64,000 bases of DNA from Patescibacteria group bacterium (GTDB lineage Bacteria > Patescibacteriota > Dojkabacteria > JAKAPS01). Position 1 is the first letter of the stretch. Each line of letters opens with the position of its first letter. The notes below the pieces were generated by a model. It had not been told where the DNA came from and made no database searches. It saw nothing but the letters and a program-made list of their open reading frames with translations. Position numbers and translations under genes: made by a program. This document shows, piece after piece, positions 1 to 64,000 of this stretch. The stretch covers positions 39,289 to 103,288 of the forward strand of contig JANWIC010000007.1 in NCBI GenBank assembly GCA_025450075.1. The letters are read 5' to 3'.

Positions 1-1
1 T

Positions 2-649
2 GAAAGAAAATTACATACTTTTTTCTCCCATTATCCCCAGCATCATTTCAAAAAAGGTGAGACGATTATCGCATCAAGTGATAAAATTACTCATGTATAT
101 CTTCTTGAAGAAGGTCTTGTCCAGCAACGTATCATTACCCAGGAAGGAGAAGAAGTATCCGTCCATCTCTTTAAACCGTTATCATATTTTCCTATGATGG
201 TTGTTATGAGTGAAGAAGAAAATGAATTTGATTTTGTAGCATTACAAAATCTTCTTTTATACAAAGCTCCAACGGAAGAAGTCTTAGCATTTTTGAATAA
301 TAATCATGATGTTTTATTTGATCTTGCTAAAAGATTTGCACAGGGAATTAATGGTTTAACAAGAAAGATTGTCACATTAAGCTATACCGATTCTCATGCG
401 AAAGTCGCTTCCTTCATCTATTATTTTGCAAGCAGGCTTGGCATTCTTGAAGACGGATATATCCGGTTTCCGATACATGTCACACATGCTGATATCGCTT
501 CGTGGATAGGAATTTCACGAGAAACTGTTAGCAGGCATTTTGTTATTTTAGAGCGAAAGGGATTCATTTCCTATGAAGATGAATTTATTCTTGTAAAAGA
601 TTTATCCAAGCTTGAGAAAGAAATTCATAAGCTTAAACGTTCTAAATAA
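2..649 (+). CDS. Crp/Fnr-family transcriptional regulator, 5'-partial (cNMP-binding domain runs off the window start; C-terminal HTH)
   Basis: The frame is open from nt 2. Upstream translation FKKGETIIASSDKITHVYLLEEGLVQQRIITQEGEEVSVHLF looks like a cNMP-binding beta-roll. The C-terminal HADIASWIGISRETVSRHFVILERKGFI looks like a Crp-type HTH. Confidence 0.7.
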   Translation, partial: ERKLHTFFSHYPQHHFKKGETIIASSDKITHVYLLEEGLVQQRIITQEGEEVSVHLFKPLSYFPMMVVMSEEENEFDFVALQNLLLYKAPTEEVLAFLNNNHDVLFDLAKRFAQGINGLTRKIVTLSYTDSHAKVASFIYYFASRLGILEDGYIRFPIHVTHADIASWIGISRETVSRHFVILERKGFISYEDEFILVKDLSKLEKEIHKLKRSK

Positions 650-1001
650 ATTCAAATTTTCCTGTTATTGTCTCGTTTGCTGGAATTATTCGTTTTCTGG
701 TTTTATTATCTCTTGGCATTCCAGTTGGAAGCAAATAGCTTTGCCATTTCCTATTCCCAACAGATAGTTCAAGATGAGGAAGATCAACAAGTTGAGGTTC
801 ATCATCAACATCATATATCCTGTATTTTCCATTCACAAGTATATGATCAACTTTATGCGAATTATGTGAAGCAATGAGTAATTCACCAATTTCTGCAGCC
901 CAAATCCAAGCATACGTTTTTGTTTTGTCTAAACTAAGAATTTTCATTTGTCCGTTTGACTCAATTAGTTGATAAATGCCTTGTTGAACGAGTTTAATCA
1001 T
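642..1001 (-). CDS. hypothetical protein (119 aa)
   Basis: Only an open frame; no recognisable motif; overlaps the regulator stop by 8 nt. Confidence 0.3.
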   Translation of the reverse strand: MIKLVQQGIYQLIESNGQMKILSLDKTKTYAWIWAAEIGELLIASHNSHKVDHILVNGKYRIYDVDDEPQLVDLPHLELSVGNRKWQSYLLPTGMPRDNKTRKRIIPANETITGKFEFI

Positions 1002-1050
1002 AATGAATACTCAAATATATACATGCAGTGTAAATGAAGAAAGGTTACAC

Positions 1051-1072
1051 AACAGTGATGCTTATCACTGTT
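1051..1072. promoter_or_regulatory. 22-bp perfect palindrome aacaGTGATgcttATCACtgtt (FNR/CRP-type TGAT-N4-ATCA core)
   Basis: The 9-bp arms 1051-1059 and 1064-1072 are exact reverse complements. It sits ~145 bp upstream of the cytochrome b-like ORF and next to a Crp/Fnr-family gene. Confidence 0.5.
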
Positions 1073-1214
1073 CATTTTACCAAATAATAATACAACTTTC
1101 GTAAATCGCACTTCTTCAAAAAGTCTGATGAGATTTTGTTGGTTTACCGACTATACCTTATTTCTGATTTATGTGAGTGACAACTATCACTGATGGATAG
1201 CTAGCATTCTATTA

Positions 1215-2657
1215 TTGTTAAGCTATACTTTTTTCAATTTTATGAATGAGCAAGAAAAACCTGAATCTTTTCTCATTATTTTAAGTAAAACTATGATAGA
1301 AAAAGTTCCCTCTTATGGGAACAAATTTTTTTATTCCTTAGGTTTTTTGTCAATGATCTCTTTTGTGATATTGATCATCACTGGATGTATCATGGCATTT
1401 GAAGGATCTACATGGTGGCTCACATCGACACTTGGGATATATACGAGAAGTGTGCACATGTGGGCAACGCAGGCATTTGTTATTTTTATGCTTTTGCATT
1501 TACTTATTGTTTTTCTAACATCAGGCTTTAAAAAACCCAGACAATTAACGTGGGTATTGGGAGGATTAATGTTTTTCTTTGTATTACTTGAAGCAGAGTT
1601 TGGATATGTATTACGAGGGGATTTCTCTGCGCAATGGAGAAGTTTACAGGGTGCTGATTTATATAATGGAAGCGGAATAGGTCAGTTTATTAATAATCTG
1701 AATAATATGCAGATTATTGGCATTCATGCTGTCCTCATTCCATTGATTATTATTAGCCTGTTATTCTTCCATTATCTTTTAGTCAAATCAAGAGGTATAG
1801 CTGCACCTTACATAAAAGATGTGCAATATACTGTCGTAAAGGCGGATCATACAATCCTTTTTATCCGCGGTGGTGTTCTTGCAGGAGTTATATTACTGCT
1901 TGCAATATTTTTTAAATCTCCATTTATCGCAGCAACCACCATTCAAGATGTTGCGACACAAGATCCTACTCTTCTAGCAAAAACACTCATTTCCGAGATG
2001 GATCAAAGTTCTGATACTGCTATATATCTGGATAATATAGATCCGTATACTTTTAACACGAAACAGGTATTTATTGAAGATCCATATATGCAATATATCA
2101 AGTTATATAATTCACCGAATATGCTATCAGCATTTGATAGTCAGGATTCTCGTGTGAAACTACTGGAACTGCAGGAAGCAAAGGACTACTTTGCTACGAA
2201 TACTGATTATACATCTCTTCCATATTCAGCGAATCCGGTAGTTCCAGTGGTTACCACACTGGTTCGAATGGCACAAACTGGGCTTTATGAAGCGAGCTTA
2301 AGACAATCTCTTGAAAATGGTTCAAATGGGACATATGTAACACGTTTCTTGGCAGATACTGGGGTATTGCAGGATAAGGCAACAAACCTTTACCTTACTA
2401 CAGACCAGTATGGCATGGTGAGAGATGAGTCAGGAGGAACTTTGCCTCCAGGAGCTTGGTGGTTAACTCCATTAGGTTTTCTGGATCACACGCTCCTTTC
2501 TACTGATCCTAATCAGGATAGAGATGGAGCAATCATTATTGGAACATTCATTCTTCTTTTATTGGCGTTTCCATATATTCCTTTCTTTAATAGACTTCCT
2601 GAACTATTTAGGATTGACCGCCTGATTTGGAAAGAGAAAAATGCGAAGTCTTCATGA
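1215..2657 (+). CDS. cytochrome b6-like membrane protein fused to a ~270-aa extracytoplasmic domain plus a C-terminal TM
   Basis: Two His pairs sit in TM helices (HMWATQAFVIFMLLH with 14 spacing; HAVLIPLIIISLLFFH with 15 spacing, as in b6). RQLTWVLGGLMFFFVLLEAEFGYVLRGDFSAQW matches the cyt b RELNW..G..L......AF.GY.LPW motif. The true start may be an internal Met. Confidence 0.55.
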   Translation: MLSYTFFNFMNEQEKPESFLIILSKTMIEKVPSYGNKFFYSLGFLSMISFVILIITGCIMAFEGSTWWLTSTLGIYTRSVHMWATQAFVIFMLLHLLIVFLTSGFKKPRQLTWVLGGLMFFFVLLEAEFGYVLRGDFSAQWRSLQGADLYNGSGIGQFINNLNNMQIIGIHAVLIPLIIISLLFFHYLLVKSRGIAAPYIKDVQYTVVKADHTILFIRGGVLAGVILLLAIFFKSPFIAATTIQDVATQDPTLLAKTLISEMDQSSDTAIYLDNIDPYTFNTKQVFIEDPYMQYIKLYNSPNMLSAFDSQDSRVKLLELQEAKDYFATNTDYTSLPYSANPVVPVVTTLVRMAQTGLYEASLRQSLENGSNGTYVTRFLADTGVLQDKATNLYLTTDQYGMVRDESGGTLPPGAWWLTPLGFLDHTLLSTDPNQDRDGAIIIGTFILLLLAFPYIPFFNRLPELFRIDRLIWKEKNAKSS

Positions 2658-2680
2658 TGAGTATCTGATATAATGGAAGT

Positions 2681-3553
2681 ATGAGTAATACGAGACTTCT
2701 TTCTGTCCATACTTCTGACGACTTGTATCTTAATGGGATACTCTCAGAACCTGATCATGGAAGTAGGACTATCATAATCCATACTCACGGCATGCAGGGA
2801 GATCTCTTCTCTCATATGCAGCTTTATGTGAGTAAATATCCAGAATATGGAGTTGCATTCTTATCAGGAGAGAATAGAGGTGCAAATATAATAAGGCGTT
2901 TTGATACAAGTACTGATGGGAAGATAATTGGCGGTGCATATGAGATTTTTGAAGAATGTGTATATGATATTGCTTCTTGGGTAGATGAGGCAGAAGAATT
3001 AGGATATGCAAATATCTGGATATCTTCACACAGTCTTTCTCCTGCTAAAATAGCATATTATCTCTATACAACAAAAGATCCAAGAGTAAAGGGAGTTATA
3101 TTCCTCAGTCCATCTGATAATGTGGGACTTGTAAAAGACCCGATTGGTGCAGCTGACCATGCTATCTGCTTTCCAGAAGCATTGCAACTTATTCAGCAAG
3201 GGAAACCACAGCAACTTCTTACACATCTTTTATGGGGAGATAAGATGCTTTCTGCTAGAACTTATTTAAACCTTTTTAGCGATGAATCTGCAGCAAATGT
3301 CTTCCACTATTATGATCCTTCCCGAAGTTGGGAAGTTGTAGAAAGTATCCGTGTTCCTGTCATAGCTTTCAGTGGATCAGAAGATGATGGGATTTTACCC
3401 GTCATTGATCCACAAAAGGGGTTAGAAATGCTAAAAAATCATCTCTTAAAATCTCCTCATGTTGCAACACATGTATTTGAAAATGCCACACATTCATTTG
3501 CCGGATTTGAAGAAGAAATCATCAATCTTTGTGTTTCCTTTATTAATTCCTAA
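2681..3553 (+). CDS. alpha/beta-hydrolase fold protein
   Basis: Nucleophile-elbow-like ISSHSLSP, with later Asp/His candidates (SGSEDDG, ATHSFAG). It lies 24 nt after the cyt b-like gene. Confidence 0.5.
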   Translation: MSNTRLLSVHTSDDLYLNGILSEPDHGSRTIIIHTHGMQGDLFSHMQLYVSKYPEYGVAFLSGENRGANIIRRFDTSTDGKIIGGAYEIFEECVYDIASWVDEAEELGYANIWISSHSLSPAKIAYYLYTTKDPRVKGVIFLSPSDNVGLVKDPIGAADHAICFPEALQLIQQGKPQQLLTHLLWGDKMLSARTYLNLFSDESAANVFHYYDPSRSWEVVESIRVPVIAFSGSEDDGILPVIDPQKGLEMLKNHLLKSPHVATHVFENATHSFAGFEEEIINLCVSFINS

Positions 3554-3715
3554 TTTGGCATATTTTGCAGATGAAGAATATTCCAAAAAGGAGTTTTCTG
3601 ATATTATTCTGGTATTCGAGGTAGATTTGTAAAATCAAAAGAAGTGATAGGGATAATTTCAGCAAAAAATATTAGCAGAAGATATACGAATTAAAGTTAA
3701 TGGAAGTTAGAGGAA

Positions 3716-4438
3716 TCAATGGGATACGGGGTTTTCTGCATCTTGCGTTGATTCAGGCTTTCTAATGAAATGTGCTAGATTATATTTAAAGTACATTCTA
3801 CCACATATACTCATGATTTCAGAAACTGGAATTTCTCCTAAACCTTCAATCGTTAATAACTGTCTACAAATTTCCCGTTTTTTTAGTCTAAGCTTTTTTC
3901 CAAAGATTGGGCCAGATAATGCGTATAAAATATCTGCTCTCGGTGTCCGTTCAAATAGAAGTGGATATTTAATTTCGCCAGATTTTTTGGCACTTGGCAA
4001 TTCTGCAGCTTCTTTGATTGTTTGCATTATCTCTCGTAATGAATCTTCACCTAACCGATGAAACATTGTTCTTCTACTTTCCCCTTTGGTATATGGTACC
4101 ACAGGAATTGCCCCAGCCTCATATAGAATGTCACAATACGCATTTTGTAATTCGTACACTTGGGGTGAAAAAAAACCTCTTCGTGTATGATCAATAATTC
4201 CTAATACAAAGATTCGAGGCTCTCCTCTTCCTTCCTCAAGGACATGCCATCCTTCCCATACAACAAATCCTAGTAATTCATGGTGCTTATCAGCAAGACT
4301 TATAAGCTTATCACCGATTTCATTTATACATGCAAATCCTTCACTTGTAAATGCAAACACTTCTTTTCCATTTTTATGTGGACTATGAGGTGGTAGCCGA
4401 TCCGAGTTAGGGGTTGTTAAATCTTCCTGTGCGCTCAT
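3716..4438 (-). CDS. hypothetical protein (240 aa)
   Basis: Long ORF with coding-like composition; divergent from tyrS; no family recognised. Confidence 0.45.
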   Translation of the reverse strand: MSAQEDLTTPNSDRLPPHSPHKNGKEVFAFTSEGFACINEIGDKLISLADKHHELLGFVVWEGWHVLEEGRGEPRIFVLGIIDHTRRGFFSPQVYELQNAYCDILYEAGAIPVVPYTKGESRRTMFHRLGEDSLREIMQTIKEAAELPSAKKSGEIKYPLLFERTPRADILYALSGPIFGKKLRLKKREICRQLLTIEGLGEIPVSEIMSICGRMYFKYNLAHFIRKPESTQDAENPVSH

Positions 4439-4627
4439 ATCGCTTGGGTTATGGAGGAAGTATACATCGAGTATTTCAAGAGCGCAAATTATGCGACTTC
4501 ATTATTAATATTAAGATATCTAACAAGACACAAAAAAAGGAATATCGGTTTGGTATAAAAGAATAACTGAACAAATGATAGTAAAATAAAATGGTTATTA
4601 TAACAAAAAGTTTCATGAAGATTCAGA

Positions 4628-4656
4628 TTGAAGAATACTCTTAATTCCTGTACAAT
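4628..4656 (+). promoter_or_regulatory. sigma70-like promoter (TTGAAG -17- TACAAT) for tyrS
   Basis: -35 at 4628-4633, 17-nt spacer, -10 at 4651-4656, ~24 nt before the ATG. Confidence 0.4.
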
Positions 4657-4679
4657 AAGCCTCGTATTATATATATATT

Positions 4680-5798
4680 ATGGACACCACCTCATTGGAA
4701 AAACATGTTGAAGAGATTATCGGATTAGATGAGCTCAAAACATATCTGGCTGCCCATAAAACACTCCAACACTATATTGGCTTTGAAATATCAGGACTTG
4801 TCCACCTTGGTACAGGATTAATGACAGGAATAGTAGTTCGAGAACTTCAGAAGCTTGGAGTCAATACCTCATACTTCCTTGCAGATTGGCATACATGGAT
4901 TAATAACAAGCTAGGTGGAGATATGGATTTCATAAATAAAGTGTCACATGAATACTTCGGTCCTGCATTAAAAATTTCTGCAAAAATTGCAGGTGCAAAT
5001 GAATCAAAAATTGAACTGAAGTACGGAAGTGAACTTTATCATAATAACGATGATTACTGGAAAAGTATCATTGATATAAGCAAGAATTTAACATTATCGC
5101 GGGTTCTCAAATCAACTATGATTATGGGAAGAAAGGAAAGTGATTCAATGCAATTTAGCTTTCTCATTTATCCCCCTATGCAGGTAGCAGATATTTACGA
5201 AATGCAAGTAAATATAGCTCATGCAGGTATGGACCAAAGAAAAGTCCATGTTATAGCTCGAGAAGTTGCAGAGAAACTGGAGATCTCACCTCTAAAAGAT
5301 GATGGAGGGAAGAATATAAAGCCGGTTGCTGTGCATCATCGCCTCCTATTAGGACTTCAAAAACCATCAACTTGGCCGATTCCTGAAGGAGTAGAGAAAG
5401 ATTTTATCCGCACTGAAATGAAGATGAGCAAATCAATACCTGGTTCAGCTATATTTATTCATGATACTGAAGAAGAAATTAGAAGCAAAATCAAGAAAGC
5501 ATTTTGTCCTGAAAAAGAAACAGAAGTTAATCCTGTCCTCAATTGGGCCAAAAATATCATCTTCCCCATTGTTGGTGAATTGAGAGTAAATCGTGAAGAA
5601 AAGTATGGTGAAAGCTTTACGGCGAAATCATACGAAGAGCTGGAGGAGAGATATGCATCAGGAGAACTTTTTTCACTAGATTTGAAAAATGCTGTTGCAG
5701 ATATACTTGTGGATATGCTTACTCCTGCAAGAGAATACTTTTCCCAAGACAACCTTCCGGAACTTATTCAACAAATTAGAGATAGTCAGACAAGATAA
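4680..5798 (+). CDS. tyrS: tyrosyl-tRNA synthetase, archaeal/eukaryal-type (class Ic)
   Basis: GFEISGLVHLGTG (HIGH-region variant, cf. archaeal GFEPSGKIHLGH). YPPMQVADI...GMDQRKVHVIAREV, KMSKS, EIRSKIKKAFCP, SYEELEERY and LDLKNAVAD align along the whole length with archaeal TyrRS. It is not the bacterial TyrS/TyrZ type. Confidence 0.8.
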   Translation: MDTTSLEKHVEEIIGLDELKTYLAAHKTLQHYIGFEISGLVHLGTGLMTGIVVRELQKLGVNTSYFLADWHTWINNKLGGDMDFINKVSHEYFGPALKISAKIAGANESKIELKYGSELYHNNDDYWKSIIDISKNLTLSRVLKSTMIMGRKESDSMQFSFLIYPPMQVADIYEMQVNIAHAGMDQRKVHVIAREVAEKLEISPLKDDGGKNIKPVAVHHRLLLGLQKPSTWPIPEGVEKDFIRTEMKMSKSIPGSAIFIHDTEEEIRSKIKKAFCPEKETEVNPVLNWAKNIIFPIVGELRVNREEKYGESFTAKSYEELEERYASGELFSLDLKNAVADILVDMLTPAREYFSQDNLPELIQQIRDSQTR

Positions 5799-5812
5799 GT
5801 GCCTTACACTAA

Positions 5813-6892
5813 TTGAGGTCAGCCATAAAGTATGATAGAATCTTGATACTTTTTTGTATTAATGTGGAACATGACCGATTATCTTTTGCTTATTCCGAAA
5901 CATTTCCTGAAAGTTTGCTGCCTCTTTTTGAAACTAATGAATGTGAACTTGCAGAAGAACTGCTTTGTGAACTTCATGCATGGGGCGTTTATACTAGAAC
6001 TAAACTTAATAAAAGATATCTAAAATCAGGCATTATCAGTCCTAATAGGGACATAGCTAGGCAAGCAATTGAAAGAGGAAATGAAATATTTTCAGTATTA
6101 AATAAAACTCCTCTTTTAGTAGATACTAATCCAGAACAAGAACTTGCCATTCGGGTAACCGCCTTTGAAAAGATTCTTTGGCTGTTAGTTCCTGATGAGA
6201 TAAGAAAGATTCTGGAAAAAACAAGTGAAAGAATTGCAAAGGTAATACCGATGGGATTTGGAATTGCTTTGATTGGTGGAACGGGGTTTGGAGCGGTATA
6301 TGAAAGGATGCTGATGGGGCTGAATATAAAGAATGGAGATGTTGATATTAAGCATTTCGAAGATGATATTCTCCCGCCTCGTTTACAAATGATGATAAAT
6401 AATATTATTCAAGATGAATTAAGAAGTAATTCTCTTGGTATGCGCTTATGTTCACACTTTAATGGAAATAATAGGGGAGAGAATAATCTTACACATGAAG
6501 TAGATCCTATTAATCAATTGGAATATGATGTCTTTTTTAATTTGTCTTTTCCACAAGATATTAATCAAAGAAATAGAGAAGCAATTTTTAAAAGGCTTAG
6601 TTATTTTGCAAGAACCGATAGGGAACGTTGGATTAGGCTAATAGAAACGATAATGATTAGAATAACAAAAAATCCTATTGAATCAAAATATATTTCTCCA
6701 TGGTTAGCTATTCCTCTTCAACATGACCCAGTTGTCCATATTTCAAGGTTACGTATTTATCAACTTAATTTTGATATTTCAGAACAAGAGCTATTACGTG
6801 TCGCGCACATTGCAAAACTTGGGAAGAAACTTTATCAACTCCTCATACTTCGAATGCTACTTGCGACTGGAGTCCAGGAAGAAATTGCTTAA
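5813..6892 (+). CDS. hypothetical protein (359 aa; start uncertain)
   Basis: Long ORF; no recognisable motif. Confidence 0.4.
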   Translation: MRSAIKYDRILILFCINVEHDRLSFAYSETFPESLLPLFETNECELAEELLCELHAWGVYTRTKLNKRYLKSGIISPNRDIARQAIERGNEIFSVLNKTPLLVDTNPEQELAIRVTAFEKILWLLVPDEIRKILEKTSERIAKVIPMGFGIALIGGTGFGAVYERMLMGLNIKNGDVDIKHFEDDILPPRLQMMINNIIQDELRSNSLGMRLCSHFNGNNRGENNLTHEVDPINQLEYDVFFNLSFPQDINQRNREAIFKRLSYFARTDRERWIRLIETIMIRITKNPIESKYISPWLAIPLQHDPVVHISRLRIYQLNFDISEQELLRVAHIAKLGKKLYQLLILRMLLATGVQEEIA

Positions 6893-7242
6893 AGGCTGCT
6901 TTGATCTTGGATATATTGCATAATTTGCTTTGGTGTCATGTTGTAGTTCAGATGATTCATGATCCAGATTGATGCGACAATGACAACTACTACTGCTCCG
7001 AATGTAGATATAAAGAAGACAACATTCCACCGGGGAGCTGGCTCTTGTCCTAAATGGAGAAAGAATACAAGTTGCACAAATAATTGGATAAGTGCAATTA
7101 TTAAAATAATTGGTAGAAGAATTTCATGAGGGATTTGTTCATGATATGAATTAACATGAATCAAGACAAGGATATATGCGAGAAATGTTAAAATCAAAGA
7201 GAGTATAAAACCTGCAATGTATGTTTTAAGTGTTTTTGTCAT
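6889..7242 (-). CDS. cyoD: quinol oxidase subunit IV (CyoD/QoxD-like)
   Basis: ~117-aa, 3-TM protein. Its ATG overlaps the cyoC stop (ATGA). It is last in the oxidase operon. Confidence 0.6.
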   Translation of the reverse strand: MTKTLKTYIAGFILSLILTFLAYILVLIHVNSYHEQIPHEILLPIILIIALIQLFVQLVFFLHLGQEPAPRWNVVFFISTFGAVVVVIVASIWIMNHLNYNMTPKQIMQYIQDQSSL

Positions 7243-7808
7243 AGCGCGACTCCCATAAGATAGACAATTGTAAAGATAAAAATCCAAACAATATCAAGAA
7301 AATGCCAGAATAAACTCATCAAGGTAATTTTTCGTATTCCTCCTTGTGTCAATCCCTTTTTCAAGATGAAAATGATTAAAATAAGCATCCATAATAGTCC
7401 TGCTGTAATATGCAGCCCATGTGTTCCGACTAAGGCAAAATATGATGACAAGAAAGCGCTTTTTTGATATGTATGTCCTTCTGAAAATAAATGAGAAAAT
7501 TCATACAATTCCATTCCTAAAAACCCAGCTCCAAGAAGAAAAGTTGTACATAACATCGCTATTACTCCTTTTAATTTCTTCTCATGAGCAAGAAGCAATG
7601 CTACTCCGCAGGTAAAACTACTTGTCAAAAGGAAAAGTGTTTCTACAAGGACAAATGGCATATTAAAAATTTGCGAACCTCCAACTCCTCCAAAAGTATT
7701 ATTCCGTAATACAATAAATGCAGCAAAAAGTCCTGCAAACATTAACAAGTCTGTCATTAAGTATATCCAGAAACCTAAAAATGTTTTTTCGTTTTTTTCT
7801 TCATGCAT
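7239..7808 (-). CDS. cyoC: heme-copper quinol oxidase subunit III
   Basis: 189-aa polytopic protein directly downstream of subunit I, with a subunit-III-like hydrophobic profile. Confidence 0.65.
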   Translation of the reverse strand: MHEEKNEKTFLGFWIYLMTDLLMFAGLFAAFIVLRNNTFGGVGGSQIFNMPFVLVETLFLLTSSFTCGVALLLAHEKKLKGVIAMLCTTFLLGAGFLGMELYEFSHLFSEGHTYQKSAFLSSYFALVGTHGLHITAGLLWMLILIIFILKKGLTQGGIRKITLMSLFWHFLDIVWIFIFTIVYLMGVAL

Positions 7809-9789
7809 ATATGTGGTCCTTTCTTTCCTGTTCTAATTTTGCAATTTCTTGAGCAGTTAATATATATTCAGTTTCTTCATCAAAAGCCCTGATGATGAGG
7901 CATACCATCATTCCCACAAATCCTATACCTGCGATCAGAAACATATGCCATACCATTGCAAATCCAAATAATAGAGCAAATCCTGCAAGATAGATCCCAA
8001 ACGGTGTATTTTTTGGTAATTCAAAATCTTTGTATTCCACATTTGCAGGCTGCGGATTTTCTTTCATTTCTTTTTTCATCTCCCAGAAAGCATCTCTGCC
8101 ATGAACTTCAGGAATTACTGCATAGTTATAAAAGGGAGGAGGGGAAGATGTTGCCCATTCAAGGTTTCTGGCATCCCATGGGTCACCTGACAAGTCCATA
8201 TTTTGTTTTCTATTTTTTATACTAATGATGATTTGTAGGATTTGGGTAGTTACTCCTGCAAGTATTACCATAAATCCAAGAACCGATATGATAAACAATG
8301 GTTGCCAGGCTGGATTTGTATAATGGTCAAGCCGTCTCGTTGCACCCATATATCCGAGAATATATAACGGGATAAAGGCAAGGAAAAAACCGGTAAGCCA
8401 GAACCAGAAAGCAGTCTTCCCTAATTTTTCATTCAGTTTAAATCCCATAAACTTTGGGAACCAGTATGTAATCCCTGCGAACAATCCGAATAATGCACCT
8501 CCAACAATCATGGTATGGAAATGTGCGACAAGAAATAGTGAGTTATGTAATTGATAATCTGCAGTAGGAGATGCTAGCAAGACTCCTGCAATACCTCCGA
8601 ATGTAAAAGTTGCTACAAACCCTAAGAACCAGTAGAGCGAAGATGACAACACAATCCTTCCCCGATACATCGTTGATAACCAATTAAAGATCTGGACTCC
8701 GGTAGGGATAGCGATAATCATAGTTGAAATACCAAAGATTGCATTCACATCTGCTCCTGCTCCCATGGTAAAGAAATGATGAAGCCATACCATTAATGAA
8801 AGAATAGTTACAAAAATTGCTGCAAGAACTTGTGAGGTATATCCGGCAAGTTTTTTGTGACTAAATGTTGATACGACTTCAGAAAATATACCAAAAGAGG
8901 GGAGTACTAAAATATATACTTCCGGATGTCCCCACATCCAAATGAGGTTAATATACATCATCGGATTTCCGCCATTTGTGGTAGTAAAAAAATGCATTCC
9001 TAAATATCGATCAAGAGTTAACATGGCAATGGTTATTGCAAGAATTGGAAAAACAGTTACAACAAGAATACTGCTGCATAGAGTTGTCCATACAAAAAGT
9101 GGCATTCGCATCAAGGTCATGCCAGGTGCGCGCATCTTTAATATGGTTACAAGAAAGTTTAATCCAGCAAGCAAGCTTCCAAGTCCTGATACTTGTAAAC
9201 TCCATATCCAGTAATCAACTCCTACTCCAGGGCTAAATTGCAATTCTGATAATGGCGCTTGAGCAAGCCAACCGGTTGCAGCAAAATCTCCTCCAAATAC
9301 AAAGAACATATTAATGAGGATGGCACCTGCGACATAGAGCCAGAAACCAAGCGTGTTTAGAAAAGGAAATGCCAAATCACGTGCACCGATTTGTAACGGA
9401 ACAACAAGATTCATTAGTCCAACTAATAATCCCATGGTTGCAAAAAATACCATAATATCCCCATGAGCAGTAAATATTTGCTGGAAATGATCTGCACTTA
9501 AGTAACCTGTTGACGATCCCACGGAAAGTGCCTGTTGCATCCAAATCATGATTGCATCTAAAGCTCCTCGAAAAAGCATAAGAAGCGCAACAATGATATA
9601 CATAATTCCGATTCTCTTTGGGTCAGTTGAAGTAAGCCATTCATTCCATAGCCATTTCCACCGCTTTGTATACGTTAATACTGCAGCAGCTACAGCTCCC
9701 ATCAGCATGAGGGTAAGTGTTCCCCCGATGGTATACCATACATGTGGTAGAGAGTTCCAGGTTAATTTACCGAATAGTAAGTTCCACAT
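7801..9789 (-). CDS. cyoB: heme-copper oxidase subunit I
   Basis: WGHPEVYILVLP motif, His ligands (HHFFTMG, HFHT...) and 662 aa with 12+ TM helices. Confidence 0.9.
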   Translation of the reverse strand: MWNLLFGKLTWNSLPHVWYTIGGTLTLMLMGAVAAAVLTYTKRWKWLWNEWLTSTDPKRIGIMYIIVALLMLFRGALDAIMIWMQQALSVGSSTGYLSADHFQQIFTAHGDIMVFFATMGLLVGLMNLVVPLQIGARDLAFPFLNTLGFWLYVAGAILINMFFVFGGDFAATGWLAQAPLSELQFSPGVGVDYWIWSLQVSGLGSLLAGLNFLVTILKMRAPGMTLMRMPLFVWTTLCSSILVVTVFPILAITIAMLTLDRYLGMHFFTTTNGGNPMMYINLIWMWGHPEVYILVLPSFGIFSEVVSTFSHKKLAGYTSQVLAAIFVTILSLMVWLHHFFTMGAGADVNAIFGISTMIIAIPTGVQIFNWLSTMYRGRIVLSSSLYWFLGFVATFTFGGIAGVLLASPTADYQLHNSLFLVAHFHTMIVGGALFGLFAGITYWFPKFMGFKLNEKLGKTAFWFWLTGFFLAFIPLYILGYMGATRRLDHYTNPAWQPLFIISVLGFMVILAGVTTQILQIIISIKNRKQNMDLSGDPWDARNLEWATSSPPPFYNYAVIPEVHGRDAFWEMKKEMKENPQPANVEYKDFELPKNTPFGIYLAGFALLFGFAMVWHMFLIAGIGFVGMMVCLIIRAFDEETEYILTAQEIAKLEQERKDHIYA

Positions 9790-9790
9790 A

Positions 9791-10675
9791 TTACATTTGG
9801 CTCATATATATTGTGTTCCCGTTTGACATATATTTTGCAACAATCGAATTAAACAGGTTCTTGTTTGGTTGGGAGAATTCTTTTCCTTGGTTATTTGTAC
9901 TTGGCTCTACAAGTTTGTTATACCCATTCGTATCTAACATGTTAGCTGATTGATTAATTGATTGTACCCATTGAGAATATTCCTTATTCGATGTCGCTTT
10001 CACTGTAAAATTCATTCCTGAAAATCCTTCACCACTCATTTCAGCTGCACCACCAGGATAGTCTCCGGGTTTATTTGCCATGAGATGTATCTGAGTAACC
10101 ATTCCTGTCATTGCATAAATTTGACCTCCAAGGCTTGGGATCCAGAATGAATTCATCGGTGCATTATCTGCCGTAAGTTGGAAATCTATTGGAGTATTTG
10201 CAGGTATTTCTAAATAGTTAACTGTTGCTATATTTTCCTGGGGATATATGAAAAGCCATTTCCAACGAAGAGCAACAACCTCAATCTCAATAGGTTTTGA
10301 TTGAGCAATAATTGGGTTATATGGGTCATATGCATGTGCAGATTGCCAACCGATGATTGCCCACACAAAGATAATACATGCAGGAATACTCCACCATGCT
10401 GTTGTAAGCTTTTTACCTGCACTCCATTCAGGAGTATAGGCTTGGTTATTTCCTTCCTGATATCGAAATACAATAAATAATGTGAATAATATTAACGGGA
10501 TACCGATACAAAAAGCTAAAACAAGAGCCATGACAAGAAGTGTGCTTTGACCTTGTGCGACATATCCTTGAGGGTTAAGTAACTGGAGATTCCCGTTACG
10601 GGCAAGTATAACAAAAAGAGTTGCAATTGAAAGTGCATCAATAAGGAAGATAACGGTTTTTGCTTTATGTTTCAT
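9791..10675 (-). CDS. cyoA: quinol oxidase subunit II (CuA ligands lost)
   Basis: Subunit II fold with a cupredoxin C-terminal domain. The CuA site reads AEMSGEGFSGM (Cys->Ala/Ser, His->Phe), as in CyoA/QoxA quinol oxidases. Confidence 0.8.
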   Translation of the reverse strand: MKHKAKTVIFLIDALSIATLFVILARNGNLQLLNPQGYVAQGQSTLLVMALVLAFCIGIPLILFTLFIVFRYQEGNNQAYTPEWSAGKKLTTAWWSIPACIIFVWAIIGWQSAHAYDPYNPIIAQSKPIEIEVVALRWKWLFIYPQENIATVNYLEIPANTPIDFQLTADNAPMNSFWIPSLGGQIYAMTGMVTQIHLMANKPGDYPGGAAEMSGEGFSGMNFTVKATSNKEYSQWVQSINQSANMLDTNGYNKLVEPSTNNQGKEFSQPNKNLFNSIVAKYMSNGNTIYMSQM

Positions 10676-10857
10676 ATGGGCAGGATGTCTGTTTTACTCA
10701 TCTTTCTTTCACATTCAGCATATCCTTTTATCCTTTTCCCGTCAAGATCAATAGATAAAGACACAGGACCAAAGTCCCTCTGGCATTTCACTTCGGTTTT
10801 ACATGTTGAAGCGTGCTAATATAGAATGGTACTATTTACTGGATCAAGAATTCATCA

Positions 10858-11508
10858 ATGAATACAGATAAACAATATGATGCTATTTTAGTTCATGTAT
10901 ATTGGCTTTCAAACATAGATGGGGATGTGAAGTTAAGTACAAGAAGCAATCTCGTTGCAGCTTCTGCGGCAAGCCTTTATCTTCAAGGCAAAGTAAAAAA
11001 TATCGTTATAACGGGTGGTAAGATTTGGGGAAAAGAATACCCGTCTGTTGCTCGATTAATGGCAAATGAATTAACAAATACATTCACTATACCTCAAGAG
11101 CATATCTTTATCAAAGACATAGCTCTTAATACAAGTCAGGAAATTGATGAATTTTTAAAGATTGCAGAAAAAATGAATTGGCAATCATTACTTGATCTGG
11201 CATCAAAGAAACACTTCTGGACTATATCTAAACTATATATGAATAAAGGAGTGAAAGATAAAGTGGAATTTGTAAATATGGAAGATGTATTACTGAAAGG
11301 GAATAATGATGAATTAATAAAAAGAGTCAAAAAATTAATGTATTCCAAGTATGAATTCAATTATATCTTGTATGAACTAGTAATTCGTCTTGTTCTTTTC
11401 ATCGACCCTCAATATACATTACTTGGTAAGATAGCGGGCAAAGAGAGAATCAAAAAGACATTTGCCGGATTATTGCCGTTTCTTCCTATGGATGAATATC
11501 AGTTATAG
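10858..11508 (+). CDS. DUF218 (YdcF/SanA-like) domain protein
   Basis: AILVHV...R...AA.LYLQGKVKNIVITGG...LNTSQEIDEF matches the DUF218 core. Confidence 0.55.
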   Translation: MNTDKQYDAILVHVYWLSNIDGDVKLSTRSNLVAASAASLYLQGKVKNIVITGGKIWGKEYPSVARLMANELTNTFTIPQEHIFIKDIALNTSQEIDEFLKIAEKMNWQSLLDLASKKHFWTISKLYMNKGVKDKVEFVNMEDVLLKGNNDELIKRVKKLMYSKYEFNYILYELVIRLVLFIDPQYTLLGKIAGKERIKKTFAGLLPFLPMDEYQL

Positions 11509-11649
11509 AAGGCCAAAAATATAGGTATTTTCAATTATAAAAAGGAAAAATGTGTATGCAATACAGCATGTAAAATAATTGAACATTAATACTCTAATAT
11601 ATTGATATAATTAGGAAGAATGATATAATCAAAGCATTCTCACTATACT

Positions 11650-12738
11650 ATGGAACAACAACCAACTAATATATCACCTTTAATTGCGGCAGAAGCACTA
11701 CTTCCCACAAATGAAGAGAGGCTTCCTTTAGGAGAATATAGTCGCTTTGTTCGTAATGAATTAGCTGAAAAAGTCGCTGAGATGGATGCTTCTAACCAAT
11801 ATGAACAAAATGAGATGTTAAAAGCCTTACAAGTGTATACAGAAAGTTTATTACAAAATATTTCGGAAGATGAAATTAGGCAATTATTGGCAAAAGAAAA
11901 CATTCGGAACAGAAGAATAGCTCTTCTTGATCTCTATCTTTTGCAGCAAGTTATTGATAGGTATGAATATCATCAAAGCAAGGTAAATGATGAAAAACCT
12001 GCTTCTAATTTAGAAAAAATATTAAAGCGTCTTGCAAATAGGGAAGGATTTGATCCGCAAAAAATGCCATGGTCTTTAACCGGAAAAGATTATCCAATAG
12101 AGGATCCCCGATTTATGTTTATTGATGAGAGTGTTAGACAAAGTGAATGGGTATTACTTGTCATGCAATATTTATTAGAAAATAGATTTTCATCAGCTGC
12201 TAATGATTTGGTAGTAATTGCCGGTGACATCCGTAGAGGCGTTTCGCAAGATATGGTAACACAACAGTTACAAAAAGTCCTCGAAACATTGGCACCTATT
12301 CAGGACTTAATGAAGTTATATCAGCTTATCCCAGTTCCAAATTTTGATAAATTCCTAACCCGATATTATCCTTCAGGTGCATTTGCAGTAGATATTTATG
12401 TCGTCGAAGCACTTACGGGAAATGCACAAACAGCTAAATCTGCAAGAGTAAAGATGATAAAGTTATTACAAGATCTTAGAGGAGAAATCGATCCTGATAT
12501 GATCAGAAACATGGAATATGCATTAGCAATTGGTATGCCAATTGCTTCAATGGAGGAAGCAAACAGGTATCCAGGTTCAATAGATTTACTTGCTGCTTGT
12601 GCAAAAAGGGTAAACCTCTTTCTTGCATCTCATCTAGCAGCGGCTAAACATCATACACATGGAGGCGATGAAGAATTAAAAACGAGACCCTCCTTTGATC
12701 CCAATAATAATGCATGGAATTCCATGCGCCCTCTATAG
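11650..12738 (+). CDS. hypothetical protein (362 aa)
   Basis: Long ORF; no family recognised. Confidence 0.45.
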   Translation: MEQQPTNISPLIAAEALLPTNEERLPLGEYSRFVRNELAEKVAEMDASNQYEQNEMLKALQVYTESLLQNISEDEIRQLLAKENIRNRRIALLDLYLLQQVIDRYEYHQSKVNDEKPASNLEKILKRLANREGFDPQKMPWSLTGKDYPIEDPRFMFIDESVRQSEWVLLVMQYLLENRFSSAANDLVVIAGDIRRGVSQDMVTQQLQKVLETLAPIQDLMKLYQLIPVPNFDKFLTRYYPSGAFAVDIYVVEALTGNAQTAKSARVKMIKLLQDLRGEIDPDMIRNMEYALAIGMPIASMEEANRYPGSIDLLAACAKRVNLFLASHLAAAKHHTHGGDEELKTRPSFDPNNNAWNSMRPL

Positions 12739-12947
12739 GAAAAACGAAGAATATTATAACGGATAATTTCTATTCTATGGATGTTATTAAATGAATAATC
12801 TACTCTAGCGTGCTATTATGCTTGATGTATGGTATAATACATCTAGTGCAGACCCTTTACCATTTTGTTTTTTCCAGGAATTACATATGTAGAGAGATTA
12901 TTTATATATTTTGTTCCCTGCATGAACAAAAAGTGAAAGGAGCCAAA

Positions 12948-13235
12948 ATGGCAACAAAATTATTTATCGGAAGTCTTCCGTATAGTGTTACTTCCAGTGA
13001 TCTGGAAAATCTTTTTTCCCAGGTTGGGAAAGTTATTTCATCAGCTGTTATTCAGGATAGAATGACAAATAGAAGCAAAGGTTTTGCTTTTGTTGAGATG
13101 GAATCTGACGCTGAAGCTCAGGAAGCTATCAGACGATTCAATGGATATGACCTACAGGGTCGTGAAATTATCGTTAATGTAGCGAAACCAAGAGAAGAAT
13201 CTGACAATAGAGGTTTTTATAACTCAAGAGGATAA
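12948..13235 (+). CDS. RRM-type RNA-binding protein (Rbp-like)
   Basis: RNP2 KLFIGSLPY and RNP1 KGFAFVEM; ends ...VNVAKPREE. A strong SD (AAAGGAG) sits 6 nt before the ATG at 12948. Confidence 0.85.
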   Translation: MATKLFIGSLPYSVTSSDLENLFSQVGKVISSAVIQDRMTNRSKGFAFVEMESDAEAQEAIRRFNGYDLQGREIIVNVAKPREESDNRGFYNSRG

Positions 13236-13256
13236 GAATAATACTTGGTCACATAT

Positions 13257-13303
13257 GATCTAGGTAGACTTAGTATTAAGGATGCCTAGATCTTTATTTT
13301 TTA
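13257..13303 (+). terminator. rho-independent terminator-like hairpin after the RRM gene
   Basis: GATCTAG...CTAGATC stem followed by a tttattttttatt run. Confidence 0.4.
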
Positions 13304-13317
13304 TTGGAGGAATAGAT

Positions 13318-13602
13318 ATGAGTAATGTATGTATGAGATGCGGAAAAGAAAGAATTGTCATTGAAGAATGGATAGAACTTGTTGAAACTGAAAGAAGGAC
13401 AAACCAAATCCGTCATATGAAAACGACCTGTCCTGATCCTGAATGCCAGAAAATGGTTGATGAGAGTCTTGCAAAAGAAAAGGTAAAAAATGAGGAAAGA
13501 AAAGCAGAAAAAATTGAGAATGATAGGGTATTAAAAGAAGAAAGACAGAAGAGAATAGAGCAGGCTTTATTGAAACCAATAAAAGTAAAAGGTAGGAAGT
13601 AA
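13318..13602 (+). CDS. small zinc-ribbon protein (CxxC...CPDPEC) with a Lys/Glu-rich tail
   Basis: A GGAGG sits 8 nt before the ATG at 13318; CMRCGK and CPDPEC motifs. Confidence 0.45.
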   Translation: MSNVCMRCGKERIVIEEWIELVETERRTNQIRHMKTTCPDPECQKMVDESLAKEKVKNEERKAEKIENDRVLKEERQKRIEQALLKPIKVKGRK

Positions 13603-13608
13603 AAGAAT

Positions 13609-14610
13609 TTAAATTGAGAATACGAATTCTTTAAACAATTTCTCTAATTTTTCAACATTTTCGTTATACTGGCTTGATACAACAATTATATTCGTATTAT
13701 ATGCTTTTAATTTATCAGCTTTTTTCTCAATTGTTTCTTTATCGAATAGATCTGATTTCGTAAGGACTATTAATTCAGGTTTGTTACACAAACCTGTGCT
13801 AAACGCTTCAAGTTCTTTCCTGATTGTCAGGTAATCTTTTTCAACATCTTCAGATTCAAGGCTTATAAAATGGGCTACAAGTTTTGAATAGAAAGTATGT
13901 TTACTAAATCCCTTTCCTAAACCTTTTCCTTCTGCAACTCCTTCTATAAGTCCAGGAAGATCCATGAGCTTAATATGTGGATCCATTACCCCAATTTGGG
14001 GTACAATGGTAGTAAACGGATAGGAAGCAGTCTTCACATGTGCATTTGTTAGAGCGTTTAACATACTTGATTTTCCTGCATTAGGAAGACCAATAAACAC
14101 AATATCTGCTGCTAATTGGAGTTGAATAAAAACCTTCAATCTCTTCGGAATTCCTCCTTTTGTATGTTTCATCAATGTACTGACTTGACCTTGCCTAAAA
14201 GCAAAGTTTCCAATGCCCCCCTCTCCTCCTTTTGCAAGAAGTTTCTTTTCACCGTCTTTTTCAATTCGTAATATCTGTTTTCCGTTTGTATCCGCAATAA
14301 CGGTTACTAATGGCACTTTTATAATAAGTGGTCTTCCTGATTTTCCTTGTTTATTGGATGGCATGCCAATTACTCCATCCTCAGCCTTGTATTCCTGCTT
14401 ATTGGTAAAATCAGATAAGTCATAGATATTTGATGATCCTTCCAAAATAATATCTCCACCACGTCCGCCATTTCCGCCGTCAGGCTTACCTTTTGTAGGG
14501 TAATATATTTTGTTATTCTTTCCTAAAGACCTTCCGTATTTGGCAAAACTGACAAGACCATCCCCACCTTTTCCGGGGATAAAATCAATTCGTAATGTAT
14601 CTACCAGCAT
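13609..14610 (-). CDS. obg: GTPase Obg
   Basis: Gly-rich Obg fold at the N-terminus (GKGGDG, GGNGGRGGDI, GGEGGIGN). G1 motif GLPNAGKSSMLNALT. The DLPGLIEGA region is also present. Confidence 0.9.
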   Translation of the reverse strand: MLVDTLRIDFIPGKGGDGLVSFAKYGRSLGKNNKIYYPTKGKPDGGNGGRGGDIILEGSSNIYDLSDFTNKQEYKAEDGVIGMPSNKQGKSGRPLIIKVPLVTVIADTNGKQILRIEKDGEKKLLAKGGEGGIGNFAFRQGQVSTLMKHTKGGIPKRLKVFIQLQLAADIVFIGLPNAGKSSMLNALTNAHVKTASYPFTTIVPQIGVMDPHIKLMDLPGLIEGVAEGKGLGKGFSKHTFYSKLVAHFISLESEDVEKDYLTIRKELEAFSTGLCNKPELIVLTKSDLFDKETIEKKADKLKAYNTNIIVVSSQYNENVEKLEKLFKEFVFSI

Positions 14611-14737
14611 ATTTAATCTTTAATGGATTGATTTTACCATAAATAAAGAAATATCCCTATTTATTTGTACTCCGTTAGATTCATATATTTTTCTTTCAAA
14701 ATATTATATAATTCCCTTCAATATTTAAAAATCATTT

Positions 14738-15973
14738 ATGGGCTATGAAAATGGAGTTACTCAATCATATTCACCAACAGGTTTACCACTTATCACTGAA
14801 GGATTTGCTCTAGAATTATTAAGTAGTGAAATTGATTTTGACCACTTTTATACGGTTGTTCAATCTATCCTTGACGAGAATCCATATCTTGCATTGGTTA
14901 TTCATAACATAGTTTCCTTATTAAGATCGGAAGTCCCGAATACAATTGAAGGGTTACATCTTCCTGAAAAATTAAACAAAGAAGATTTAATTGGAGAAGT
15001 TAAACTAACGGGAGTCTATCAGGTATTAGAGGTAAGAAATACAATTTTAGAACATACATCGTTAGTATTATTATTTATACTTCATGAGCAATCTTTATAT
15101 CATTTGCAAAATTCAATTAGTTATCGAGATCAAGGAAAAGGTAGATTAACATCAAGTGGATTACCTTTTTTATCTGCTATTACATATGAACAAGTTATCA
15201 ATTTTGTAAATAATAAAATTAAAGAAGGTAATGGTCAATTACTTGGGTATCAAAATGCGCATCCTCCTGAAGATCATTTATATCATTTAATCGATGGAAT
15301 AGCTGAGGTATATGGAGATGTACTCGCACCTGATATAAAAATAGTTTTATATTACATTATTGCTATTTTAGAAACTCAGCATAATATAGATGCAGAATTA
15401 CCCGATTATATGAAAAACGGATTACCTGTTTTACATGCTGAAGATGTCGATTTGTATCATAAAAGTAGAACAAGGAGACTCCTTCCAAATAATTATTTTT
15501 TCTTGAGGACTAATATAAAAAACGATTTAAATCGTTGGAATTTCTTCAAAATTACTAATCCTGATGTTACAATAAAGTATATCCTTACCTTATTGGGAGG
15601 AGTTTGTACTAAAAATGAAGCAAATAAGATTTTTGATAGATGTATGCATCATTTAGGAGATTTATTAACATTTTTGTATGGTAGGGATTTAATTAGAAAT
15701 AATCATTCAAATGGTACTCGTCCTCATTCTAATGCTTTATTTGGTCCGCCATATATTACAGATAAGGTACTAAATGAGGCAATGAGAAGATATCCGGGTA
15801 AATTATGGCCTGAGTTTATGAATGAAGTACAAGAACGATTATTGAGAGATAATCCATATTTAGTTGAGTTGATGTATGCAATTGTTGAAGATTATCAGGA
15901 TGAAGAATTAAAAAAACTTGTATTACAAATGATGATGGGTTTTATAGCATTAAATGAATATAAAGGAAGATAA
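14738..15973 (+). CDS. hypothetical protein (411 aa)
   Basis: Long ORF; no family recognised. Confidence 0.45.
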   Translation: MGYENGVTQSYSPTGLPLITEGFALELLSSEIDFDHFYTVVQSILDENPYLALVIHNIVSLLRSEVPNTIEGLHLPEKLNKEDLIGEVKLTGVYQVLEVRNTILEHTSLVLLFILHEQSLYHLQNSISYRDQGKGRLTSSGLPFLSAITYEQVINFVNNKIKEGNGQLLGYQNAHPPEDHLYHLIDGIAEVYGDVLAPDIKIVLYYIIAILETQHNIDAELPDYMKNGLPVLHAEDVDLYHKSRTRRLLPNNYFFLRTNIKNDLNRWNFFKITNPDVTIKYILTLLGGVCTKNEANKIFDRCMHHLGDLLTFLYGRDLIRNNHSNGTRPHSNALFGPPYITDKVLNEAMRRYPGKLWPEFMNEVQERLLRDNPYLVELMYAIVEDYQDEELKKLVLQMMMGFIALNEYKGR

Positions 15974-15990
15974 TCAGTAGTTCATTTTAT

Positions 15991-17505
15991 CTAAAGTCCA
16001 GCGAAATAATCTTTTTTTATGTGTTTTTTCGGTATTCCCATTGTTAGAAGAAAATCCTGCGCACCGCTTACCATTGCTGTAGGACCAGAGATGTAATAAA
16101 TCCTATCCAAATAATCTGGAACTTCGGCTTGAATCATTTGTGAGTTAATCCTCCCTTTATTCCCCGGCCATCCTTGTGGAATAACTGATGTGTCAGTAAG
16201 CGTATAGATGGTTTTGATGCCAAGCTTCTGTTTTGCTTCTTTAAGCACATCAGTATAGGCAATTTCCTCAGCAGTTTTATTTGTATAAAATACAACAATA
16301 TCTCTTTTCTGGTTAGTATCAATAAGATATTTCAACATACTACGAAATGGAGTAATGCCGATACCACCAGCGATAAAGACTAATTTTTGATTTTTGTTTC
16401 TTGGCAAGGTAAAATCTCCTGAGATTTGTGAACCGACAATAACTGATCCTCTATCAAGTTGGCTCATCGCTTTTTTGTAACTGCTCCCGATACCATAAAA
16501 TTTAACTCCCAATCTGATATAATCTTCTGTTGGAGATGATGCTATGGTAAAAAATCTCCTGTTTCCTCTTGAATCATGGCCATCAGGTGGAAGTGTCCAT
16601 TCCATATACTGGCCGGGTTTGAATGAAACATTCTTATGAATATCCAAAAGAAAATCCATTCTATTCGGTGTTGTTTGGATTTTCTCTTTCACTATGGCAA
16701 AAATCTTATGTTTCGGACTAATGAGATATGAAAAAGCATTCCCTATAACAAGAGCAAGTTCCGGAGTTGTATAAAAACCCACAATATGAAATTCTGGCAC
16801 AAATAAGAACCCAACAAATGCTCCATAGAGAGATTGTAAAGTTTTTGTTGGAGGTGTTGTAAGTGGCTCCGTAAGCATGACAAATGCAAAGAAAAAGATC
16901 GAAGATGCAAAAATAGTATCATGTAAAGCTGAAAGGATATTTTGTCCGCTTAATAAGCTGAATACTATTAGACTTACAAAGGCACTTAAAAAAAAGTAGT
17001 ATACAAGGTCAAATCTTCTAATCCTTCTGACAATAAACACTCCAAGAAGGAGAAAAGGAAGCATTGATGCAGTCCCAATCCACCAGCTTGCAGACCCATT
17101 GAATGCATATGCTGTTAATACTACAGCAATTGCGACTGGATTAAAGATATGTTTTTTGTTAATCGCAAGAATAAATTTCGTTGCCATGGATAATATCCCT
17201 GCCCATATAAAAAGAGGGAAATCGGCAGCGCTTTTAATTGGTGTTAAAATCAGGGCTAAAATCAATGCGGTAATATATACTGATTCTGCATTCACCGGAA
17301 CCTGGAATACGTTTGCAAATATTACATTCGTAATAAGCGAAACACTCAAAAGGACAAGGACTGAGATACCAAGGGAAACAAGACTAAATGGCAGTATTCC
17401 CAAGATAGAATATATTCCCGCAATAATTAGAAGTAGGATGAGGAAATATAGTACCAAACGATACATGGTAATTGAGTTCAAAATTTCATCTATTTTTTTT
17501 AACAT
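15991..17505 (-). CDS. membrane-anchored FAD/NAD(P)-binding oxidoreductase (FNR-like C-terminal domain, ~8 TM at the N-terminus)
   Basis: RFFTIASS (RxYS-type FAD motif) and GGIGITPF (NAD(P) site) in the C-terminal 230 aa. The N-terminal half is polytopic with few His, so it is not a bis-heme ferric-reductase type. Confidence 0.65.
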   Translation of the reverse strand: MLKKIDEILNSITMYRLVLYFLILLLIIAGIYSILGILPFSLVSLGISVLVLLSVSLITNVIFANVFQVPVNAESVYITALILALILTPIKSAADFPLFIWAGILSMATKFILAINKKHIFNPVAIAVVLTAYAFNGSASWWIGTASMLPFLLLGVFIVRRIRRFDLVYYFFLSAFVSLIVFSLLSGQNILSALHDTIFASSIFFFAFVMLTEPLTTPPTKTLQSLYGAFVGFLFVPEFHIVGFYTTPELALVIGNAFSYLISPKHKIFAIVKEKIQTTPNRMDFLLDIHKNVSFKPGQYMEWTLPPDGHDSRGNRRFFTIASSPTEDYIRLGVKFYGIGSSYKKAMSQLDRGSVIVGSQISGDFTLPRNKNQKLVFIAGGIGITPFRSMLKYLIDTNQKRDIVVFYTNKTAEEIAYTDVLKEAKQKLGIKTIYTLTDTSVIPQGWPGNKGRINSQMIQAEVPDYLDRIYYISGPTAMVSGAQDFLLTMGIPKKHIKKDYFAGL

Positions 17506-17507
17506 AT

Positions 17508-18044
17508 TTATTGTGCTTTACTTAATGCATCTTGCAAGGATTGTATGAATGCCTGGCTGGAATCAGTTGCTCCAGAGACAATGTCGACATTTGCACTTTG
17601 AGCTTGAATAGCTTCTTGGGCTAAAATCGGATCGGCTTGTGAGTTTATATAAACTGATGTGGATCGGTCATTTGGCGCTTGCAAAAATGATATATTCGAA
17701 ATTTTTCCGTTTTTTACTGTTGTCTGGACTTGAATAATGCCATAAAATGCATCAGCTTGAGAACCTGTATACACACCATCTTTATACTTTCCAGAAGGAG
17801 TTGGAGTAGGTGTTGGAGTCGAAGTTGGTGTATCAGTTCCTGACTGTATCGATGTATCTGTTGGAGTTGGACTAGGAGATAGGCTTGGTGTTGTTGTCTG
17901 GGATGGAGAAGGTGATGGGACAATCTTTTGAGCGATTAATGCTGGTTGTCCAAGTCCGCTGTTTCTTGCAAAAACAGAGTAGATGAGAAACATTGTTATT
18001 ACACTTCCTGATAATAGTAGTTTTTTTCCCATAATATTATACAT
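17508..18044 (-). CDS. FMN-binding domain protein (NqrC/RnfG-like FMN_bind) with a signal/TM and a Pro/Ser/Thr-rich linker
   Basis: DIVSGATDSSQAF matches the flavinylation motif (S/T-G-A-T-x-S-S). Long PSPSPSQTTTPSLSPSPTPT... linker. Confidence 0.7.
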   Translation of the reverse strand: MYNIMGKKLLLSGSVITMFLIYSVFARNSGLGQPALIAQKIVPSPSPSQTTTPSLSPSPTPTDTSIQSGTDTPTSTPTPTPTPSGKYKDGVYTGSQADAFYGIIQVQTTVKNGKISNISFLQAPNDRSTSVYINSQADPILAQEAIQAQSANVDIVSGATDSSQAFIQSLQDALSKAQ

Positions 18045-18790
18045 TACAAATGTACAAATGATTGAAAATTGGAGGTATAGGTTGCTATCCCTTCCTTATC
18101 AACCATATATCCCTCATATCCTTCAAGATTTTCAATAAATATGATACCATCTTTTCCCATGGCAAATGCTGCAGTTGCAAACCTGTCTGCTTCATAAATA
18201 TTTGGACCAATAACACTTAAGCTGACTATATCAGTTATGTCACAATCTCTATCTTTTGGGTTGTATATATGGTTTCCTCTAAAATATGTGCCGGATGTTG
18301 CAATAGCAGTATCATGTAAAGTGATTTTTTTGATGATCTCATCCCTTTTAAAAGGATTCCTAATCCCGACTATCCATTCCTCATCGTTTTCATTTTTCCC
18401 TGACACTTGGATATCTCCTCCCGCTTCTATATAGAAGTTGTGGAATCCTTTGGAATGTAACTTTTTAGCTACTTCAAAAATTGCCCATCCTTTTACGAGT
18501 CCCGCTGGCTCTAAACTTCCATCTTTTCTATGTATATCAAAAAATCCATTAGTAGCAAGTCTGGTTTGTTCGCATAAAGTAAGAATATTACGCATTTCAC
18601 TGCTGTAATAGTCTTCTTTTTCTTCCCCTTTATTAATTTTGCTTATTTCACTATCTTCTTTGTAGGTGCTGAAGCGATTATCTATCTTATGGAAATATGA
18701 AAATATTTCATTGAAAATATTCTCATCAGTTTTACTATCAAGTATTTCAATTGTAATGGGAAGACCCATGATCCATTCTGTTTTTTTCAT
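18044..18790 (-). CDS. apbE: ApbE-family FAD:protein FMN transferase (short form, no signal peptide detected)
   Basis: MGLPITIEI start, IEAGGDIQVSG, ATSGTYFR and VIGPNIYEADRFATAAF motifs. Start and stop overlap the flanking FMN-bind genes. Confidence 0.7.
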   Translation of the reverse strand: MKKTEWIMGLPITIEILDSKTDENIFNEIFSYFHKIDNRFSTYKEDSEISKINKGEEKEDYYSSEMRNILTLCEQTRLATNGFFDIHRKDGSLEPAGLVKGWAIFEVAKKLHSKGFHNFYIEAGGDIQVSGKNENDEEWIVGIRNPFKRDEIIKKITLHDTAIATSGTYFRGNHIYNPKDRDCDITDIVSLSVIGPNIYEADRFATAAFAMGKDGIIFIENLEGYEGYMVDKEGIATYTSNFQSFVHL

Positions 18791-19227
18791 TATTTTGCTT
18801 GTTGTAATGCAATTTGGAGTGATGCAGCAAATGCCTGGCTGGATGCTGTTGCTCCTGAAACTATATCAACATTCGGACTCTGAGCTTGAATTGCTTCCTG
18901 AGCAAGATTAGGATCAGCTATAGTATTAATGGCAACTGACCGAATAGCTTCATTTGGTGCTTGAAGGAAAGATACATTTGCTATTTTACCATTTTTGATT
19001 GTTGATTGTACTTGGATTATCCCATAAAAAGCATTCTCGGCAGAACCTGTATAGACTCCATCTTTATATGGTGGAGAAAGAGAACTGGTTCTGGCTGCCT
19101 GAGCATTTGAATTGTTCGAGAAGAAACTATGATTAGCTAACATGACTAAAAATATTCTTCCCTGATCTTGATACAGAACTGCTCCAAAACTTAAGAGTAT
19201 TGCAAGTATAGTAAGAATCTTTTTCAT
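18790..19227 (-). CDS. FMN-binding domain protein (paralog of 17508..18044)
   Basis: DIVSGATASSQAF. The C-terminal ~100 aa is ~70% identical to the downstream paralog. It has an N-terminal signal/TM. Confidence 0.7.
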   Translation of the reverse strand: MKKILTILAILLSFGAVLYQDQGRIFLVMLANHSFFSNNSNAQAARTSSLSPPYKDGVYTGSAENAFYGIIQVQSTIKNGKIANVSFLQAPNEAIRSVAINTIADPNLAQEAIQAQSPNVDIVSGATASSQAFAASLQIALQQAK

Positions 19228-19579
19228 AAACTTTTCTCATACAACTCATTGTACGGTATTATGATGAAAATTTTATGAGAAGCTGGAAGAAATGAAACTG
19301 GTTGGTAATTTAAAGAGATGCCATAGCACTTCTAATACATGGGTGGCTATATTTGAACTTCAAACAATTACTATATAAAGAGGATCTTAAAAAACTTTCT
19401 ATGTTTTGTATAGTTTAGAACTATGAGAAGTAATTGAAACTTCAAAAATCAGATATTATGCATAATTATTTGTCTAGTTTTGTAAATGATCAGTTTTTAT
19501 TCAAATATAAATTTCTTAAAGAAATTAACTTGTGTTTTCAATGAGGATTGTTTAGAATAAAATAACAACTCAACTATTT

Positions 19580-21112
19580 ATGGCAGACCAACAATCCCCT
19601 GAACAAGATACTCCGAGAATAAATACCCCTTATTCAGGTGATAGTAGAAGTGAATTAGTTACAACTGATAGTGGAGATCCTGTCGTTTCGAGAAGAACTA
19701 TTTTAAAAAAAGGAGTTTGGGGTGCATTAGGAATTGTTTTGTTAGGAATGGGTGTAGAGGGTTGGAGGAATGCTGGGAGATTAGTACAATTAGCAGAAGA
19801 GGGTTTAGATCCTATCATGTATAACGAGACTCAAGAAGGGGATACAACAGTTATAGAATTCTTTGGATACAACCTTTCAACATTACAACATGTTCTCGAT
19901 GAAAAATTAAGATCAGGAACAAATCCTATCAAAGTAAAAATTCTTCAACCAGAGTTATATAATACTAAGAAGGAAGCCCGATCAGTAAAGGTACCTACAA
20001 GACCCGGACAACCAGAAGAATATGGAGAAGGAATAGCTGGATTATTTATTAAATGTAGACCAAGTGAGACAGGAGAGAAAAGAAAAGTAACAATAATCGG
20101 AGCAAATCCTCCAGAGCCAATAGCACTAGAATTTAATGGAAATGCTTCGATAGAACACCGAAAGAGTCCTCGATTAATTCATCAATCCCATTATGGAATC
20201 TATGCCGAAGGTGTAGATTTAACCATTGAAAATCTTGACTTTTATCAAGGAGATGGAAGTGGAACTAACAATACAGAAAGAGCACATATTTTTGCATATA
20301 ATTCTGAAATTCGCATTAATAATGTAGGGGTTGATGGAAGTTCTGATAATATCGGAACTTCTAATGTCCTTTCACCTGATGGGAAAGTTGTAGGCAAGAC
20401 CTCAAAAGGTTTATCCGGAATCTATCTATTAGATTGTTCTCAAGCTACGATTCAAAAAGTAACATTGACTAAAACGAGTTGGGATGGAATAACTTTGAAT
20501 GGTACAAATGGTAATATAGATAGTGCAACAATTAAAGGAACAATGCTTGATTCAAGTGCGGGAATTGGAATTACACAAAATGGGAGACTCCTGCCTAAGA
20601 ACACTGTCATTATAAGAAACACTCAAGTTGTGTCTCGAATTAAAGGAATTATTGGATTTGATAATGTAGATATTTCGCTTGAGGAAGTTAGTATTGATTA
20701 TAATGGAATGCCTGATAAATCTTATGGAATTGCTGCAACTGGATCAGAACAAACCCCATTAAATTTTTCTATGAAAAGATCTAGCATTAATGGCTTGGGT
20801 GATAATATATTGGCAACCAATGCTCATATAGATAATTCACTCTTTGTTTGCCATGCAGGGAGTAGAGATACAATTGCTTTGTATGGGAGATTTGCAGGTG
20901 ATTTAATTACAATAACACCTGATTCATTTAGAGTTTTTAGAAACAACACAGTACAAGTAAATAGTAGTTTATATACTGACTGTAATTATGAACCAGTGAA
21001 ATTGTTTGATGTGCTTTTCCAAATTTGGTCTTTTTCAATTAAGGATAGTGATTCAAAAGCCTTGTATGAGCAATTCTTAGCACAAGGTAATAAGTTTGAA
21101 ATAGTGGATTAG
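19580..21112 (+). CDS. Tat-signal secreted right-handed beta-helix (pectate-lyase-fold) protein
   Basis: Twin-arginine motif SRRTILKKGVWGALGIVLLG. Repeated NG/DG-rich parallel beta-helix turns (ITLNGTNGNIDSATIKGT...). Confidence 0.55.
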   Translation: MADQQSPEQDTPRINTPYSGDSRSELVTTDSGDPVVSRRTILKKGVWGALGIVLLGMGVEGWRNAGRLVQLAEEGLDPIMYNETQEGDTTVIEFFGYNLSTLQHVLDEKLRSGTNPIKVKILQPELYNTKKEARSVKVPTRPGQPEEYGEGIAGLFIKCRPSETGEKRKVTIIGANPPEPIALEFNGNASIEHRKSPRLIHQSHYGIYAEGVDLTIENLDFYQGDGSGTNNTERAHIFAYNSEIRINNVGVDGSSDNIGTSNVLSPDGKVVGKTSKGLSGIYLLDCSQATIQKVTLTKTSWDGITLNGTNGNIDSATIKGTMLDSSAGIGITQNGRLLPKNTVIIRNTQVVSRIKGIIGFDNVDISLEEVSIDYNGMPDKSYGIAATGSEQTPLNFSMKRSSINGLGDNILATNAHIDNSLFVCHAGSRDTIALYGRFAGDLITITPDSFRVFRNNTVQVNSSLYTDCNYEPVKLFDVLFQIWSFSIKDSDSKALYEQFLAQGNKFEIVD

Positions 21113-21561
21113 AGAATTATATTTAATGCAAAAATATAGCAATAAAGAAGGAGTTAGGGAAGTACCAATTGCAGGCGGGCCAGAGGGAGTTAAATTAAAT
21201 ATAATTTCTACACCTCCCGAAATTATGGAATTTGGCTATCATGAAAATACCTGTTCTAATGAAACTCCAGCTGGATTAAAATAGTGTGCTTAATTAATAG
21301 AACAAACTGAACATGTTGAATCATTTTGGGGAGTTGGTTATCCAATTAAACTTGGAGTACAAGCCGCAATTTTTCAGCCTGAAAAAGATTTTGGTCTAGT
21401 AGATATATCTTTGCAAAATATTTTCTATGCAATGATATTATTTGCTACATTTAAAAGCGGATTTACTATTCTAAAAAAGGTTATCATTGGATAAATAGGA
21501 AGATTAAAGGATATGTTGGAAAATAGAGAATACTTACAAAAACTTAAACAATAAAGATTAA

Positions 21562-22356
21562 TTATGAAATTTTTCGAATTTTTAATAGTTCTTCAAAATC
21601 GTTTTGATTAAATTCAATATCTACTTTCAAAGCTTTAGCATGTTTTCTAAATAATTCAAAGAGTTCCATAAGAGATTGAAGTAAAGAACCTTCTTCTCTT
21701 GATCTGATCTGTTCTCTATTAGAAAAGTCAATTAAAGTAACAATTGATTTCTTGTCTTGGGTGAAATGAAATAAAATATTGCCAGGATTTGGATCATACA
21801 TCCATATTCCTGTATTCAAAAATAAAGTAGCAGCTTTCCTAAATGCAATTGCATATGTGTCACTTATCAATTTCGTTGTTGCTATTCCATCTTTTACATA
21901 TCGTTCAATTGTTGGTCCTAAATGGGGACAAACAAATGCATCCAATTCTTGATTACCCACATTAACTTTAACCATTCGAAATTTAGCGCAGGCTTCTTGT
22001 TTAACTCCACACCAATTTGCAGCTTTTAAGCCATACTTGCATGCTTGAGTAAGTTGGTTTAAAAGTATGTGGTATCTTTTGCTTTCAATTGAATCAAGAT
22101 AGAACGGATTAACAATTTTAAGCCATTCTTCAGAGGTTGGATTAAAGAAAATTATGTAATAGTCTGGTGTATCATTAATTGGCTCATTATGGTTAGTGAT
22201 ATGTCCTTTAACTTGGTACCAAGTTGAAGTTCTTCCTTCAACTTGAATTGGGATAGCGGCTATTGATTCCCAAGCATTGGCAGTAACCTGTACTGTATCC
22301 AAATCAATTGAGTCGGTTTCACTGCTCAATAATAATTGTTCATTAACATTTGACAT
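21562..22356 (-). CDS. atypical protein-kinase-like (PKL) fold protein (Kdo/RIO/APH-like catalytic loop)
   Basis: MYDPNPGNILF (cf. HGDLHPGNIL) and LIDFSN (DFG-like). Confidence 0.45.
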   Translation of the reverse strand: MSNVNEQLLLSSETDSIDLDTVQVTANAWESIAAIPIQVEGRTSTWYQVKGHITNHNEPINDTPDYYIIFFNPTSEEWLKIVNPFYLDSIESKRYHILLNQLTQACKYGLKAANWCGVKQEACAKFRMVKVNVGNQELDAFVCPHLGPTIERYVKDGIATTKLISDTYAIAFRKAATLFLNTGIWMYDPNPGNILFHFTQDKKSIVTLIDFSNREQIRSREEGSLLQSLMELFELFRKHAKALKVDIEFNQNDFEELLKIRKIS

Positions 22357-22415
22357 TTTTATAAATTTTGAGATCTATAGTATAATATAAAAAATTTGAA
22401 AGTAATTAAAGTGTC

Positions 22416-22652
22416 ATGGAAAATCATATCTGGGTATGTGAATGTATAAATGGAAGTGATGGTGAAATAGTTATTAGAACACCATTATCTGAGGAACAAT
22501 TAGCTAGTTTGAAAAATAATCCTGATATTCCTGAAACAATATGTAATAATGGTGATATTGTTTGTCAGGATTGTGGGATAACTTTTGGTAACAAACCTAG
22601 AAAACATACTTCTCGAAATTCTGTTGCTGATATCGAAAATAATCTCGAATAG
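22416..22652 (+). CDS. small zinc-ribbon protein (78 aa)
   Basis: CECINGSDGE...CNNGDIVCQDC; lies between the divergent kinase-like genes. Confidence 0.35.
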   Translation: MENHIWVCECINGSDGEIVIRTPLSEEQLASLKNNPDIPETICNNGDIVCQDCGITFGNKPRKHTSRNSVADIENNLE

Positions 22653-22797
22653 GGTTAAAAGATATTGATGCAACAAAAGATTCTTAATGATAACCTCAGA
22701 TTAATTTTTATATTCAAAGTGTTTTAGAATCTTTCTTATAATAATAGATAGGGACTATATTTAGAGCAATATTCCATTTAAATGATATAAACCAAAC

Positions 22798-23799
22798 ATG
22801 CATACAAGTTCTTCAGGTAATATAAGCGAATATGACAAGTATCTTGCTTCGCTGCATAGTAATTTAGTAACTCCGGATGAGTTTATTCGTGATGTTGTAA
22901 AAGAGGGAAGTGGTAGTGAGATGCTTGAAAAGCATCGCATTATTGCAGGAGAAGTAAGTGAGGTATATAAAATCATTTTAGTAAATCATAAGGAATTAAT
23001 ACTCAGGATTTCAAGAAGTGGCTATCCTAACTTCCAGCAGGAAATATGGGCAATTAAACAAGTAAAGCAAGTTGGTGTTTCTGCTCCTACAATTTTATTG
23101 GTGAAATACTTACCAATAAATGGCAAAGAGTATTCTTTTTGTCTAATGGAGAAGCTAGAAGGAGGACCTCTCGAAAGAGGGGATATAAAGTTTTGGGAAT
23201 ATACTGCAGAAGAACAAGCAGCATATATACGACAAGCAGGGGAGCTGCTATCAAGGATTCATTCAATAAAAACGAATGGCTTTGGATGGATCATTGGAGA
23301 AGGAAAACCTCAATATGAAAATTCTGAAGATTTAATAAATGAATGGTTAAATAAAGTAGAACGATTCCAAAAGATTATGGAATCTCAAAATTTTGCCAAA
23401 ACTAAAATTGATAGAGCAATAAAAATCGTTTCTGAGCTAAAAGAAGTATATAAAAATGTCGTTCCCTCTCTTAATCATGCAGACTTTGGTCATAAGCATT
23501 TTATGGTAATTGGAGATAAAATAGTTGGGATAATAGATTGGGGTTCGGTAAGAAGTGATTCAGCTGTTTATGACTTTGCTTGTTGGGATTATTGGTTTGG
23601 ACATTATATTCCGACTAAATGGTTGCAGGAAGGCTACGTGAACAAAGATGTTTTTGACGATTCTTTTGAGGATATCCTGCATAGAATCCGTATTATGAAA
23701 GGATTGGAGGTTTTGGACTGGTATGATCGAGAACATTATATACAGATGGTAAAAGATGCCCTAGAAAAACTTCAAAAAGATATACAATACTTTAGTTAA
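22798..23799 (+). CDS. phosphotransferase-family (APH/choline-kinase-like) protein
   Basis: LNHADFGHKHFMV...GIIDWGSVRSD resembles the APH catalytic loop and DFG region. The loop Asn is replaced by His. Confidence 0.55.
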   Translation: MHTSSSGNISEYDKYLASLHSNLVTPDEFIRDVVKEGSGSEMLEKHRIIAGEVSEVYKIILVNHKELILRISRSGYPNFQQEIWAIKQVKQVGVSAPTILLVKYLPINGKEYSFCLMEKLEGGPLERGDIKFWEYTAEEQAAYIRQAGELLSRIHSIKTNGFGWIIGEGKPQYENSEDLINEWLNKVERFQKIMESQNFAKTKIDRAIKIVSELKEVYKNVVPSLNHADFGHKHFMVIGDKIVGIIDWGSVRSDSAVYDFACWDYWFGHYIPTKWLQEGYVNKDVFDDSFEDILHRIRIMKGLEVLDWYDREHYIQMVKDALEKLQKDIQYFS

Positions 23800-24540
23800 T
23801 CAATATAAATACATTAAAAATCTATAGCAACATCTATCAATAACTTAGGTTTCATAACTGAAGTAATACTTTGGCCTATGTAATAATGGAGATGTACTAT
23901 CATACATAATAAAGAAAGCTATTACAATAATTCCAACTGCAACAAAATCAGAAATCACCACGCATGTAACTACATCAACTTCTACACCTACTACACTCCC
24001 CTCATTGAATAAAAGTATCTCGCAATCTGTTGGACACATCCTCCAGGGAATGATGCTAAGGAATCTTTAAAATAATGAGCGGTGCAAACTGTACGATTGT
24101 TGTGTAATATAAAGTCTGGTTCAAGTAAAGCAGCAGGATTGACTTCTCATTATTGTCTAGTAAATGGAATTTGGAATAAGGATGCCATCAATAAAAAAAA
24201 TTAATTGCAGTTCGTACTTCAATAAAAAGAATAGTACGAAGTAAAATTCGTGCGCATAATGGATATGGAATCATCACTATTCTTAAAAAAGCCCTATATA
24301 ATAAGGCGTTTGGAAAAACATCAATTAGTCTTTTTGATATATTACATAAAAGAAAGATATATTAAGCATTATTCTTCAGAAAATATAAGTTATAACTATT
24401 CATCAAAGTGCTAAATAAACATAGAATACTCTAACCGCTTCTGCAGGTCTTATTCTTACAATGGGAGAAAGTAAAACCACCATTTCATGATGCATAGTGC
24501 ATATGTATGGTGTATAATTCAGCTATATAATTACTATAGT

Positions 24541-25191
24541 ATGAAGCTAATCGATGTTCCACTATATTTGCAAACTCCTGGTTCAATTGATTGTGGTCCA
24601 GCTTGTATACAAATGCTCTATGATCATTTCCTAGGAAAGAAGATTGATATTGAAGAGGTAAAGAAACAGTTGGATTATACTGAAGTTGGAACTACGCTTT
24701 ATCAGAATGGCTCTCAATTATTAAAGGAAGGACTAAAAGTAACAGCAATTTCAGCAAACCCATTAGTTTTTCCAGGTAATACATGGGACCAATTAAAAAC
24801 TAATGAAGATGTAAGAGAATATATACAAAAAAAATATGATGATTCATATTTAGATGATCATTTTAAGTTAATATATAGAACTCTTTTGCAATTTATTGAT
24901 GATGGGGGAGACTTTAAAGTTAAAATTCCAGATTTTAATGATATAAAAGATGCGATTGATAGGGATGCTATTGTATGTGCATTAAACTATACTCAGCCTT
25001 TAGGGGAAAATGAAGGAACTTTTCACTTTGTTTTAGTTACAGGATATGATGAGGGAAGAGTTTTTATAAATAACTCATGGCCATTATCTCAAAAGCAGGC
25101 ATGGTTTCCTATTGATAAATTCTTATTTGCTGTGCATAGTTCAGCGCTTGGAGATGCTGATAATGCAAGCTTTTTGATAGTTTCAAAATAA
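24541..25191 (+). CDS. C39-like papain-fold cysteine peptidase domain protein (stand-alone)
   Basis: Q..GSIDCGPACIQML (Gln/Cys oxyanion-catalytic pair) and HFVLVTGYD...N (His/Asp). Confidence 0.55.
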   Translation: MKLIDVPLYLQTPGSIDCGPACIQMLYDHFLGKKIDIEEVKKQLDYTEVGTTLYQNGSQLLKEGLKVTAISANPLVFPGNTWDQLKTNEDVREYIQKKYDDSYLDDHFKLIYRTLLQFIDDGGDFKVKIPDFNDIKDAIDRDAIVCALNYTQPLGENEGTFHFVLVTGYDEGRVFINNSWPLSQKQAWFPIDKFLFAVHSSALGDADNASFLIVSK

Positions 25192-25213
25192 TATATTTCA
25201 ACTGTATTAATAA

Positions 25214-25579
25214 CTACATCTTTTTAATCACTAAAGATCCTAATAATCCAGTTTCACCTGCAATATCATTTTTAACTATTTGAAAAGAGGAATTAGAAGT
25301 AATAATTCCTCTTTTCAAATATTCTTCAATTAGGGGATATAATTCATCAAAATGTCTAGCAATTTTACCACCAATAATAATTCTTTCAGGATCAAGAACA
25401 GAAATGATATTATAAATGACAATAGCAATATTTTTTGTCACTTTTTTTATTATATCCGTTGCAATAGGGTCAGATCTTGTATAACCATCAATAATATCTG
25501 AAACAGTAATCAGCGAAATATCTTCAAAAGTAAACTTTTGGATATTATCTCCCTTTCTTAAAAGTTCTTTAGCAAGTCC
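25214..25579 (-). pseudogene. truncated ROK-family sugar kinase/regulator, C-terminal ~120 aa only
   Basis: ...IAIVIYNIISVLDPERIIIGGKIARHF...DIAGETGLLGSLV is the ROK C-terminal half. The frame is closed by a TAA at 25580-25582, 40 nt from the ssrA 3' end. The N-terminal ATP-binding half is absent. Confidence 0.5.
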
Positions 25580-25620
25580 TTATGCAGTTTTTGAGTATGT
25601 TGGGCAGTGTGAATTTAAAG

Positions 25621-26045
25621 TGGTGGAGATGGGGGGAGTCGAACCCCCGTACAAGACAAAAGAACAGATATAGTACTACAAGCTTACTTAGCTTCGTTTT
25701 TTTACATTCAGATCCTCAAAGCTAAGAAAAAAGATCATGAAAGGATATAATTAAGTACATATCAAGTTGCTATATCAGACAGCATGACATATACCTGACT
25801 GTTTTTTTGCCCTACTATTCCCATCAGGCGAGGTTTAGTAAAACACCAGCGATCTAATTTAGATATATGCTGGAGTATAAGCTGGAGCTCTGAAGAAATT
25901 AACTACAGAAGCTACTGTTGCCTGTACTTTTTGACTGAATGTGTTTGCATTTATGTCATTGGTACGTTTTTTTACGAAGTTATTACCATAATCTTCGGCT
26001 TGCTATATAAGCCCTATTTACCCTGGCGAAACCAAATACATCCCC
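25621..26045 (-). ncRNA. ssrA: tmRNA (ssrA)
   Basis: 5' GGGGATGTATTTGGTTTCGCCAGGG (cf. conserved GGGG...GGAUUCGACGGG). 3' GGGGGTTCGACTCCCCC-CATCTCC-A-CCA. The acceptor has a G3:U70 (Ala identity) pair and an encoded CCA. A candidate tag ORF starts GCA AAC (A N...). Confidence 0.75.
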
Positions 26046-26067
26046 ATAGGTATAGACTTTTTTCAAT

Positions 26068-26715
26068 GTGCTGAGTGATAGTATTATATCAAATATTTAC
26101 GAAATTCTCAATTATGTGCTATTATTTCTAAGTACATCATTAACTGTCCATAACGTGAAGAATACGATTAATCTTCTATCCTTCAAAGAAGGTCCTCTCA
26201 CCTTTTGGGAGAAATTCTATATCTGGGCACTTTCAATTGGTAGGTATATCATTATCATTACAGAATTGATTGTCCTGATAGGCTTTTTCTTGAAATTCAA
26301 GGTTGATAATGATATCGCCAATATTAAGACGGATTTGAATGCAAATGTTGAGGTTTTAAAAGAGAACCAGGCGAAAGAAAATGAAATCAAGATATATCAA
26401 AAAAGGATTAGTACGCAGGAAGCTATCATGAATAACCAGTCTCCCATCTATTCTCTTTTAACTCACACTATTTCTCTTATCCCTCCAACAGTTAAAGTTG
26501 ATTCTCTTAATTTCCATAACAAGGGACAGATCTTGATCCAGGGAAGTATTACAGGAACGGGAAATGTCCAGTTGAATACGCTGCAAAACCTTGCCGATAC
26601 GTATCGTGGAGATAAGGCATATGTGAATGTTGCTGAAACGAATGTCTCGACAAATTCTCAGGAAAATCTGACCAATTTTTCAATTACTATGAACGTTAAT
26701 ACTTTAGGCCAATGA
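26068..26715 (+). CDS. PilN-like type IV pilus assembly protein (TM + coiled coil)
   Basis: Single TM followed by a charged coiled-coil region and then a Ser/Thr/Asn-rich domain. Assigned from architecture only. Confidence 0.35.
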   Translation: MLSDSIISNIYEILNYVLLFLSTSLTVHNVKNTINLLSFKEGPLTFWEKFYIWALSIGRYIIIITELIVLIGFFLKFKVDNDIANIKTDLNANVEVLKENQAKENEIKIYQKRISTQEAIMNNQSPIYSLLTHTISLIPPTVKVDSLNFHNKGQILIQGSITGTGNVQLNTLQNLADTYRGDKAYVNVAETNVSTNSQENLTNFSITMNVNTLGQ

Positions 26716-27341
26716 TCACATACAATAAATTAAGAAAAACAGTAACAGTAAATTTCCAAGATATAAGGACAAGGACTTATACTATTATGGCCTTTACATT
26801 TCTGACAGTTCTTGTGCTTGCTGTATTTGCCATCCGTCCCGTTGTATTCAAACTATCTGATGAAATCGGGCTATACAATGATTTACAGCAAAAAGACCAG
26901 CAGGTAAAACAAAATCTTTCGGACCTTGCCCAGGCTGAAAATGTGTATGAAGGGGCGGTGAAAGATAATATTAATATACTGAATACAGCTCTTCCGAGAA
27001 CTCCTGAAACAGGCCCTTTATTTGCAAATATAAATGCAATTGCTGGTTCCCATAATGTGGAGATTGATTCTACAAATTTCCAATCTACAACCCAGATCAC
27101 TTCCGAGCTGCAGAATGTGGATCCGAGTTTATTACCTCACTTTGTCGGTGCTGCACCGTTGTATTTCTCAGTATCGGGAAGCGGGGCACAATCCGATGTT
27201 GCTGCATTTGTATCTGATCTGGAAAATTATCCGCGTACCTTTACTATTTTAAACATTACCCTAAGCAACTCATATGATAAAACTGGAAATGTTATTTCCC
27301 AGCAATACTCAATACTCGGGTATGTATTTTACCTACTTTAG
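26712..27341 (+). CDS. PilO-like type IV pilus assembly protein
   Basis: TM, then a coiled coil (LQQKDQQVKQNLSDLAQAE), then a periplasmic domain. Overlaps the previous gene by 4 nt. Confidence 0.35.
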   Translation: MITYNKLRKTVTVNFQDIRTRTYTIMAFTFLTVLVLAVFAIRPVVFKLSDEIGLYNDLQQKDQQVKQNLSDLAQAENVYEGAVKDNINILNTALPRTPETGPLFANINAIAGSHNVEIDSTNFQSTTQITSELQNVDPSLLPHFVGAAPLYFSVSGSGAQSDVAAFVSDLENYPRTFTILNITLSNSYDKTGNVISQQYSILGYVFYLL

Positions 27342-27343
27342 CT

Positions 27344-27598
27344 ATGAATAGAAAAAACGTCACATTCTTGCTGTTATCCTGTATCGTAGCGGTTATCTGG
27401 ATTGTATATACGGTATATTCAAACTTAACAGCAGTGGATTATACGACACAGGAAAATATCCCGGTTTCCTTATCTCCAATAAGTACGAATTTACATCTAG
27501 AGACTTTAAAGAAAGTAAACGCGTTAGGAGCGAATATTAAAGTGAGTAATCAGAGCCTGCAGCCGAGCAGTACACCGACTCCCACTCCTGGGTCATAA
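27344..27598 (+). CDS. small membrane protein (84 aa) with a Pro/Thr tail
   Basis: N-terminal TM; continues the pilN/O-like operon. Confidence 0.35.
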   Translation: MNRKNVTFLLLSCIVAVIWIVYTVYSNLTAVDYTTQENIPVSLSPISTNLHLETLKKVNALGANIKVSNQSLQPSSTPTPTPGS

Positions 27599-27612
27599 TT
27601 GCCTTGAAGTGT

Positions 27613-27641
27613 TTGACATATTTGATAATTTTTGGTAGTAT
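27613..27641 (+). promoter_or_regulatory. sigma70-like promoter (TTGACA -17- TAGTAT) ~170 nt upstream of rpoB
   Basis: Consensus -35 at 27613-27618 and -10 at 27636-27641. Implies a long 5' leader for rpoB. Confidence 0.4.
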
Positions 27642-27810
27642 GAGCGTGTCCAAATTGATTCGCGGAGTTAAAAACCTACATGCTTACAATAAAATCGTGA
27701 TTAATTAGATTACGTGCTACCCTGTTGCCTGGGTGGTTTTGTGTGCGCTCTGAGGGTTTTTTATTCTTCGAATTACGTTCTTCTATTTTATTTAAGCCTC
27801 GATTAATACT

Positions 27811-30800
27811 ATGGCCAATCCAAATACAGTATCCGATAAAGCAAAGAAAAAGTCAAAGGTAGGAGTGAAGCAAGCAGAGGGACATACATTACGAGTGGAT
27901 ATATCAAAATCCCATCTCGACATGCCGATACCAAATCTAGTAGAGGCGCAACTTCGATCATACAATGAATTTTTAGATAAAACTTTGATTGAAGTATTCA
28001 AAGAAATTTCACCTGTAGATGATAATACAGGAAAATTGTGGACTCTTGAGTTCATGAATGCAAGACTTGGAGATACTAATAGGATGCCTGTTGAAGCAAT
28101 GAGCAAAGGTTTATCATATGATGCTCCATTATTTTTCACTGCACGACTTATTAACAAGCATACCGGTGAAATTAAGGAACAAGAATTGTTCATTTGCGAT
28201 CTCCCTCTTATGACAAACAGAGGGACTTTCATTATTAATGGAAATGAAAGAGCAGTTGTTCATCAGATCATCCGATCAGAAGGTGTACTTTTTATTGAAT
28301 CAGGAGAAAAAAGTGAAGCGGGTCCTTTGTATCTTGCCAAACTTATCCCTGAACGGGGAGCTTGGTTTAACTTTGAATTGAACAAGCATGATGTTATATC
28401 TATCAAACTTGCTCCAAAACGCCCAAAAATTCCTATTACTGAACTCCTTCGGGTTCTGGGTTATTCTACAAACCAGGAAATATTGTCACTCTTTAGTGAT
28501 GTTGACAGAAACCCTGACCGAAAGTTCATTGAATCAACTCTGTTAAAAGATCCGACTACAACAAAAGAAGAAGCTGTAATGGATATTTACAAAAAGCTTC
28601 GACCTGATGTAGCAACAACATATGATAATGCAAAAGCATTCATAGATAATATCTTTTTTAATGAAAGAAGAGTATATCTTGGAAAAACTGGACGATATCA
28701 ACTGAACAGAAAATTAGGAATTGACACTCCAGTTAGCTCAGAAAACTTTGTTTTGTATCCAAGTGATATTGTAGCTGTCATTAAGAGATTAATTGAAGTA
28801 AACAACGGAGACAAGCTTCCGGATGATATGGACAGTATGGAGAACCGAAGAGTAAAAAGCGTCGGAGAACTCGTAGCTGACTTTATCCGGGTTGGTGTCA
28901 GAAGAGTCGAAAAAAATATTAAAGACAGAATGAGTATCCATGCATCAGATGAGCTTTTAGTTCCTGCAACACTAGTTAGTACAAGACCTATTGCTGCGGC
29001 ATTAAATGAGTTTTTTGGTTCATCTGAAGTATCTAGATATATGGACCAGGAAAATGTCTTATCAGAACTTGGAAACAAGAGAAGACTGACATCAGGCGGT
29101 CCTGGTGGACTTACAAAAGAACGTGCAACGTTCTCAGTTCGAGATACCCATTATTCACAATACGGCAGGCTTTGCCCTATTGAGACTCCTGAAGGAGCAA
29201 ACATTGGTATTGTTAACCATCTTGCAGTTTATGCAAGAATTAATGAATATGGATTTTTAGAGACCCCTTACCGAAAAGTAATTACCTCATTCAACTTCCA
29301 AGAATTAAAGAAAGATCATAGCACAGATGAAATTGTTGCTATGATGCAAAACAGGATAAGCAGAGAAGATGTGGAGCATGATGGAAAAACCGTTATCTCT
29401 GCAGGAGAATATGTAAAATCAAAAGCACAAGCACAAGAAATTATGAAAGCTGTAGAAGCCTTCAACATCAAGCCATATGTAACAGATGATATTACCTACC
29501 TGAATGCAGGTGAGGAATATAATGTGAATATTACTTCAGCTAGTGTTGAGCGAGATGAATATGCAAACGTTGTCGCTGATCTCGTTCCTATCCGTTATAG
29601 AGGATCATTCAATATTGGATCAACTGAACATTTGCGATATATTGATGCAGCATCTATCCAAATTGCTGGAACAGGATTTGCATTAGTGCCATTTGCAGCA
29701 TCTGATGAGTCACAACGAACTCTTATGGCTGCAAACATGCAACGACAAGCAATTCCATTGATAAATCCTGAATCACCAATTGTAGGAACAGGATTTGAAG
29801 AAGTTGTAGCAAGAAATTCAGGAAGAGCAGTTTATGCTCCTGAAGATTGTCTCGTTGAATACGCAGATGCACAACGGGTTGTTATCAAATTAAAAGATGC
29901 AAAAGGAAAGAATACAAAACAGGAATTCAAGTTAGAGAAATTTGTTGGAACTAACCAGAATACTTCATTCTCACAAAAAGTACTTGTTAAGACCAACCAG
30001 GAAATCAAAAAAGGAGAAATTCTCATTGACGGACCTTGTATGGACAACGGTGAACTTGCTTTGGGAAAGAATATTACTGTTGCATATATGCTCTGGGAAG
30101 GATTCAACTACGAAGACGGAATTGTCATATCAGAAAGATTAGTTAAGGATGATATCCTTACCTCAATCCATGTAACTGAATACTCTCAAGAAATCAGAGA
30201 GACCCGTCTTGGAGATGAACTATTAACGTATGATATCCCTGGTGTAAGTGAACATGCACTTCGAAACCTTGACCAGAACGGAATTGTCCGAATCGGAGCT
30301 GAGGTAAAAGCAGGAGATGTTCTTGCAGGTATTATTGCACCAAAAGGAGAAACAGAATTAACTGCAGAAGAAAGACTTCTTCGTGCCATATTCGGAGAAT
30401 ATGCACGTGATGTCCGAGACAACTCACTCAAAGTTCCAAACGGAGAAGTAGGTATCGTTACAAACGTACAAGTCCTTTCAAAAGAAGCTGGTGATAAGTT
30501 ATCACCTGGCGTATTAAAAGTAGTAAAAGTATGGGTTGCAAAAACTCGAAAGATTACTATTGGAGATAAGCTTGCAGGACGACATGGAGATAAAGGAGTC
30601 ATTTCAAAGATATTACCGGTAGAAGATATGCCATATATGGCAGATGGAACTCCTGTTGATATCATCCTTTCCCCATTAGGCTTGACTAAACGTATGAACA
30701 TGGGACAGCTTCTTGAAACGCATCTTGGATTACGGGCACAAAAGCTTGGAGTAAAATTTGGTGTACCGATCTTTTCAAAGGTTGATACTGACAGATTAGA

Positions 30801-31395
30801 CAAGATGCTTAATGATGCAGGAATAGAAGTAAATAATAAAGTAACATTATATGACGGACGAACGGGAAAGCCATTTGCTGATAAGATTACGGTAGGACCT
30901 CGATATATTTTGAAGTTGAACCATTTGGCAGATGAAAAGATCCATGCTCGTGCAACTGGTGCTTACACTATGGTTACACAACAGCCACTCGGTGGAAAAG
31001 CGCAATTCGGAGGACAGAGGTTTGGAGAAATGGAAGTATGGGCATTGGAAGCTTATGGAGCAGGTGCAGTATTGCAAGAAATGCTAACAATCAAATCTGA
31101 TGATGTGATTGGCCGAGCAGAAGCATACAAAGCGATTATCCATGGGAAACCGGTACCAGTACCAGGTATTCCTGAAGGTTTTAAAGTGTTAATGAGTGAA
31201 CTTCGTGCTCTGGGATTAAACCTTGAAACAATCGAAGCAATCAGTAAACCGCAAACGAATGTAGAAATTGAAATGACGGAAGATACGAATGTGACCCCGG
31301 ATGAAGGAGTCATTGATGAAAACCTTGAACCTGTTAATGATATTCGTGTTGATGTAGCAACCGGCTCGGTTGAAGAACTTGAACGGTTAGCATAA
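27811..31395 (+). CDS. rpoB: DNA-directed RNA polymerase subunit beta
   Basis: 1194 aa; N-terminal EAQLRSYNEFL; GDKLAGRHGDKGV; NMQRQAIPL. Confidence 0.97.
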   Translation: MANPNTVSDKAKKKSKVGVKQAEGHTLRVDISKSHLDMPIPNLVEAQLRSYNEFLDKTLIEVFKEISPVDDNTGKLWTLEFMNARLGDTNRMPVEAMSKGLSYDAPLFFTARLINKHTGEIKEQELFICDLPLMTNRGTFIINGNERAVVHQIIRSEGVLFIESGEKSEAGPLYLAKLIPERGAWFNFELNKHDVISIKLAPKRPKIPITELLRVLGYSTNQEILSLFSDVDRNPDRKFIESTLLKDPTTTKEEAVMDIYKKLRPDVATTYDNAKAFIDNIFFNERRVYLGKTGRYQLNRKLGIDTPVSSENFVLYPSDIVAVIKRLIEVNNGDKLPDDMDSMENRRVKSVGELVADFIRVGVRRVEKNIKDRMSIHASDELLVPATLVSTRPIAAALNEFFGSSEVSRYMDQENVLSELGNKRRLTSGGPGGLTKERATFSVRDTHYSQYGRLCPIETPEGANIGIVNHLAVYARINEYGFLETPYRKVITSFNFQELKKDHSTDEIVAMMQNRISREDVEHDGKTVISAGEYVKSKAQAQEIMKAVEAFNIKPYVTDDITYLNAGEEYNVNITSASVERDEYANVVADLVPIRYRGSFNIGSTEHLRYIDAASIQIAGTGFALVPFAASDESQRTLMAANMQRQAIPLINPESPIVGTGFEEVVARNSGRAVYAPEDCLVEYADAQRVVIKLKDAKGKNTKQEFKLEKFVGTNQNTSFSQKVLVKTNQEIKKGEILIDGPCMDNGELALGKNITVAYMLWEGFNYEDGIVISERLVKDDILTSIHVTEYSQEIRETRLGDELLTYDIPGVSEHALRNLDQNGIVRIGAEVKAGDVLAGIIAPKGETELTAEERLLRAIFGEYARDVRDNSLKVPNGEVGIVTNVQVLSKEAGDKLSPGVLKVVKVWVAKTRKITIGDKLAGRHGDKGVISKILPVEDMPYMADGTPVDIILSPLGLTKRMNMGQLLETHLGLRAQKLGVKFGVPIFSKVDTDRLDKMLNDAGIEVNNKVTLYDGRTGKPFADKITVGPRYILKLNHLADEKIHARATGAYTMVTQQPLGGKAQFGGQRFGEMEVWALEAYGAGAVLQEMLTIKSDDVIGRAEAYKAIIHGKPVPVPGIPEGFKVLMSELRALGLNLETIEAISKPQTNVEIEMTEDTNVTPDEGVIDENLEPVNDIRVDVATGSVEELERLA

Positions 31396-31415
31396 TATAT
31401 TATATACCTACACCA

Positions 31416-34400
31416 ATGATTAAAGATTTTAAAGCACTTAAAATAACACTAGCATCTCCACAGCAAGTGCAAAGCTGGAGCCATGGTGAAGTGAAGAAAG
31501 CTGAAACAATAAACTACAGGACACAACGAGCAGAAGTTGACGGTCTAATGTGCGAAAGAATTTTCGGACCAACTAAAAACTTTGAATGTTACTGTGGAAA
31601 GTATAAGAAGGTACGATATAAGGGGATTATCTGTGACAAATGTGGAGTAGAAGTCACACAAAAAAGTGTCAGACGAGAACGAATGGGACATATTAAATTA
31701 GTCTCACCTGTTGTCCATGTCTGGTATTCCCACGGTGTACCAAACAAGCTCTCACTTCTTCTTGATATTATGCAAAAGAAGTTGACTGCTGTTATCTATT
31801 TCTCACGTTACATGGTAATTGATGTAATCGAAGAAGAGAAAAAAGCAGCAATCGCTCAAATTAATGATAAGTTGGAACTTGCAAAGAAAGAAAACAGCGA
31901 TGAATTAGAACTTCATATAGCCGAAATCAATAAAGAAAAAGATGAGGCAGTAGAAAAGACAAGAAGAGAATCAGATGAAAGTGGTGAAGTTCTCGATATG
32001 ACTATAGATAAAGTAGAAGTAAAATTCAGACAAAGGATTGCAAAACTTCGAGAAGAATATCTTGTAAAAGAAAATGAAATCGAAGCTGAATACAAGACAC
32101 TACTTGGTTTAGTTGATAAAATTGTAATCGGAGAAATCGTCTCAGAAGATGAATATTACCGATTGCTGGATAATGACTTGGAATTCTTTGAATTATCAAT
32201 GGGTGCTGAGGCAATTAAGACATTGTTACAAAAGCTTGATCTGGAAAAACTATCGGAAGAGCTGAAAAAAGATGTTCTTAGCCCATCAGTTCAAAAGAGA
32301 ATCAAAGCAATCCAACGACTCCGCATTATTGAAGGATTCAAGAACAACAAGATAGACCCATCATGGATCGTCATAGATATTGTTCCTGTTATCTCACCTG
32401 AACTACGTCCAATCATCCAACTTATGGGAGGCAGATTTGCTTCATCAGACTTGAATGACTTATACCGAAGAGTGATAAACAGAAACAACCGTTTGAAAAG
32501 ACTTATGGAACTTGGAGCACCTGAAATTATCCTTCGAAACGAAAAGAGAATGTTGCAAGAAGCAGTGGATGCTTTAATTGACAATAACCACAGACCAAGC
32601 GCACCTGTTATGAACACAAGAAAGATGCCATTGAAATCACTTTCTGATAACCTTCGAGGAAAACAGGGGCGATTCAGACAGAATCTGCTTGGAAAACGTG
32701 TTGACTACTCAGGTCGTGCCGTTATTGTTTCCGGAGCAGACCTTAGCCTTACAGAAGCAGGTCTTCCAAAGACAATGGCACTTGAGCTGTTCAGACCGTT
32801 TGTCATGAAAGAAATTTTAGAACGAGAATATGCGCCAAATATTAAGAGTGCAAAGTATTTCTTTGAAAAAGCAAGCAAGGAAGTATGGGATATCTTAGAA
32901 GAAGTAATCCAAAAAAGACCTATCCTATTAAACCGTGCACCTACTCTTCACAAACAGGGTATACAGGCATTTTATCCGGTACTTTCATCAGGAAATGCAA
33001 TCAGAATTAATCCTCTCGTATGTGCAGGATTTAATGCTGACTTCGATGGTGACCAGATGGCTGTCCATGTACCGTTATCTGAAGAAGCAGTAGAAGAGGC
33101 AAAAACACTTATGATGGCAAAGAATAACTTGCTATTGGATGCTGACGGCGGAGCTATCATGAACCCGAAATATGATATGGTTTATGGTTGTTACTTCTTA
33201 ACAGGAGTAGATACACATCTAGAAGCATCAAAGAGTGTATTTGCATCAGCAGATGATGCAGTTACAGCATTCCATAATGATGCATTAGCACTTCGACAGC
33301 TTACTAAGATCAGAGTTAACGGCAAAATTTTGGAGACAACGGTTGGAAGAATCATCTTCAATGAAATCCTTCCAAAAGACTTTAATTTTGTTAACTATCA
33401 GGTAGGCAGCGATGAAATTAAAAAGATTGTAGAAGAATTAATTGCAAAAGAAGGAATGGAAAGTTCTGTTGCTCTTCTTGATAGCATCAAAAATATCGGT
33501 TTTAAGTATGCAACGCTTTCAGGCTTCTCTATATCAATGGATGATTGTAAGATCATACCTGAGAGAGATGACATTATTAACGAAGCTGACCAAAAAGTTG
33601 CAGGACTTGAAGATAACTACCAGATGGGACTTATAACCAAAGGTGAAAAGAGCCGATTGGCACTTGTTATCTGGAAAGAAACTACAGACAGGATTGCACA
33701 ATTGACATGGGATAACTTAGGAGAAGAAAACCCGATCAGACAAGTAATCAAAGCAAAAGCTATGAAAGCAAATATTGACCAGGTGAAGCAGATTGCAGGT
33801 ATGCGAGGATTATTACTTGATCCAAATAACAAGACAATCGAACTTCCAGTCAGGTCTAACTTTGCACTAGGACTTTCTGAAATGGAATACTTTGTAGGTT
33901 CACGATCAACAAGAAAAGTGTTGGCTGATACTGCACTTCGAACTGCTGAATCAGGTTACCTGACTCGAAAACTTGTTGATGTTGCACAAGGTGTTATCGT
34001 CAGAGAAGAAGATTGTGGAACAATTGAAGGAATTGAAATGCTCAAGAATGATGACAGAAGAATTCCTTTTGTTGAGAGGATTGAAGGACGATGGAGTGCA
34101 CAGGAAGTGAAAGATGGAAAGAAAATACTAGTTGGTGCAAGCGAATTTATTACAAAAGAAATAGCAGAAAAAATCAATGAAACAGGTATCGAGTCAATTG
34201 TACTCCGCTCCCCGCTTACATGTCGTGCAAAGTTTGGTATTTGTGTTAAGTGTTACGGAAATGATCTTTCAACAAAAGAACCGGTACGAATTGGTACTGC
34301 TGTTGGAGTCATCGCAGCACAATCTCTTGGAGAATCAACCACACAGCTTACTTTGAACACAAAGCATAAAGCAGGTATTGCAGGCGTAGTGGATGTAACG

Positions 34401-35267
34401 CAAGGTTTGCCTAGAGCTGAAGAATTGTTTGAAGCTCGAATTCCAAAAGGAGAAGCAAAGATTGCAGACATTGACGGAATAGTACATATCATTGAAGTTG
34501 AAGAAAAGTTAAAAGTAAGAATTACCAGTAACAAGAAGACTACTTATGAAGTGATTTCCCTTGTAGGAGGAAGTGTAAATGTAAAGAATGACCAGAAAGT
34601 GAAAGCTGGAGATCTTCTCTATGTTTCACCAGAAAAATCAAATGTCGTTTCTCCATTCAGAGGAACTGTGAAAATTGAAGGGGATAAGATTCTTGTTGAA
34701 AGCGACAAGGTTCAGGAAGTGGAATACACTATCCCTGCAGATGCAGAACTTCTCGTAAATGAAGGAGATGAAATAAAGGCAGGCTTTTTGATCACAAAAG
34801 GAAATATCGATCCAAGAATTCTTCTTGAAACAATCGGTATGGTGAAAGCGCAAAAGTATATTATTGATAACATTCAACAAACTTATGGTGCACAGGGAAT
34901 TGCAATTAACGACAAGCATGTTGAAGTAATTGTTTCTCAGATGGGACGATATGTCAGGGTTACAAACCCAGGAGATAGTTCACTCCTTCCTGGAGAATAC
35001 AAAGACAAGTTTGAAGTTGAGACAATGAATGAAGTATTGCAAAAAGGTGGAAAGAAGAATATTGCGGTGAAACCACAACTTATTGGTATAACTGCAGCAT
35101 CCCTCAGGACTGAAAGTTTCTTGTCAGCAGCTTCATTCCAGGAACAGGTTAGAGTTTTGTCTGATGCCGCTATCATCGGAAAGGTCGACTACTTGCGAGG
35201 ATTAAAAGAAAATGTTATTATTGGGCGTCGAATACCTAGCGGATCACGAGTTCGTTTGGAAGAGTAA
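31416..35267 (+). CDS. rpoC: DNA-directed RNA polymerase subunit beta' (single unsplit gene)
   Basis: 1283 aa; Zn-finger CYCGKYKK...CDKCGVEV; NADFDGDQMAVHVP catalytic motif. Confidence 0.97.
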   Translation: MIKDFKALKITLASPQQVQSWSHGEVKKAETINYRTQRAEVDGLMCERIFGPTKNFECYCGKYKKVRYKGIICDKCGVEVTQKSVRRERMGHIKLVSPVVHVWYSHGVPNKLSLLLDIMQKKLTAVIYFSRYMVIDVIEEEKKAAIAQINDKLELAKKENSDELELHIAEINKEKDEAVEKTRRESDESGEVLDMTIDKVEVKFRQRIAKLREEYLVKENEIEAEYKTLLGLVDKIVIGEIVSEDEYYRLLDNDLEFFELSMGAEAIKTLLQKLDLEKLSEELKKDVLSPSVQKRIKAIQRLRIIEGFKNNKIDPSWIVIDIVPVISPELRPIIQLMGGRFASSDLNDLYRRVINRNNRLKRLMELGAPEIILRNEKRMLQEAVDALIDNNHRPSAPVMNTRKMPLKSLSDNLRGKQGRFRQNLLGKRVDYSGRAVIVSGADLSLTEAGLPKTMALELFRPFVMKEILEREYAPNIKSAKYFFEKASKEVWDILEEVIQKRPILLNRAPTLHKQGIQAFYPVLSSGNAIRINPLVCAGFNADFDGDQMAVHVPLSEEAVEEAKTLMMAKNNLLLDADGGAIMNPKYDMVYGCYFLTGVDTHLEASKSVFASADDAVTAFHNDALALRQLTKIRVNGKILETTVGRIIFNEILPKDFNFVNYQVGSDEIKKIVEELIAKEGMESSVALLDSIKNIGFKYATLSGFSISMDDCKIIPERDDIINEADQKVAGLEDNYQMGLITKGEKSRLALVIWKETTDRIAQLTWDNLGEENPIRQVIKAKAMKANIDQVKQIAGMRGLLLDPNNKTIELPVRSNFALGLSEMEYFVGSRSTRKVLADTALRTAESGYLTRKLVDVAQGVIVREEDCGTIEGIEMLKNDDRRIPFVERIEGRWSAQEVKDGKKILVGASEFITKEIAEKINETGIESIVLRSPLTCRAKFGICVKCYGNDLSTKEPVRIGTAVGVIAAQSLGESTTQLTLNTKHKAGIAGVVDVTQGLPRAEELFEARIPKGEAKIADIDGIVHIIEVEEKLKVRITSNKKTTYEVISLVGGSVNVKNDQKVKAGDLLYVSPEKSNVVSPFRGTVKIEGDKILVESDKVQEVEYTIPADAELLVNEGDEIKAGFLITKGNIDPRILLETIGMVKAQKYIIDNIQQTYGAQGIAINDKHVEVIVSQMGRYVRVTNPGDSSLLPGEYKDKFEVETMNEVLQKGGKKNIAVKPQLIGITAASLRTESFLSAASFQEQVRVLSDAAIIGKVDYLRGLKENVIIGRRIPSGSRVRLEE

Positions 35268-35294
35268 TTATATTTTATTTACGGACAAATTATT

Positions 35295-35717
35295 ATGGCG
35301 AGAATATCACAATTGGTAAGAAAACCAAGAAAGGTAAAAGAAAAGAAGGTAAAATACAAAGCAATGACGAAGTCATTTAATAGCGTGAAGAATCGTTACG
35401 TTGACGTAAATAGTCCTCTTAAAAGAGGAGTATGTACCGTTGTTCGTACAATGACTCCTAGAAAACCAAACTCTGCACTTCGAAAGATTGCAAGGGTAAG
35501 GCTATCAAACAGAATGGAAGTCAACGCATATATTCCAGGAATCGGCCATGATCTGCAGGAACACTCTGTTGTTCTTATCAGAGCAGGTAAAGTAGCAGAT
35601 TTGCCATTGGTGAAGTACCATATTGTCCGAGGTAAATATGATGCAAAAGGCGTCACAAACAGAAAACAAGGCCGATCTTTGTACGGAACAAAGAAGCCAA
35701 AAGAAGAATCTAAATAA
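35295..35717 (+). CDS. rpsL: 30S ribosomal protein S12
   Basis: KPNSALRK and VRGG-like motifs; 140 aa. Confidence 0.95.
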
Positions 35718-35729
35718 TCCATATAAGAC

Positions 35730-36194
35730 ATGAGAGGAAAACAAGCAACAAAAAGAAAATTAGAACCTGATATGATATATCAAAGCGTTCTCGTAACCAG
35801 ATTCATTAATAAACTGATGATGAGCGGAAAGAAAAGTACAGCACGTGCTATCTTTTATAACGCAATGGATGTTATTAAGGAAGATAAGAAGCTCGATCCG
35901 ATGAAAGTATTTGAAACAGCACTAAGAAATGCAATGCCGCAAATGGAAGTGCGATCTCGACGAATCGGAGGAGCAAATTACCAGGTTCCAATCCCGGTAG
36001 ATGGCGGAAGACAGGAATCACTTGGTATTAAATGGATTATTGAGGCATCTCGTACAAAGAAAGGCCAGCAAATGTATAAAAAATTAGCTAGCGAACTTAT
36101 GGATGCAGCTAACAATACTGGAAATGCAGTAAGAAGAAAAGAAGATGTTCACAAAATGGCAGATGCTAACAAAGCTTTCAGTCATTTTAGATAA
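35730..36194 (+). CDS. rpsG: 30S ribosomal protein S7
   Basis: 154 aa; IINKLMMSGKKSTARAIFY signature. Confidence 0.95.
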   Translation: MRGKQATKRKLEPDMIYQSVLVTRFINKLMMSGKKSTARAIFYNAMDVIKEDKKLDPMKVFETALRNAMPQMEVRSRRIGGANYQVPIPVDGGRQESLGIKWIIEASRTKKGQQMYKKLASELMDAANNTGNAVRRKEDVHKMADANKAFSHFR

Positions 36195-36216
36195 TATTTC
36201 ATAACCCCATAATACG

Positions 36217-38304
36217 ATGGCCCAGAAAATTTCATTAGACAAGATACGTAATATCGGTATCATTGCCCATATCGATGCCGGTAAAACAACCACAACAGAA
36301 AGAATCCTTTACTACACAGGAAAAATATATAAGATTGGTGAAGTGCATGAAGGTGCAGCAACTATGGACTGGATGGAACAAGAGAGAGAACGTGGAATTA
36401 CGATCACTTCTGCTGCAACAACAGCATTCTGGAATCTTGGAAATATTCAGTTTAGGGTAAATATTATTGATACACCGGGTCATGTAGACTTCACAGCTGA
36501 AGTTGAAAGATCTCTTCGTGTGCTAGATGGTGGTGTTGTTGTCTTCGATGGAAAAATGGGTGTTGAACCTCAGTCTGAAACTGTCTGGCGCCAGGCTGAT
36601 AAATATAACGTACCAAGAATCTGTTTTATCAATAAACTTGATGCAATTGGCGGTGACTTCTATATGTCATACGAATCAATTAAATCTCGACTTGGAGTGA
36701 ATGCTGTGCCAATTCAAATTCCTATCGGTATTGAAAATAATTTCAAAGGAATCATTGATTTGATTGCTATGAAAGCATATATGTATACAAATGATCTGGG
36801 GACTGATATTCAGGAAGTTGATATTCCGGAAGATTATAAAGAAAGAGCAAAAGAATACAGGACATATATGCTTGAAAAAGTTGCAGAAACATCTGATGAA
36901 CTCTTAGAAAAGTTTTTTGCTGGAGAATCATTTACTGAAGATGAAATCATAACTGGCCTTCGAAAAGGAACTTTGGACCAAACTATCTTTCCTGTTCTTG
37001 GAGGAGCTTCAAAAGCAAACAAAGGAGTACAACTTCTTTTGGATGCTGTTGTCAGATTCCTTCCATCTCCACTTGATATTGGTGCGGTTCATGGAACCGA
37101 TCCAAAAACAAGTGAAGAAATAACTCGAGACCCTGATGATAAAGAGCCATTTACTGCGCTTGCTTTTAAGATTGCTGTTGATGAACATGTTGGAAAACTT
37201 ACCTTTTTTAGAGTATATGCAGGAACTGTAAAAGAAGGTTCATATATACTAAACTCTACTACAGGTGAAAAAGAACGGGTTAGCAGAATAGTCATGATGC
37301 ATGCAAACCATCGTGAACAGGTTGCAGAAGTAACTGCAGGTGAAATTGCTGCTATGGTAGGATTAAAAGGCACTTCTACAGGAAATACACTTTGTGATGA
37401 GAATTCCCCGATTCTTCTTGAATCAATCAGCTTTCCAGAACCTGTTGTATCCGTTGCTGTCGAACCAAAAACCAAACAGGATCAGGAAAAAATGTCTACA
37501 GCTATTCATAAATTAGCGGAAGAAGATCCGACTTTCCGGGTAACTTCAGACCAGGAAACAGGTGAAACAATTATTTCAGGAATGGGAGAATTGCATCTTG
37601 ATATTATCGTTGATCGAATGAAACGTGAATACCACGTCGATGCAAATGTCGGAAAACCTCAGGTGGCATATAGGGAAACAATTACACAGGTAACACAGGT
37701 AGAAGGAAAATATATTAAACAAAGTGGAGGTCATGGACAATATGGCCACTGTTGGTTACGACTTGAGCCTCAAGAAAGAGGAAAAGGATATGAATTTGTA
37801 GATGAAGTAAAAGGAGGAGCGATTCCAAAAGAATTTATCCCTGCTATTAACAAAGGTATTGAACAATCGCTCCAAAATGGAGTACTTGGAGGTTATCCTG
37901 TTGTAGATGTAAAGGTTGCAGTATATGATGGATCTTATCATGACGTTGACTCTTCTGAACTTGCTTTTAAAGTAGCAGGATCTATGGCTTTCCGAGAAGG
38001 AATGAAAAAAGCGGATCCAGTACTTTTAGAACCAATCATGTATATTGAAGTTGTTACCCCTGCAGAATTCATGGGTGATATTACCGGTGCTTTGTCAGCA
38101 AAACGAGGTATTATACTTGGTATGGATGATCGGGGCAATGCAAAAGTAATTCGAGCAGAAGTCCCGCTTGAGAATATGTTCGGGTTTACCAATGAACTCC
38201 GATCCATGTCATCAGGACGTGCGTCCAACTCAATGGAATTCTCACATTACCAGCCTGTTCCTAAGAATGTAGCTGATGAGATATTAGGAAAACAGGAGAA
38301 GTAA
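36217..38304 (+). CDS. fusA: elongation factor G
   Basis: [23 protein letters not shown] and NKLD; 695 aa. Confidence 0.97.
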
Positions 38305-38305
38305 T

Positions 38306-38782
38306 ATGGGTCAAGAACGTGAAAGTTCTGCCCCAGATGATGTCTTACCTCCTATAACCTCACCGGATGAAGTTATATTAAACTTATACCTTTACTTCGG
38401 GTTTGAAGATGTTTACCCATTCTCATATATAAAGTCACGAATTGCAAATTATCGACCATATTTTGATTCTTGGAAAATGGCAATCCTTGAGAAAGATTCC
38501 AATGCTTCCGAAATTGATATTGATTATACAATAGCCCTTAAATGTTGCTTAATGTTAAGTGATATCTTTAAGGTAGAAGTAATGAGATGTCCTGATTATG
38601 AAAGAACTAAGAACGAACTATGGGTAATAAGCGATCCAAAAGATACCTTGGGTTTAGGACAATTTCATCTACTTACCTTTAAATTTTGGGGACAATTAGG
38701 AATAGTCCATCTAATGCAAGATAATAGAAATGATCTCGATGATGAAGTGATTATAGTTTTAGACAGAGACTCATTGAACTAA
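38306..38782 (+). CDS. hypothetical protein (158 aa) inserted between fusA and tuf
   Basis: Its ATG overlaps the fusA stop (TAATATG). No recognisable family. Confidence 0.5.
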   Translation: MGQERESSAPDDVLPPITSPDEVILNLYLYFGFEDVYPFSYIKSRIANYRPYFDSWKMAILEKDSNASEIDIDYTIALKCCLMLSDIFKVEVMRCPDYERTKNELWVISDPKDTLGLGQFHLLTFKFWGQLGIVHLMQDNRNDLDDEVIIVLDRDSLN

Positions 38783-38922
38783 TTTTTTATATGCCTAGTA
38801 ATGGCTAATCTATAGTTCTTTTAGGCGATCCTAATAATTGTAAGAAAGATTACGGACTCAACGATATATATACCCTCAAAACCCTTTACAAATGTTTTTA
38901 TCTATGGTATAAATACCACGGT

Positions 38923-38968
38923 ATTGTGAATGAAAAAATTTCACAATGTTTTGAGTGTGTGCTATAAT
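38923..38968 (+). promoter_or_regulatory. tuf promoter (TTCACA -17- TGcTATAAT, extended -10) with a perfect 8-bp inverted repeat ATTGTGAA-N9-TTCACAAT overlapping the -35
   Basis: -35 at 38940-38945 and -10 at 38963-38968 with TG at 38960-38961. Palindrome arms are 38923-38930 and 38940-38947. Confidence 0.45.
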
Positions 38969-39007
38969 GAACCCGCTCAGTCAAATTTTATATTACTTAC
39001 TACACAA

Positions 39008-40210
39008 ATGGCAACTTTCGACAGAAGCAAACCACACAAGAATGTAGGTACTATTGGTCACGTAGATCATGGTAAGACTACTCTTACAGCAGCAATTTTA
39101 AAAGTTCTTGCAGCAGCAGGTCATGCAGCACAAACAAAAGGAGTACAGGATCTTGATAAAGCTCCTGAATCCCGAAGTCGTGGTATTACTATTGCTACGG
39201 CTCATACAGAATATGAGACAGACAAGTTTCACTACGCACATGTAGACTGTCCTGGTCACGCTGACTATATTAAGAACATGATTACCGGTGCTGCTCAAAT
39301 GGATGGAGCTATCCTCGTTGTTGCAGCTACTGATGGACCTATGCCTCAAACACGAGAGCATATTTTGCTTTCCCGACAGGTAGGAGTTCCAAAAATTGTT
39401 GTATTTATGAACAAGGTTGATATGGTAGAAGATGCAGAGTTATTGGATCTTGTTGAACTTGAAATACGTGAAGTACTTTCCCGATACGAATTCCCAGGAG
39501 ATGATACTCCTGTAATTCGAGGCTCAGCTCTAAAGGCTTTAGAATGTGCTTGCGGAAAAAGAGATTGTGAATGGTGCGGAAAAATCTTGGAACTTATGGA
39601 TCAAGTCGATGATTATATCCCAGTACCAGAACGAGCAATTACTAAACCATTCTTGATGCCTGTTGAAGACGTTTTCTCAATTGAAGGACGTGGAACTGTA
39701 GCAACAGGAAGAGTTGAACGAGGAGAAGTAAAGGTAAACGAAGAAGTGGAACTGGTTGGAATTGTAAAAGATGCAAAAAAACTTGTCGTAACCGGTGTAC
39801 AGATGTTCAACAAAGATTTGGACAAAGGTATGGCAGGAGATAACATTGGAGTACTTCTCCGTGGTATTAAAAGAGAAGAAGTAGAACGAGGACAAGTTCT
39901 TGCAAAACCAGGAAGCATTACTCCTCATACAGATTTTGAAGCAGAAGTATACGTTTTAACTAAAGAAGAAGGTGGACGACATACTCCTTTCTTGAAAGGA
40001 TACAGACCACAATTCTATCTAAGAACTACTGATGTTACTGGAGAAGTCACCTCACTTCCCGATGGAGTTGAAATGGTGATGCCAGGAGACAATACCAAAG
40101 TAACAGTATCACTCGTTACTCCGGTAGCTATGGAAGATGGACTAAGATTTGCAATTCGTGAAGGTGGAAGAACAGTAGGAGCAGGAGTTGTAACTAAGAT
40201 TTTGAAGTAA
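39008..40210 (+). CDS. tuf: elongation factor Tu (with a 5-aa Cys-rich insertion)
   Basis: [26 protein letters not shown]. Full-length alignment to EF-Tu. Unusual [20 protein letters not shown] where E. coli has ALEGDAEWEAKILEL. Confidence 0.95.
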
Positions 40211-40227
40211 TTTAGTAATCAAGTCAG

Positions 40228-40253
40228 AAAAGCAGTTGTAAGACTGCTTTTTT
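40228..40253 (+). terminator. rho-independent terminator after tuf
   Basis: AGCAGT-tgtaag-ACTGC stem followed by TTTTTT. Confidence 0.6.
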
Positions 40254-40278
40254 GACCGCTATTTAAAAACAGCTTAAA

Positions 40279-40584
40279 ATGGCATTAAATCGCATAAGAG
40301 TAAAATTAAAAGGATATGATTCAAAAGTTGTCGACAAATCGGCAGCTCAGATTCTTGAAGCCGCGATGAGGACCGGTGCTAAGGCATCCGGACCTGTACC
40401 GTTGCCAACCCGGCTGAAGAAATATAGCGTTAACGAGTCTCCACATGTACACAAAAGATCTATGGAGCAATTTGAAATACGGGTTCACAAGAGACTTATT
40501 GATATTCTAGACCCGACTTCAAAAACGATTGATTCCCTGACACATTTGCAATTACCTGCAGGTGTAGGAATCGAGATAAAGTAA
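40279..40584 (+). CDS. rpsJ: 30S ribosomal protein S10
   Basis: IRVKLKGYD...[11 protein letters not shown]. Confidence 0.95.
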
Positions 40585-40630
40585 ATCCTGGTTTATTTTA
40601 TCGGCTTTACACATATAGCTATGTATATTT

Positions 40631-41236
40631 ATGAATACGATACTAGGAAGAAAAAAAGAAATGACACAAATCTTCGATCAGAAGACAGGAAGAGCTATTC
40701 CAGTCACGCTAGTTGATGCACGAGGATGTTTAGTCGTAGGAAAAAAATCTCAAGAAAAAGATGGATATGAAGCACTTAAGCTTGGACTTGGCGTCAGTAA
40801 GAATCCAACAATGCCTGAAGCAGGAAAATATAAAGGATTGCGCGTTCCCCAGTTTGTAAGAGAAGTAAAAACAAGTGAAGTTTTAGAAATAGGAACTCCA
40901 GTCTTAGTTGATAGTTTCGCAATCGGAGATAAAGTAAAAGTTATTGGTGTATCAAAAGGAAAAGGATTTTCAGGAGTTATGAAGAGATGGCATTTTGCAG
41001 GAACTGGTACACGAACTCATGGGCAATCTACAAAGCCAAGACATCCAGGATCTATTGGAGCTGGTACAACACCGGGTAGAGTTTTTAAAGGAAAGAAGAT
41101 GGCTGGTAGAATGGGAAATGATAGAGTAACAGTAAAAAATGTTGAAGTGGTATTTATTGATGTTAATTCACATCTTATTGGTTTAAAGGGAATGATTCCT
41201 GGAGCCAAAAATGGTTTAGTTGAAATAAGAAAGTAA
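40631..41236 (+). CDS. rplC: 50S ribosomal protein L3
   Basis: GKGFSGVMKRW...THGQSTKPRHPGSIGAG. Confidence 0.95.
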   Translation: MNTILGRKKEMTQIFDQKTGRAIPVTLVDARGCLVVGKKSQEKDGYEALKLGLGVSKNPTMPEAGKYKGLRVPQFVREVKTSEVLEIGTPVLVDSFAIGDKVKVIGVSKGKGFSGVMKRWHFAGTGTRTHGQSTKPRHPGSIGAGTTPGRVFKGKKMAGRMGNDRVTVKNVEVVFIDVNSHLIGLKGMIPGAKNGLVEIRK

Positions 41237-41238
41237 TT

Positions 41239-41985
41239 ATGAAAGCTGTTGTATTACAAAAAAACGGAAAGGTATCAAAGAAATTCTTCACATTACAGGA
41301 AGATATATTTGCAAATAAAGCAGGTACAAATGTCTTACGACAGGCTGTACATATCCATATGGCAAACACCCGAACTGGAACTGCTAAAGCAAAGAACAGA
41401 GGTGAAGTTTCTGGAACTGGTAAGAAACCATGGGCAAATAATAAAATCGGAAAAGCGCGAACAGGAGATGAAAGAACTCCTATCTTTAGACATGGTGGAG
41501 TATCACACGGCCCTGTTCCAATGAACTATGGATTGAAGCTTCCAAAAAAAATGGCTGAAATAGCACTATATCAAGCTCTCACTCACGCACAAAATCAAAA
41601 TCGATTATTTATTGTTGAAGACTTTACCATTTCTGGTGAAAAACTAACAAAAGCAGCGGCAGAAATAGTAAAGGCATTAACAACACAAGCAGGAATTCCA
41701 ATGAAAAGAGTTGTGATCTATACACTCCAGTATGACGAATTACTTAAGCGTGCATATAACAACATTCCAGGAATTGAGGTTCGGGCAATGCAGCATATGA
41801 ATGCATATGACGTGCTTTCAGCAGGAACAGTTATCCTGATGGAATCAGTAATGGAAGTATTGAACGGAACAAAAGCAGAAAATGAAAAACCAAAAGTTGA
41901 AGAAAAGAAAACTGAAGTAAAAACAAAGGCACCGGTAAAAGCAGCTACAAAAACCGCAACAAAATCAAAAGTAGTTAAGAAATAA
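41239..41985 (+). CDS. rplD: 50S ribosomal protein L4 (with a Lys/Ala-rich C-terminal extension)
   Basis: L4 core, then the tail KPKVEEKKTEVKTKAPVKAATKTATKSKVVKK. Confidence 0.9.
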   Translation: MKAVVLQKNGKVSKKFFTLQEDIFANKAGTNVLRQAVHIHMANTRTGTAKAKNRGEVSGTGKKPWANNKIGKARTGDERTPIFRHGGVSHGPVPMNYGLKLPKKMAEIALYQALTHAQNQNRLFIVEDFTISGEKLTKAAAEIVKALTTQAGIPMKRVVIYTLQYDELLKRAYNNIPGIEVRAMQHMNAYDVLSAGTVILMESVMEVLNGTKAENEKPKVEEKKTEVKTKAPVKAATKTATKSKVVKK

Positions 41986-41987
41986 TT

Positions 41988-42302
41988 ATGAATATACATA
42001 CTATATTAAAAAGTCCAAGATTAACAGAAAAAGCATATATGAACATTGCTAGAAGCGCATATGTGTTTGATGTCGACCTTAAGGCATCAAAGGGAGATAT
42101 TAAAGAAGCTGTTGAATCATTGTTTGATGTTGATGTTGTATCAGTCAGAACAATGACTATCCGAGGTAAGAAAAAGGCTCGTGGAAGAAGCAGAAAGATT
42201 GTAAAGACTGCAAAGTTAAAAAAGGCAGTCGTTGAAGTAGCTGAAGGACAGACAATATCAATTTTTGATGAAATATATAAGTCTGAAGAGGAAAAGAAAT
42301 AA
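41988..42302 (+). CDS. rplW: 50S ribosomal protein L23
   Basis: Position and size (104 aa); LKSPRLTEKA start. Confidence 0.9.
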   Translation: MNIHTILKSPRLTEKAYMNIARSAYVFDVDLKASKGDIKEAVESLFDVDVVSVRTMTIRGKKKARGRSRKIVKTAKLKKAVVEVAEGQTISIFDEIYKSEEEKK

Positions 42303-42304
42303 CC

Positions 42305-43135
42305 ATGGCATTAACGAAATATAAACCAACAACACCAACACGACGTTTTACGGTACTATTAAAATCCGAAAAACGAAATAACCCTGAGAAATCACTTCTT
42401 AGCCCGATGAAATCAAAGGCAGGAAGAAATAACCAGGGTAGAATCACCACCAGACATCAAGGTGGAGGTGTAAAACGAAGATATAGAAATATTGATTTTA
42501 AAAGAGATAAATATGATGTCCCTGCAGTAGTAAAAAGCATCGAATACGATCCAAACCGAACGGCAAATATTGCTCTTCTTGTATATAAAGACGGAGAAAA
42601 GCGATATATCATTGCTCCATCAGGTTTGAAAGAAGGTGCAATTCTAGTTTCTGGGGAAAAAGCTCCAATTAATATTGGAAATAGTCTTCCATTAAAGAAT
42701 ATTCCATTGGGAGCAACAATATATAATATTGAAATTCGCCGAGGAAAAGGAGGACAGCTTGTTCGATCAGCAGGTGCACTTGCCCAAATCCAATCAATGG
42801 ATAAGGGATATGTACAAATCAAACTTCCATCAGGTGAAATAAGATTGGTAAATGGCGAAAATTATGCTACAATAGGGGGCGTTGGAAACGAAGAACTTAT
42901 AAATATAAAGTTAGGGAAAGCAGGTAGAAGCAGGTATTTAGGTATAAGACCGGGAGTTCGAGGTATGGCAATGCATGCTGAACAGCATCCACACGGAGGA
43001 GGAGAAGGAAAGGGACAAGTTGGAGGTGTGGCAAAGGATATTTGGGGTAACCGACGAGGGAGAAATACAAGAAAAAATAAAGTAAGTTCAAGATTTATTA
43101 TAAAACGCAGAAAAGGAAAGAAACTTAATAAATAA
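42305..43135 (+). CDS. rplB: 50S ribosomal protein L2
   Basis: GRNNQGRITTRHQGGG...MHAEQHPHGGGEG. Confidence 0.97.
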   Translation: MALTKYKPTTPTRRFTVLLKSEKRNNPEKSLLSPMKSKAGRNNQGRITTRHQGGGVKRRYRNIDFKRDKYDVPAVVKSIEYDPNRTANIALLVYKDGEKRYIIAPSGLKEGAILVSGEKAPINIGNSLPLKNIPLGATIYNIEIRRGKGGQLVRSAGALAQIQSMDKGYVQIKLPSGEIRLVNGENYATIGGVGNEELINIKLGKAGRSRYLGIRPGVRGMAMHAEQHPHGGGEGKGQVGGVAKDIWGNRRGRNTRKNKVSSRFIIKRRKGKKLNK

Positions 43136-43138
43136 TAT

Positions 43139-43447
43139 ATGTCACGATCATCGAAAAAAGGTCCTTATGTGGACGAAAAATTATTAAAGAAAATATTACA
43201 TCAAAGAGAAGCTAATGATTATCGACCTATTAAAACATGGGCACGAGCATCAACAATCTCTCCTGAAATGGTTGGTTTTACCTTAGCTATCCATAACGGA
43301 AAAACTCATGTTCCTGTCATTGTGAATGAATCAATGGTAGGACATAAAGTCGGTGAATTTGCTTTGACTCGAATGTTTCGAGGTCATAGTAAAAAAGGTA
43401 AAATTGCTCAAAATACCGGATCTACCGGAAGAACTGAATCAAAGTAA
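43139..43447 (+). CDS. rpsS: 30S ribosomal protein S19
   Basis: HNGKTHVPV...[11 protein letters not shown]. Confidence 0.95.
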
Positions 43448-43450
43448 CAT

Positions 43451-43801
43451 ATGGATCCTAAAGCGCAAAAAATTGAAGCAAAAAACACAATGGTTCGTAT
43501 TTCACCACGTAAGTTACGTTTAGTGGCAGATACGGTCAGAGGTAAAGATGCATTAGTATCTGTAGATACATTGCAATTTCTGCCAAAAAAAGGAAGCATT
43601 ATGATCCTGAAGGTATTAAAGAGTGCAATGGCAAATGCAGAACATAATTTTAATTTGCGAGCTAAAGATTTGTATGTAAAAGAAATTCGAGTTGATGAAG
43701 GTCCAACATACAAGAGGTTTCGAGCAGTATCACGAGGAAGAGGAAGACAAATATTAAAACGTACAGCACGTATATCAATTACATTAGGATTAAAGAAGTA
43801 A
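43451..43801 (+). CDS. rplV: 50S ribosomal protein L22
   Basis: Position and size (116 aa); RISPRKLRLVAD. Confidence 0.93.
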   Translation: MDPKAQKIEAKNTMVRISPRKLRLVADTVRGKDALVSVDTLQFLPKKGSIMILKVLKSAMANAEHNFNLRAKDLYVKEIRVDEGPTYKRFRAVSRGRGRQILKRTARISITLGLKK

Positions 43802-43802
43802 T

Positions 43803-44447
43803 ATGGGACAAAAAATCCATCCAGTAGGATTTCGACTAGGAACAAATAGAACATGGTCATCAGTTTGGTTTGCAAATGATACCGCTACATATGTTAAAAA
43901 TTTACACTCCGATATTAAGGTAAGAAAATTTGTACTGAAAGCATTAAAAGCATCAGGTGTTGCAGAAGTTAATATCAAGAGAGCATTAAATAACGTCGTT
44001 ATTGAAATTCATGTTGCACGACCTGGTATGGTAATTGGAAAAGGTGGAAAAGGACTTGAAGATCTTACAAAAGAACTGACAAAGATGCTTGGTACAGAAC
44101 CAAGACTTGAAGTAAAAGAAGTAAAAAATCCATCATTAGAAGCTAGAATAATCGCACAAAACATTGTCGACGGAATCCAAAAACGTGTCAGTCCAAAATT
44201 TCTAATGACAAAGGAACTGGAAAGAATCAAAGATGCAGGAGCATTAGGTGGGAGAATCTGGATTTCAGGATTAATTGGCGGAAGCCAGATCCATAGAACA
44301 GAAAAAAAGAGCTTTGGAACTATTCCATTACAAACACTCCGAGCTGATATCAGCTATGCTGGACTTGACGCATTGACATATAACTCAGGAGTAATGGGAG
44401 TAAAGGTTTGGATTTATAGAGGAGAAAAGAAAGATTACGACGCTTAA
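43803..44447 (+). CDS. rpsC: 30S ribosomal protein S3
   Basis: MGQKIHPVGFRLG; KH domain. Confidence 0.95.
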   Translation: MGQKIHPVGFRLGTNRTWSSVWFANDTATYVKNLHSDIKVRKFVLKALKASGVAEVNIKRALNNVVIEIHVARPGMVIGKGGKGLEDLTKELTKMLGTEPRLEVKEVKNPSLEARIIAQNIVDGIQKRVSPKFLMTKELERIKDAGALGGRIWISGLIGGSQIHRTEKKSFGTIPLQTLRADISYAGLDALTYNSGVMGVKVWIYRGEKKDYDA

Positions 44448-44466
44448 TTAAACTATTTAGGAAATT

Positions 44467-44865
44467 ATGTTACAGCCTAAGAAACAAAAATACAGAAAAA
44501 GCTATAACGCAGCAATGAGAGGTGTCAATCATCAAACACTTAGTTTTGGTGAATTTGGTGTGCTTGCCGCAACTCCAGGGTTTATCACAGCAAGACAGAT
44601 TGAAGCAGCTCGAAAGGCTATGTCTCATTATACAAAGCGATATGGTAAAATCTGGATCAGAATTTTTCCCCAGATTCCTGTAACGAACAAACCACAAGGA
44701 CTTAGAATGGGTGGAGGAAAAGGTGCAGTTGTATCATTTGGTTCACCAATAAAGGTAGGAACAATTGTTTTTGAAATGGGAGGAGTTCCACGAGAGATTG
44801 CAAAAGAAGCATTCAGATTGGCAGGAAACAAATTACCTTTAAAATTAGAATTTATTGAAAAATAA
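44467..44865 (+). CDS. rplP: 50S ribosomal protein L16
   Basis: MLQPKKQKYRK...RMGGGKG. Confidence 0.95.
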   Translation: MLQPKKQKYRKSYNAAMRGVNHQTLSFGEFGVLAATPGFITARQIEAARKAMSHYTKRYGKIWIRIFPQIPVTNKPQGLRMGGGKGAVVSFGSPIKVGTIVFEMGGVPREIAKEAFRLAGNKLPLKLEFIEK

Positions 44866-45086
44866 TGATAAATTTAAACGAACTACGAAAAACAAACTTA
44901 AAGGATCTTGCAAAAAAGTTTCATGATTTGGACAAGGAAATTGCAATAGAATCTTTCCATATACAGTCACGAAGAAGTACGAAAACAGCACAACTTCGAG
45001 CAATGAAAAAAGATCTTGCAAGGATTGCAACAGTAATAAATGAATTAAAACTTTTATCTACAATACATGGAAAAGAAGAAAAGTAA
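44865..45086 (+). CDS. rpmC: 50S ribosomal protein L29
   Basis: 73 aa; LRKTNLKDLAKKF...QLRAMKKDLARI. Confidence 0.85.
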   Translation: MINLNELRKTNLKDLAKKFHDLDKEIAIESFHIQSRRSTKTAQLRAMKKDLARIATVINELKLLSTIHGKEEK

Positions 45087-45339
45087 TACAAAAAAACAGC
45101 AGGTACTCGTCCATAAGAGAAAATTAACGGGTATCGTAGTATCAAATAGTATGATAAATACTGTTGTCGTAAAAGTAACGACAAAAAAGATCCATCCTAT
45201 ATATAAAAAAGTTATTAAAACTTGGAAAAAATATAAAGCAGAAACTGCTGGAATACAATATGAAGTCGGTGAAGTTGTTACCATCCAGGAAGCCAGGAAG
45301 ATGTCAAAAGATAAGAAATGGCTAGTTTTATCTAAATAA
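45067..45339 (+). CDS. rpsQ: 30S ribosomal protein S17
   Basis: 90 aa; position; GIVVSNSM.NTVVVKV. Confidence 0.85.
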   Translation: MEKKKSNTKKQQVLVHKRKLTGIVVSNSMINTVVVKVTTKKIHPIYKKVIKTWKKYKAETAGIQYEVGEVVTIQEARKMSKDKKWLVLSK

Positions 45340-45348
45340 TACGAATCA

Positions 45349-45720
45349 ATGGTACAGTCACAAACAATATTAAAATGCGCAGATAACACAGGAGCAAAAG
45401 AACTTCTTGTTATTGGAGTAAGAGTCGGTTCTAACCATGAGTTTGCATCAGTTGGTGATATTGTCAGCTGCAGCGTAAAAAAAGCTCAGGCAGGCGGAAG
45501 CGTAAAGACTCATGAAAAAGTAAAGGCAGTGGTTGTTAGGACAAGAAAAGAAGTACGAAGACAAGACGGATCCTATATCCGATTTGACGATAATGCAGCA
45601 GTAATTATTGACCCTAAATCAAAAGAACCAAAAGGAACTGCAGTATTTGGCCCTGTTGCACGAGAGCTTCGGGATAGAGGATATATGAAGCTTATTAGTT
45701 TAGCTCCAGAAGTATTATGA
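45349..45720 (+). CDS. rplN: 50S ribosomal protein L14
   Basis: [19 protein letters not shown]. Confidence 0.95.
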
Positions 45721-46004
45721 AACTGAGAAAAAACGATAAAATAAAAATAGTACGTGGAAAAGACAAAGGGAAAGAGTCAGTGATTGAACGGGTTTTGCCT
45801 AAAAGCGGCAAAATATATGCAAAAGATATCAATATCGTTAAAAAACATGCAAAGGGGAGAGGTATTATCGACCTTATCAAGCCGGTTCAGGCTTCAAATG
45901 TTATGGTAATCTGTCCGAATTGCAATAAACCAACAAGAGTAGGATATAAAGTTGAAAAAGAGAAAAAAACCAGATTTTGTAAACAATGTCAAAAAGACTT
46001 CTAA
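45717..46004 (+). CDS. rplX: 50S ribosomal protein L24 (KOW) with a C-terminal C4 zinc-ribbon-like motif
   Basis: [14 protein letters not shown] (KOW), then CPNC...CKQC at the C-terminus where other L24 proteins have no Cys. Confidence 0.88.
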
Positions 46005-46774
46005 ATACGGACAATTTTGATGTCATTGGCGGAAGAAACCTGGTACAAGAAGCGCTGAAAGCAGGAAATGATGTAAAAAGGATATATATTGAAAATGCAA
46101 TAAAAGAATCGAAAAACTATGGCAATGATGCTAGAATTCATGATATAATCAGCATTGCCAGATCAAGGAATATTCCTGTTGAGTATATCTCAAGGGATGA
46201 TATCCGATTACTTGAAAAAGATGAAGGAGTAAGAACAGAAGGAGTAGCAGCATTCCTGCCACAACGAGTAGAGCTTACTGTTTCAGATATCTTTGCACTT
46301 TGTAAACAGAAAAATAAGGAACCTTTTATCATACTGGTAAATAATATCTTGTATGAGGAGAATCTTGGAGCAATACTTCGCACATGCGCTGCAGGTGGTG
46401 TTGATGCTCTCATTATTCCAAAACGGGATAACCGTTCCCTTACTCCAAATGTGAGGCGAATCTCAATGGGAGGAAGTGAATATGTACCATTAGTACGTTC
46501 AAATCTTTTTGAAGCACTTGATGAGATACATGATGAAGGAATTCAGATTATCGGTGTTGAACTAAATGGTTCAGCATACTACTATGATGCGAATCTTAGC
46601 GGCCCGATTGCAATTATCTTAGGTGGTGAAGATGCTGGTCTTACAGCTCCATTACAAAAGCGATGCGATCAGGTGGTGAAGATTCCTATGATAGGAATGA
46701 TCCAGTCACTGAATGTATCAGTAAGTACTGCGATTTTAATATATGAGAAAATACGACAGGAATGTCAAAATTAA
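45986..46774 (+). CDS. SpoU/TrmH-family RNA 2'-O-methyltransferase inserted between rplX and rplE
   Basis: LGAILRTCAAGGVDALIIP and a SPOUT C-terminal domain. Overlaps both flanking r-protein genes. Confidence 0.8.
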   Translation: MSKRLLNTDNFDVIGGRNLVQEALKAGNDVKRIYIENAIKESKNYGNDARIHDIISIARSRNIPVEYISRDDIRLLEKDEGVRTEGVAAFLPQRVELTVSDIFALCKQKNKEPFIILVNNILYEENLGAILRTCAAGGVDALIIPKRDNRSLTPNVRRISMGGSEYVPLVRSNLFEALDEIHDEGIQIIGVELNGSAYYYDANLSGPIAIILGGEDAGLTAPLQKRCDQVVKIPMIGMIQSLNVSVSTAILIYEKIRQECQN

Positions 46775-47304
46775 GAGAAAAATATAACAAAGAAATACAA
46801 CAGAAATTAATGAAAGAATTGCAGCTTTCAAATGTCCATTCTGTACCGGCACTTAAGAAAATTGTGCTTAATATTGGTGCAGGAGAGGCAGTTGCAAATC
46901 CAAAGGTTGTTGAGATTACACAAGAAATTCTGAGCGCAATAACTGGCCAACGTGCAGTTATTACAAAAGCAAAGAAGTCTATCTCAAACTTTAAGATTCG
47001 TGAAGGTTTGGCAATTGGATCAATGGTTACCCTACGTGGTGATAAGATGTGGGATTTTTACGAAAAACTTATTGATATTGTAATCCCTCGTATCAAGGAC
47101 TTTCGGGGATTGAACCCGTTCGCATTTGATAATGCAGGAAACTATACATTAGGAATAAAAGATCATACAATCTTTCCAGAGATTGATCCAAATGAAATTG
47201 ATAAGGTACGAAGTCTTGAAATAACTTTTGTAACAAGCGTAAATGATAAGGAAGCTTCAAAAAAACTTCTTCGTGAGTTAGGTCTTCCACTTAAGAAAGA
47301 ATAA
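46762..47304 (+). CDS. rplE: 50S ribosomal protein L5
   Basis: 180 aa; NVHSVPALKKIVLNIGAGEA. Confidence 0.95.
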   Translation: MSKLREKYNKEIQQKLMKELQLSNVHSVPALKKIVLNIGAGEAVANPKVVEITQEILSAITGQRAVITKAKKSISNFKIREGLAIGSMVTLRGDKMWDFYEKLIDIVIPRIKDFRGLNPFAFDNAGNYTLGIKDHTIFPEIDPNEIDKVRSLEITFVTSVNDKEASKKLLRELGLPLKKE

Positions 47305-47307
47305 AAA

Positions 47308-47502
47308 ATGGCAAAAAAATCACAAGTTGTAAAACAACAAAAATTAATGAAAAAATCAAAATACCCTACTCGTGTATATAACCGATGTCTTCGATGTGGG
47401 AGACAAGGTGCATACATGAGAGATTTTGGCATGTGCAGAATTTGTTTTAGAGAACTTGCACATAAAGGTGAAATACCGGGTGTAACAAAATCATCCTGGT
47501 AA
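47308..47502 (+). CDS. rpsN: 30S ribosomal protein S14 type Z (zinc-binding)
   Basis: 64 aa; [20 protein letters not shown]. Confidence 0.92.
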
Positions 47503-47522
47503 TATATATTTTACATTGAACA

Positions 47523-47918
47523 ATGACAGATCCAATAGCTGACTTATTAACACAAATACGAAATGCAGGACTAAGAAGAATAGCTTCCATTAATGTTCCT
47601 CATTCTAAAATGAAAGAACAGATTGTTCAGATTTTAAGAGATGAGCATTTCATTACAGATTATTCTGTAACAACTGATGAAGTAACCGGATTTAAGTACT
47701 TGCATATTGTCCTTCGATACACAAAGACTAGAATGGCTATTGAAAAATTGAAGAGAGTTTCTAAACCTGGTATTCGAAGATATGTCAGTTATGATAAAAT
47801 TCCTACGGTAAGAGGAGGAATTGGAATATGTGTTGTCAGTACATCAAAAGGAGTCATGACAGGAAGAAGAGCAAAAGAGGAAAAAGTTGGGGGAGAATTA
47901 CTTTGTACTATCTATTAA
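47523..47918 (+). CDS. rpsH: 30S ribosomal protein S8
   Basis: MTDPIADLLTQIRNA. Confidence 0.95.
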   Translation: MTDPIADLLTQIRNAGLRRIASINVPHSKMKEQIVQILRDEHFITDYSVTTDEVTGFKYLHIVLRYTKTRMAIEKLKRVSKPGIRRYVSYDKIPTVRGGIGICVVSTSKGVMTGRRAKEEKVGGELLCTIY

Positions 47919-47925
47919 TACATAT

Positions 47926-48489
47926 ATGTCACGTATAGGAAAACAACCAGTTACAATTCCATCAGGCGTAGAAGTTATGGTTGATGAAGCAATGATTCGT
48001 GTAAAAGGACCTAAAGGTGAATTGAGCATTGTACGTCCTCCATTGGTAACAATCGAGCAGGATGCAAATGAAGTAAGAGTTTCAATTCCTGAAGACAAAA
48101 AAGGAGATAGGATCTACAAATCATATTATGGACTTACCAGAAGCTTGATTAATAATCTGGTATTAGGTGTAACACAAGGATATAAGAAAGAATTGGAGAT
48201 GAAAGGAATTGGTTATCGTGCAGCAATGCAAGGAAATAACCTTGTTCTAAATGTAGGATACTCACACCAAGTGAATATTCCACAAGAAGAAGGGATCACT
48301 TTTAATGTAGTAGATAATGTTAATATCACAGTTGAAGGGATTGATAAACAACGGGTTGGTCAGGTAGCTGCAAATATTCGAAAAGTACGAGAACCGGAAC
48401 CATATAAAGGGAAGGGAATAAGATATAAAGATGAAATTGTACGAAGGAAGAGTGGAAAGAGCGGAAAAGGTGCAAAAGGAGCTAAATAA
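47926..48489 (+). CDS. rplF: 50S ribosomal protein L6
   Basis: MSRIGKQPVTIPSGV. Start moved to the ATG at 47926, after the rpsH stop. Confidence 0.93.
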   Translation: MSRIGKQPVTIPSGVEVMVDEAMIRVKGPKGELSIVRPPLVTIEQDANEVRVSIPEDKKGDRIYKSYYGLTRSLINNLVLGVTQGYKKELEMKGIGYRAAMQGNNLVLNVGYSHQVNIPQEEGITFNVVDNVNITVEGIDKQRVGQVAANIRKVREPEPYKGKGIRYKDEIVRRKSGKSGKGAKGAK

Positions 48490-48510
48490 TATATTATAGT
48501 TTTTACAGCA

Positions 48511-48858
48511 ATGTCAGTACGAACGGTTAAAAGACACAGAAGACTCAGAAAAAAAATTCATGGAACTCATGAAAGACCGAGACTATCTGTCTATCGAAGT
48601 TTGAAAGGCTTGTATGCCCAGATTATTGATGATGATAAATCAGTAACTCTTCTTGGCATGAGCGATAAAGTTGTTCAAAAAGGATCAAAAACAAAATTAA
48701 CGAAAAAAGATGCAGCTTATGAATTAGGTAAGGCAATGGCGAAACAGGCAAAAGATCAAAAGATTTCAGCTGTTGTATTTGACCGAGGCGGAAATAAATA
48801 TCATGGAAGAATAGCTGAATTTTCACGAGGTGCTCGCGAAGGTGGACTAATATTTTAA
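48511..48858 (+). CDS. rplR: 50S ribosomal protein L18
   Basis: 115 aa; position; FDRGGNKYHGRI. Confidence 0.92.
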   Translation: MSVRTVKRHRRLRKKIHGTHERPRLSVYRSLKGLYAQIIDDDKSVTLLGMSDKVVQKGSKTKLTKKDAAYELGKAMAKQAKDQKISAVVFDRGGNKYHGRIAEFSRGAREGGLIF

Positions 48859-48873
48859 TCTAAATATATTCGT

Positions 48874-49383
48874 ATGGCAGAAGAAAAAACTAATCAAAGG
48901 ATTAACACAAAAGATGACAGAAAAGGTGCTCCAAGAGCTGGTGCAGAAGATGGATTTGACCAGATTGCTGTTGAAACAAGAAGAGTGACAAAAGTAACAA
49001 AAGGTGCAAAGCGATTCAGATTCAGTTCTGTCGTTGTAGTCGGAAATAGATCTGGCAAAGTAGGTATTGGAATTGGAAAAGGCGGAGACCCAAAACAGGC
49101 TATAGAAAAGGCAGCAAAATATGCTAAGACGCACTTATTTGATGTAACATTAAAAGGAACGACAATTCCTCATATTATTGAAACTGATTATGGTGCTTCA
49201 AAGGTATTATTAAAACCAGCTGCACAAGGTACAGGAATTATTGCAGGAAGCAGCGTTCGAGCAGTTGTTGAACTTGCAGGTATAAAAGATATCCGTGGAA
49301 AAATTATTGGCAGTAACAATAAAGTAAATAATGTGTACTGTACATTAAAAGCACTTACACTACTTAGGGATAAAAGAATATAA
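48874..49383 (+). CDS. rpsE: 30S ribosomal protein S5
   Basis: VTKVTKGAKRFRFSSVVVVGN...GKVGIGIGKG. Confidence 0.95.
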   Translation: MAEEKTNQRINTKDDRKGAPRAGAEDGFDQIAVETRRVTKVTKGAKRFRFSSVVVVGNRSGKVGIGIGKGGDPKQAIEKAAKYAKTHLFDVTLKGTTIPHIIETDYGASKVLLKPAAQGTGIIAGSSVRAVVELAGIKDIRGKIIGSNNKVNNVYCTLKALTLLRDKRI

Positions 49384-49384
49384 T

Positions 49385-49822
49385 ATGGAACTACACTCTC
49401 TCAAAAAAATTACAGATAAAAAGAAAAAAGTTGTCGGACGCGGATACGGATCTGGAAAAGGTGGACATACTTCAGGAAGAGGATCAAAAGGACAAAATGC
49501 AAGAGCAGGCGGAAAATTACGTCCACTATTTGAAGGAGGACAAAATCCATTAAGTATGCGAATTCCACACAAACGTGGATTTAAAAGAGCATTTAAAGAA
49601 AATAGTGAAATTGTAAAGCTAGACAGCCTTAACATGTTTGAAGACGGAAATACCGTTAGCCCGGCAGAATTGTTCAAAACAGGCCTTATCACAGGGAACG
49701 GAACTCCAAAGATATTGGATCACGGAACTCTTACAAAAAAAATTAATCTTATCGGTGTGATGTGTTCCAAATCTGCAAAAGAAAAAATTGAAAAGCAGGG
49801 AGGAAGCGTATCATGGAAATAA
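49385..49822 (+). CDS. rplO: 50S ribosomal protein L15 (follows S5 directly; no L30 gene)
   Basis: GRGYGSGKGGHTSGRGSKGQNARAG. Only 1 nt separates it from the rpsE stop. Confidence 0.95.
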   Translation: MELHSLKKITDKKKKVVGRGYGSGKGGHTSGRGSKGQNARAGGKLRPLFEGGQNPLSMRIPHKRGFKRAFKENSEIVKLDSLNMFEDGNTVSPAELFKTGLITGNGTPKILDHGTLTKKINLIGVMCSKSAKEKIEKQGGSVSWK

Positions 49823-51090
49823 TAGACAATCTGAAAAGAGCTTTCAACAATCCTGAAATACGGAAGAAAGTACTTTTCACTCTTATAATTCTTGTCATTT
49901 ATCGTTTATTAGCAAATATTCCAACCCCGGGTATTAACAGAACCGCACTCCAGTCTCTCTTCTCACAAAACCAATTTTTAGGATTATTAAATGTCTTCTC
50001 AGGAGGAACATTTGCAAATTTTGCTATTATTACAGTCGGTTTGACTCCATATATCACCGCATCTGTTGTCGTACAGCTTCTAACTTCAATATTTCCTCGA
50101 CTTGAAGAATTACAACAAGAAGGAGAAAGAGGAAGAAGAGTTCTTATTCAGCTTACTAGAATTCTTACAGTACCGTTGGCAGTCGTTCAGGCTTTAAGTG
50201 TCTTTTTCCTATTGAAAAACCAGAATGTAATCCAAAGCATTGATACGCTTTCAGCAATTACATTGCTTGTTACGTTAACTGCAGGTGCAATCTTACTTAT
50301 GTGGTTGGGAGAAATATTGACGGAAAGCGGTATCGGTCAAGGAATTTCATTTTTGATTGCATGTAATGTACTATCAGCATTCCCACATGCATTAGTGCAG
50401 ACATTTCAATCCCAAACAATTGACTTTATCACTATTATTGCATTAGTAGGTTTATTTTTGCTTGTAATAGTCGGCATTGTCTTTATTAATGAGGCGGTAC
50501 GAAATATCCCACTCAATTATACGAAGCGTATACGAGGAAACAAAACGATGGGAGGAAATTCTGGTTCATTACCAATGAAAGTTAATACTGCAGGTGTTAT
50601 GCCGGCTATTTTTGCCTTGTCTATGATTATCTTTCCTCTTACAGTTGGAAAATTCCTTTCAAACGCATCATCTGCACAGGTACGAACTATTGCAACAAAT
50701 ATCGTAAATTTCTTGAATAATCAAACATATTATGCGATTATATACTTCCTTTTAGTATTTATATTTACCTATTTCTATGCATATATCGTTTTTAGTCCAG
50801 ATAAGGTAGCAGAAAACTTGCAATCTCAAGGCGGCTTTATTCCAGGAATTAGGCCGGGAGAGAAAACTGCAGAATACTTATCTAAAATACTTGGAAGAAT
50901 TACTTTTGTTGGTGGAATTTTCTTAGCAGTAATAGTCACCCTTCCAATTATCATGCAGAATGCAACAAATATCACAACGCTTTCTGTCGGTGGAACTGGT
51001 CTTATCATCGTTATTGGAGTGATATTACAAACCGTAAGCCAATTGAAGTCATACATGGTAACTCGCTCTTACGAAAATTTTGCCAGATAA
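49813..51090 (+). CDS. secY: preprotein translocase subunit SecY
   Basis: 425 aa with 10 TM; plug and TM2 region TPGINRTALQSLF...; position. Confidence 0.95.
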   Translation: MEIIDNLKRAFNNPEIRKKVLFTLIILVIYRLLANIPTPGINRTALQSLFSQNQFLGLLNVFSGGTFANFAIITVGLTPYITASVVVQLLTSIFPRLEELQQEGERGRRVLIQLTRILTVPLAVVQALSVFFLLKNQNVIQSIDTLSAITLLVTLTAGAILLMWLGEILTESGIGQGISFLIACNVLSAFPHALVQTFQSQTIDFITIIALVGLFLLVIVGIVFINEAVRNIPLNYTKRIRGNKTMGGNSGSLPMKVNTAGVMPAIFALSMIIFPLTVGKFLSNASSAQVRTIATNIVNFLNNQTYYAIIYFLLVFIFTYFYAYIVFSPDKVAENLQSQGGFIPGIRPGEKTAEYLSKILGRITFVGGIFLAVIVTLPIIMQNATNITTLSVGGTGLIIVIGVILQTVSQLKSYMVTRSYENFAR

Positions 51091-51144
51091 TTCGCAAGAT
51101 ATGCCATTATTATGGTATGATTTTTGATATATTAGCCCAATATT

Positions 51145-51726
51145 ATGCTCATTTTCATTATAGGACCATCTGCATCAGGAAAGGGGACGCAAGCTGAGTT
51201 GCTTGCTCAGCATTATCATGTTCCTCACATCAGTATTGGAGACTTGTTTCGACAAGAGATCCATAACGGAACAGAGATAGGAAAACAAATACAGCCGATT
51301 GTTGAAAAAGGAGATTTTGTTCCAGGATTAATAGCACAACAGGTATTAAAACAGCATCTCGAAAATGCATTTGTAGAACAAGGAGGAGCAATTGTTGACG
51401 GGTTTCCAAGATTACATGATCAGGCACATGAGATTCAACCAGTTGTTGATACATACAAAGGACCGTTTAGAGTAATCCATTATGTCCTTTCATATGAAGA
51501 ATGTGAAAAAAGAGAAGAAGTAAGAAAGCAAGCAGGAGGTGCCAGAAAAGATGATTTTGTCTTAAAAGAAAGGTATGATGCATATGCTGTAGAAATTGAG
51601 GCAATAAGGCAATATTATCAGGAGCAAGGCAAGCTTATTGAAATTGATGCAAGACCTGATATCGATCATATTTTCCATGAATCCTTAGCCCGACTAGAAG
51701 AAAGTATCGCAAATGAAAAAATATGA
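51145..51726 (+). CDS. adk: adenylate kinase (short-LID type)
   Basis: IIGPSASGKGTQAE; 193 aa; no zinc lid. Confidence 0.92.
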   Translation: MLIFIIGPSASGKGTQAELLAQHYHVPHISIGDLFRQEIHNGTEIGKQIQPIVEKGDFVPGLIAQQVLKQHLENAFVEQGGAIVDGFPRLHDQAHEIQPVVDTYKGPFRVIHYVLSYEECEKREEVRKQAGGARKDDFVLKERYDAYAVEIEAIRQYYQEQGKLIEIDARPDIDHIFHESLARLEESIANEKI

Positions 51727-52468
51727 TTTAAAAACAAAGGAACAAATTGCAATTATGGCCGAAGGAGGCCATATTCTTGGGAATATCCTAAAAGAACTCG
51801 GAAATGCATCTCAAGTTGGTGTCAGTACCAAATCAATAGAAATTCTAGCGGACAAGTTATGCAAAGAATATGCTGTAACGGCAGCGACAAAGGGATACAA
51901 AGGGTTTCCTGCAAGTTATTGTTCGTGTGTGAATGATGTTGTAGTTCATGGCATTCCATCGAGTCATGAAATACTAAAAGATGGTGATGTTTTCACCATT
52001 GACATGGTATTAAAGTATAAAGGACTTCATACCGATGCAGCTATCACTGTTCCAATCGGAAATGTTTCTAAGGAAAACCTGGATTTTCTCGCAACCGTTA
52101 AAAAGGCAAGAGATGAGGCAATTGCAAAGGTAAAACCGGGAAGAAGGATCGGAGATTTATCAGCAATCATGGAATATACTGTTCGTTTAAAGGGCTATAG
52201 CCCAGTACGTGAGCTCATTGGACATGGTATAGGACGAACAATGCATGAGGAACCGGAAATCCCTTGTTATGGCCTTCCGGGAACCGGTCCGGTCATTGAA
52301 GAAGGTATGACGCTAGCAATTGAGGCAATTATTGCTAAAGGAAAGCCAGATGTGACGTTTTCACGTGAAGACGGATGGACAGTTAGGACAAAAGATGGTA
52401 ATATAGCTGCGGTGTTTGAACATACTGTTGCAGTCACGAAAAATGGCTGTATGATTTTGACAGTTTAA
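51713..52468 (+). CDS. map: methionine aminopeptidase type I
   Basis: 251 aa; metal ligands in the VVHGIP, DMVLKYKG.HTD, HGIGR.MHE and EHTVAV regions. Confidence 0.93.
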   Translation: MKKYDLKTKEQIAIMAEGGHILGNILKELGNASQVGVSTKSIEILADKLCKEYAVTAATKGYKGFPASYCSCVNDVVVHGIPSSHEILKDGDVFTIDMVLKYKGLHTDAAITVPIGNVSKENLDFLATVKKARDEAIAKVKPGRRIGDLSAIMEYTVRLKGYSPVRELIGHGIGRTMHEEPEIPCYGLPGTGPVIEEGMTLAIEAIIAKGKPDVTFSREDGWTVRTKDGNIAAVFEHTVAVTKNGCMILTV

Positions 52469-52470
52469 TA

Positions 52471-52499
52471 TTGCAAACTCCTTGTTTGTTTGATATAAT
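52471..52499 (+). promoter_or_regulatory. sigma70-like promoter (TTGCAA -17- TATAAT) before infA, flanked by an 8-bp inverted repeat CCTTGTTT...AAACAAGG
   Basis: -35 at 52471-52476, -10 at 52494-52499, IR arms at 52480-52487 and 52512-52519. Confidence 0.4.
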
Positions 52500-52526
52500 T
52501 CGTGCGTTCTTTATAAACAAGGCCAT

Positions 52527-52754
52527 ATGAGTGATAATGACAAGAAATATGAGGTTGACGCAAGAGTGTTGGAAGTGCTTCCAAACTCTTCTTTCAAACT
52601 AAATATTGAAGGAACAGATCACGAAATAATTGGCTATATATCAGGCAAAATGAGGATGAACTATATCCGAATCACAGTAGGTGACCGGGTAAAGGTTGAA
52701 CTGTCCCCATATGATTTAAAACGGGGACGTATTACATACAGATATAATAAGTAG
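52527..52754 (+). CDS. infA: translation initiation factor IF-1
   Basis: 75 aa; S1-like; [18 protein letters not shown]. Confidence 0.95.
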
Positions 52755-52757
52755 GAT

Positions 52758-52874
52758 ATGAAAATTAAAGCTTCTATAAAAAAACGATGCACGGGTTGTT
52801 ACCTGGTAAAACGGGAAGGTGTTTTGTATATCTATTGCAAAACAAACCCCAAACATAAGCAAAGACAAGGATAA
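52758..52874 (+). CDS. rpmJ: 50S ribosomal protein L36 (38 aa; not in the ORF track)
   Basis: Manual translation gives [38 protein letters not shown], with the C-x2-C-x12-C-x4-H zinc motif. It starts 4 nt after infA. Confidence 0.85.
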
Positions 52875-52892
52875 TATATTACATCTTAACTA

Positions 52893-53288
52893 ATGGCTCA
52901 ATCAATTAGAATCGCAGGAGTAGAAATACCAACACAAAAAAAAGTAAATATAGCACTTACCTATATCTACGGAATTGGAATGACATCTGCAGCAAAGATT
53001 GTAGAACAGGCAAAAATTGATAAATCAAAGAGGGCTAAAGACCTTACTGATGATGAAATCAATCGGATGCGGGCAATTGTAGAAGGCGGATCATATAAGA
53101 TTGAAGGTGAACTTCGCCAGCAACTATACCAGAACATTAAAAGACTTAAAGATATTAGATCCTACCGAGGTGTTCGTCATAAACTGGGACTTCCAGTAAG
53201 AGGACAACGAACCCGAAGCAATGCAAAAACCCGAAAAGGAAGACATATTGCAGTCGGAGGATTAAAGCATAAGCTTGAGAAAACTTAA
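52893..53288 (+). CDS. rpsM: 30S ribosomal protein S13
   Basis: [13 protein letters not shown]...[15 protein letters not shown]. Confidence 0.95.
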
Positions 53289-53305
53289 TTTAACATTATT
53301 CCAGT

Positions 53306-53737
53306 ATGGCTAAGAAAAAGGACGAAAAAAAGGCTGCAAAGAAAATTGTAAAAAAGACAAAGCCGGTAAAAGCAAAGAAGATTAAAGAAATGGTGACAAA
53401 GGGGAATGCATATATCTATTCCACTTTTAACAATACTGTTGTTACCTTAACGGATGAATCAGGAAAAGTTTTAAGTGCAAGCAGCGGTGGTGTTGTTGGG
53501 TTTAAGGGAACTAGGAAATCTACACCTTATGCTGCATCACGTGCATCTGAAGATGCTGTAAATAAATCATTAAAATACGGATTAAAAGAAGTTGATGTTT
53601 TTGTCAAAGGTCCAGGACCGGGAAGACAAATGGCTGTAAAAGCCATCCGAAGTGCCGGACTGAAGGTCACTTCATTAACTGATGTTACTCCTATCCCACA
53701 TAATGGGTGCAGGCCAAAAAAGAGGCCGAGAAAATAA
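53306..53737 (+). CDS. rpsK: 30S ribosomal protein S11
   Basis: [12 protein letters not shown]...[12 protein letters not shown]. Confidence 0.95.
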
Positions 53738-53755
53738 TATATTATTTGTTATACA

Positions 53756-54520
53756 ATGTTAGATCCTAATGTAACTCAGGTAAAAGTTGTTGAAGAAACG
53801 GAAAATTTTGGACGTTTTGAAATTGAACCGTTAGAACGGGGATACGGTCAGACAGTTGGAAATACACTACGACGTGTATTACTATCATCCCTTAGCGGCG
53901 CCGCTGTATCATCCGTAAAAATTAACGGTGCAAAACATGAATATACGACTCTTGCAGGCGTAGAAGAAGATTTATTAAATATTGTTTTGAATTTGAAAGA
54001 GTTACGAATCAGATCATTTACTTCTGAAAAACAAACTATCTATTTAAATATCAAAAAAGCAGGGGAAGTAAAAGCAGTAGATCTTGAAACTGGATCTGAT
54101 CTTGAAATCTTAAACCCTGAACTGGTTATCGCAACCCTTGCTGATTCAAAAAATCCACTTAGTATGGAAATTACTGTTGAAACAGGTGTTGGGTATAATA
54201 CGATGGAAGATAGAAGACAGGAAATTGGTTTAATTCCAGTTGATGCTAACTTCAGCCCTGTTGAACGTGTGAATTTTGAAGTAGGATCAGCACGTCTAGG
54301 TCAGGTTACTGATCTTGATAAACTGACGATTGAAATATATACAAAGACAATTAAACCATCAGAGGCACTTGCTCAGGCATTAGACCTGTATGTAGTAAAG
54401 CTTCAAGAAATAAGAAGCCAGGTGCAAGTAGAAGCTCTTGTAGCAGTAGAAGAGAAAGCCCCTAAAGCTGTTAAGAAAATAGCTGCAAAAAAGACAACAA
54501 CTAAAAAAGCTAAAAAATAA
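53756..54520 (+). CDS. rpoA: RNA polymerase alpha subunit, N-terminal domain only (254 aa, no alpha-CTD; Lys-rich tail)
   Basis: GNTLRRVLLSSLSGAAV..VKINGAKHEYTTLAGVEED (alpha NTD). Ends ...EEKAPKAVKKIAAKKTTTKKAKK, 3 nt before rplQ. Confidence 0.88.
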   Translation: MLDPNVTQVKVVEETENFGRFEIEPLERGYGQTVGNTLRRVLLSSLSGAAVSSVKINGAKHEYTTLAGVEEDLLNIVLNLKELRIRSFTSEKQTIYLNIKKAGEVKAVDLETGSDLEILNPELVIATLADSKNPLSMEITVETGVGYNTMEDRRQEIGLIPVDANFSPVERVNFEVGSARLGQVTDLDKLTIEIYTKTIKPSEALAQALDLYVVKLQEIRSQVQVEALVAVEEKAPKAVKKIAAKKTTTKKAKK

Positions 54521-54523
54521 CGC

Positions 54524-54880
54524 ATGAGACATCTTGTAAAAAAACATAAATTAAATAAAGCTAAAAGCCATAGAGAAGCAATGTTAAAGAACTTGGCAGC
54601 TCAAGTGATTCAATATGAACACGTTGATACAACAAGTGCTAAAGCAAAAGCTGTTCTCCCCCTCATTGATAAAATGATTAATATCGGAAAGAAAAACAAT
54701 ATACAATCAATCCGAAGATTGCACCAGAAACTCTATGATGAGCTTGCTATTAAAAAGATTCAAGATGTACTTGCAAAAAGATATGAAAATAAAAATTCAG
54801 GATATGCAAGTATTATAAAGATTAAGAACAGATCTGGAGACAATGCCCAGATTGTTCGCATTATGCTAACGGAGGAATAA
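54524..54880 (+). CDS. rplQ: 50S ribosomal protein L17
   Basis: MRHLVKKHKLNKAKSHREAMLKNLA. Confidence 0.93.
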   Translation: MRHLVKKHKLNKAKSHREAMLKNLAAQVIQYEHVDTTSAKAKAVLPLIDKMINIGKKNNIQSIRRLHQKLYDELAIKKIQDVLAKRYENKNSGYASIIKIKNRSGDNAQIVRIMLTEE

Positions 54881-54881
54881 T

Positions 54882-55316
54882 ATGCAAAAAACTAAATCAA
54901 TAAAAAAAGCAGATCTACAACTTAACTGGTATGTTATTGATGCAAAAGAAATGAACCTTGGAAGGCTTGCAGTTGAAGCTTCGGGACTTCTAATGGGAAA
55001 AAAGAAGGTAACATATGCAAAAAATCTTTTCTCAGGTGATAATGTTATTATCATAAATGCAAAAGATGTAAAAGTTACTCCTCGAAAAGTAACAGATAAA
55101 ATGTATTACAGACACTCAGGATTTCCTGGAGGACTACGGGCATTATCTTTTGAAGGAATGATGAAGAAGAATCCATCAGCAGTTATTCGAGAAGCTATCC
55201 ACGGAATGGTTCCAAAAACCAAAATGGGAGCAGAAATACTTTCTCACTTGTATGTATACAATGATGAGAAAAACCCTCATGAAGCACAAAAGCCAATTAA
55301 ATTAGAAAGAAAATAA
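54882..55316 (+). CDS. rplM: 50S ribosomal protein L13
   Basis: 144 aa; WYVIDAKEMNLGRLA. Confidence 0.93.
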   Translation: MQKTKSIKKADLQLNWYVIDAKEMNLGRLAVEASGLLMGKKKVTYAKNLFSGDNVIIINAKDVKVTPRKVTDKMYYRHSGFPGGLRALSFEGMMKKNPSAVIREAIHGMVPKTKMGAEILSHLYVYNDEKNPHEAQKPIKLERK

Positions 55317-55727
55317 ATGGAAACGAAAAAAGTCAAAAAAAATACAGAAGTACATTCCGTAGGTAGAAGAAAAGAATCTATTTGTACAATTACCTTCTTT
55401 AAAGGAGAAGGAGAAAATATGGTAAATGGAAAGAAGGTTGAAGAATACTTTACTGAGCAATCTCATAAAGCGCTTATCATGCTTCCATTAATTGCAACGA
55501 ATACGTTAGGACATTACCATTTTACTGCACGCGTATCAGGAGGAGGACTTGTCGGACAAGCCGATGCACTCCGACTTGCTATTGCACGTTCTTTATCAGA
55601 AGCAGAACCTGAATTACACCATATTCTTGCAAAGGAAGGGTTGTTGAGCAGGGATCCTCGAGTCAAAGAAAGAAAGAAAGTTTTCTTTGTCAGAGCACGT
55701 AAAAGACCACAATACTCAAAACGTTAA
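55317..55727 (+). CDS. rpsI: 30S ribosomal protein S9
   Basis: 136 aa; ends KKVFFVRARKRPQYSKR. Confidence 0.95.
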   Translation: METKKVKKNTEVHSVGRRKESICTITFFKGEGENMVNGKKVEEYFTEQSHKALIMLPLIATNTLGHYHFTARVSGGGLVGQADALRLAIARSLSEAEPELHHILAKEGLLSRDPRVKERKKVFFVRARKRPQYSKR

Positions 55728-56953
55728 TCATTATCCGAATGTTCCGGTAAATAGAACCCGTGAATTTTTCGTTCTATTCTGTTTTTCATATAATAGGTGG
55801 AAAGCGGAGCAATCATCGTTTGGCCATATTTTCTTTTAATCTTTTGAAGAGCATTTTGTAATTGAGAAGAGGACTCTGAAAAAAGATCTACAGGAAGATC
55901 ATATTCTGAAACAAGAAGTGATGTATGTACTCCAATCTGTCTAATAGTACTTCCCTCAGTAAAAATAGATGAAAATATTCCCTTGCTTTGGGTAAATAGG
56001 ATATGTGGGTCATATGTATATATTTCCATTGTCCTATTCGAATAGAGAGAAGTAAAATCTGTGAATCTTGCATGTACGCCAATACATCGTGCTTTCATCC
56101 CTTTTTCTTTCATCCGAAATGCTACTCTTTGTACAAGACCATAAAGGACTTTCTCACATGATTTCCTATCTACCAGGTCATTTGGGAGCGTTATCTCGTG
56201 GCTGAATGATTTAGGAGCATCCTTGGTCGGTACAACTTCTTCCAGGTCAATACCTGCTGCTGTATTATATAAAAAGATTGCTAAATACTCCCCGAATTCA
56301 TTTTTAATAATTTCTATGGGAAAATTATTTAATTCTTTAAATGTATAGATACCAAGACTATGAAGCCTTTTGGTAATTCTTCTTCCGATTCCGGATATTT
56401 CTTCAACCCGAGTGTTAGGGATAATCCGGGATATATCTTCTTGGGTGAGAATCGTTAATCCATCCGGCTTATGGAGATTTGAAGCAAATTTTGCCATTCG
56501 CTTGTTTTGAGCAATTCCGATAGAGCAGGTAATTGCTTCTCCAAGCTGGCTTTTAAAATCCTTTTTAATCTCTTTTGCAATAGATTCCAATTTTTTCCAA
56601 TCAGTTATCCCCTGCGAATCTATATATACTTCATCGATACTTGCAACTTCAATACATAAGAAATATTTGGAAAGAATGGAAATGAAAGCATCGTGGATTG
56701 ATGCATACTTATCCCCATCCCCATATACCCGCATAACAAACGGGCAGAGTTTTTCTGCCTCATATATTTTCATGCCCGTCTTTATCCCATATAGCTTTGC
56801 TTCTCTTGAGGCAGCCACTACTATTGTTCGTTTTTCTTCACCTGTGACAATAATGGGTTTTCCACGAAGAGAAGGATGATCCTGCTGCTCAACTGAAGCG
56901 AAATATGAATTCATATCAAGACAGATTATCCTTCTGTCAGTTTTCGATTTCAT
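55724..56953 (-). CDS. dinB: Y-family DNA polymerase IV
   Basis: ICLDMNSYFASVEQ (catalytic Asp), the GIGRRITKRL helix-hairpin-helix region, and the little-finger domain. Start set at MKSKTDRR. Convergent with rpsI (4-nt overlap). Confidence 0.85.
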   Translation of the reverse strand: MKSKTDRRIICLDMNSYFASVEQQDHPSLRGKPIIVTGEEKRTIVVAASREAKLYGIKTGMKIYEAEKLCPFVMRVYGDGDKYASIHDAFISILSKYFLCIEVASIDEVYIDSQGITDWKKLESIAKEIKKDFKSQLGEAITCSIGIAQNKRMAKFASNLHKPDGLTILTQEDISRIIPNTRVEEISGIGRRITKRLHSLGIYTFKELNNFPIEIIKNEFGEYLAIFLYNTAAGIDLEEVVPTKDAPKSFSHEITLPNDLVDRKSCEKVLYGLVQRVAFRMKEKGMKARCIGVHARFTDFTSLYSNRTMEIYTYDPHILFTQSKGIFSSIFTEGSTIRQIGVHTSLLVSEYDLPVDLFSESSSQLQNALQKIKRKYGQTMIAPLSTYYMKNRIERKIHGFYLPEHSDND

Positions 56954-57179
56954 GAAGGGTACAGATGTTGTTTTTTCCATGGATAGAAATTTTGTAATAG
57001 GTATCTTGGCATTGAAGAGAATAATAGTAGATTCGGTATGACCCCTCCCATTTGGTATATGCCATATGGATGTTATCTACCATGATTTTCTTATTTTTCC
57101 ATGAAAATGCTATCGGAACAATTGATCCGTTTTTAAATACTGAAAATACATTGATATGTTCGTTTATTGCCATATACAA
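56937..57179 (-). CDS. small hypothetical protein (80 aa) immediately upstream of and overlapping dinB
   Basis: Overlaps the dinB start by 17 nt. No motif. It sits where a YolD/UmuD-like accessory gene sits in other bacteria, by position only. Confidence 0.3.
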   Translation of the reverse strand: MYMAINEHINVFSVFKNGSIVPIAFSWKNKKIMVDNIHMAYTKWEGSYRIYYYSLQCQDTYYKISIHGKNNICTLHEIEN

Positions 57180-57219
57180 GAGAATATATACAAAATGATA
57201 GCCGAAGAAGAACCGAATG

Positions 57220-57855
57220 TCAATATGTGGAAGTTATGAAGAACAGGAGGACACAGACACTTAACGGGATAAGAATATCATCAATCCCCTTTTGTGAAAT
57301 ATATTCTACTCCACTGACTAGTAAGGCTACAATGGGAAGAATGAAAATATATTGTGATTTAAATATGAGGATAAGAATGAAATATGCAGAAAGTGCAAAG
57401 ACAAACGAGCCGGTAATTGATTTATGTGTGTTTTTTCTTATCTTTCCGGCAATTGATGCTAATGGATCAGAAAGAGATAGGATTAGGATTGCAGCAGCAA
57501 AATGAGTAAGAGTTGAACTGACCAGATACGTTAAAAGAATTCCTACTGGAAAAAATAGTTCACCATATGTTTGACGGTTTGTCATATGGATTGCCTTAAA
57601 TATTTTGAAACGATAGGAGAAAGTTATTACTAAAATATATAAAGCACACAAAAGAATGAAATATGCAAAGGGAAGTACAACTGCAAGAAGTAATGCAATG
57701 ATCCCAGATAAAGCATGGATAATTGGCCGTGCAAAAGGCTGGAAAGCTATAGATTTCCTGGAAAATATCTCAATAAGTATGAGAAAAAATGCCTGAAGGA
57801 TTAAAAGAACTGCAGTAATAAAGAATGTTTGTAGATCCATAATATGTATTTTCAA
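57220..57855 (-). CDS. polytopic membrane protein, CTP-dependent polyprenol/dolichol-kinase (CdsA/DUF92) family-like
   Basis: SDPLASIAGKIRKNTHKSITGSFVFALSAYF resembles the D...G..K...K(S/T).EGS motif of that family; ~7 TM. Confidence 0.4.
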   Translation of the reverse strand: MKIHIMDLQTFFITAVLLILQAFFLILIEIFSRKSIAFQPFARPIIHALSGIIALLLAVVLPFAYFILLCALYILVITFSYRFKIFKAIHMTNRQTYGELFFPVGILLTYLVSSTLTHFAAAILILSLSDPLASIAGKIRKNTHKSITGSFVFALSAYFILILIFKSQYIFILPIVALLVSGVEYISQKGIDDILIPLSVCVLLFFITSTY

Positions 57856-57879
57856 TTCTCATCCTATTTAGGATATAAT
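57851..57879 (+). promoter_or_regulatory. promoter (TTCAAT -17- TATAAT) for tRNA-Pro
   Basis: -35 at 57851-57856 and -10 at 57874-57879. The tRNA 5' end is 10 nt downstream. Confidence 0.45.
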
Positions 57880-57888
57880 AGCAAAAAG

Positions 57889-57963
57889 CGGGGTGTAGCT
57901 TAGTTGGATGAAAGCGCCAGGCTGGGGGTCTGGAGACCGTCCGTTCGAGTCGGATCACCCCGA
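57889..57963 (+). tRNA. tRNA-Pro (anticodon GGG)
   Basis: Hand-folded cloverleaf. Acceptor CGGGGTG/CACCCCG with C1:G72. T8 A9. D-stem GCTT/AAGC. Anticodon stem CCAGG/TCTGG with loop CTGGGGG (G37). 5-nt variable loop. T-arm GTCCG-TTCGAGT-CGGAT. Discriminator A. CCA is not encoded. Confidence 0.8.
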
Positions 57964-58302
57964 TTACAAGTTATTCGTATATCCCGCTTCTAGATCATCC
58001 CTTCGTATAAACTTAGAGCTGACAAGAGTATAGTTTGAATTCTCAGTATTTGCTACCTGATTTGTTGTAATTAAGCTTCTTTGCAATTGTTCATTAACGC
58101 TTTGGATATTGGAGAAGTTGCTGTTACTGCTCGGGTTATTCGGATTTGTAATAAAACCTTTTGAATTAATAAAGAAGAATAGGATAACAGTAAGAAAAAT
58201 TACCAACGGTATTGCTATCATGATAATCGGATACAGATAGGAATTCTTTCTAGGATATATTGTTGGGACTTCTTCATTTTGAGCAGGTGTGACGTGATCC
58301 AT
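57964..58302 (-). CDS. small single-TM membrane protein (112 aa)
   Basis: N-terminal TM IIMIAIPLVIFLTVILFFFI, then an Asn/Ser-rich tail. Directly downstream of the large surface protein gene. Confidence 0.4.
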   Translation of the reverse strand: MDHVTPAQNEEVPTIYPRKNSYLYPIIMIAIPLVIFLTVILFFFINSKGFITNPNNPSSNSNFSNIQSVNEQLQRSLITTNQVANTENSNYTLVSSKFIRRDDLEAGYTNNL

Positions 58303-58303
58303 G

Positions 58304-60673
58304 TTAACCGTTTACTAATGTATTAAAATTTGTAATATATGCTTGTACATCTCCTTGCATCTTTTTAATATCACCATGTGATTGTGTTATCGCATTTTGT
58401 ATTTGCTGCATTGCAGATACATCTACGTTTCCATTTAACAATCCCGATATATTTGAAATATCTGTCCCAATTGTCGAGACATCTCCAGACACAGCATCAT
58501 TATCCTTTTGTATGAAAGTTGTATCATAATTTTTCAGCTTTGCAAATATTGTTGCTTTCGTTATTACCTCCGATACATTGGAAAGTGAGGCATCAGCTAC
58601 TTTCAAGTATGCAAGATGCATGAGAGCATATGCCTTAGGAATGTCAATTTCATAAATATATTTTGTGACAATAGATTTAAGAATTGGAACTAATTGTGAA
58701 TCAATTTGAGTATTGTTATTAAATTCATCTATTTGTGATTTAAAACTATTCAAGCTTGCAGTATCACTTGTTAAAAGATTAAGTGCAGTTTGAACTTCAC
58801 TCGATTTTGCTACACTCGAATTTTTGAGGTCATTTTCAGTGGTAGCAATTGCGCTAATCCTTTCATTAACAAACAAATCTCCTTGTGCCTTTACATATGC
58901 AAGTTTCGTTTGAGGAGTATTTTGAATAGTTGGAGTCGGGATTGGTGCTTCTGTTGGTGTCGGTAATGGAGTATAGACGACAGGTGCTACAGTTGGAACA
59001 GGTGTTGAGGTTGGTTTAATAGTTGTTGGTGTTGGCGTAGATGTTGCTGTTGGTTTTGGATTCGAAGTTGGGGATGGTACTGTTGTTGGAGTCACTGTAA
59101 CGGTCTGAATAGGTGTAAAGGTAATATTTGATGTCCCTGGTGCTTGGAACGGTGGCATTTGAACGAGGCTTGCTAAGCTTGACCAGTCAGTCGGTGAAGC
59201 TGGTTGGCTTGCTGGAAGAACTTCCATTCCCATATTATCCCAATGTCTTTCATCACTAAACTTAAATTCATTTATCCAGTAGGTTTCATATGGTTGATAT
59301 TTCGGAAGGTCAAATTGTTCATCTTTCGGATATTCGGTATGAATAAAATATGCCTTTGCCTGGGTAAATCCAAGTCCTCCAGGAATATCACTTTGTATGA
59401 CCATCTTACCGTCTTCAAAAAGCGCAGCATGTGTTTGGCTTACAAATAGATCAAATCGTGACCTGTTATCAAATCCTCTTCCATCTCCTCCTATTCCTGA
59501 TGTTCTTGGACAATAGAGGTGTGAACCGGCAGCACCCCAGAAGGAAAACATTCCCCCAGATGGGTAATATACATCTCCACTACATGTTCCATCAAAAATA
59601 CCAATGTATAATGCGTTGTTGCTGGCATTTGGCCTAAAAGGCACAAACGCATCTTCTTCCAATTTTATATTGGGATCATTTACAGGTGCTAAAGCAAACC
59701 TCATCCATCTGCCGATATTATCGACATGTGAATCAACCTCCATTGTTAAATGTACTATTTGTCCATTGCTGAAATCTAGAGTAGGACTTGGAGACATTCC
59801 CATTGAAGAAACAAGCACATGCAGTGGATCATTACTTCCAGGAGTTCCGCCATCAAAAAGGACATCCATAAAATGGTCATCCATGATAAATGGCATTGAA
59901 TTCGTTGTATCAGCCTGCTGGTAGAAAATATCCCATGCATTTGATTTTCCGGAATTGATAGTATAATGGGCTGTTCCTGCATTCGGGTCAGGAGATCCTA
60001 TTTCTTTAATTGAAGGTGCTTCGGAATCAGGAAATGTATCAAAAAAGGTTTGAGTCGCATTCTTCGTAGATGGTATTGCCTGGAACGTCGGGTTTGCCTG
60101 TACAACAAATGGAGTACTTGCTGCAATTACATTTGGTGTATTCGTATAGGGACCTTGTCCGTTAATGGAACGGTTACCATCCTGGGTTTGTCCAGAATTA
60201 GATCCTAGCATGCCTCCTAATGCAAGTTGAGGGAATAGGGCAGCATTACTGCTGTTATATAAGTTACCTGGAGGTACTGGTCCTATTGAGTCAAGCGCTT
60301 CAACAACTAACGTATGAGGTTTGTTATCACCAAGAAGATTCCATTCAATTTCGGTAGCAGGAACATCGGTATTACCGCTGACATGGACAAGCCCGGCATA
60401 TTTAACTACCGACGGGTTTGCTACATCAAAGGCACGGTAATCAGCAGCACCCTGAACAGGGTTAAAATCAATTTTGACACTACTATTGTCTGCTTGTACT
60501 CCGGTAACCACTAATGAGCCTGTAGAGGCGAGGGCACTTTTAAATGGTTTACTAAGATTGGCACTATTGGAAAAATATATGAATGCGTCGAGTAGACCTA
60601 TTGTGATAAGACCTAGTATAACAACTGCTAGCGGTACTAGCTGAAATGTAATGCGTTTTCCGTTCTCTTCCAC
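58304..60673 (-). CDS. large membrane-anchored cell-surface protein (789 aa) with a Pro/Thr-rich linker
   Basis: N-terminal TM/signal anchor. 520 aa of beta-rich Gly/Asn-rich domain. Linker PTTVPSPTSNPKPTATSTPTPTTIKPTSTPVPT.... C-terminal ~230-aa helical domain. Confidence 0.5.
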   Translation of the reverse strand: MEENGKRITFQLVPLAVVILGLITIGLLDAFIYFSNSANLSKPFKSALASTGSLVVTGVQADNSSVKIDFNPVQGAADYRAFDVANPSVVKYAGLVHVSGNTDVPATEIEWNLLGDNKPHTLVVEALDSIGPVPPGNLYNSSNAALFPQLALGGMLGSNSGQTQDGNRSINGQGPYTNTPNVIAASTPFVVQANPTFQAIPSTKNATQTFFDTFPDSEAPSIKEIGSPDPNAGTAHYTINSGKSNAWDIFYQQADTTNSMPFIMDDHFMDVLFDGGTPGSNDPLHVLVSSMGMSPSPTLDFSNGQIVHLTMEVDSHVDNIGRWMRFALAPVNDPNIKLEEDAFVPFRPNASNNALYIGIFDGTCSGDVYYPSGGMFSFWGAAGSHLYCPRTSGIGGDGRGFDNRSRFDLFVSQTHAALFEDGKMVIQSDIPGGLGFTQAKAYFIHTEYPKDEQFDLPKYQPYETYWINEFKFSDERHWDNMGMEVLPASQPASPTDWSSLASLVQMPPFQAPGTSNITFTPIQTVTVTPTTVPSPTSNPKPTATSTPTPTTIKPTSTPVPTVAPVVYTPLPTPTEAPIPTPTIQNTPQTKLAYVKAQGDLFVNERISAIATTENDLKNSSVAKSSEVQTALNLLTSDTASLNSFKSQIDEFNNNTQIDSQLVPILKSIVTKYIYEIDIPKAYALMHLAYLKVADASLSNVSEVITKATIFAKLKNYDTTFIQKDNDAVSGDVSTIGTDISNISGLLNGNVDVSAMQQIQNAITQSHGDIKKMQGDVQAYITNFNTLVNG

Positions 60674-60728
60674 AGTACAGATTAATAACTCATTACCAAT
60701 ATATCACACTCTGGAAAATAATCAAGAT

Positions 60729-60801
60729 TCCAAGGGGTAGGAGTTGAACCTACTTAAACTGGTTTTACAGACCAGCGCATCAACCGTTCTGCCACCCTTG
60801 G
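60729..60801 (-). tRNA. tRNA-Tyr (anticodon GUA), class I (short variable loop) with a C1:G72 pair and A73
   Basis: Reverse complement is CCAAGGG-TG-GCA-GAACGGTTGA-TGC-G-CTGGT-CTGTAAA-ACCAG-TTTAA-GTAGG-TTCAACT-CCTAC-CCCTTGG-A. All stems pair. U33 is present and the anticodon is GTA. Confidence 0.75.
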
Positions 60802-60812
60802 ATGACGTTGAT

Positions 60813-60841
60813 ATTTTAATGAATAATCGCTATATTGTCAA
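60813..60841 (-). promoter_or_regulatory. promoter (TTGACA -17- TAAAAT) for tRNA-Tyr
   Basis: Reverse-complement -35 at 60836-60841, 17-nt spacer, -10 at 60813-60818. The tRNA 5' end is 11 nt downstream. Confidence 0.45.
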
Positions 60842-60846
60842 ACTTT

Positions 60847-61338
60847 TTAATAGTCAAGGCTTTCCCATGGGAATACTGCCCACTCCTCCTTCTTAATCAT
60901 TGAAGCACTGAAGGATGGGGTCAGTAAAGGTGATTCACATTCTTTTTGGACAAGGGTGAGGATAGATGTTTGTTGAACTGAAAAGTTCCGTAAAAACTCC
61001 AAGAGTACGCTTAGCTTTTCTCCTCTTTCAATAATATTGTCTACTATGATTACTTTCTTCATGTTTAATTGCAAAATATCTTTCGGATACACTACACCTC
61101 CCTCTCCAATTTTAAAGTCATAAATCTCGCTCGTTTTTAGTAAATATGAGAGCATGGCGCTTGGAATAAGGCCTCCTTTATGAATAGTTATAATGCTATC
61201 AGGTTCAAAAGAAATTGAAGTAAGATATTTTTGAATAGCCTGGACATATGCCATGATATCGCTCCATTCCAAAAATACCTTGTTTGTTGTAACAGAGTAA
61301 TCCCGTTGTCCCTCGTAGTTATGCAGCAGCATGGTCAT
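60847..61338 (-). CDS. phosphoribosyltransferase (type I PRT) family protein
   Basis: KVIIVDNIIERGEKL resembles the PRPP-binding motif; 163 aa. Confidence 0.5.
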   Translation of the reverse strand: MTMLLHNYEGQRDYSVTTNKVFLEWSDIMAYVQAIQKYLTSISFEPDSIITIHKGGLIPSAMLSYLLKTSEIYDFKIGEGGVVYPKDILQLNMKKVIIVDNIIERGEKLSVLLEFLRNFSVQQTSILTLVQKECESPLLTPSFSASMIKKEEWAVFPWESLDY

Positions 61339-62797
61339 GTATGATATCTAATGTTACTAATTCTTTAGTATCCAGGTCAAATTTTCTGATAAGATGGTTA
61401 TTTGTATCAGAAATGATGAGCTTATTATTATAATAGACTACATCACTCGGTTCATACAAAGGAAGAATATCACATGATTTACTATCGATATAGCAGACAT
61501 TCCCTTCACCTTTATGCAAGAGAGTTGCGACTAAACCATCTGCAAGATTAATTGTTCGTATTGCGTTGTTATATGTATCAGCAACATAGACAATACCTTG
61601 ATGAACTGCTACCCCTAAAGGATGCTGAAATAGCGCTTCATACACATTCCCGTCAGCAAACCCGAAGACAAATAAACCATCTCCTACCACCGTTGCTACC
61701 TGATAGGGAGGATTTAGAGAGATAGTGCGAATAGAAGATGTTTCACTATCTGCCACAAAAAGGATTGAATCCTGGATACTTAATCCGCTTGGTTGTGCAA
61801 ATGATGCTTGAAGTGCTAGACCATCAACGATATTTTCATACCTATTTCCTGCAAAAATTTCATATTTCTTTTCTATTAAATTATATTTTCCAATCTGATG
61901 TGTTCCTGCTAGCGCAAGATACAATATTCCATCTATGTGAACAACATCCCAAACGGATCTGAGTTCAGGAGTGTTAATTGTATTAACTTGTTTTGTTTTC
62001 AAGTTTACTGATCGAAGTATACCGTTTTGCGTGTCTGCTACATATATCAAATCTCCTACGAGAGCGACACCTTGAGGATGGTCAAATGATGCATTGGAAA
62101 AATCACCGTTATCTTTTCCTGCTACCATCGATCCGATTTTATCTGAAATCCTAATACATTCTTCTTCAAGTTTTCCAACCAATATAGAATTATTATTGGT
62201 ATTTGCAATTACAATCTTGTCATTTTCGATAGCAATCTTGCCAGGATAATATAGGTAGGGTTTTTCAATAGTTAGGGTCTGGATAGGAGAAAATTTAAGT
62301 TTTATTAAATGCTGCTTTTCTCCTTCGTGAAGCAAGCTTCGTATGTCTTTTTCAAGCTCATCTTTATGTCCTTCTCCAGTATATATTTTTCGAATAAAGC
62401 CACCTGCATCGATTACGATGAGGGTTGGCCAAGCATTGACCGCAAATGCATCCCATACTTGCCTGTTTTTATCTAAAATCACCGGATGAGAAATTTCATA
62501 CCTTCTTACTGCCTGCAATACGTTTTCATTATTATTTTCATTTGAGAATTTTGCACTATGTACACCAATAAACTGAACAGGATCATCATTAAATCTTTCT
62601 TCAAGTTCTCGTAAATCAGGTATAGTACGAATACAGTTAATACAACAATAGGTCCAAAAATCAAGTATGATAATATTGCCGCTTATATCCTGTTTTGAGA
62701 AAGGTTCAGTCGTGATATAATCAATATATTCTTCATGCAAAAAATCCGGTGCATGAATATGTTTAAAAAAGTTTGTCATAATATGAGTATACCACAT
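61319..62797 (-). CDS. thioredoxin-like domain plus NHL-repeat beta-propeller protein
   Basis: N-terminal TlpA/thioredoxin-like WTYCCINC (CxxC) motif. Four or more NHL-like repeats (ADTQNGILRSVNL, ADSETSSIRTISL, ADTYNNAIRTINL, SDTNNHLIRKFDL). Confidence 0.65.
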   Translation of the reverse strand: MWYTHIMTNFFKHIHAPDFLHEEYIDYITTEPFSKQDISGNIIILDFWTYCCINCIRTIPDLRELEERFNDDPVQFIGVHSAKFSNENNNENVLQAVRRYEISHPVILDKNRQVWDAFAVNAWPTLIVIDAGGFIRKIYTGEGHKDELEKDIRSLLHEGEKQHLIKLKFSPIQTLTIEKPYLYYPGKIAIENDKIVIANTNNNSILVGKLEEECIRISDKIGSMVAGKDNGDFSNASFDHPQGVALVGDLIYVADTQNGILRSVNLKTKQVNTINTPELRSVWDVVHIDGILYLALAGTHQIGKYNLIEKKYEIFAGNRYENIVDGLALQASFAQPSGLSIQDSILFVADSETSSIRTISLNPPYQVATVVGDGLFVFGFADGNVYEALFQHPLGVAVHQGIVYVADTYNNAIRTINLADGLVATLLHKGEGNVCYIDSKSCDILPLYEPSDVVYYNNKLIISDTNNHLIRKFDLDTKELVTLDIIHDHAAA

Positions 62798-62802
62798 AGG
62801 AA

Positions 62803-63039
62803 ATGATTAGAGTCTATGGAACAAAAACTTGTGCTGATTGTATAAGGGCAAAAATGTTCTTTGAACATTTTTCTATTCCTTATTCATTTATTGATATCGA
62901 AGAAGATGAAAAGGGAAAAGAAATAGTATATGAGAAGAATAAAGATAAAAACCACCGAGTTCCCGTTATCTTATTTGATGACGAGTCAGTATTAATCGAA
63001 CCTTCATTAAGCCAGTTACAAGAAAGGATGGGGATTTAA
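62803..63039 (+). CDS. glutaredoxin/NrdH-like small redoxin
   Basis: 78 aa; CADC active site after a beta-strand (VYGTKTCADC); ...VPVILFD. Confidence 0.6.
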   Translation: MIRVYGTKTCADCIRAKMFFEHFSIPYSFIDIEEDEKGKEIVYEKNKDKNHRVPVILFDDESVLIEPSLSQLQERMGI

Positions 63040-63078
63040 CATTCAGATTTTGTATGCTATATTGGATGAAGAATAACC

Positions 63079-63516
63079 ATGAGTCAGAAAGAAATAGCGT
63101 TTAACACCTCAATACAAGATCATGATTTGCATGAATGGAGAATGATTTGTCATGCAAGTTCTCTTATTATGCTTATTGGTATCCCATACGGCAATCTTAT
63201 CGGACCATATATAGTTTGGCGATTAAAAAGAGATGAATATGGAGAAATTGATACGGAAGCAAAGGATTTGCTTAATTTCCAGATTCTTATTTCTATGATT
63301 ACAACCTTTTTATTTATCTGCATTATTGCGCTGGAGGTATTAATCACACTTTTTAATATGCTGCCTAGCACACAAATTCTTTTTGCCATCCCCATATTTA
63401 CTTTGATTCTTATGATTCTACTTATTGATGTGTTTTTTGTTGTTCGGCAATGCATTGCTATTCATGAGAACAGACAATTTCAACCATATCCACTTTTATA
63501 CCGATTCGTCAAATAA
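63079..63516 (+). CDS. DUF4870-family small membrane protein
   Basis: GPYIVWRLKRDEY...NFQILIS pattern and ~3 TM. Confidence 0.45.
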   Translation: MSQKEIAFNTSIQDHDLHEWRMICHASSLIMLIGIPYGNLIGPYIVWRLKRDEYGEIDTEAKDLLNFQILISMITTFLFICIIALEVLITLFNMLPSTQILFAIPIFTLILMILLIDVFFVVRQCIAIHENRQFQPYPLLYRFVK

Positions 63517-63849
63517 CTAGTGCTCTCTTTGAGTTCTTGATGTTAACAGGACACCAATAATAAAATATCCGACTAGTCCGTATACGAGTAGGGCTAAAAG
63601 AGAAGAAAATTCAATAACAAACCCATTAATAACAGGAGTAGGGAATGCACCTTCAAATGGATGGATTAACCCTTGTGTATTGGTATATATCCAGGAAACA
63701 AAGGTGGAAGAAGAGCTTGCCCCAAACAGCCTGAAAAGAAATCGGATTACCAAAAGAATTTCAATAAATCCAAAGATAATTTCAACTAGGATAAGGAGCA
63801 TATATCGAACTGTATTCATGCAAATCACCTCCTTTAAAAATTGACTCAA
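63517..63849 (-). CDS. YggT-family membrane protein
   Basis: RFLFRLFGASSSSTFVSWIYTNTQGLIHPF.. matches the YggT signature (R...F.....PF........TEP...P). True start may be the internal Met. Confidence 0.5.
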   Translation of the reverse strand: MSQFLKEVICMNTVRYMLLILVEIIFGFIEILLVIRFLFRLFGASSSSTFVSWIYTNTQGLIHPFEGAFPTPVINGFVIEFSSLLALLVYGLVGYFIIGVLLTSRTQREH

Positions 63850-63895
63850 CTATCTTTATGGTATAGTATCAAAAGTGCTCAGTAAAATCTGTAAT

Positions 63896-64000
63896 ATGCA
63901 AACAATTTTTGATACAATCCTTTCTTTAATTCATGACTCTGGTGTCACTTTTACACTTCTTGAACATGAACAAGTCAGGACTAGTGAAGATGCAGCAAAG
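63896..64000 (+). CDS. hypothetical protein, 3'-partial (runs off the window)
   Basis: ATG at 63896 preceded by a TTGACT ... TGgTATAGT promoter-like sequence. Only 35 codons are visible. Confidence 0.3.
   Translation, partial: MQTIFDTILSLIHDSGVTFTLLEHEQVRTSEDAAK

Follow-up and report, generated by a model that had tools for sequence, protein, structure and literature searches.

A 158-codon orphan between fusA and tuf in a Patescibacteria genome: probably a lineage-specific gene in a slot of changing content

Introduction

The canonical gene order of the bacterial str operon, as in E. coli and Salmonella, is rpsL-rpsG-fusA-tufA (PMC6735719). What, then, is a reading frame of 158 codons doing between fusA and tuf in a genome of the Patescibacteria, and is its place directly behind the gene for EF-G a clue to its function? 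The frame, here called ORF158, was picked out in an earlier note on a stretch of 64,000 nucleotides of contig JANWIC010000007.1 (the window, to which all positions refer). That note, made from the letters alone, took the tight packing of the frame against fusA as the sign of a lineage-specific translation-associated factor.

Results

ORF158 and its neighbours

ORF158 was found between fusA and tuf as described, within a colinear cluster of transcription and translation genes on the plus strand, rpoB-rpoC-rpsL-rpsG-fusA-ORF158-tuf-rpsJ (Table 1). The spacer that separates it from tuf is exactly 225 bp long, as had also been stated; the true start of tuf is the ATG at 39008, and the start at 38930 given by the ORF finder is a mere upstream extension. 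Together, the frame and its flanks make up a fusA-tuf gap of 703 nt with a GC content of 33%. The ATG of ORF158 had been said to overlap the fusA stop, but it does not: the junction reads ...GAG AAG TAA T ATG GGT..., with a single base between stop and start, and ORF158 lies in the +1 frame relative to fusA.

Table 1. Features of the window around ORF158
Feature	Position	Strand	Remarks
rpoB	27811-31395	+	
rpoC	31416-35267	+	
rpsL	35295-35717	+	
rpsG	35730-36194	+	
fusA (EF-G, 695 aa)	36217-38304	+	All EF-G Pfam domains in the protein
AGGAG, Shine-Dalgarno-like pentamer	38294-38298	+	Inside the final codons of fusA; 7 nt upstream of the ATG of ORF158
fusA stop TAA	38302-38304	+	
Junction TAA-T-ATG	38302-38308	+	fusA stop, one base (T, 38305), ORF158 ATG (38306-38308)
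Variable segment	38305-38874	+	No counterpart in relatives; bounded by the fusA end and the tuf promoter block
ORF158	38306-38782	+	158 aa, orphan, between fusA and tuf
AT-rich spacer 3' of ORF158	38783-38874	+	Not conserved; no intrinsic terminator detected
Conserved tuf promoter/leader block	38875-39007	+	Roughly 130 bp; in common with L082 (Table 2)
P1, TTTACA-17-TATAAA	38885-38913	+	Promoter-like; identical spacing in L082 and L088
Palindrome ATTGTGAA-N9-TTCACAAT	38923-38947	+	Arms 38923-38930 and 38940-38947; right arm is the P2 -35
P2, TTCACA-17-TGcTATAAT	38940-38968	+	11 of 12 positions, extended -10, about 40 nt before the tuf ATG
ORF158-tuf spacer	38783-39007	+	
tuf (EF-Tu, 400 aa)	39008-40210	+	GTP_EFTU, D2 and D3 Pfam domains
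rpsJ	40279-40584	+	Followed by S10/spc/alpha genes

The EF-G of the window is at most 63% identical to those of the GTDB species representatives retrieved, the best of which belong to Magasanikbacteria, Uhrbacteria and 'Patescibacteria group', and the best named protein matches come from Patescibacteria and Saccharimonadales (66-71%). Further downstream, rpsE (48874-49383) abuts rplO (49385-49822) and leaves no room for rpmD; loss of uL30 is described as a hallmark of the CPR (PMC9297842). A part of the CPR is also described as being without an anti-Shine-Dalgarno sequence (PMC9297842). In the window, Shine-Dalgarno-like tetramers precede 7 of 51 starts, which corresponds to the background of 14% and represents no enrichment (the background for the pentamer AGGAG is 2.7%). 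Because of this lack of enrichment, the AGGAG in front of ORF158 is best read as a by-product of the last codons of fusA (Q-E-K), and it is probably not used as a ribosome-binding site.

The ORF158 protein and its place in the databases

The claim that ORF158 carries no recognisable motif was borne out, as neither Pfam nor NCBIfam gave a match at E<=10 and searches of PHROGs and PADLOC were equally empty. A word-index search of ~5.8 billion protein clusters and a full phmmer search against 1.84 billion representatives each returned ORF158 itself as the sole match, so that even against about 15 billion predicted proteins it is a strict singleton. No match was obtained by tblastn against phage and plasmid records, nor in JGI metagenome and IMG/VR contigs scanned with a back-translated pattern and confirmed by tblastn. 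Matches to PDB sequences were found only at E>=0.84. A single-sequence AF2 model had a pLDDT of 47, which for a model made without an alignment is uninformative, and a Foldseek search of the PDB with this low-confidence model yielded no interpretable match (best E 0.19, TM<=0.27). No Rfam family was found in the slot between fusA and the tuf promoter block, or in the spacer.

The predicted protein of 158 aa has a pI of 4.4, with 28 D/E compared with 15 K/R, and contains 3 Cys. It shows no hydrophobic segment of transmembrane strength and, by eye, no obvious signal-peptide character at its N-terminus; the product, of about 18 kDa, would be acidic and soluble. Lack of a Pfam match is shared by 9 of the 30 window genes tested (about 30%). 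In having neither homolog nor domain, ORF158 resembles the taxonomically restricted (orphan) genes of uncultivated taxa and the CPR; it differs from these in that its position next to fusA is common to unrelated orphans in sister lineages.

ORF158 as a coding sequence

The chance of so long a frame was estimated by simulating the fusA-tuf gap (703 nt) 20,000 times under a first-order Markov model. Over six frames, the longest ORF in the simulated gap had a mean length of 53 codons and a maximum of 151, and in none of the 20,000 did it reach 158. With stop codons frequent at the GC content of the gap, a chance origin of ORF158 is thus implausible. GC at codon positions 1, 2 and 3 was 0.46, 0.30 and 0.26, as against 0.52, 0.37 and 0.25 for the confident genes of the window, and in the spacer it was flat (0.29, 0.29 and 0.32). 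A codon log-likelihood trained on the genes of the window gave ORF158 a value of 0.091 per codon, which lies 4.1 standard scores (z) above random open frames of identical composition and was reached by none of 5,000 of these; the other two frames of ORF158 scored about -0.78. For comparison, rpsJ scored 0.067, rplX 0.039 and the other Pfam-less genes of the window 0.03-0.17. Antisense ORFs also scored positive in a frame-based codon score, for which reason the random-open-frame null was used instead. ORF158 most likely is a real coding sequence, or was one until very recently, with a native composition.

A coding past would still be compatible with a frame that no longer functions, whether as the decaying remnant of an inserted gene or as an ORF that stays open without expression or selection. 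This reading does not seem likely to us, although it deserves some weight. Both the GC content of ORF158 (34%, between the 39-41% of coding sequence and the 30% of spacer) and its codon score lie at the low end of the range of real genes; against this, its codon-position pattern and codon usage are significantly gene-like, the other frames are strongly negative and a frame of this length at 33% GC was absent from the simulations. That the protein is a singleton would suit a dead frame, as would the low pLDDT of the AF2 model, but failure of AF2 on a single sequence says little either way. The AGGAG, which the codons of fusA probably account for if the organism makes no use of Shine-Dalgarno sequences, also fits a frame that is not translated; the start, however, sits exactly at the fusA stop, and in relatives the corresponding slots are filled with long and clearly coding ORFs.

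What follows fusA in relatives

Contigs of relatives were recovered from a protein collection using EF-G as the handle (Table 2). Five of these contigs represent close relatives and three of the five end inside or just after the slot, so that the turnover described here is read from few lineages. In blastn comparisons of the window with L081-L084, homology ends at about 38301, the end of fusA, and with L082 it resumes at 38875; the first 93 aa of the L082 EF-Tu are 95.7% identical to the EF-Tu of the window. The variable segment of L082 is about 3.85 kb long and its first gene begins 5 nt after the fusA stop.

Table 2. What follows fusA in relatives of the window
Relative	EF-G identity	Content after fusA
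L081	86%	352-aa ORFan (3 nt behind the fusA stop), followed by one of at least 140 aa
L082 (and JGI contig)	84%	Pfam-less genes of 259, 217, 332, 164 and 165 aa, then tuf
L083/L084	82%	ORFan of at least 102 aa, 12 nt after the fusA stop
L085	83%	Intrinsic-terminator hairpin right after fusA
L086	73%	Intrinsic-terminator hairpin right after fusA
L087	72%	63-aa ORF, then efp
L088	70%	tuf 100 nt after fusA
L089	71%	MazE-PIN toxin-antitoxin pair, then efp

At the position of ORF158, the related genomes have unrelated ORFans, a terminator or direct adjacency of fusA and tuf, and no orthologue of ORF158. All-against-all blastp and phmmer comparisons revealed no similarity between ORF158 and the slot proteins of the relatives, and hhalign of ORF158 against a profile of three of these proteins (o164, o165 and o332) gave nothing. 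Nor did tblastn and blastn detect remnants of ORF158 in the DNA of the relatives, or of their ORFans in the window. The slot ORFans are also unrelated to each other, with the exception of the paralogs o164 and o165 (E about 1e-7), and each of those in the relatives is a singleton in the databases; a profile of o164 and o165 run against 5.8 billion clusters found no other protein. An AF2 model of this pair (pLDDT 52, pTM 0.58) consists of a helix, six strands and a helix, and had no match in the PDB. On visual inspection, o332 may contain the o164/o165 domain in tandem, but the similarity is not significant.

All slot ORFans have a host-like GC content with GC1>GC2>GC3 and a pI of 4.2-5.5; an apparent acidic N-terminus common to them is not distinctive, as several other genes of the window are similar. 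From their translations, some of the slot proteins of the relatives appear by eye to have hydrophobic, membrane-like segments. Conserved flanks thus enclose non-homologous content, which differs between L081, L082, L083 and L085, in the manner of a flexible islet. Judging by these comparisons, the slot in the sub-clade of the window exchanges its content within short evolutionary times.

The tuf promoter block

The spacer after ORF158 had been said to hold a promoter for tuf and a palindromic operator-like site, and both kinds of element, the promoter-like P1 and P2 and a palindrome, were found there in a block conserved in L082. By blastn, 188 nt align with L082 at 75.5% identity, in a match that begins at 38875 and extends into the first part of tuf, and P2 is conserved within it; the core of the block, CTTTACAAAT...TATGrTATAAA, is also present in L088. 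Promoter-like matches in the region are no more numerous than in shuffled sequences (4 compared with 4.4), yet the block as a whole is conserved in a relative. Candidate promoters of sigma-70 type, with -35 and -10 elements that are conserved in relatives and stand 17 nt apart, within the 16-18 nt expected, are thus present upstream of tuf. A search for the block as a DNA pattern in metagenome contigs, made to collect more members of the clade, gave no match.

The core of the palindrome, TGTGAA/TTCACA, is kept in L082 with a loop that is 1 nt shorter. As an RNA hairpin it would be weak (-7.6 kcal/mol, z=-1.7), and hairpin energies did not go beyond those of shuffled sequences (z -1.0 to -1.7). 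An operator of CRP/FNR type, for which TGTGA-N6-TCACA was taken as the criterion, was considered and rejected, as the half-sites TGTGA...TCACA are 11 nt apart in the window and 10 nt apart in L082, a spacing that is neither canonical nor conserved.

In L088 the -35 element of P1 begins 5 nt after the fusA stop. Since it does so, the ancestral order, as read from this arrangement, is fusA stop, tuf promoter, tuf, with the variable segment inserted exactly between stop and promoter. Terminator-like sites after ORF158 numbered zero, and because of this read-through from ORF158 into tuf is possible.

The fusA-tuf junction in a wider sample

A wider sample of 80 GTDB loci was used to see how far the premise that tuf directly follows fusA holds. 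It stood for most bacteria: the remaining loci included 51 that had tuf downstream, nearly all of them outside the Patescibacteria, and in 49 of these the gap measured 42-259 nt. It failed for the Patescibacteria, as canonical adjacency was seen in none of the seven loci bearing that name, four of which had gaps of 556-2386 nt with extra genes and three of which had no tuf within 4 kb. With none of the seven canonical, an interrupted junction is common in Patescibacteria. In three loci of other Patescibacteria (L002, L007 and L008) a small Phd/YefM-like gene lies directly upstream of tuf; like ORF158, these are small genes for acidic proteins that are added to the fusA-tuf interval. The family to which they belong has an N-terminal domain that can be recognised as Phd_YefM, although below threshold, as well as a conserved ...FYLEPVE tail, and is kept across classes; ORF158 is dissimilar to it.

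Discussion

The reading that we favour, and consider more likely than not, is that ORF158 is a genuine species- or lineage-specific accessory gene in a slot of gene turnover that begins behind the fusA stop and ends at the tuf promoter block. The rpsL-rpsG-fusA message would probably extend over the gene as its last cistron, and ribosomes terminating at the UAA of fusA would restart at the AUG 1 nt downstream. Such termination-reinitiation would fit an organism in which Shine-Dalgarno sequences are not enriched. Stop and start lie on the same strand at a distance that allows coupling of this kind, which, according to PMC10666635, depends on an overlap or a gap of very few nucleotides and no longer occurs at about 20 nt. 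Transcription of tuf would start from tandem sigma-70-type promoters of its own, perhaps supplemented by read-through, and if tuf expression is independent of what the slot contains, it would follow that the slot tolerates rapid gain and loss of genes.

As to function, the role of ORF158 would most likely be niche-specific, in conflict or interaction with a host or phage or as a selfish passenger, and not in core translation. This is the most tentative step of our reading. An accessory or conflict role is suggested by the behaviour of the slot and by the toxin-antitoxin pair of L089; the sequence of ORF158 itself gives no sign of one, PADLOC and PHROGs having been negative.

A more far-reaching version, which we regard as distinctly unlikely, would see an 'expression dock' or gene nursery in the fusA 3' end and, for one of the lineages, in the rpsL-rpsG junction as well. 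ORFs would be captured or born there, coupled to the translation of EF-G and replaced within genus-level divergence. ORF158 would then be a young product in rapid evolution. It might serve as a modulator that diversifies, acting on translation or on the interaction with host or phage, with a dosage tied to that of EF-G.

The proposal that ORF158 is a lineage-specific translation-associated factor, that is, a partner or modulator of EF-G whose stoichiometry is tied to EF-G by translational coupling, was not supported and appears improbable. Among gene pairs that overlap or lie close together, those for subunits of complexes are enriched (PMC10666635), and the 1-nt gap behind fusA might be taken in this sense; gaps of <=3 nt, however, are the default in the cluster (17 of 34 neighbouring gene pairs), and because they are the norm the gap is no mark of partnership with EF-G. 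ORF158 does lie in the str operon, and in the relatives too an ORF starts close behind fusA (3, 5 and 12 nt from it), but the proteins that they place there are unrelated, differ in size and number and in some cases appear by eye to be membrane-like, and in two relatives fusA is directly followed by a terminator. EF-G is highly conserved, so that a co-evolving partner should be traceable, and yet relatives with an EF-G 82-86% identical to that of the window have no homolog of ORF158, either at this position or elsewhere. The lack of a homolog at this position in any related genome is an outcome that the earlier note had itself counted against its proposal. Searches of Pfam and NCBIfam gave no match to translation-factor or EF-G-binding families.

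Similarly low in probability is the idea that a mobile or selfish element which targets the 3' end of fusA carries ORF158 as its cargo (a toxin-antitoxin, defence or anti-defence gene, or one derived from a phage). The MazE-PIN pair directly after fusA in L089, the Phd/YefM-like genes just upstream of tuf in the three Patescibacteria loci and the quick turnover of the slot, as in defence islands, all point in this direction. ORF158, in contrast, is a lone gene without a partner, which leaves it outside what would count as a toxin-antitoxin or defence system; it has no match in PADLOC, PHROGs, phage or plasmid records or viral contigs, and its composition is host-like and not foreign. A search of its surroundings for integrase, transposase or mobility genes, for a tRNA target and for flanking direct repeats as a signature of insertion found none of these.

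Fusion of ORF158 to EF-G by a programmed +1 frameshift at AAG-UAA, giving an extended EF-G isoform in a way that recalls the prfB (RF2) site, is highly improbable: the frame of ORF158 is indeed +1, a one-base skip at the stop would yield ...K-N-M-G-Q... and the AGGAG stands immediately upstream in a genome poor in such sequences, but the P-site AAG cannot re-pair in the +1 frame (AGU), the spacing from the Shine-Dalgarno sequence to the shift site is 0 nt compared with 3 nt in prfB, the ORFans of the relatives, which with respect to fusA have the frames 0, +2 and 0, share no consistent recoding frame, and ORF158 has an ATG of its own exactly at the junction.

If ORF158 is a lineage-specific accessory gene, as we favour, it adds nothing new on translation and is another orphan of uncultured Patescibacteria. 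What the locus would illustrate is that an essential, highly expressed and conserved operon tolerates fast turnover of unrelated orphans right after fusA, which is apparently possible because tuf retains its own conserved promoter. The fusA-tuf junction would then be a natural spot in which to seek highly expressed lineage-specific proteins in episymbiotic bacteria, and membership of an operon in the compact genomes of the CPR would, as a caution, be a poor guide to function.

The arrangement has parallels among known systems. In E. coli and Salmonella the str operon contains internal secondary promoters for tufA, and in the window tuf likewise has promoter-like elements of its own besides possible read-through. 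The window also keeps the canonical order rpoB-rpoC-rpsL-rpsG-fusA-...-tuf-rpsJ-rplC; it departs from it by an additional, unrelated cistron and by unique DNA of about 90 nt before the tuf promoter, which in L088, in contrast, comes directly after the fusA stop. Multigene insertions between translation-machinery operons have been described in Proteobacteria (Brandis et al. 2019, PMC6735719), and these have in common with the window that conserved colinear operons are occasionally interrupted by lineage-specific insertions with co-orientation kept. The insertion in the window differs from them in lying inside the classical str unit, 1 nt from the preceding gene, and in a content that varies among relatives with an EF-G 82-86% identical. 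Conserved flanks, lineage-wise unrelated content and a toxin-antitoxin pair in one relative are likewise features of flexible genomic islets and integration hotspots, from which the slot is set apart by the lack of detected mobility genes, tRNA target or repeats, and by content that is host-like, co-oriented and tightly packed inside a highly expressed essential operon. Orphan accessory genes in flexible slots are of a known kind; what is modestly unusual here is the place of this slot within the str operon, together with its presumed coupling to fusA.

A separate observation concerns the JGI contig of the 84% relative, in which six small Pfam-less genes lie between rpsL and rpsG.

Insertions in ribosomal operons

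The spc operon of the window carries a gene for a SpoU-family rRNA 2'-O-methyltransferase, which overlaps both of its ribosomal protein neighbours by 13-19 nt each. A conserved ribosomal operon of the window is thereby interrupted for a second time, here by a gene with a predicted translation-related function. Further along the window, rpmD (uL30) was absent from the junction between rpsE, which ends at 49383, and rplO, which starts at 49385, and this absence is consistent with an origin in the Patescibacteria radiation (CPR).

In L082 (positions 1-7258), the relative with an EF-G 84% identical to that of the window, the fusA-tuf interval holds five genes without a Pfam match. Among these, a 164-aa and a 165-aa product form a paralogous pair, and a 332-aa gene, judged by eye, may be a tandem duplication of the domain they share. 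The genes rpsL and rpsG are almost always neighbours across bacteria; in this relative the interval between them contained six small Pfam-less genes of 81-123 aa (JGI contig of sample 3300050821, read as a gene table only). Several independent assemblies of relatives (L083, L084, L085 and L086) end inside or just after the variable segment 3' of fusA, and near the rpoC/rpsL boundary; these breaks would fit strain-level variability at those sites, although low coverage is an equally possible cause.

Small genes beside fusA and tuf in other Patescibacteria

Three loci of the wider fusA-tuf survey (L002, L007 and L008) have a gene for a small acidic protein directly 5' of tuf. The N-terminal domain of this protein resembles Phd/YefM, with Pfam matches that fall short of the threshold (E 1e-6 to 1e-3), and the C-terminal tail is conserved as ...(F)YLEPVE; no adjoining toxin gene was seen at these loci. 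L007 is labelled Gammaproteobacteria, yet its arrangement before tuf is Patescibacteria-like. A MazE-like antitoxin gene with a PIN-domain toxin gene was found 3' of fusA in L089, at a position where its sister contig L087 has only a 63-aa ORF.

Features named in the text
Feature	Source	Position	Strand	Context
SpoU-family rRNA 2'-O-methyltransferase gene	window	45986-46774	+	spc operon, between rplX (45717-46004) and rplE (46762-47304)
EF-Tu four-cysteine motif, CxC...CxxC	window	39542-39580		residues 179-191
Palindromic motif ATAATATATTAT	window	31392-31403, 48486-48497, 52871-52882, 53734-53745	+	
Small acidic protein gene	L002, L007, L008	6192-6437, 4052-4456, 7929-8297 (respectively)		directly 5' of tuf
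MazE-like antitoxin and PIN-domain toxin genes	L089 (GCA_021809565.1)	6198-6825		between fusA and efp; EF-G 71% identical
tmRNA gene	window	25621-26045	-	
Haem-copper quinol/cytochrome oxidase operon (COX2, COX1, COX3, COX4)	window	6889-10675	-	
Cytochrome b-like gene	window	1215-2657	+	
Crp-family HTH gene	window	194-649		

Start-codon signals

Across all plus-strand gene starts of the window, Shine-Dalgarno (SD) sequences were not enriched (SD-like tetramers 5' of 7 of 51 starts, against a background of 14%), and the leaders of tuf, fusA and most of the ribosomal protein genes are rich in AT and lack an SD. The palindrome ATAATATATTAT lies 22-25 nt 5' of four start codons, two of them belonging to rpoC and rplR and the other two to genes at 52893 and 53756. 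It occurs four times in the window against 1.2 expected, every match being on the coding strand at this fixed distance, and could be either an internal promoter whose transcripts would have very short leaders or a signal for SD-independent initiation.

EF-Tu, tmRNA and respiratory genes

The EF-Tu of the window contains a four-cysteine motif where E. coli EF-Tu has EGDAEWEAK. The motif recurs in L088, a relative with 70% EF-G identity, as ECGCGKRDCQWCG, and may form a metal-binding knuckle. The tag peptide predicted for the tmRNA is unusually long (ANTFSQKVQATVASVVNFFRAPAYTPAYI). The genome, which otherwise resembles that of a reduced member of the Patescibacteria, has an oxidase operon and a cytochrome b-like gene; the window also encodes a Crp-family HTH protein.

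Follow-up and report, generated by a model that had tools for sequence, protein, structure and literature searches.

The small Cys4 (or Cys3His/Asp) zinc sites of the C+ ribosomal proteins are thought to stabilise these core components of translation. C+ and C- forms have been described for uS14, bS18, uL24, bL28, bL31, bL32, bL33 and bL36 (Makarova, Ponomarev & Koonin 2001, cited in PMC10450194), and in Thermus uL24 is listed as one of the C+ ribosomal proteins with well-established zinc binding (PMC10450194). The C+ forms characterise thermophiles and, in addition, some mesophilic lineages that evolve slowly, the delta-proteobacteria among them, and swaps of the bL33 ligands give rise to CCCD and CCCE types (PMC10450194). 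EF-Tu is unmentioned among the C+ proteins in that paper (PMC10450194).

The EF-Tu of Thermus thermophilus and Thermus aquaticus (1EFT, 1EXM, 1TTT) has an insertion between ALE and a conserved E-W in the final G-domain helix, at a site identical to the one described here. The Thermus loop comprises 10 residues (ALEEMHKNPKTKRGENEW), is free of cysteine and holds no metal, whereas the loop that we describe is five residues longer than that of E. coli and contains four cysteines. Elsewhere in the EF-Tu/SelB/eIF2-gamma family, Schmitt, Blanquet and Mechulam reportedly described in 2002 a Cys4 zinc knuckle, likewise inserted into a G domain, in archaeal aIF2-gamma and eukaryotic eIF2-gamma. However, the aIF2-gamma knuckle belongs to another protein and another domain of life, occupies a different position in the G domain (in its N-terminal half, as CxxC...CxxC) and is not known to be homologous to the EF-Tu loop. 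A further short bacterial zinc site, the SEC-C motif of SecA, YecA and YchJ (C-x-C-x8-C-[CH]), shares with the EF-Tu loop a first ligand pair of the form C-x-C-G, but the spacing and context differ, SEC-C forming a C-terminal tail and the EF-Tu site an internal loop.

We analysed a stretch of 64,000 nucleotides (the window) from a Patescibacteria/CPR genome, in which the tuf gene product is an orthodox bacterial EF-Tu. The gene (39008..40210, + strand) encodes 400 amino acids plus a stop codon when read from ATG 39008, whereas the mechanical open reading frame extends further upstream (38930..40210, +). A promoter-like site (38940..38968, +), consisting of TTCACA, 17 nt and TG-TATAAT and recognised purely as a consensus match (11 of 12 positions), lies within the N-terminal extension of this frame, around 40 nt 5' of ATG 39008. 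Together with a relative, P0121, that starts at the equivalent position, this site makes ATG 39008 most likely the real start. The translated protein scored above the cut-offs of the Pfam GTP_EFTU (211.9 bits), D2 (68.5 bits) and D3 (137.7 bits) models, and reached 707 bits against the NCBIfam equivalog TIGR00485, for which the cut-off is 522. The eif2g_arch model of NCBIfam detects family kinship at 111 bits, far below its cut-off. The G1 to G5 motifs, read from the translation, are intact (G17HVDHGKT24, D80CPGH84, N135KVD138 and S173AL175). An AF2 model of the protein had a mean pLDDT of 84.8, and in a Foldseek comparison it superposed on the Thermus EF-Tu structures, with a TM score of 0.90 and an rmsd of 3.0 against 1EXM (Thermus EF-Tu with a GTP analogue). 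The gene is the single tuf copy within the window and stands in a str operon with the order rpsL-rpsG-fusA-(ORFan)-tuf-rpsJ-rplC-rplD. The ORFan, an extra frame of 158 amino acids, lies between fusA and tuf.

The original prediction had drawn attention to a 20-residue stretch of this protein, encoded at 39536..39595 (+), as containing a four-cysteine cluster created by a five-residue insertion. Both features were borne out. The knuckle, C180-A-C182-G-K-R-D-C187-E-W-C190, spans 11 residues (39545..39577, +) with the spacing C-x-C-x4-C-x2-C, and the four cysteine codons start at 39545 (C180), 39551 (C182), 39566 (C187) and 39575 (C190), so that two close pairs of putative ligands are present, C180-x-C182 and C187-x2-C190. 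The first pair, being C-x-C, is not a canonical CxxC knuckle. C81, within the universal DCPGH motif, is the only other cysteine of the mature protein. A phmmer comparison with every solved EF-Tu of the E. coli type gave a gap of five residues after ALE, which leaves C180-A-C-G-K184 (39545..39559, +) without an E. coli-type counterpart, the exact placement of these five residues being alignment-dependent. Directly 5' of the loop is the G5 motif S173-A174-L175 (39524..39532, +), which serves in recognition of the guanine base; the loop begins five residues past it.

In the AF2 model the region is confidently predicted, with pLDDT values of 96, 96 and 97 for residues 171-180, 181-190 and 191-200, respectively. 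A short helix (174-180) precedes the loop proper (181-189), which leads into the final G-domain helix (190-203); C180 stands at the end of the first helix, C190 at the start of the second, and C182 and C187 lie in the loop. The cysteines had been placed near the switch and effector surface, and this assignment is not supported. In the standard architecture of G domains G5 contacts the guanine base, at the far end of the nucleotide from the gamma-phosphate and from switches I and II, and a loop that follows G5 and adjoins it would therefore not be near the switches. DSSP assigned no strand to residues 181-189 of the model and found no beta-hairpins of the zinc ribbon or rubredoxin type, hence the knuckle is not a zinc ribbon. 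When a 31-residue peptide containing the knuckle was compared with the Pfam families by hmmscan (E up to 1), the only known zinc-motif family returned was Sina_ZnF, at 16 bits against a cut-off of 32, and SEC-C (PF02810) gave no match; an NCBIfam scan of the knuckle likewise gave no zinc-motif family above threshold.

To follow the loop in other bacteria we used several sets of sequences. In a full-protein similarity search, which does not select for the cysteine motif, 116 of the 120 best matches (74-92% identity) carried C-x-C-G-x3-C-x2-C at the loop site, a count that includes P0239, with Asp for the third cysteine, and the shortened variant P0240. The remaining four comprised two chimeric artefacts and two proteins (P0129 and P0133) with His in place of the first cysteine. 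P0123 and P0125, which were considered as close relatives without the cysteines, were rejected since they are chimeric proteins with duplicated segments. Across these best 120 homologues C180, C182, C187, C190, G181 and G183 were each at least 90% conserved; S173 of the G5 motif was invariant and L175 reached at least 90%, A174 and L175 not being invariant and some sequences reading SGL. Named carriers among the best 120 matches are Thermoanaerobacter, Caldanaerobacter, Sulfobacillus, Desulforamulus, Deferrisoma and Binataceae. A search with a 71-residue segment added EF-Tu fragments of Carboxydothermus and Peptococcaceae that carry the motif, but as this query returned only fragments of up to 125 amino acids it is unusable for counting carriers.

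A wider survey employed a degenerate DNA pattern, S-[AG]-L-x-A-x-x-C-x-C-G-x3-C-x2-C, with one genome per species. At least 120 loci were found, and every match listed lies in tuf. The matches listed come from Bacillota, Dehalococcoidia/Chloroflexota, Desulfobacterota and other 'Delta' groups, Binatota, Nitrospirota, Aquificota, Actinomycetota (Thermoleophilia), Acidobacteriota, Gemmatimonadota, Planctomycetota, Omnitrophota, Leptospiraceae, WOR-3, Coatesbacteria and Patescibacteria/Saccharibacteria/Parcubacteria, and so place the four-cysteine EF-Tu in at least 15 phyla. The invariance of the four cysteines across these loci is not evidence of conservation, because the pattern itself required them, and only the similarity-based and motif-blind sets provide independent evidence. 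For the motif-blind sample, metagenome contigs were scanned for an invariant 10-residue segment 5' of the loop, which yielded 112 readable EF-Tu genes. Five of these (around 4.5%) had a four-cysteine loop, four of them canonical and one of the form CxxC-x6-CxxC. The same sample showed the post-G5 loop to be a hot-spot for insertions and deletions, with many unrelated Cys-free versions.

The sequence data from these surveys show that the Cys4 loop is a widespread isoform of EF-Tu in many phyla rather than a peculiarity of this genome. They also dispose of the possibility, raised at the outset, of a sequencing or assembly error in the loop segment, which retains practically no probability: the reading frame is intact, the four-cysteine loop is present in an independent ENA assembly whose EF-Tu is 92% identical (P0121), and the same four cysteines, encoded by both TGT and TGC codons, occur in hundreds of other EF-Tu genes.

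Loops of the motif-blind sample contained zero (86), one (14) or four (5) cysteines, and those of a tight Coriobacteriia-like clade (Coriobacteriia/Anaerosomatales) zero (78), one (1) or four (41); none in either set had two or three. With counts of 0, 1 or 4 and never 2 or 3 in two unselected sets, the Cys4 loop cannot be put down to chance, and forms of EF-Tu that lack all the ligands together clearly exist. Where a single cysteine is missing in the window-like set, its replacement is restricted. In all three EF-Tus with three cysteines the vacant ligand position is taken by His or Asp, namely H-A-C-G-K-E-D-C-E-W-C in P0129 and P0133 (found on 5 and 7 independent contigs) and C-G-C-G-K-A-D-D-P-N-C in P0239. 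The spacing is more flexible, and within the Coriobacteriia-like clade (at least 85% identity) the arrangements CxC-x4-CxxC, CxxC-x6-CxxC and CxxC-x8-CxxC are found with the four cysteines kept. The residues between the cysteines vary freely except for a Gly after the first and second cysteine and an acidic residue before the third. No chain with the Cys4 motif was found by a sequence search of the PDB, and the reconstructed ancestral EF-Tus 6htw and 6i8r appear in the alignment without it. A further entry aligned without the motif, 5w7q, is labelled 'consensus'.

We then considered the inheritance of the loop. A neighbour-joining tree of Cys4 EF-Tus (without support values) recovers phylum-level groups, which argues for vertical inheritance within phyla; the window protein groups with P0121-P0134, beside loci of Saccharibacteria and Patescibacteria, and one member of this group bears the name 'Patescibacteria group bacterium'. 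A general explanation by the recent horizontal spread of a single variant was rejected, as the Cys4 EF-Tus cluster by phylum. The comparison of orthologues had been proposed as a way to see whether the insertion is clade-specific, and it is not: the motif is spread over at least 15 phyla, these phyla are recovered in trees of EF-Tu, and in this lineage the loop is therefore inherited and not recent. When the loop columns were masked, Cys4 clades were interleaved with Cys-less clades and did not form one clade (neighbour-joining, again without support values), implying that the motif has been gained or lost many times. As to the direction of change, P0326, a close relative that otherwise lacks the cysteines, retains a single relic one (ECNEEAKK), and there are loops two residues shorter with Ser, Asp or Gly at the cysteine positions, for example ESGDPxSEWGxK. 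These sequences hint that the Cys4 loop may be ancestral, with losses, rather than gained.

Both forms of the protein can be found in one genome. Two Coriobacteriia-like tuf genes, P0246 and P0275, share one contig of 215,640 nt and lie around 16 kb apart. P0246 encodes a C+ EF-Tu of 400 amino acids (ECSCGTEGCQWCDA) in an rpsL-rpsG-fusA-tuf-rpsJ operon, and P0275 a C- EF-Tu of 395 amino acids (EGDEESKKAIWEL) in an operon of the order tRNA(Tyr, Thr, Met)-tuf-rpmG-tRNA(Trp)-secE-nusG-rplK. The two proteins are 94% identical. At the DNA level nucleotides 601-1200 match at 599 of 600 positions, in contrast to only 27 of 60 in the knuckle segment, and we read the near-identical stretch as the probable product of recent gene conversion, with its boundary precisely at the knuckle. 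With C+ and C- tuf in a single genome, both forms of EF-Tu must serve the same ribosome, tRNAs and EF-Ts. This coexistence, together with the fact that a Cys-less EF-Tu works in most bacteria, indicates that the knuckle is an accessory feature. The region 5' of the P0275 tuf is occupied by the tRNA-Tyr, tRNA-Thr and tRNA-Met genes, and inspection by eye of this one paralog revealed no obvious AT-rich palindrome that might be a Zur box.

Similarities to the C+ and C- ribosomal proteins are considerable. In both cases a small Cys4 (or Cys3His/Asp) site is found in a core translation protein, the ligands occur together or not at all, the two forms are scattered across phyla, and both paralogs can coexist in one genome; the carrier taxa also overlap (thermophilic Firmicutes, Aquificota and delta-proteobacteria). 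There are differences too. The first ligand pair of the ribosomal proteins is CxxC (PMC10450194), whereas in EF-Tu it is usually CxC, with CxxC in the Coriobacteriia-like proteins. The folds differ, the EF-Tu site being a loop between two helices, and the C- tuf of the one pair examined sits in an ordinary operon of the tRNA-tufB type. Within the window itself the Cys4 EF-Tu, one of thousands of its class, is in ordinary company, since judged by its sequences the genome keeps metal-rich versions of several translation proteins, comprising uL24 (45717..46004, +; CPNC...CKQC), uS14 in its short C+ form (47308..47502, +; CLRCG...CRIC) and bL36 (52758..52874, +; CTGC...C...H) in addition to EF-Tu. 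The original prediction had supposed that L24 in the same cluster has also acquired a C4 motif; a CxxC...CxxC uL24 is instead the known zinc-binding C+ isoform of that protein (PMC10450194).

Based on this evidence, we propose that the loop probably forms a structural staple of the Zn(Cys)4 type directly behind G5, and that this EF-Tu corresponds to the C+ forms of the ribosomal proteins, a reading to which we assign a probability of roughly 0.65. In this model the thiolates of C180, C182, C187 and C190 would bind one Zn(II) tetrahedrally, and the metal would close the 11-residue loop into a rigid staple by which the G5 element is pinned to the helix that ends the G domain. Such a staple would be expected to stabilise the nucleotide-base pocket and the G-domain fold, at a cost of one zinc per EF-Tu. 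We infer both the identity of the metal as zinc and its stabilising effect. The organism is probably a mesophile, so a rationale based on thermostability would not apply directly to its EF-Tu. The original prediction had left it between zinc binding and redox sensitivity, and it is the former, a site of the zinc type, that is favoured by the conservation of the cysteines as a set, their replacement by His or Asp only, and the ordered loop predicted by AF2.

Redox sensitivity is nevertheless compatible with zinc binding. By analogy with zinc-thiolate switches such as Hsp33, oxidation of the Cys4 site, with or without zinc, might release the metal or form disulfides, loosen G5 and so slow translation. 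Four clustered thiols do constitute a reactive site, many of the carriers among the matches listed are strict anaerobes (Clostridia, Dehalococcoidia, Desulfobacterota, Omnitrophota and CPR), and most of the well-studied aerobes have a Cys-less EF-Tu. The titles of PDB entries 8yly and 8ym3, 'Structural basis of Elongation factor Tu in regulating photoinhibition in Synechococcus', further indicate that other cysteines of EF-Tu have been investigated as redox targets. However, carriers also include aerobic or oxic-soil bacteria (Sulfobacillus, Thermoleophilia/Actinomycetes, Acidobacteriota, Gemmatimonadota and Binatota), and the His and Asp replacements would preserve metal binding but not disulfide chemistry, so that we consider a switch unlikely. 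The same richness in anaerobes among the matches listed could point to iron, in the form of a rubredoxin-like Fe(Cys)4 site or a small Fe-S cluster. The second ligand pair is often C-P-x-C, a knuckle of the rubredoxin type, and an Fe-S cluster is present in uS4 of Thermus (PMC10450194). Nonetheless, four cysteines within 11 residues, including a C-x-C pair, would favour a mononuclear site over a cluster, and the exchange of Cys for His or Asp fits a Zn(Cys)3X site comparable to the CCCD and CCCE types of bL33 (PMC10450194). Given in addition that the carriers include aerobes, an iron site appears quite improbable.

It might also be argued that the loop binds no metal and is a surface element that varies between lineages or a place where a partner docks, with cysteines kept for packing or as disulfides. 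Such a view is in keeping with the many unrelated variants at this indel hot-spot and with the dispensability of the knuckle, given that C- paralogs and orthologues function. Yet packing or docking would leave unexplained the strict pattern of zero or four cysteines, the freedom of the intervening residues and spacing, and the replacement of Cys by His or Asp only, and disulfides are improbable in the cytoplasm of anaerobes. A loop without metal is therefore given very little credence, and the structural zinc site remains our preferred reading.

EF-Tu is among the most studied and most abundant bacterial proteins, and the solved structures found in the PDB search all lack the Cys4 motif. Our literature search, with most subscription journals outside its coverage, yielded no account of an EF-Tu with a Cys4 motif or with zinc; a prior description elsewhere is possible, though we rather doubt it, and the isoform has apparently gone unstudied. 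It is nonetheless not a rarity, as it accounts for around one in 20 environmental EF-Tu genes and is carried by cultured thermophiles (Thermoanaerobacter, Moorella and Sulfobacillus). If zinc is bound, EF-Tu would join the translation components that exist in C+ and C- forms, and with one zinc per EF-Tu estimates of cellular zinc demand would shift for the carriers. The isoform would also offer a natural test case for the influence of a metal staple beside G5 on G-domain stability and nucleotide exchange. Furthermore, a zinc site would bear on work that uses 'resurrected ancestral EF-Tu' as a palaeothermometer, as the loop may be an ancestral metal site.

EF-Tu is usually the most abundant protein of the cytosol. 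If every C+ EF-Tu were to hold Zn(II), this abundance could make EF-Tu, and not the ribosome, the largest zinc pool of the cell, and C+/C- tuf pairs might then act as a system of zinc economy or of zinc/redox sensing. We regard this extension as speculative and unlikely. Were it true, C+ and C- tuf paralogs, which remain distinct at the knuckle despite apparent homogenisation of the adjacent sequence, would couple metal or oxidant status directly to elongation capacity. The idea of ribosomal proteins as a zinc store would in that case extend to a translation factor, and the paired paralogs would count among the determinants of bacterial zinc quotas, a role so far overlooked.

A second architecture, CxxC-x6..8-CxxC, occurs at the site of the four-cysteine EF-Tu knuckle (C-x-C-x4-C-x2-C) in EF-Tu from Coriobacteriia/Anaerosomatales (e.g. 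ECTTCDANGSCEWCSS). Examples are the tuf locus L155, on metagenome contig Ga0074195_1027413, and the database proteins P0245-P0264. The CxxC-x6..8-CxxC, CxC-x4-CxxC and Cys-less forms of EF-Tu are mixed within one tight Coriobacteriia/Anaerosomatales clade.

Forms with (C+) and without (C-) the set of putative metal-binding cysteines were also found together on a single Coriobacteriia-like contig (JGI 3300040971 Ga0242423_000073), where a Cys4 tuf lies in the str operon (L241, 10001..11203) and a Cys-less tuf in a tRNA-tuf-rpmG-secE-nusG operon (L242, 10001..11188). Over their 3'-terminal 600 nt the two genes match at 599 of 600 positions, and the identical stretch ends at the knuckle, a pattern that we read as gene conversion. 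Two database 'EF-Tu' proteins, P0123 (471 aa) and P0125 (485 aa), were rejected as close Cys-less relatives, since both are chimeras with duplicated EF-Tu segments and inflated scores; they probably arose by misassembly.

In the window, Cys-bearing C+ isoforms are found for the ribosomal proteins uL24 (45717..46004), uS14 (47308..47502) and bL36 (52758..52874). The C4 motif that the original prediction had flagged in L24 is indeed present, but it corresponds to the four-cysteine zinc-binding form of L24 already described (PMC10450194). A 78-aa ORF (22416..22652, +) has five cysteines, VCEC and CQDC pairs among them, and may encode another small metal-binding protein or may be no gene at all.

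Other features of the ribosomal-protein clusters were also recorded. A 262-aa ORF of the SpoU family of RNA 2'-O-methyltransferases (45986..46774, +; SpoU_sub_bind and SpoU_methylase domains) lies between rplX (L24) and rplE (L5); its first 19 nt are also the last 19 nt of the L24 gene, and it is an unusual insertion in the spc cluster. Ribosomal protein L4 (41239..41985, +; 248 aa) has a C-terminal tail rich in Lys, Ala and Thr (...KPKVEEKKTEVKTKAPVKAATKTATKSKVVKK), a feature absent from typical bacterial L4. Elsewhere, the tmRNA gene (25621..26045, -; Rfam, 125 bits) has an ARAGORN-predicted tag peptide, ANTFSQKVQATVASVVNFFRAPAYTPAYI, that is unusually long and lacks the usual ...LAA ending.

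Between fusA and tuf, a 158-aa ORF (38306..38782, +) begins 2 nt past the fusA stop. It had no match in Pfam or NCBIfam, and when 1.84 billion representative proteins were scanned in full with HMMER, the ORF itself was the sole hit. It is either an ORFan inserted into the str operon or no gene. Downstream, a near-consensus promoter-like site of the extended -10 type (38940..38968, +) lies just upstream of the ATG at 39008, which suggests both that tuf has its own promoter and that the start of the database protein P0241 (426 aa) is mis-called.
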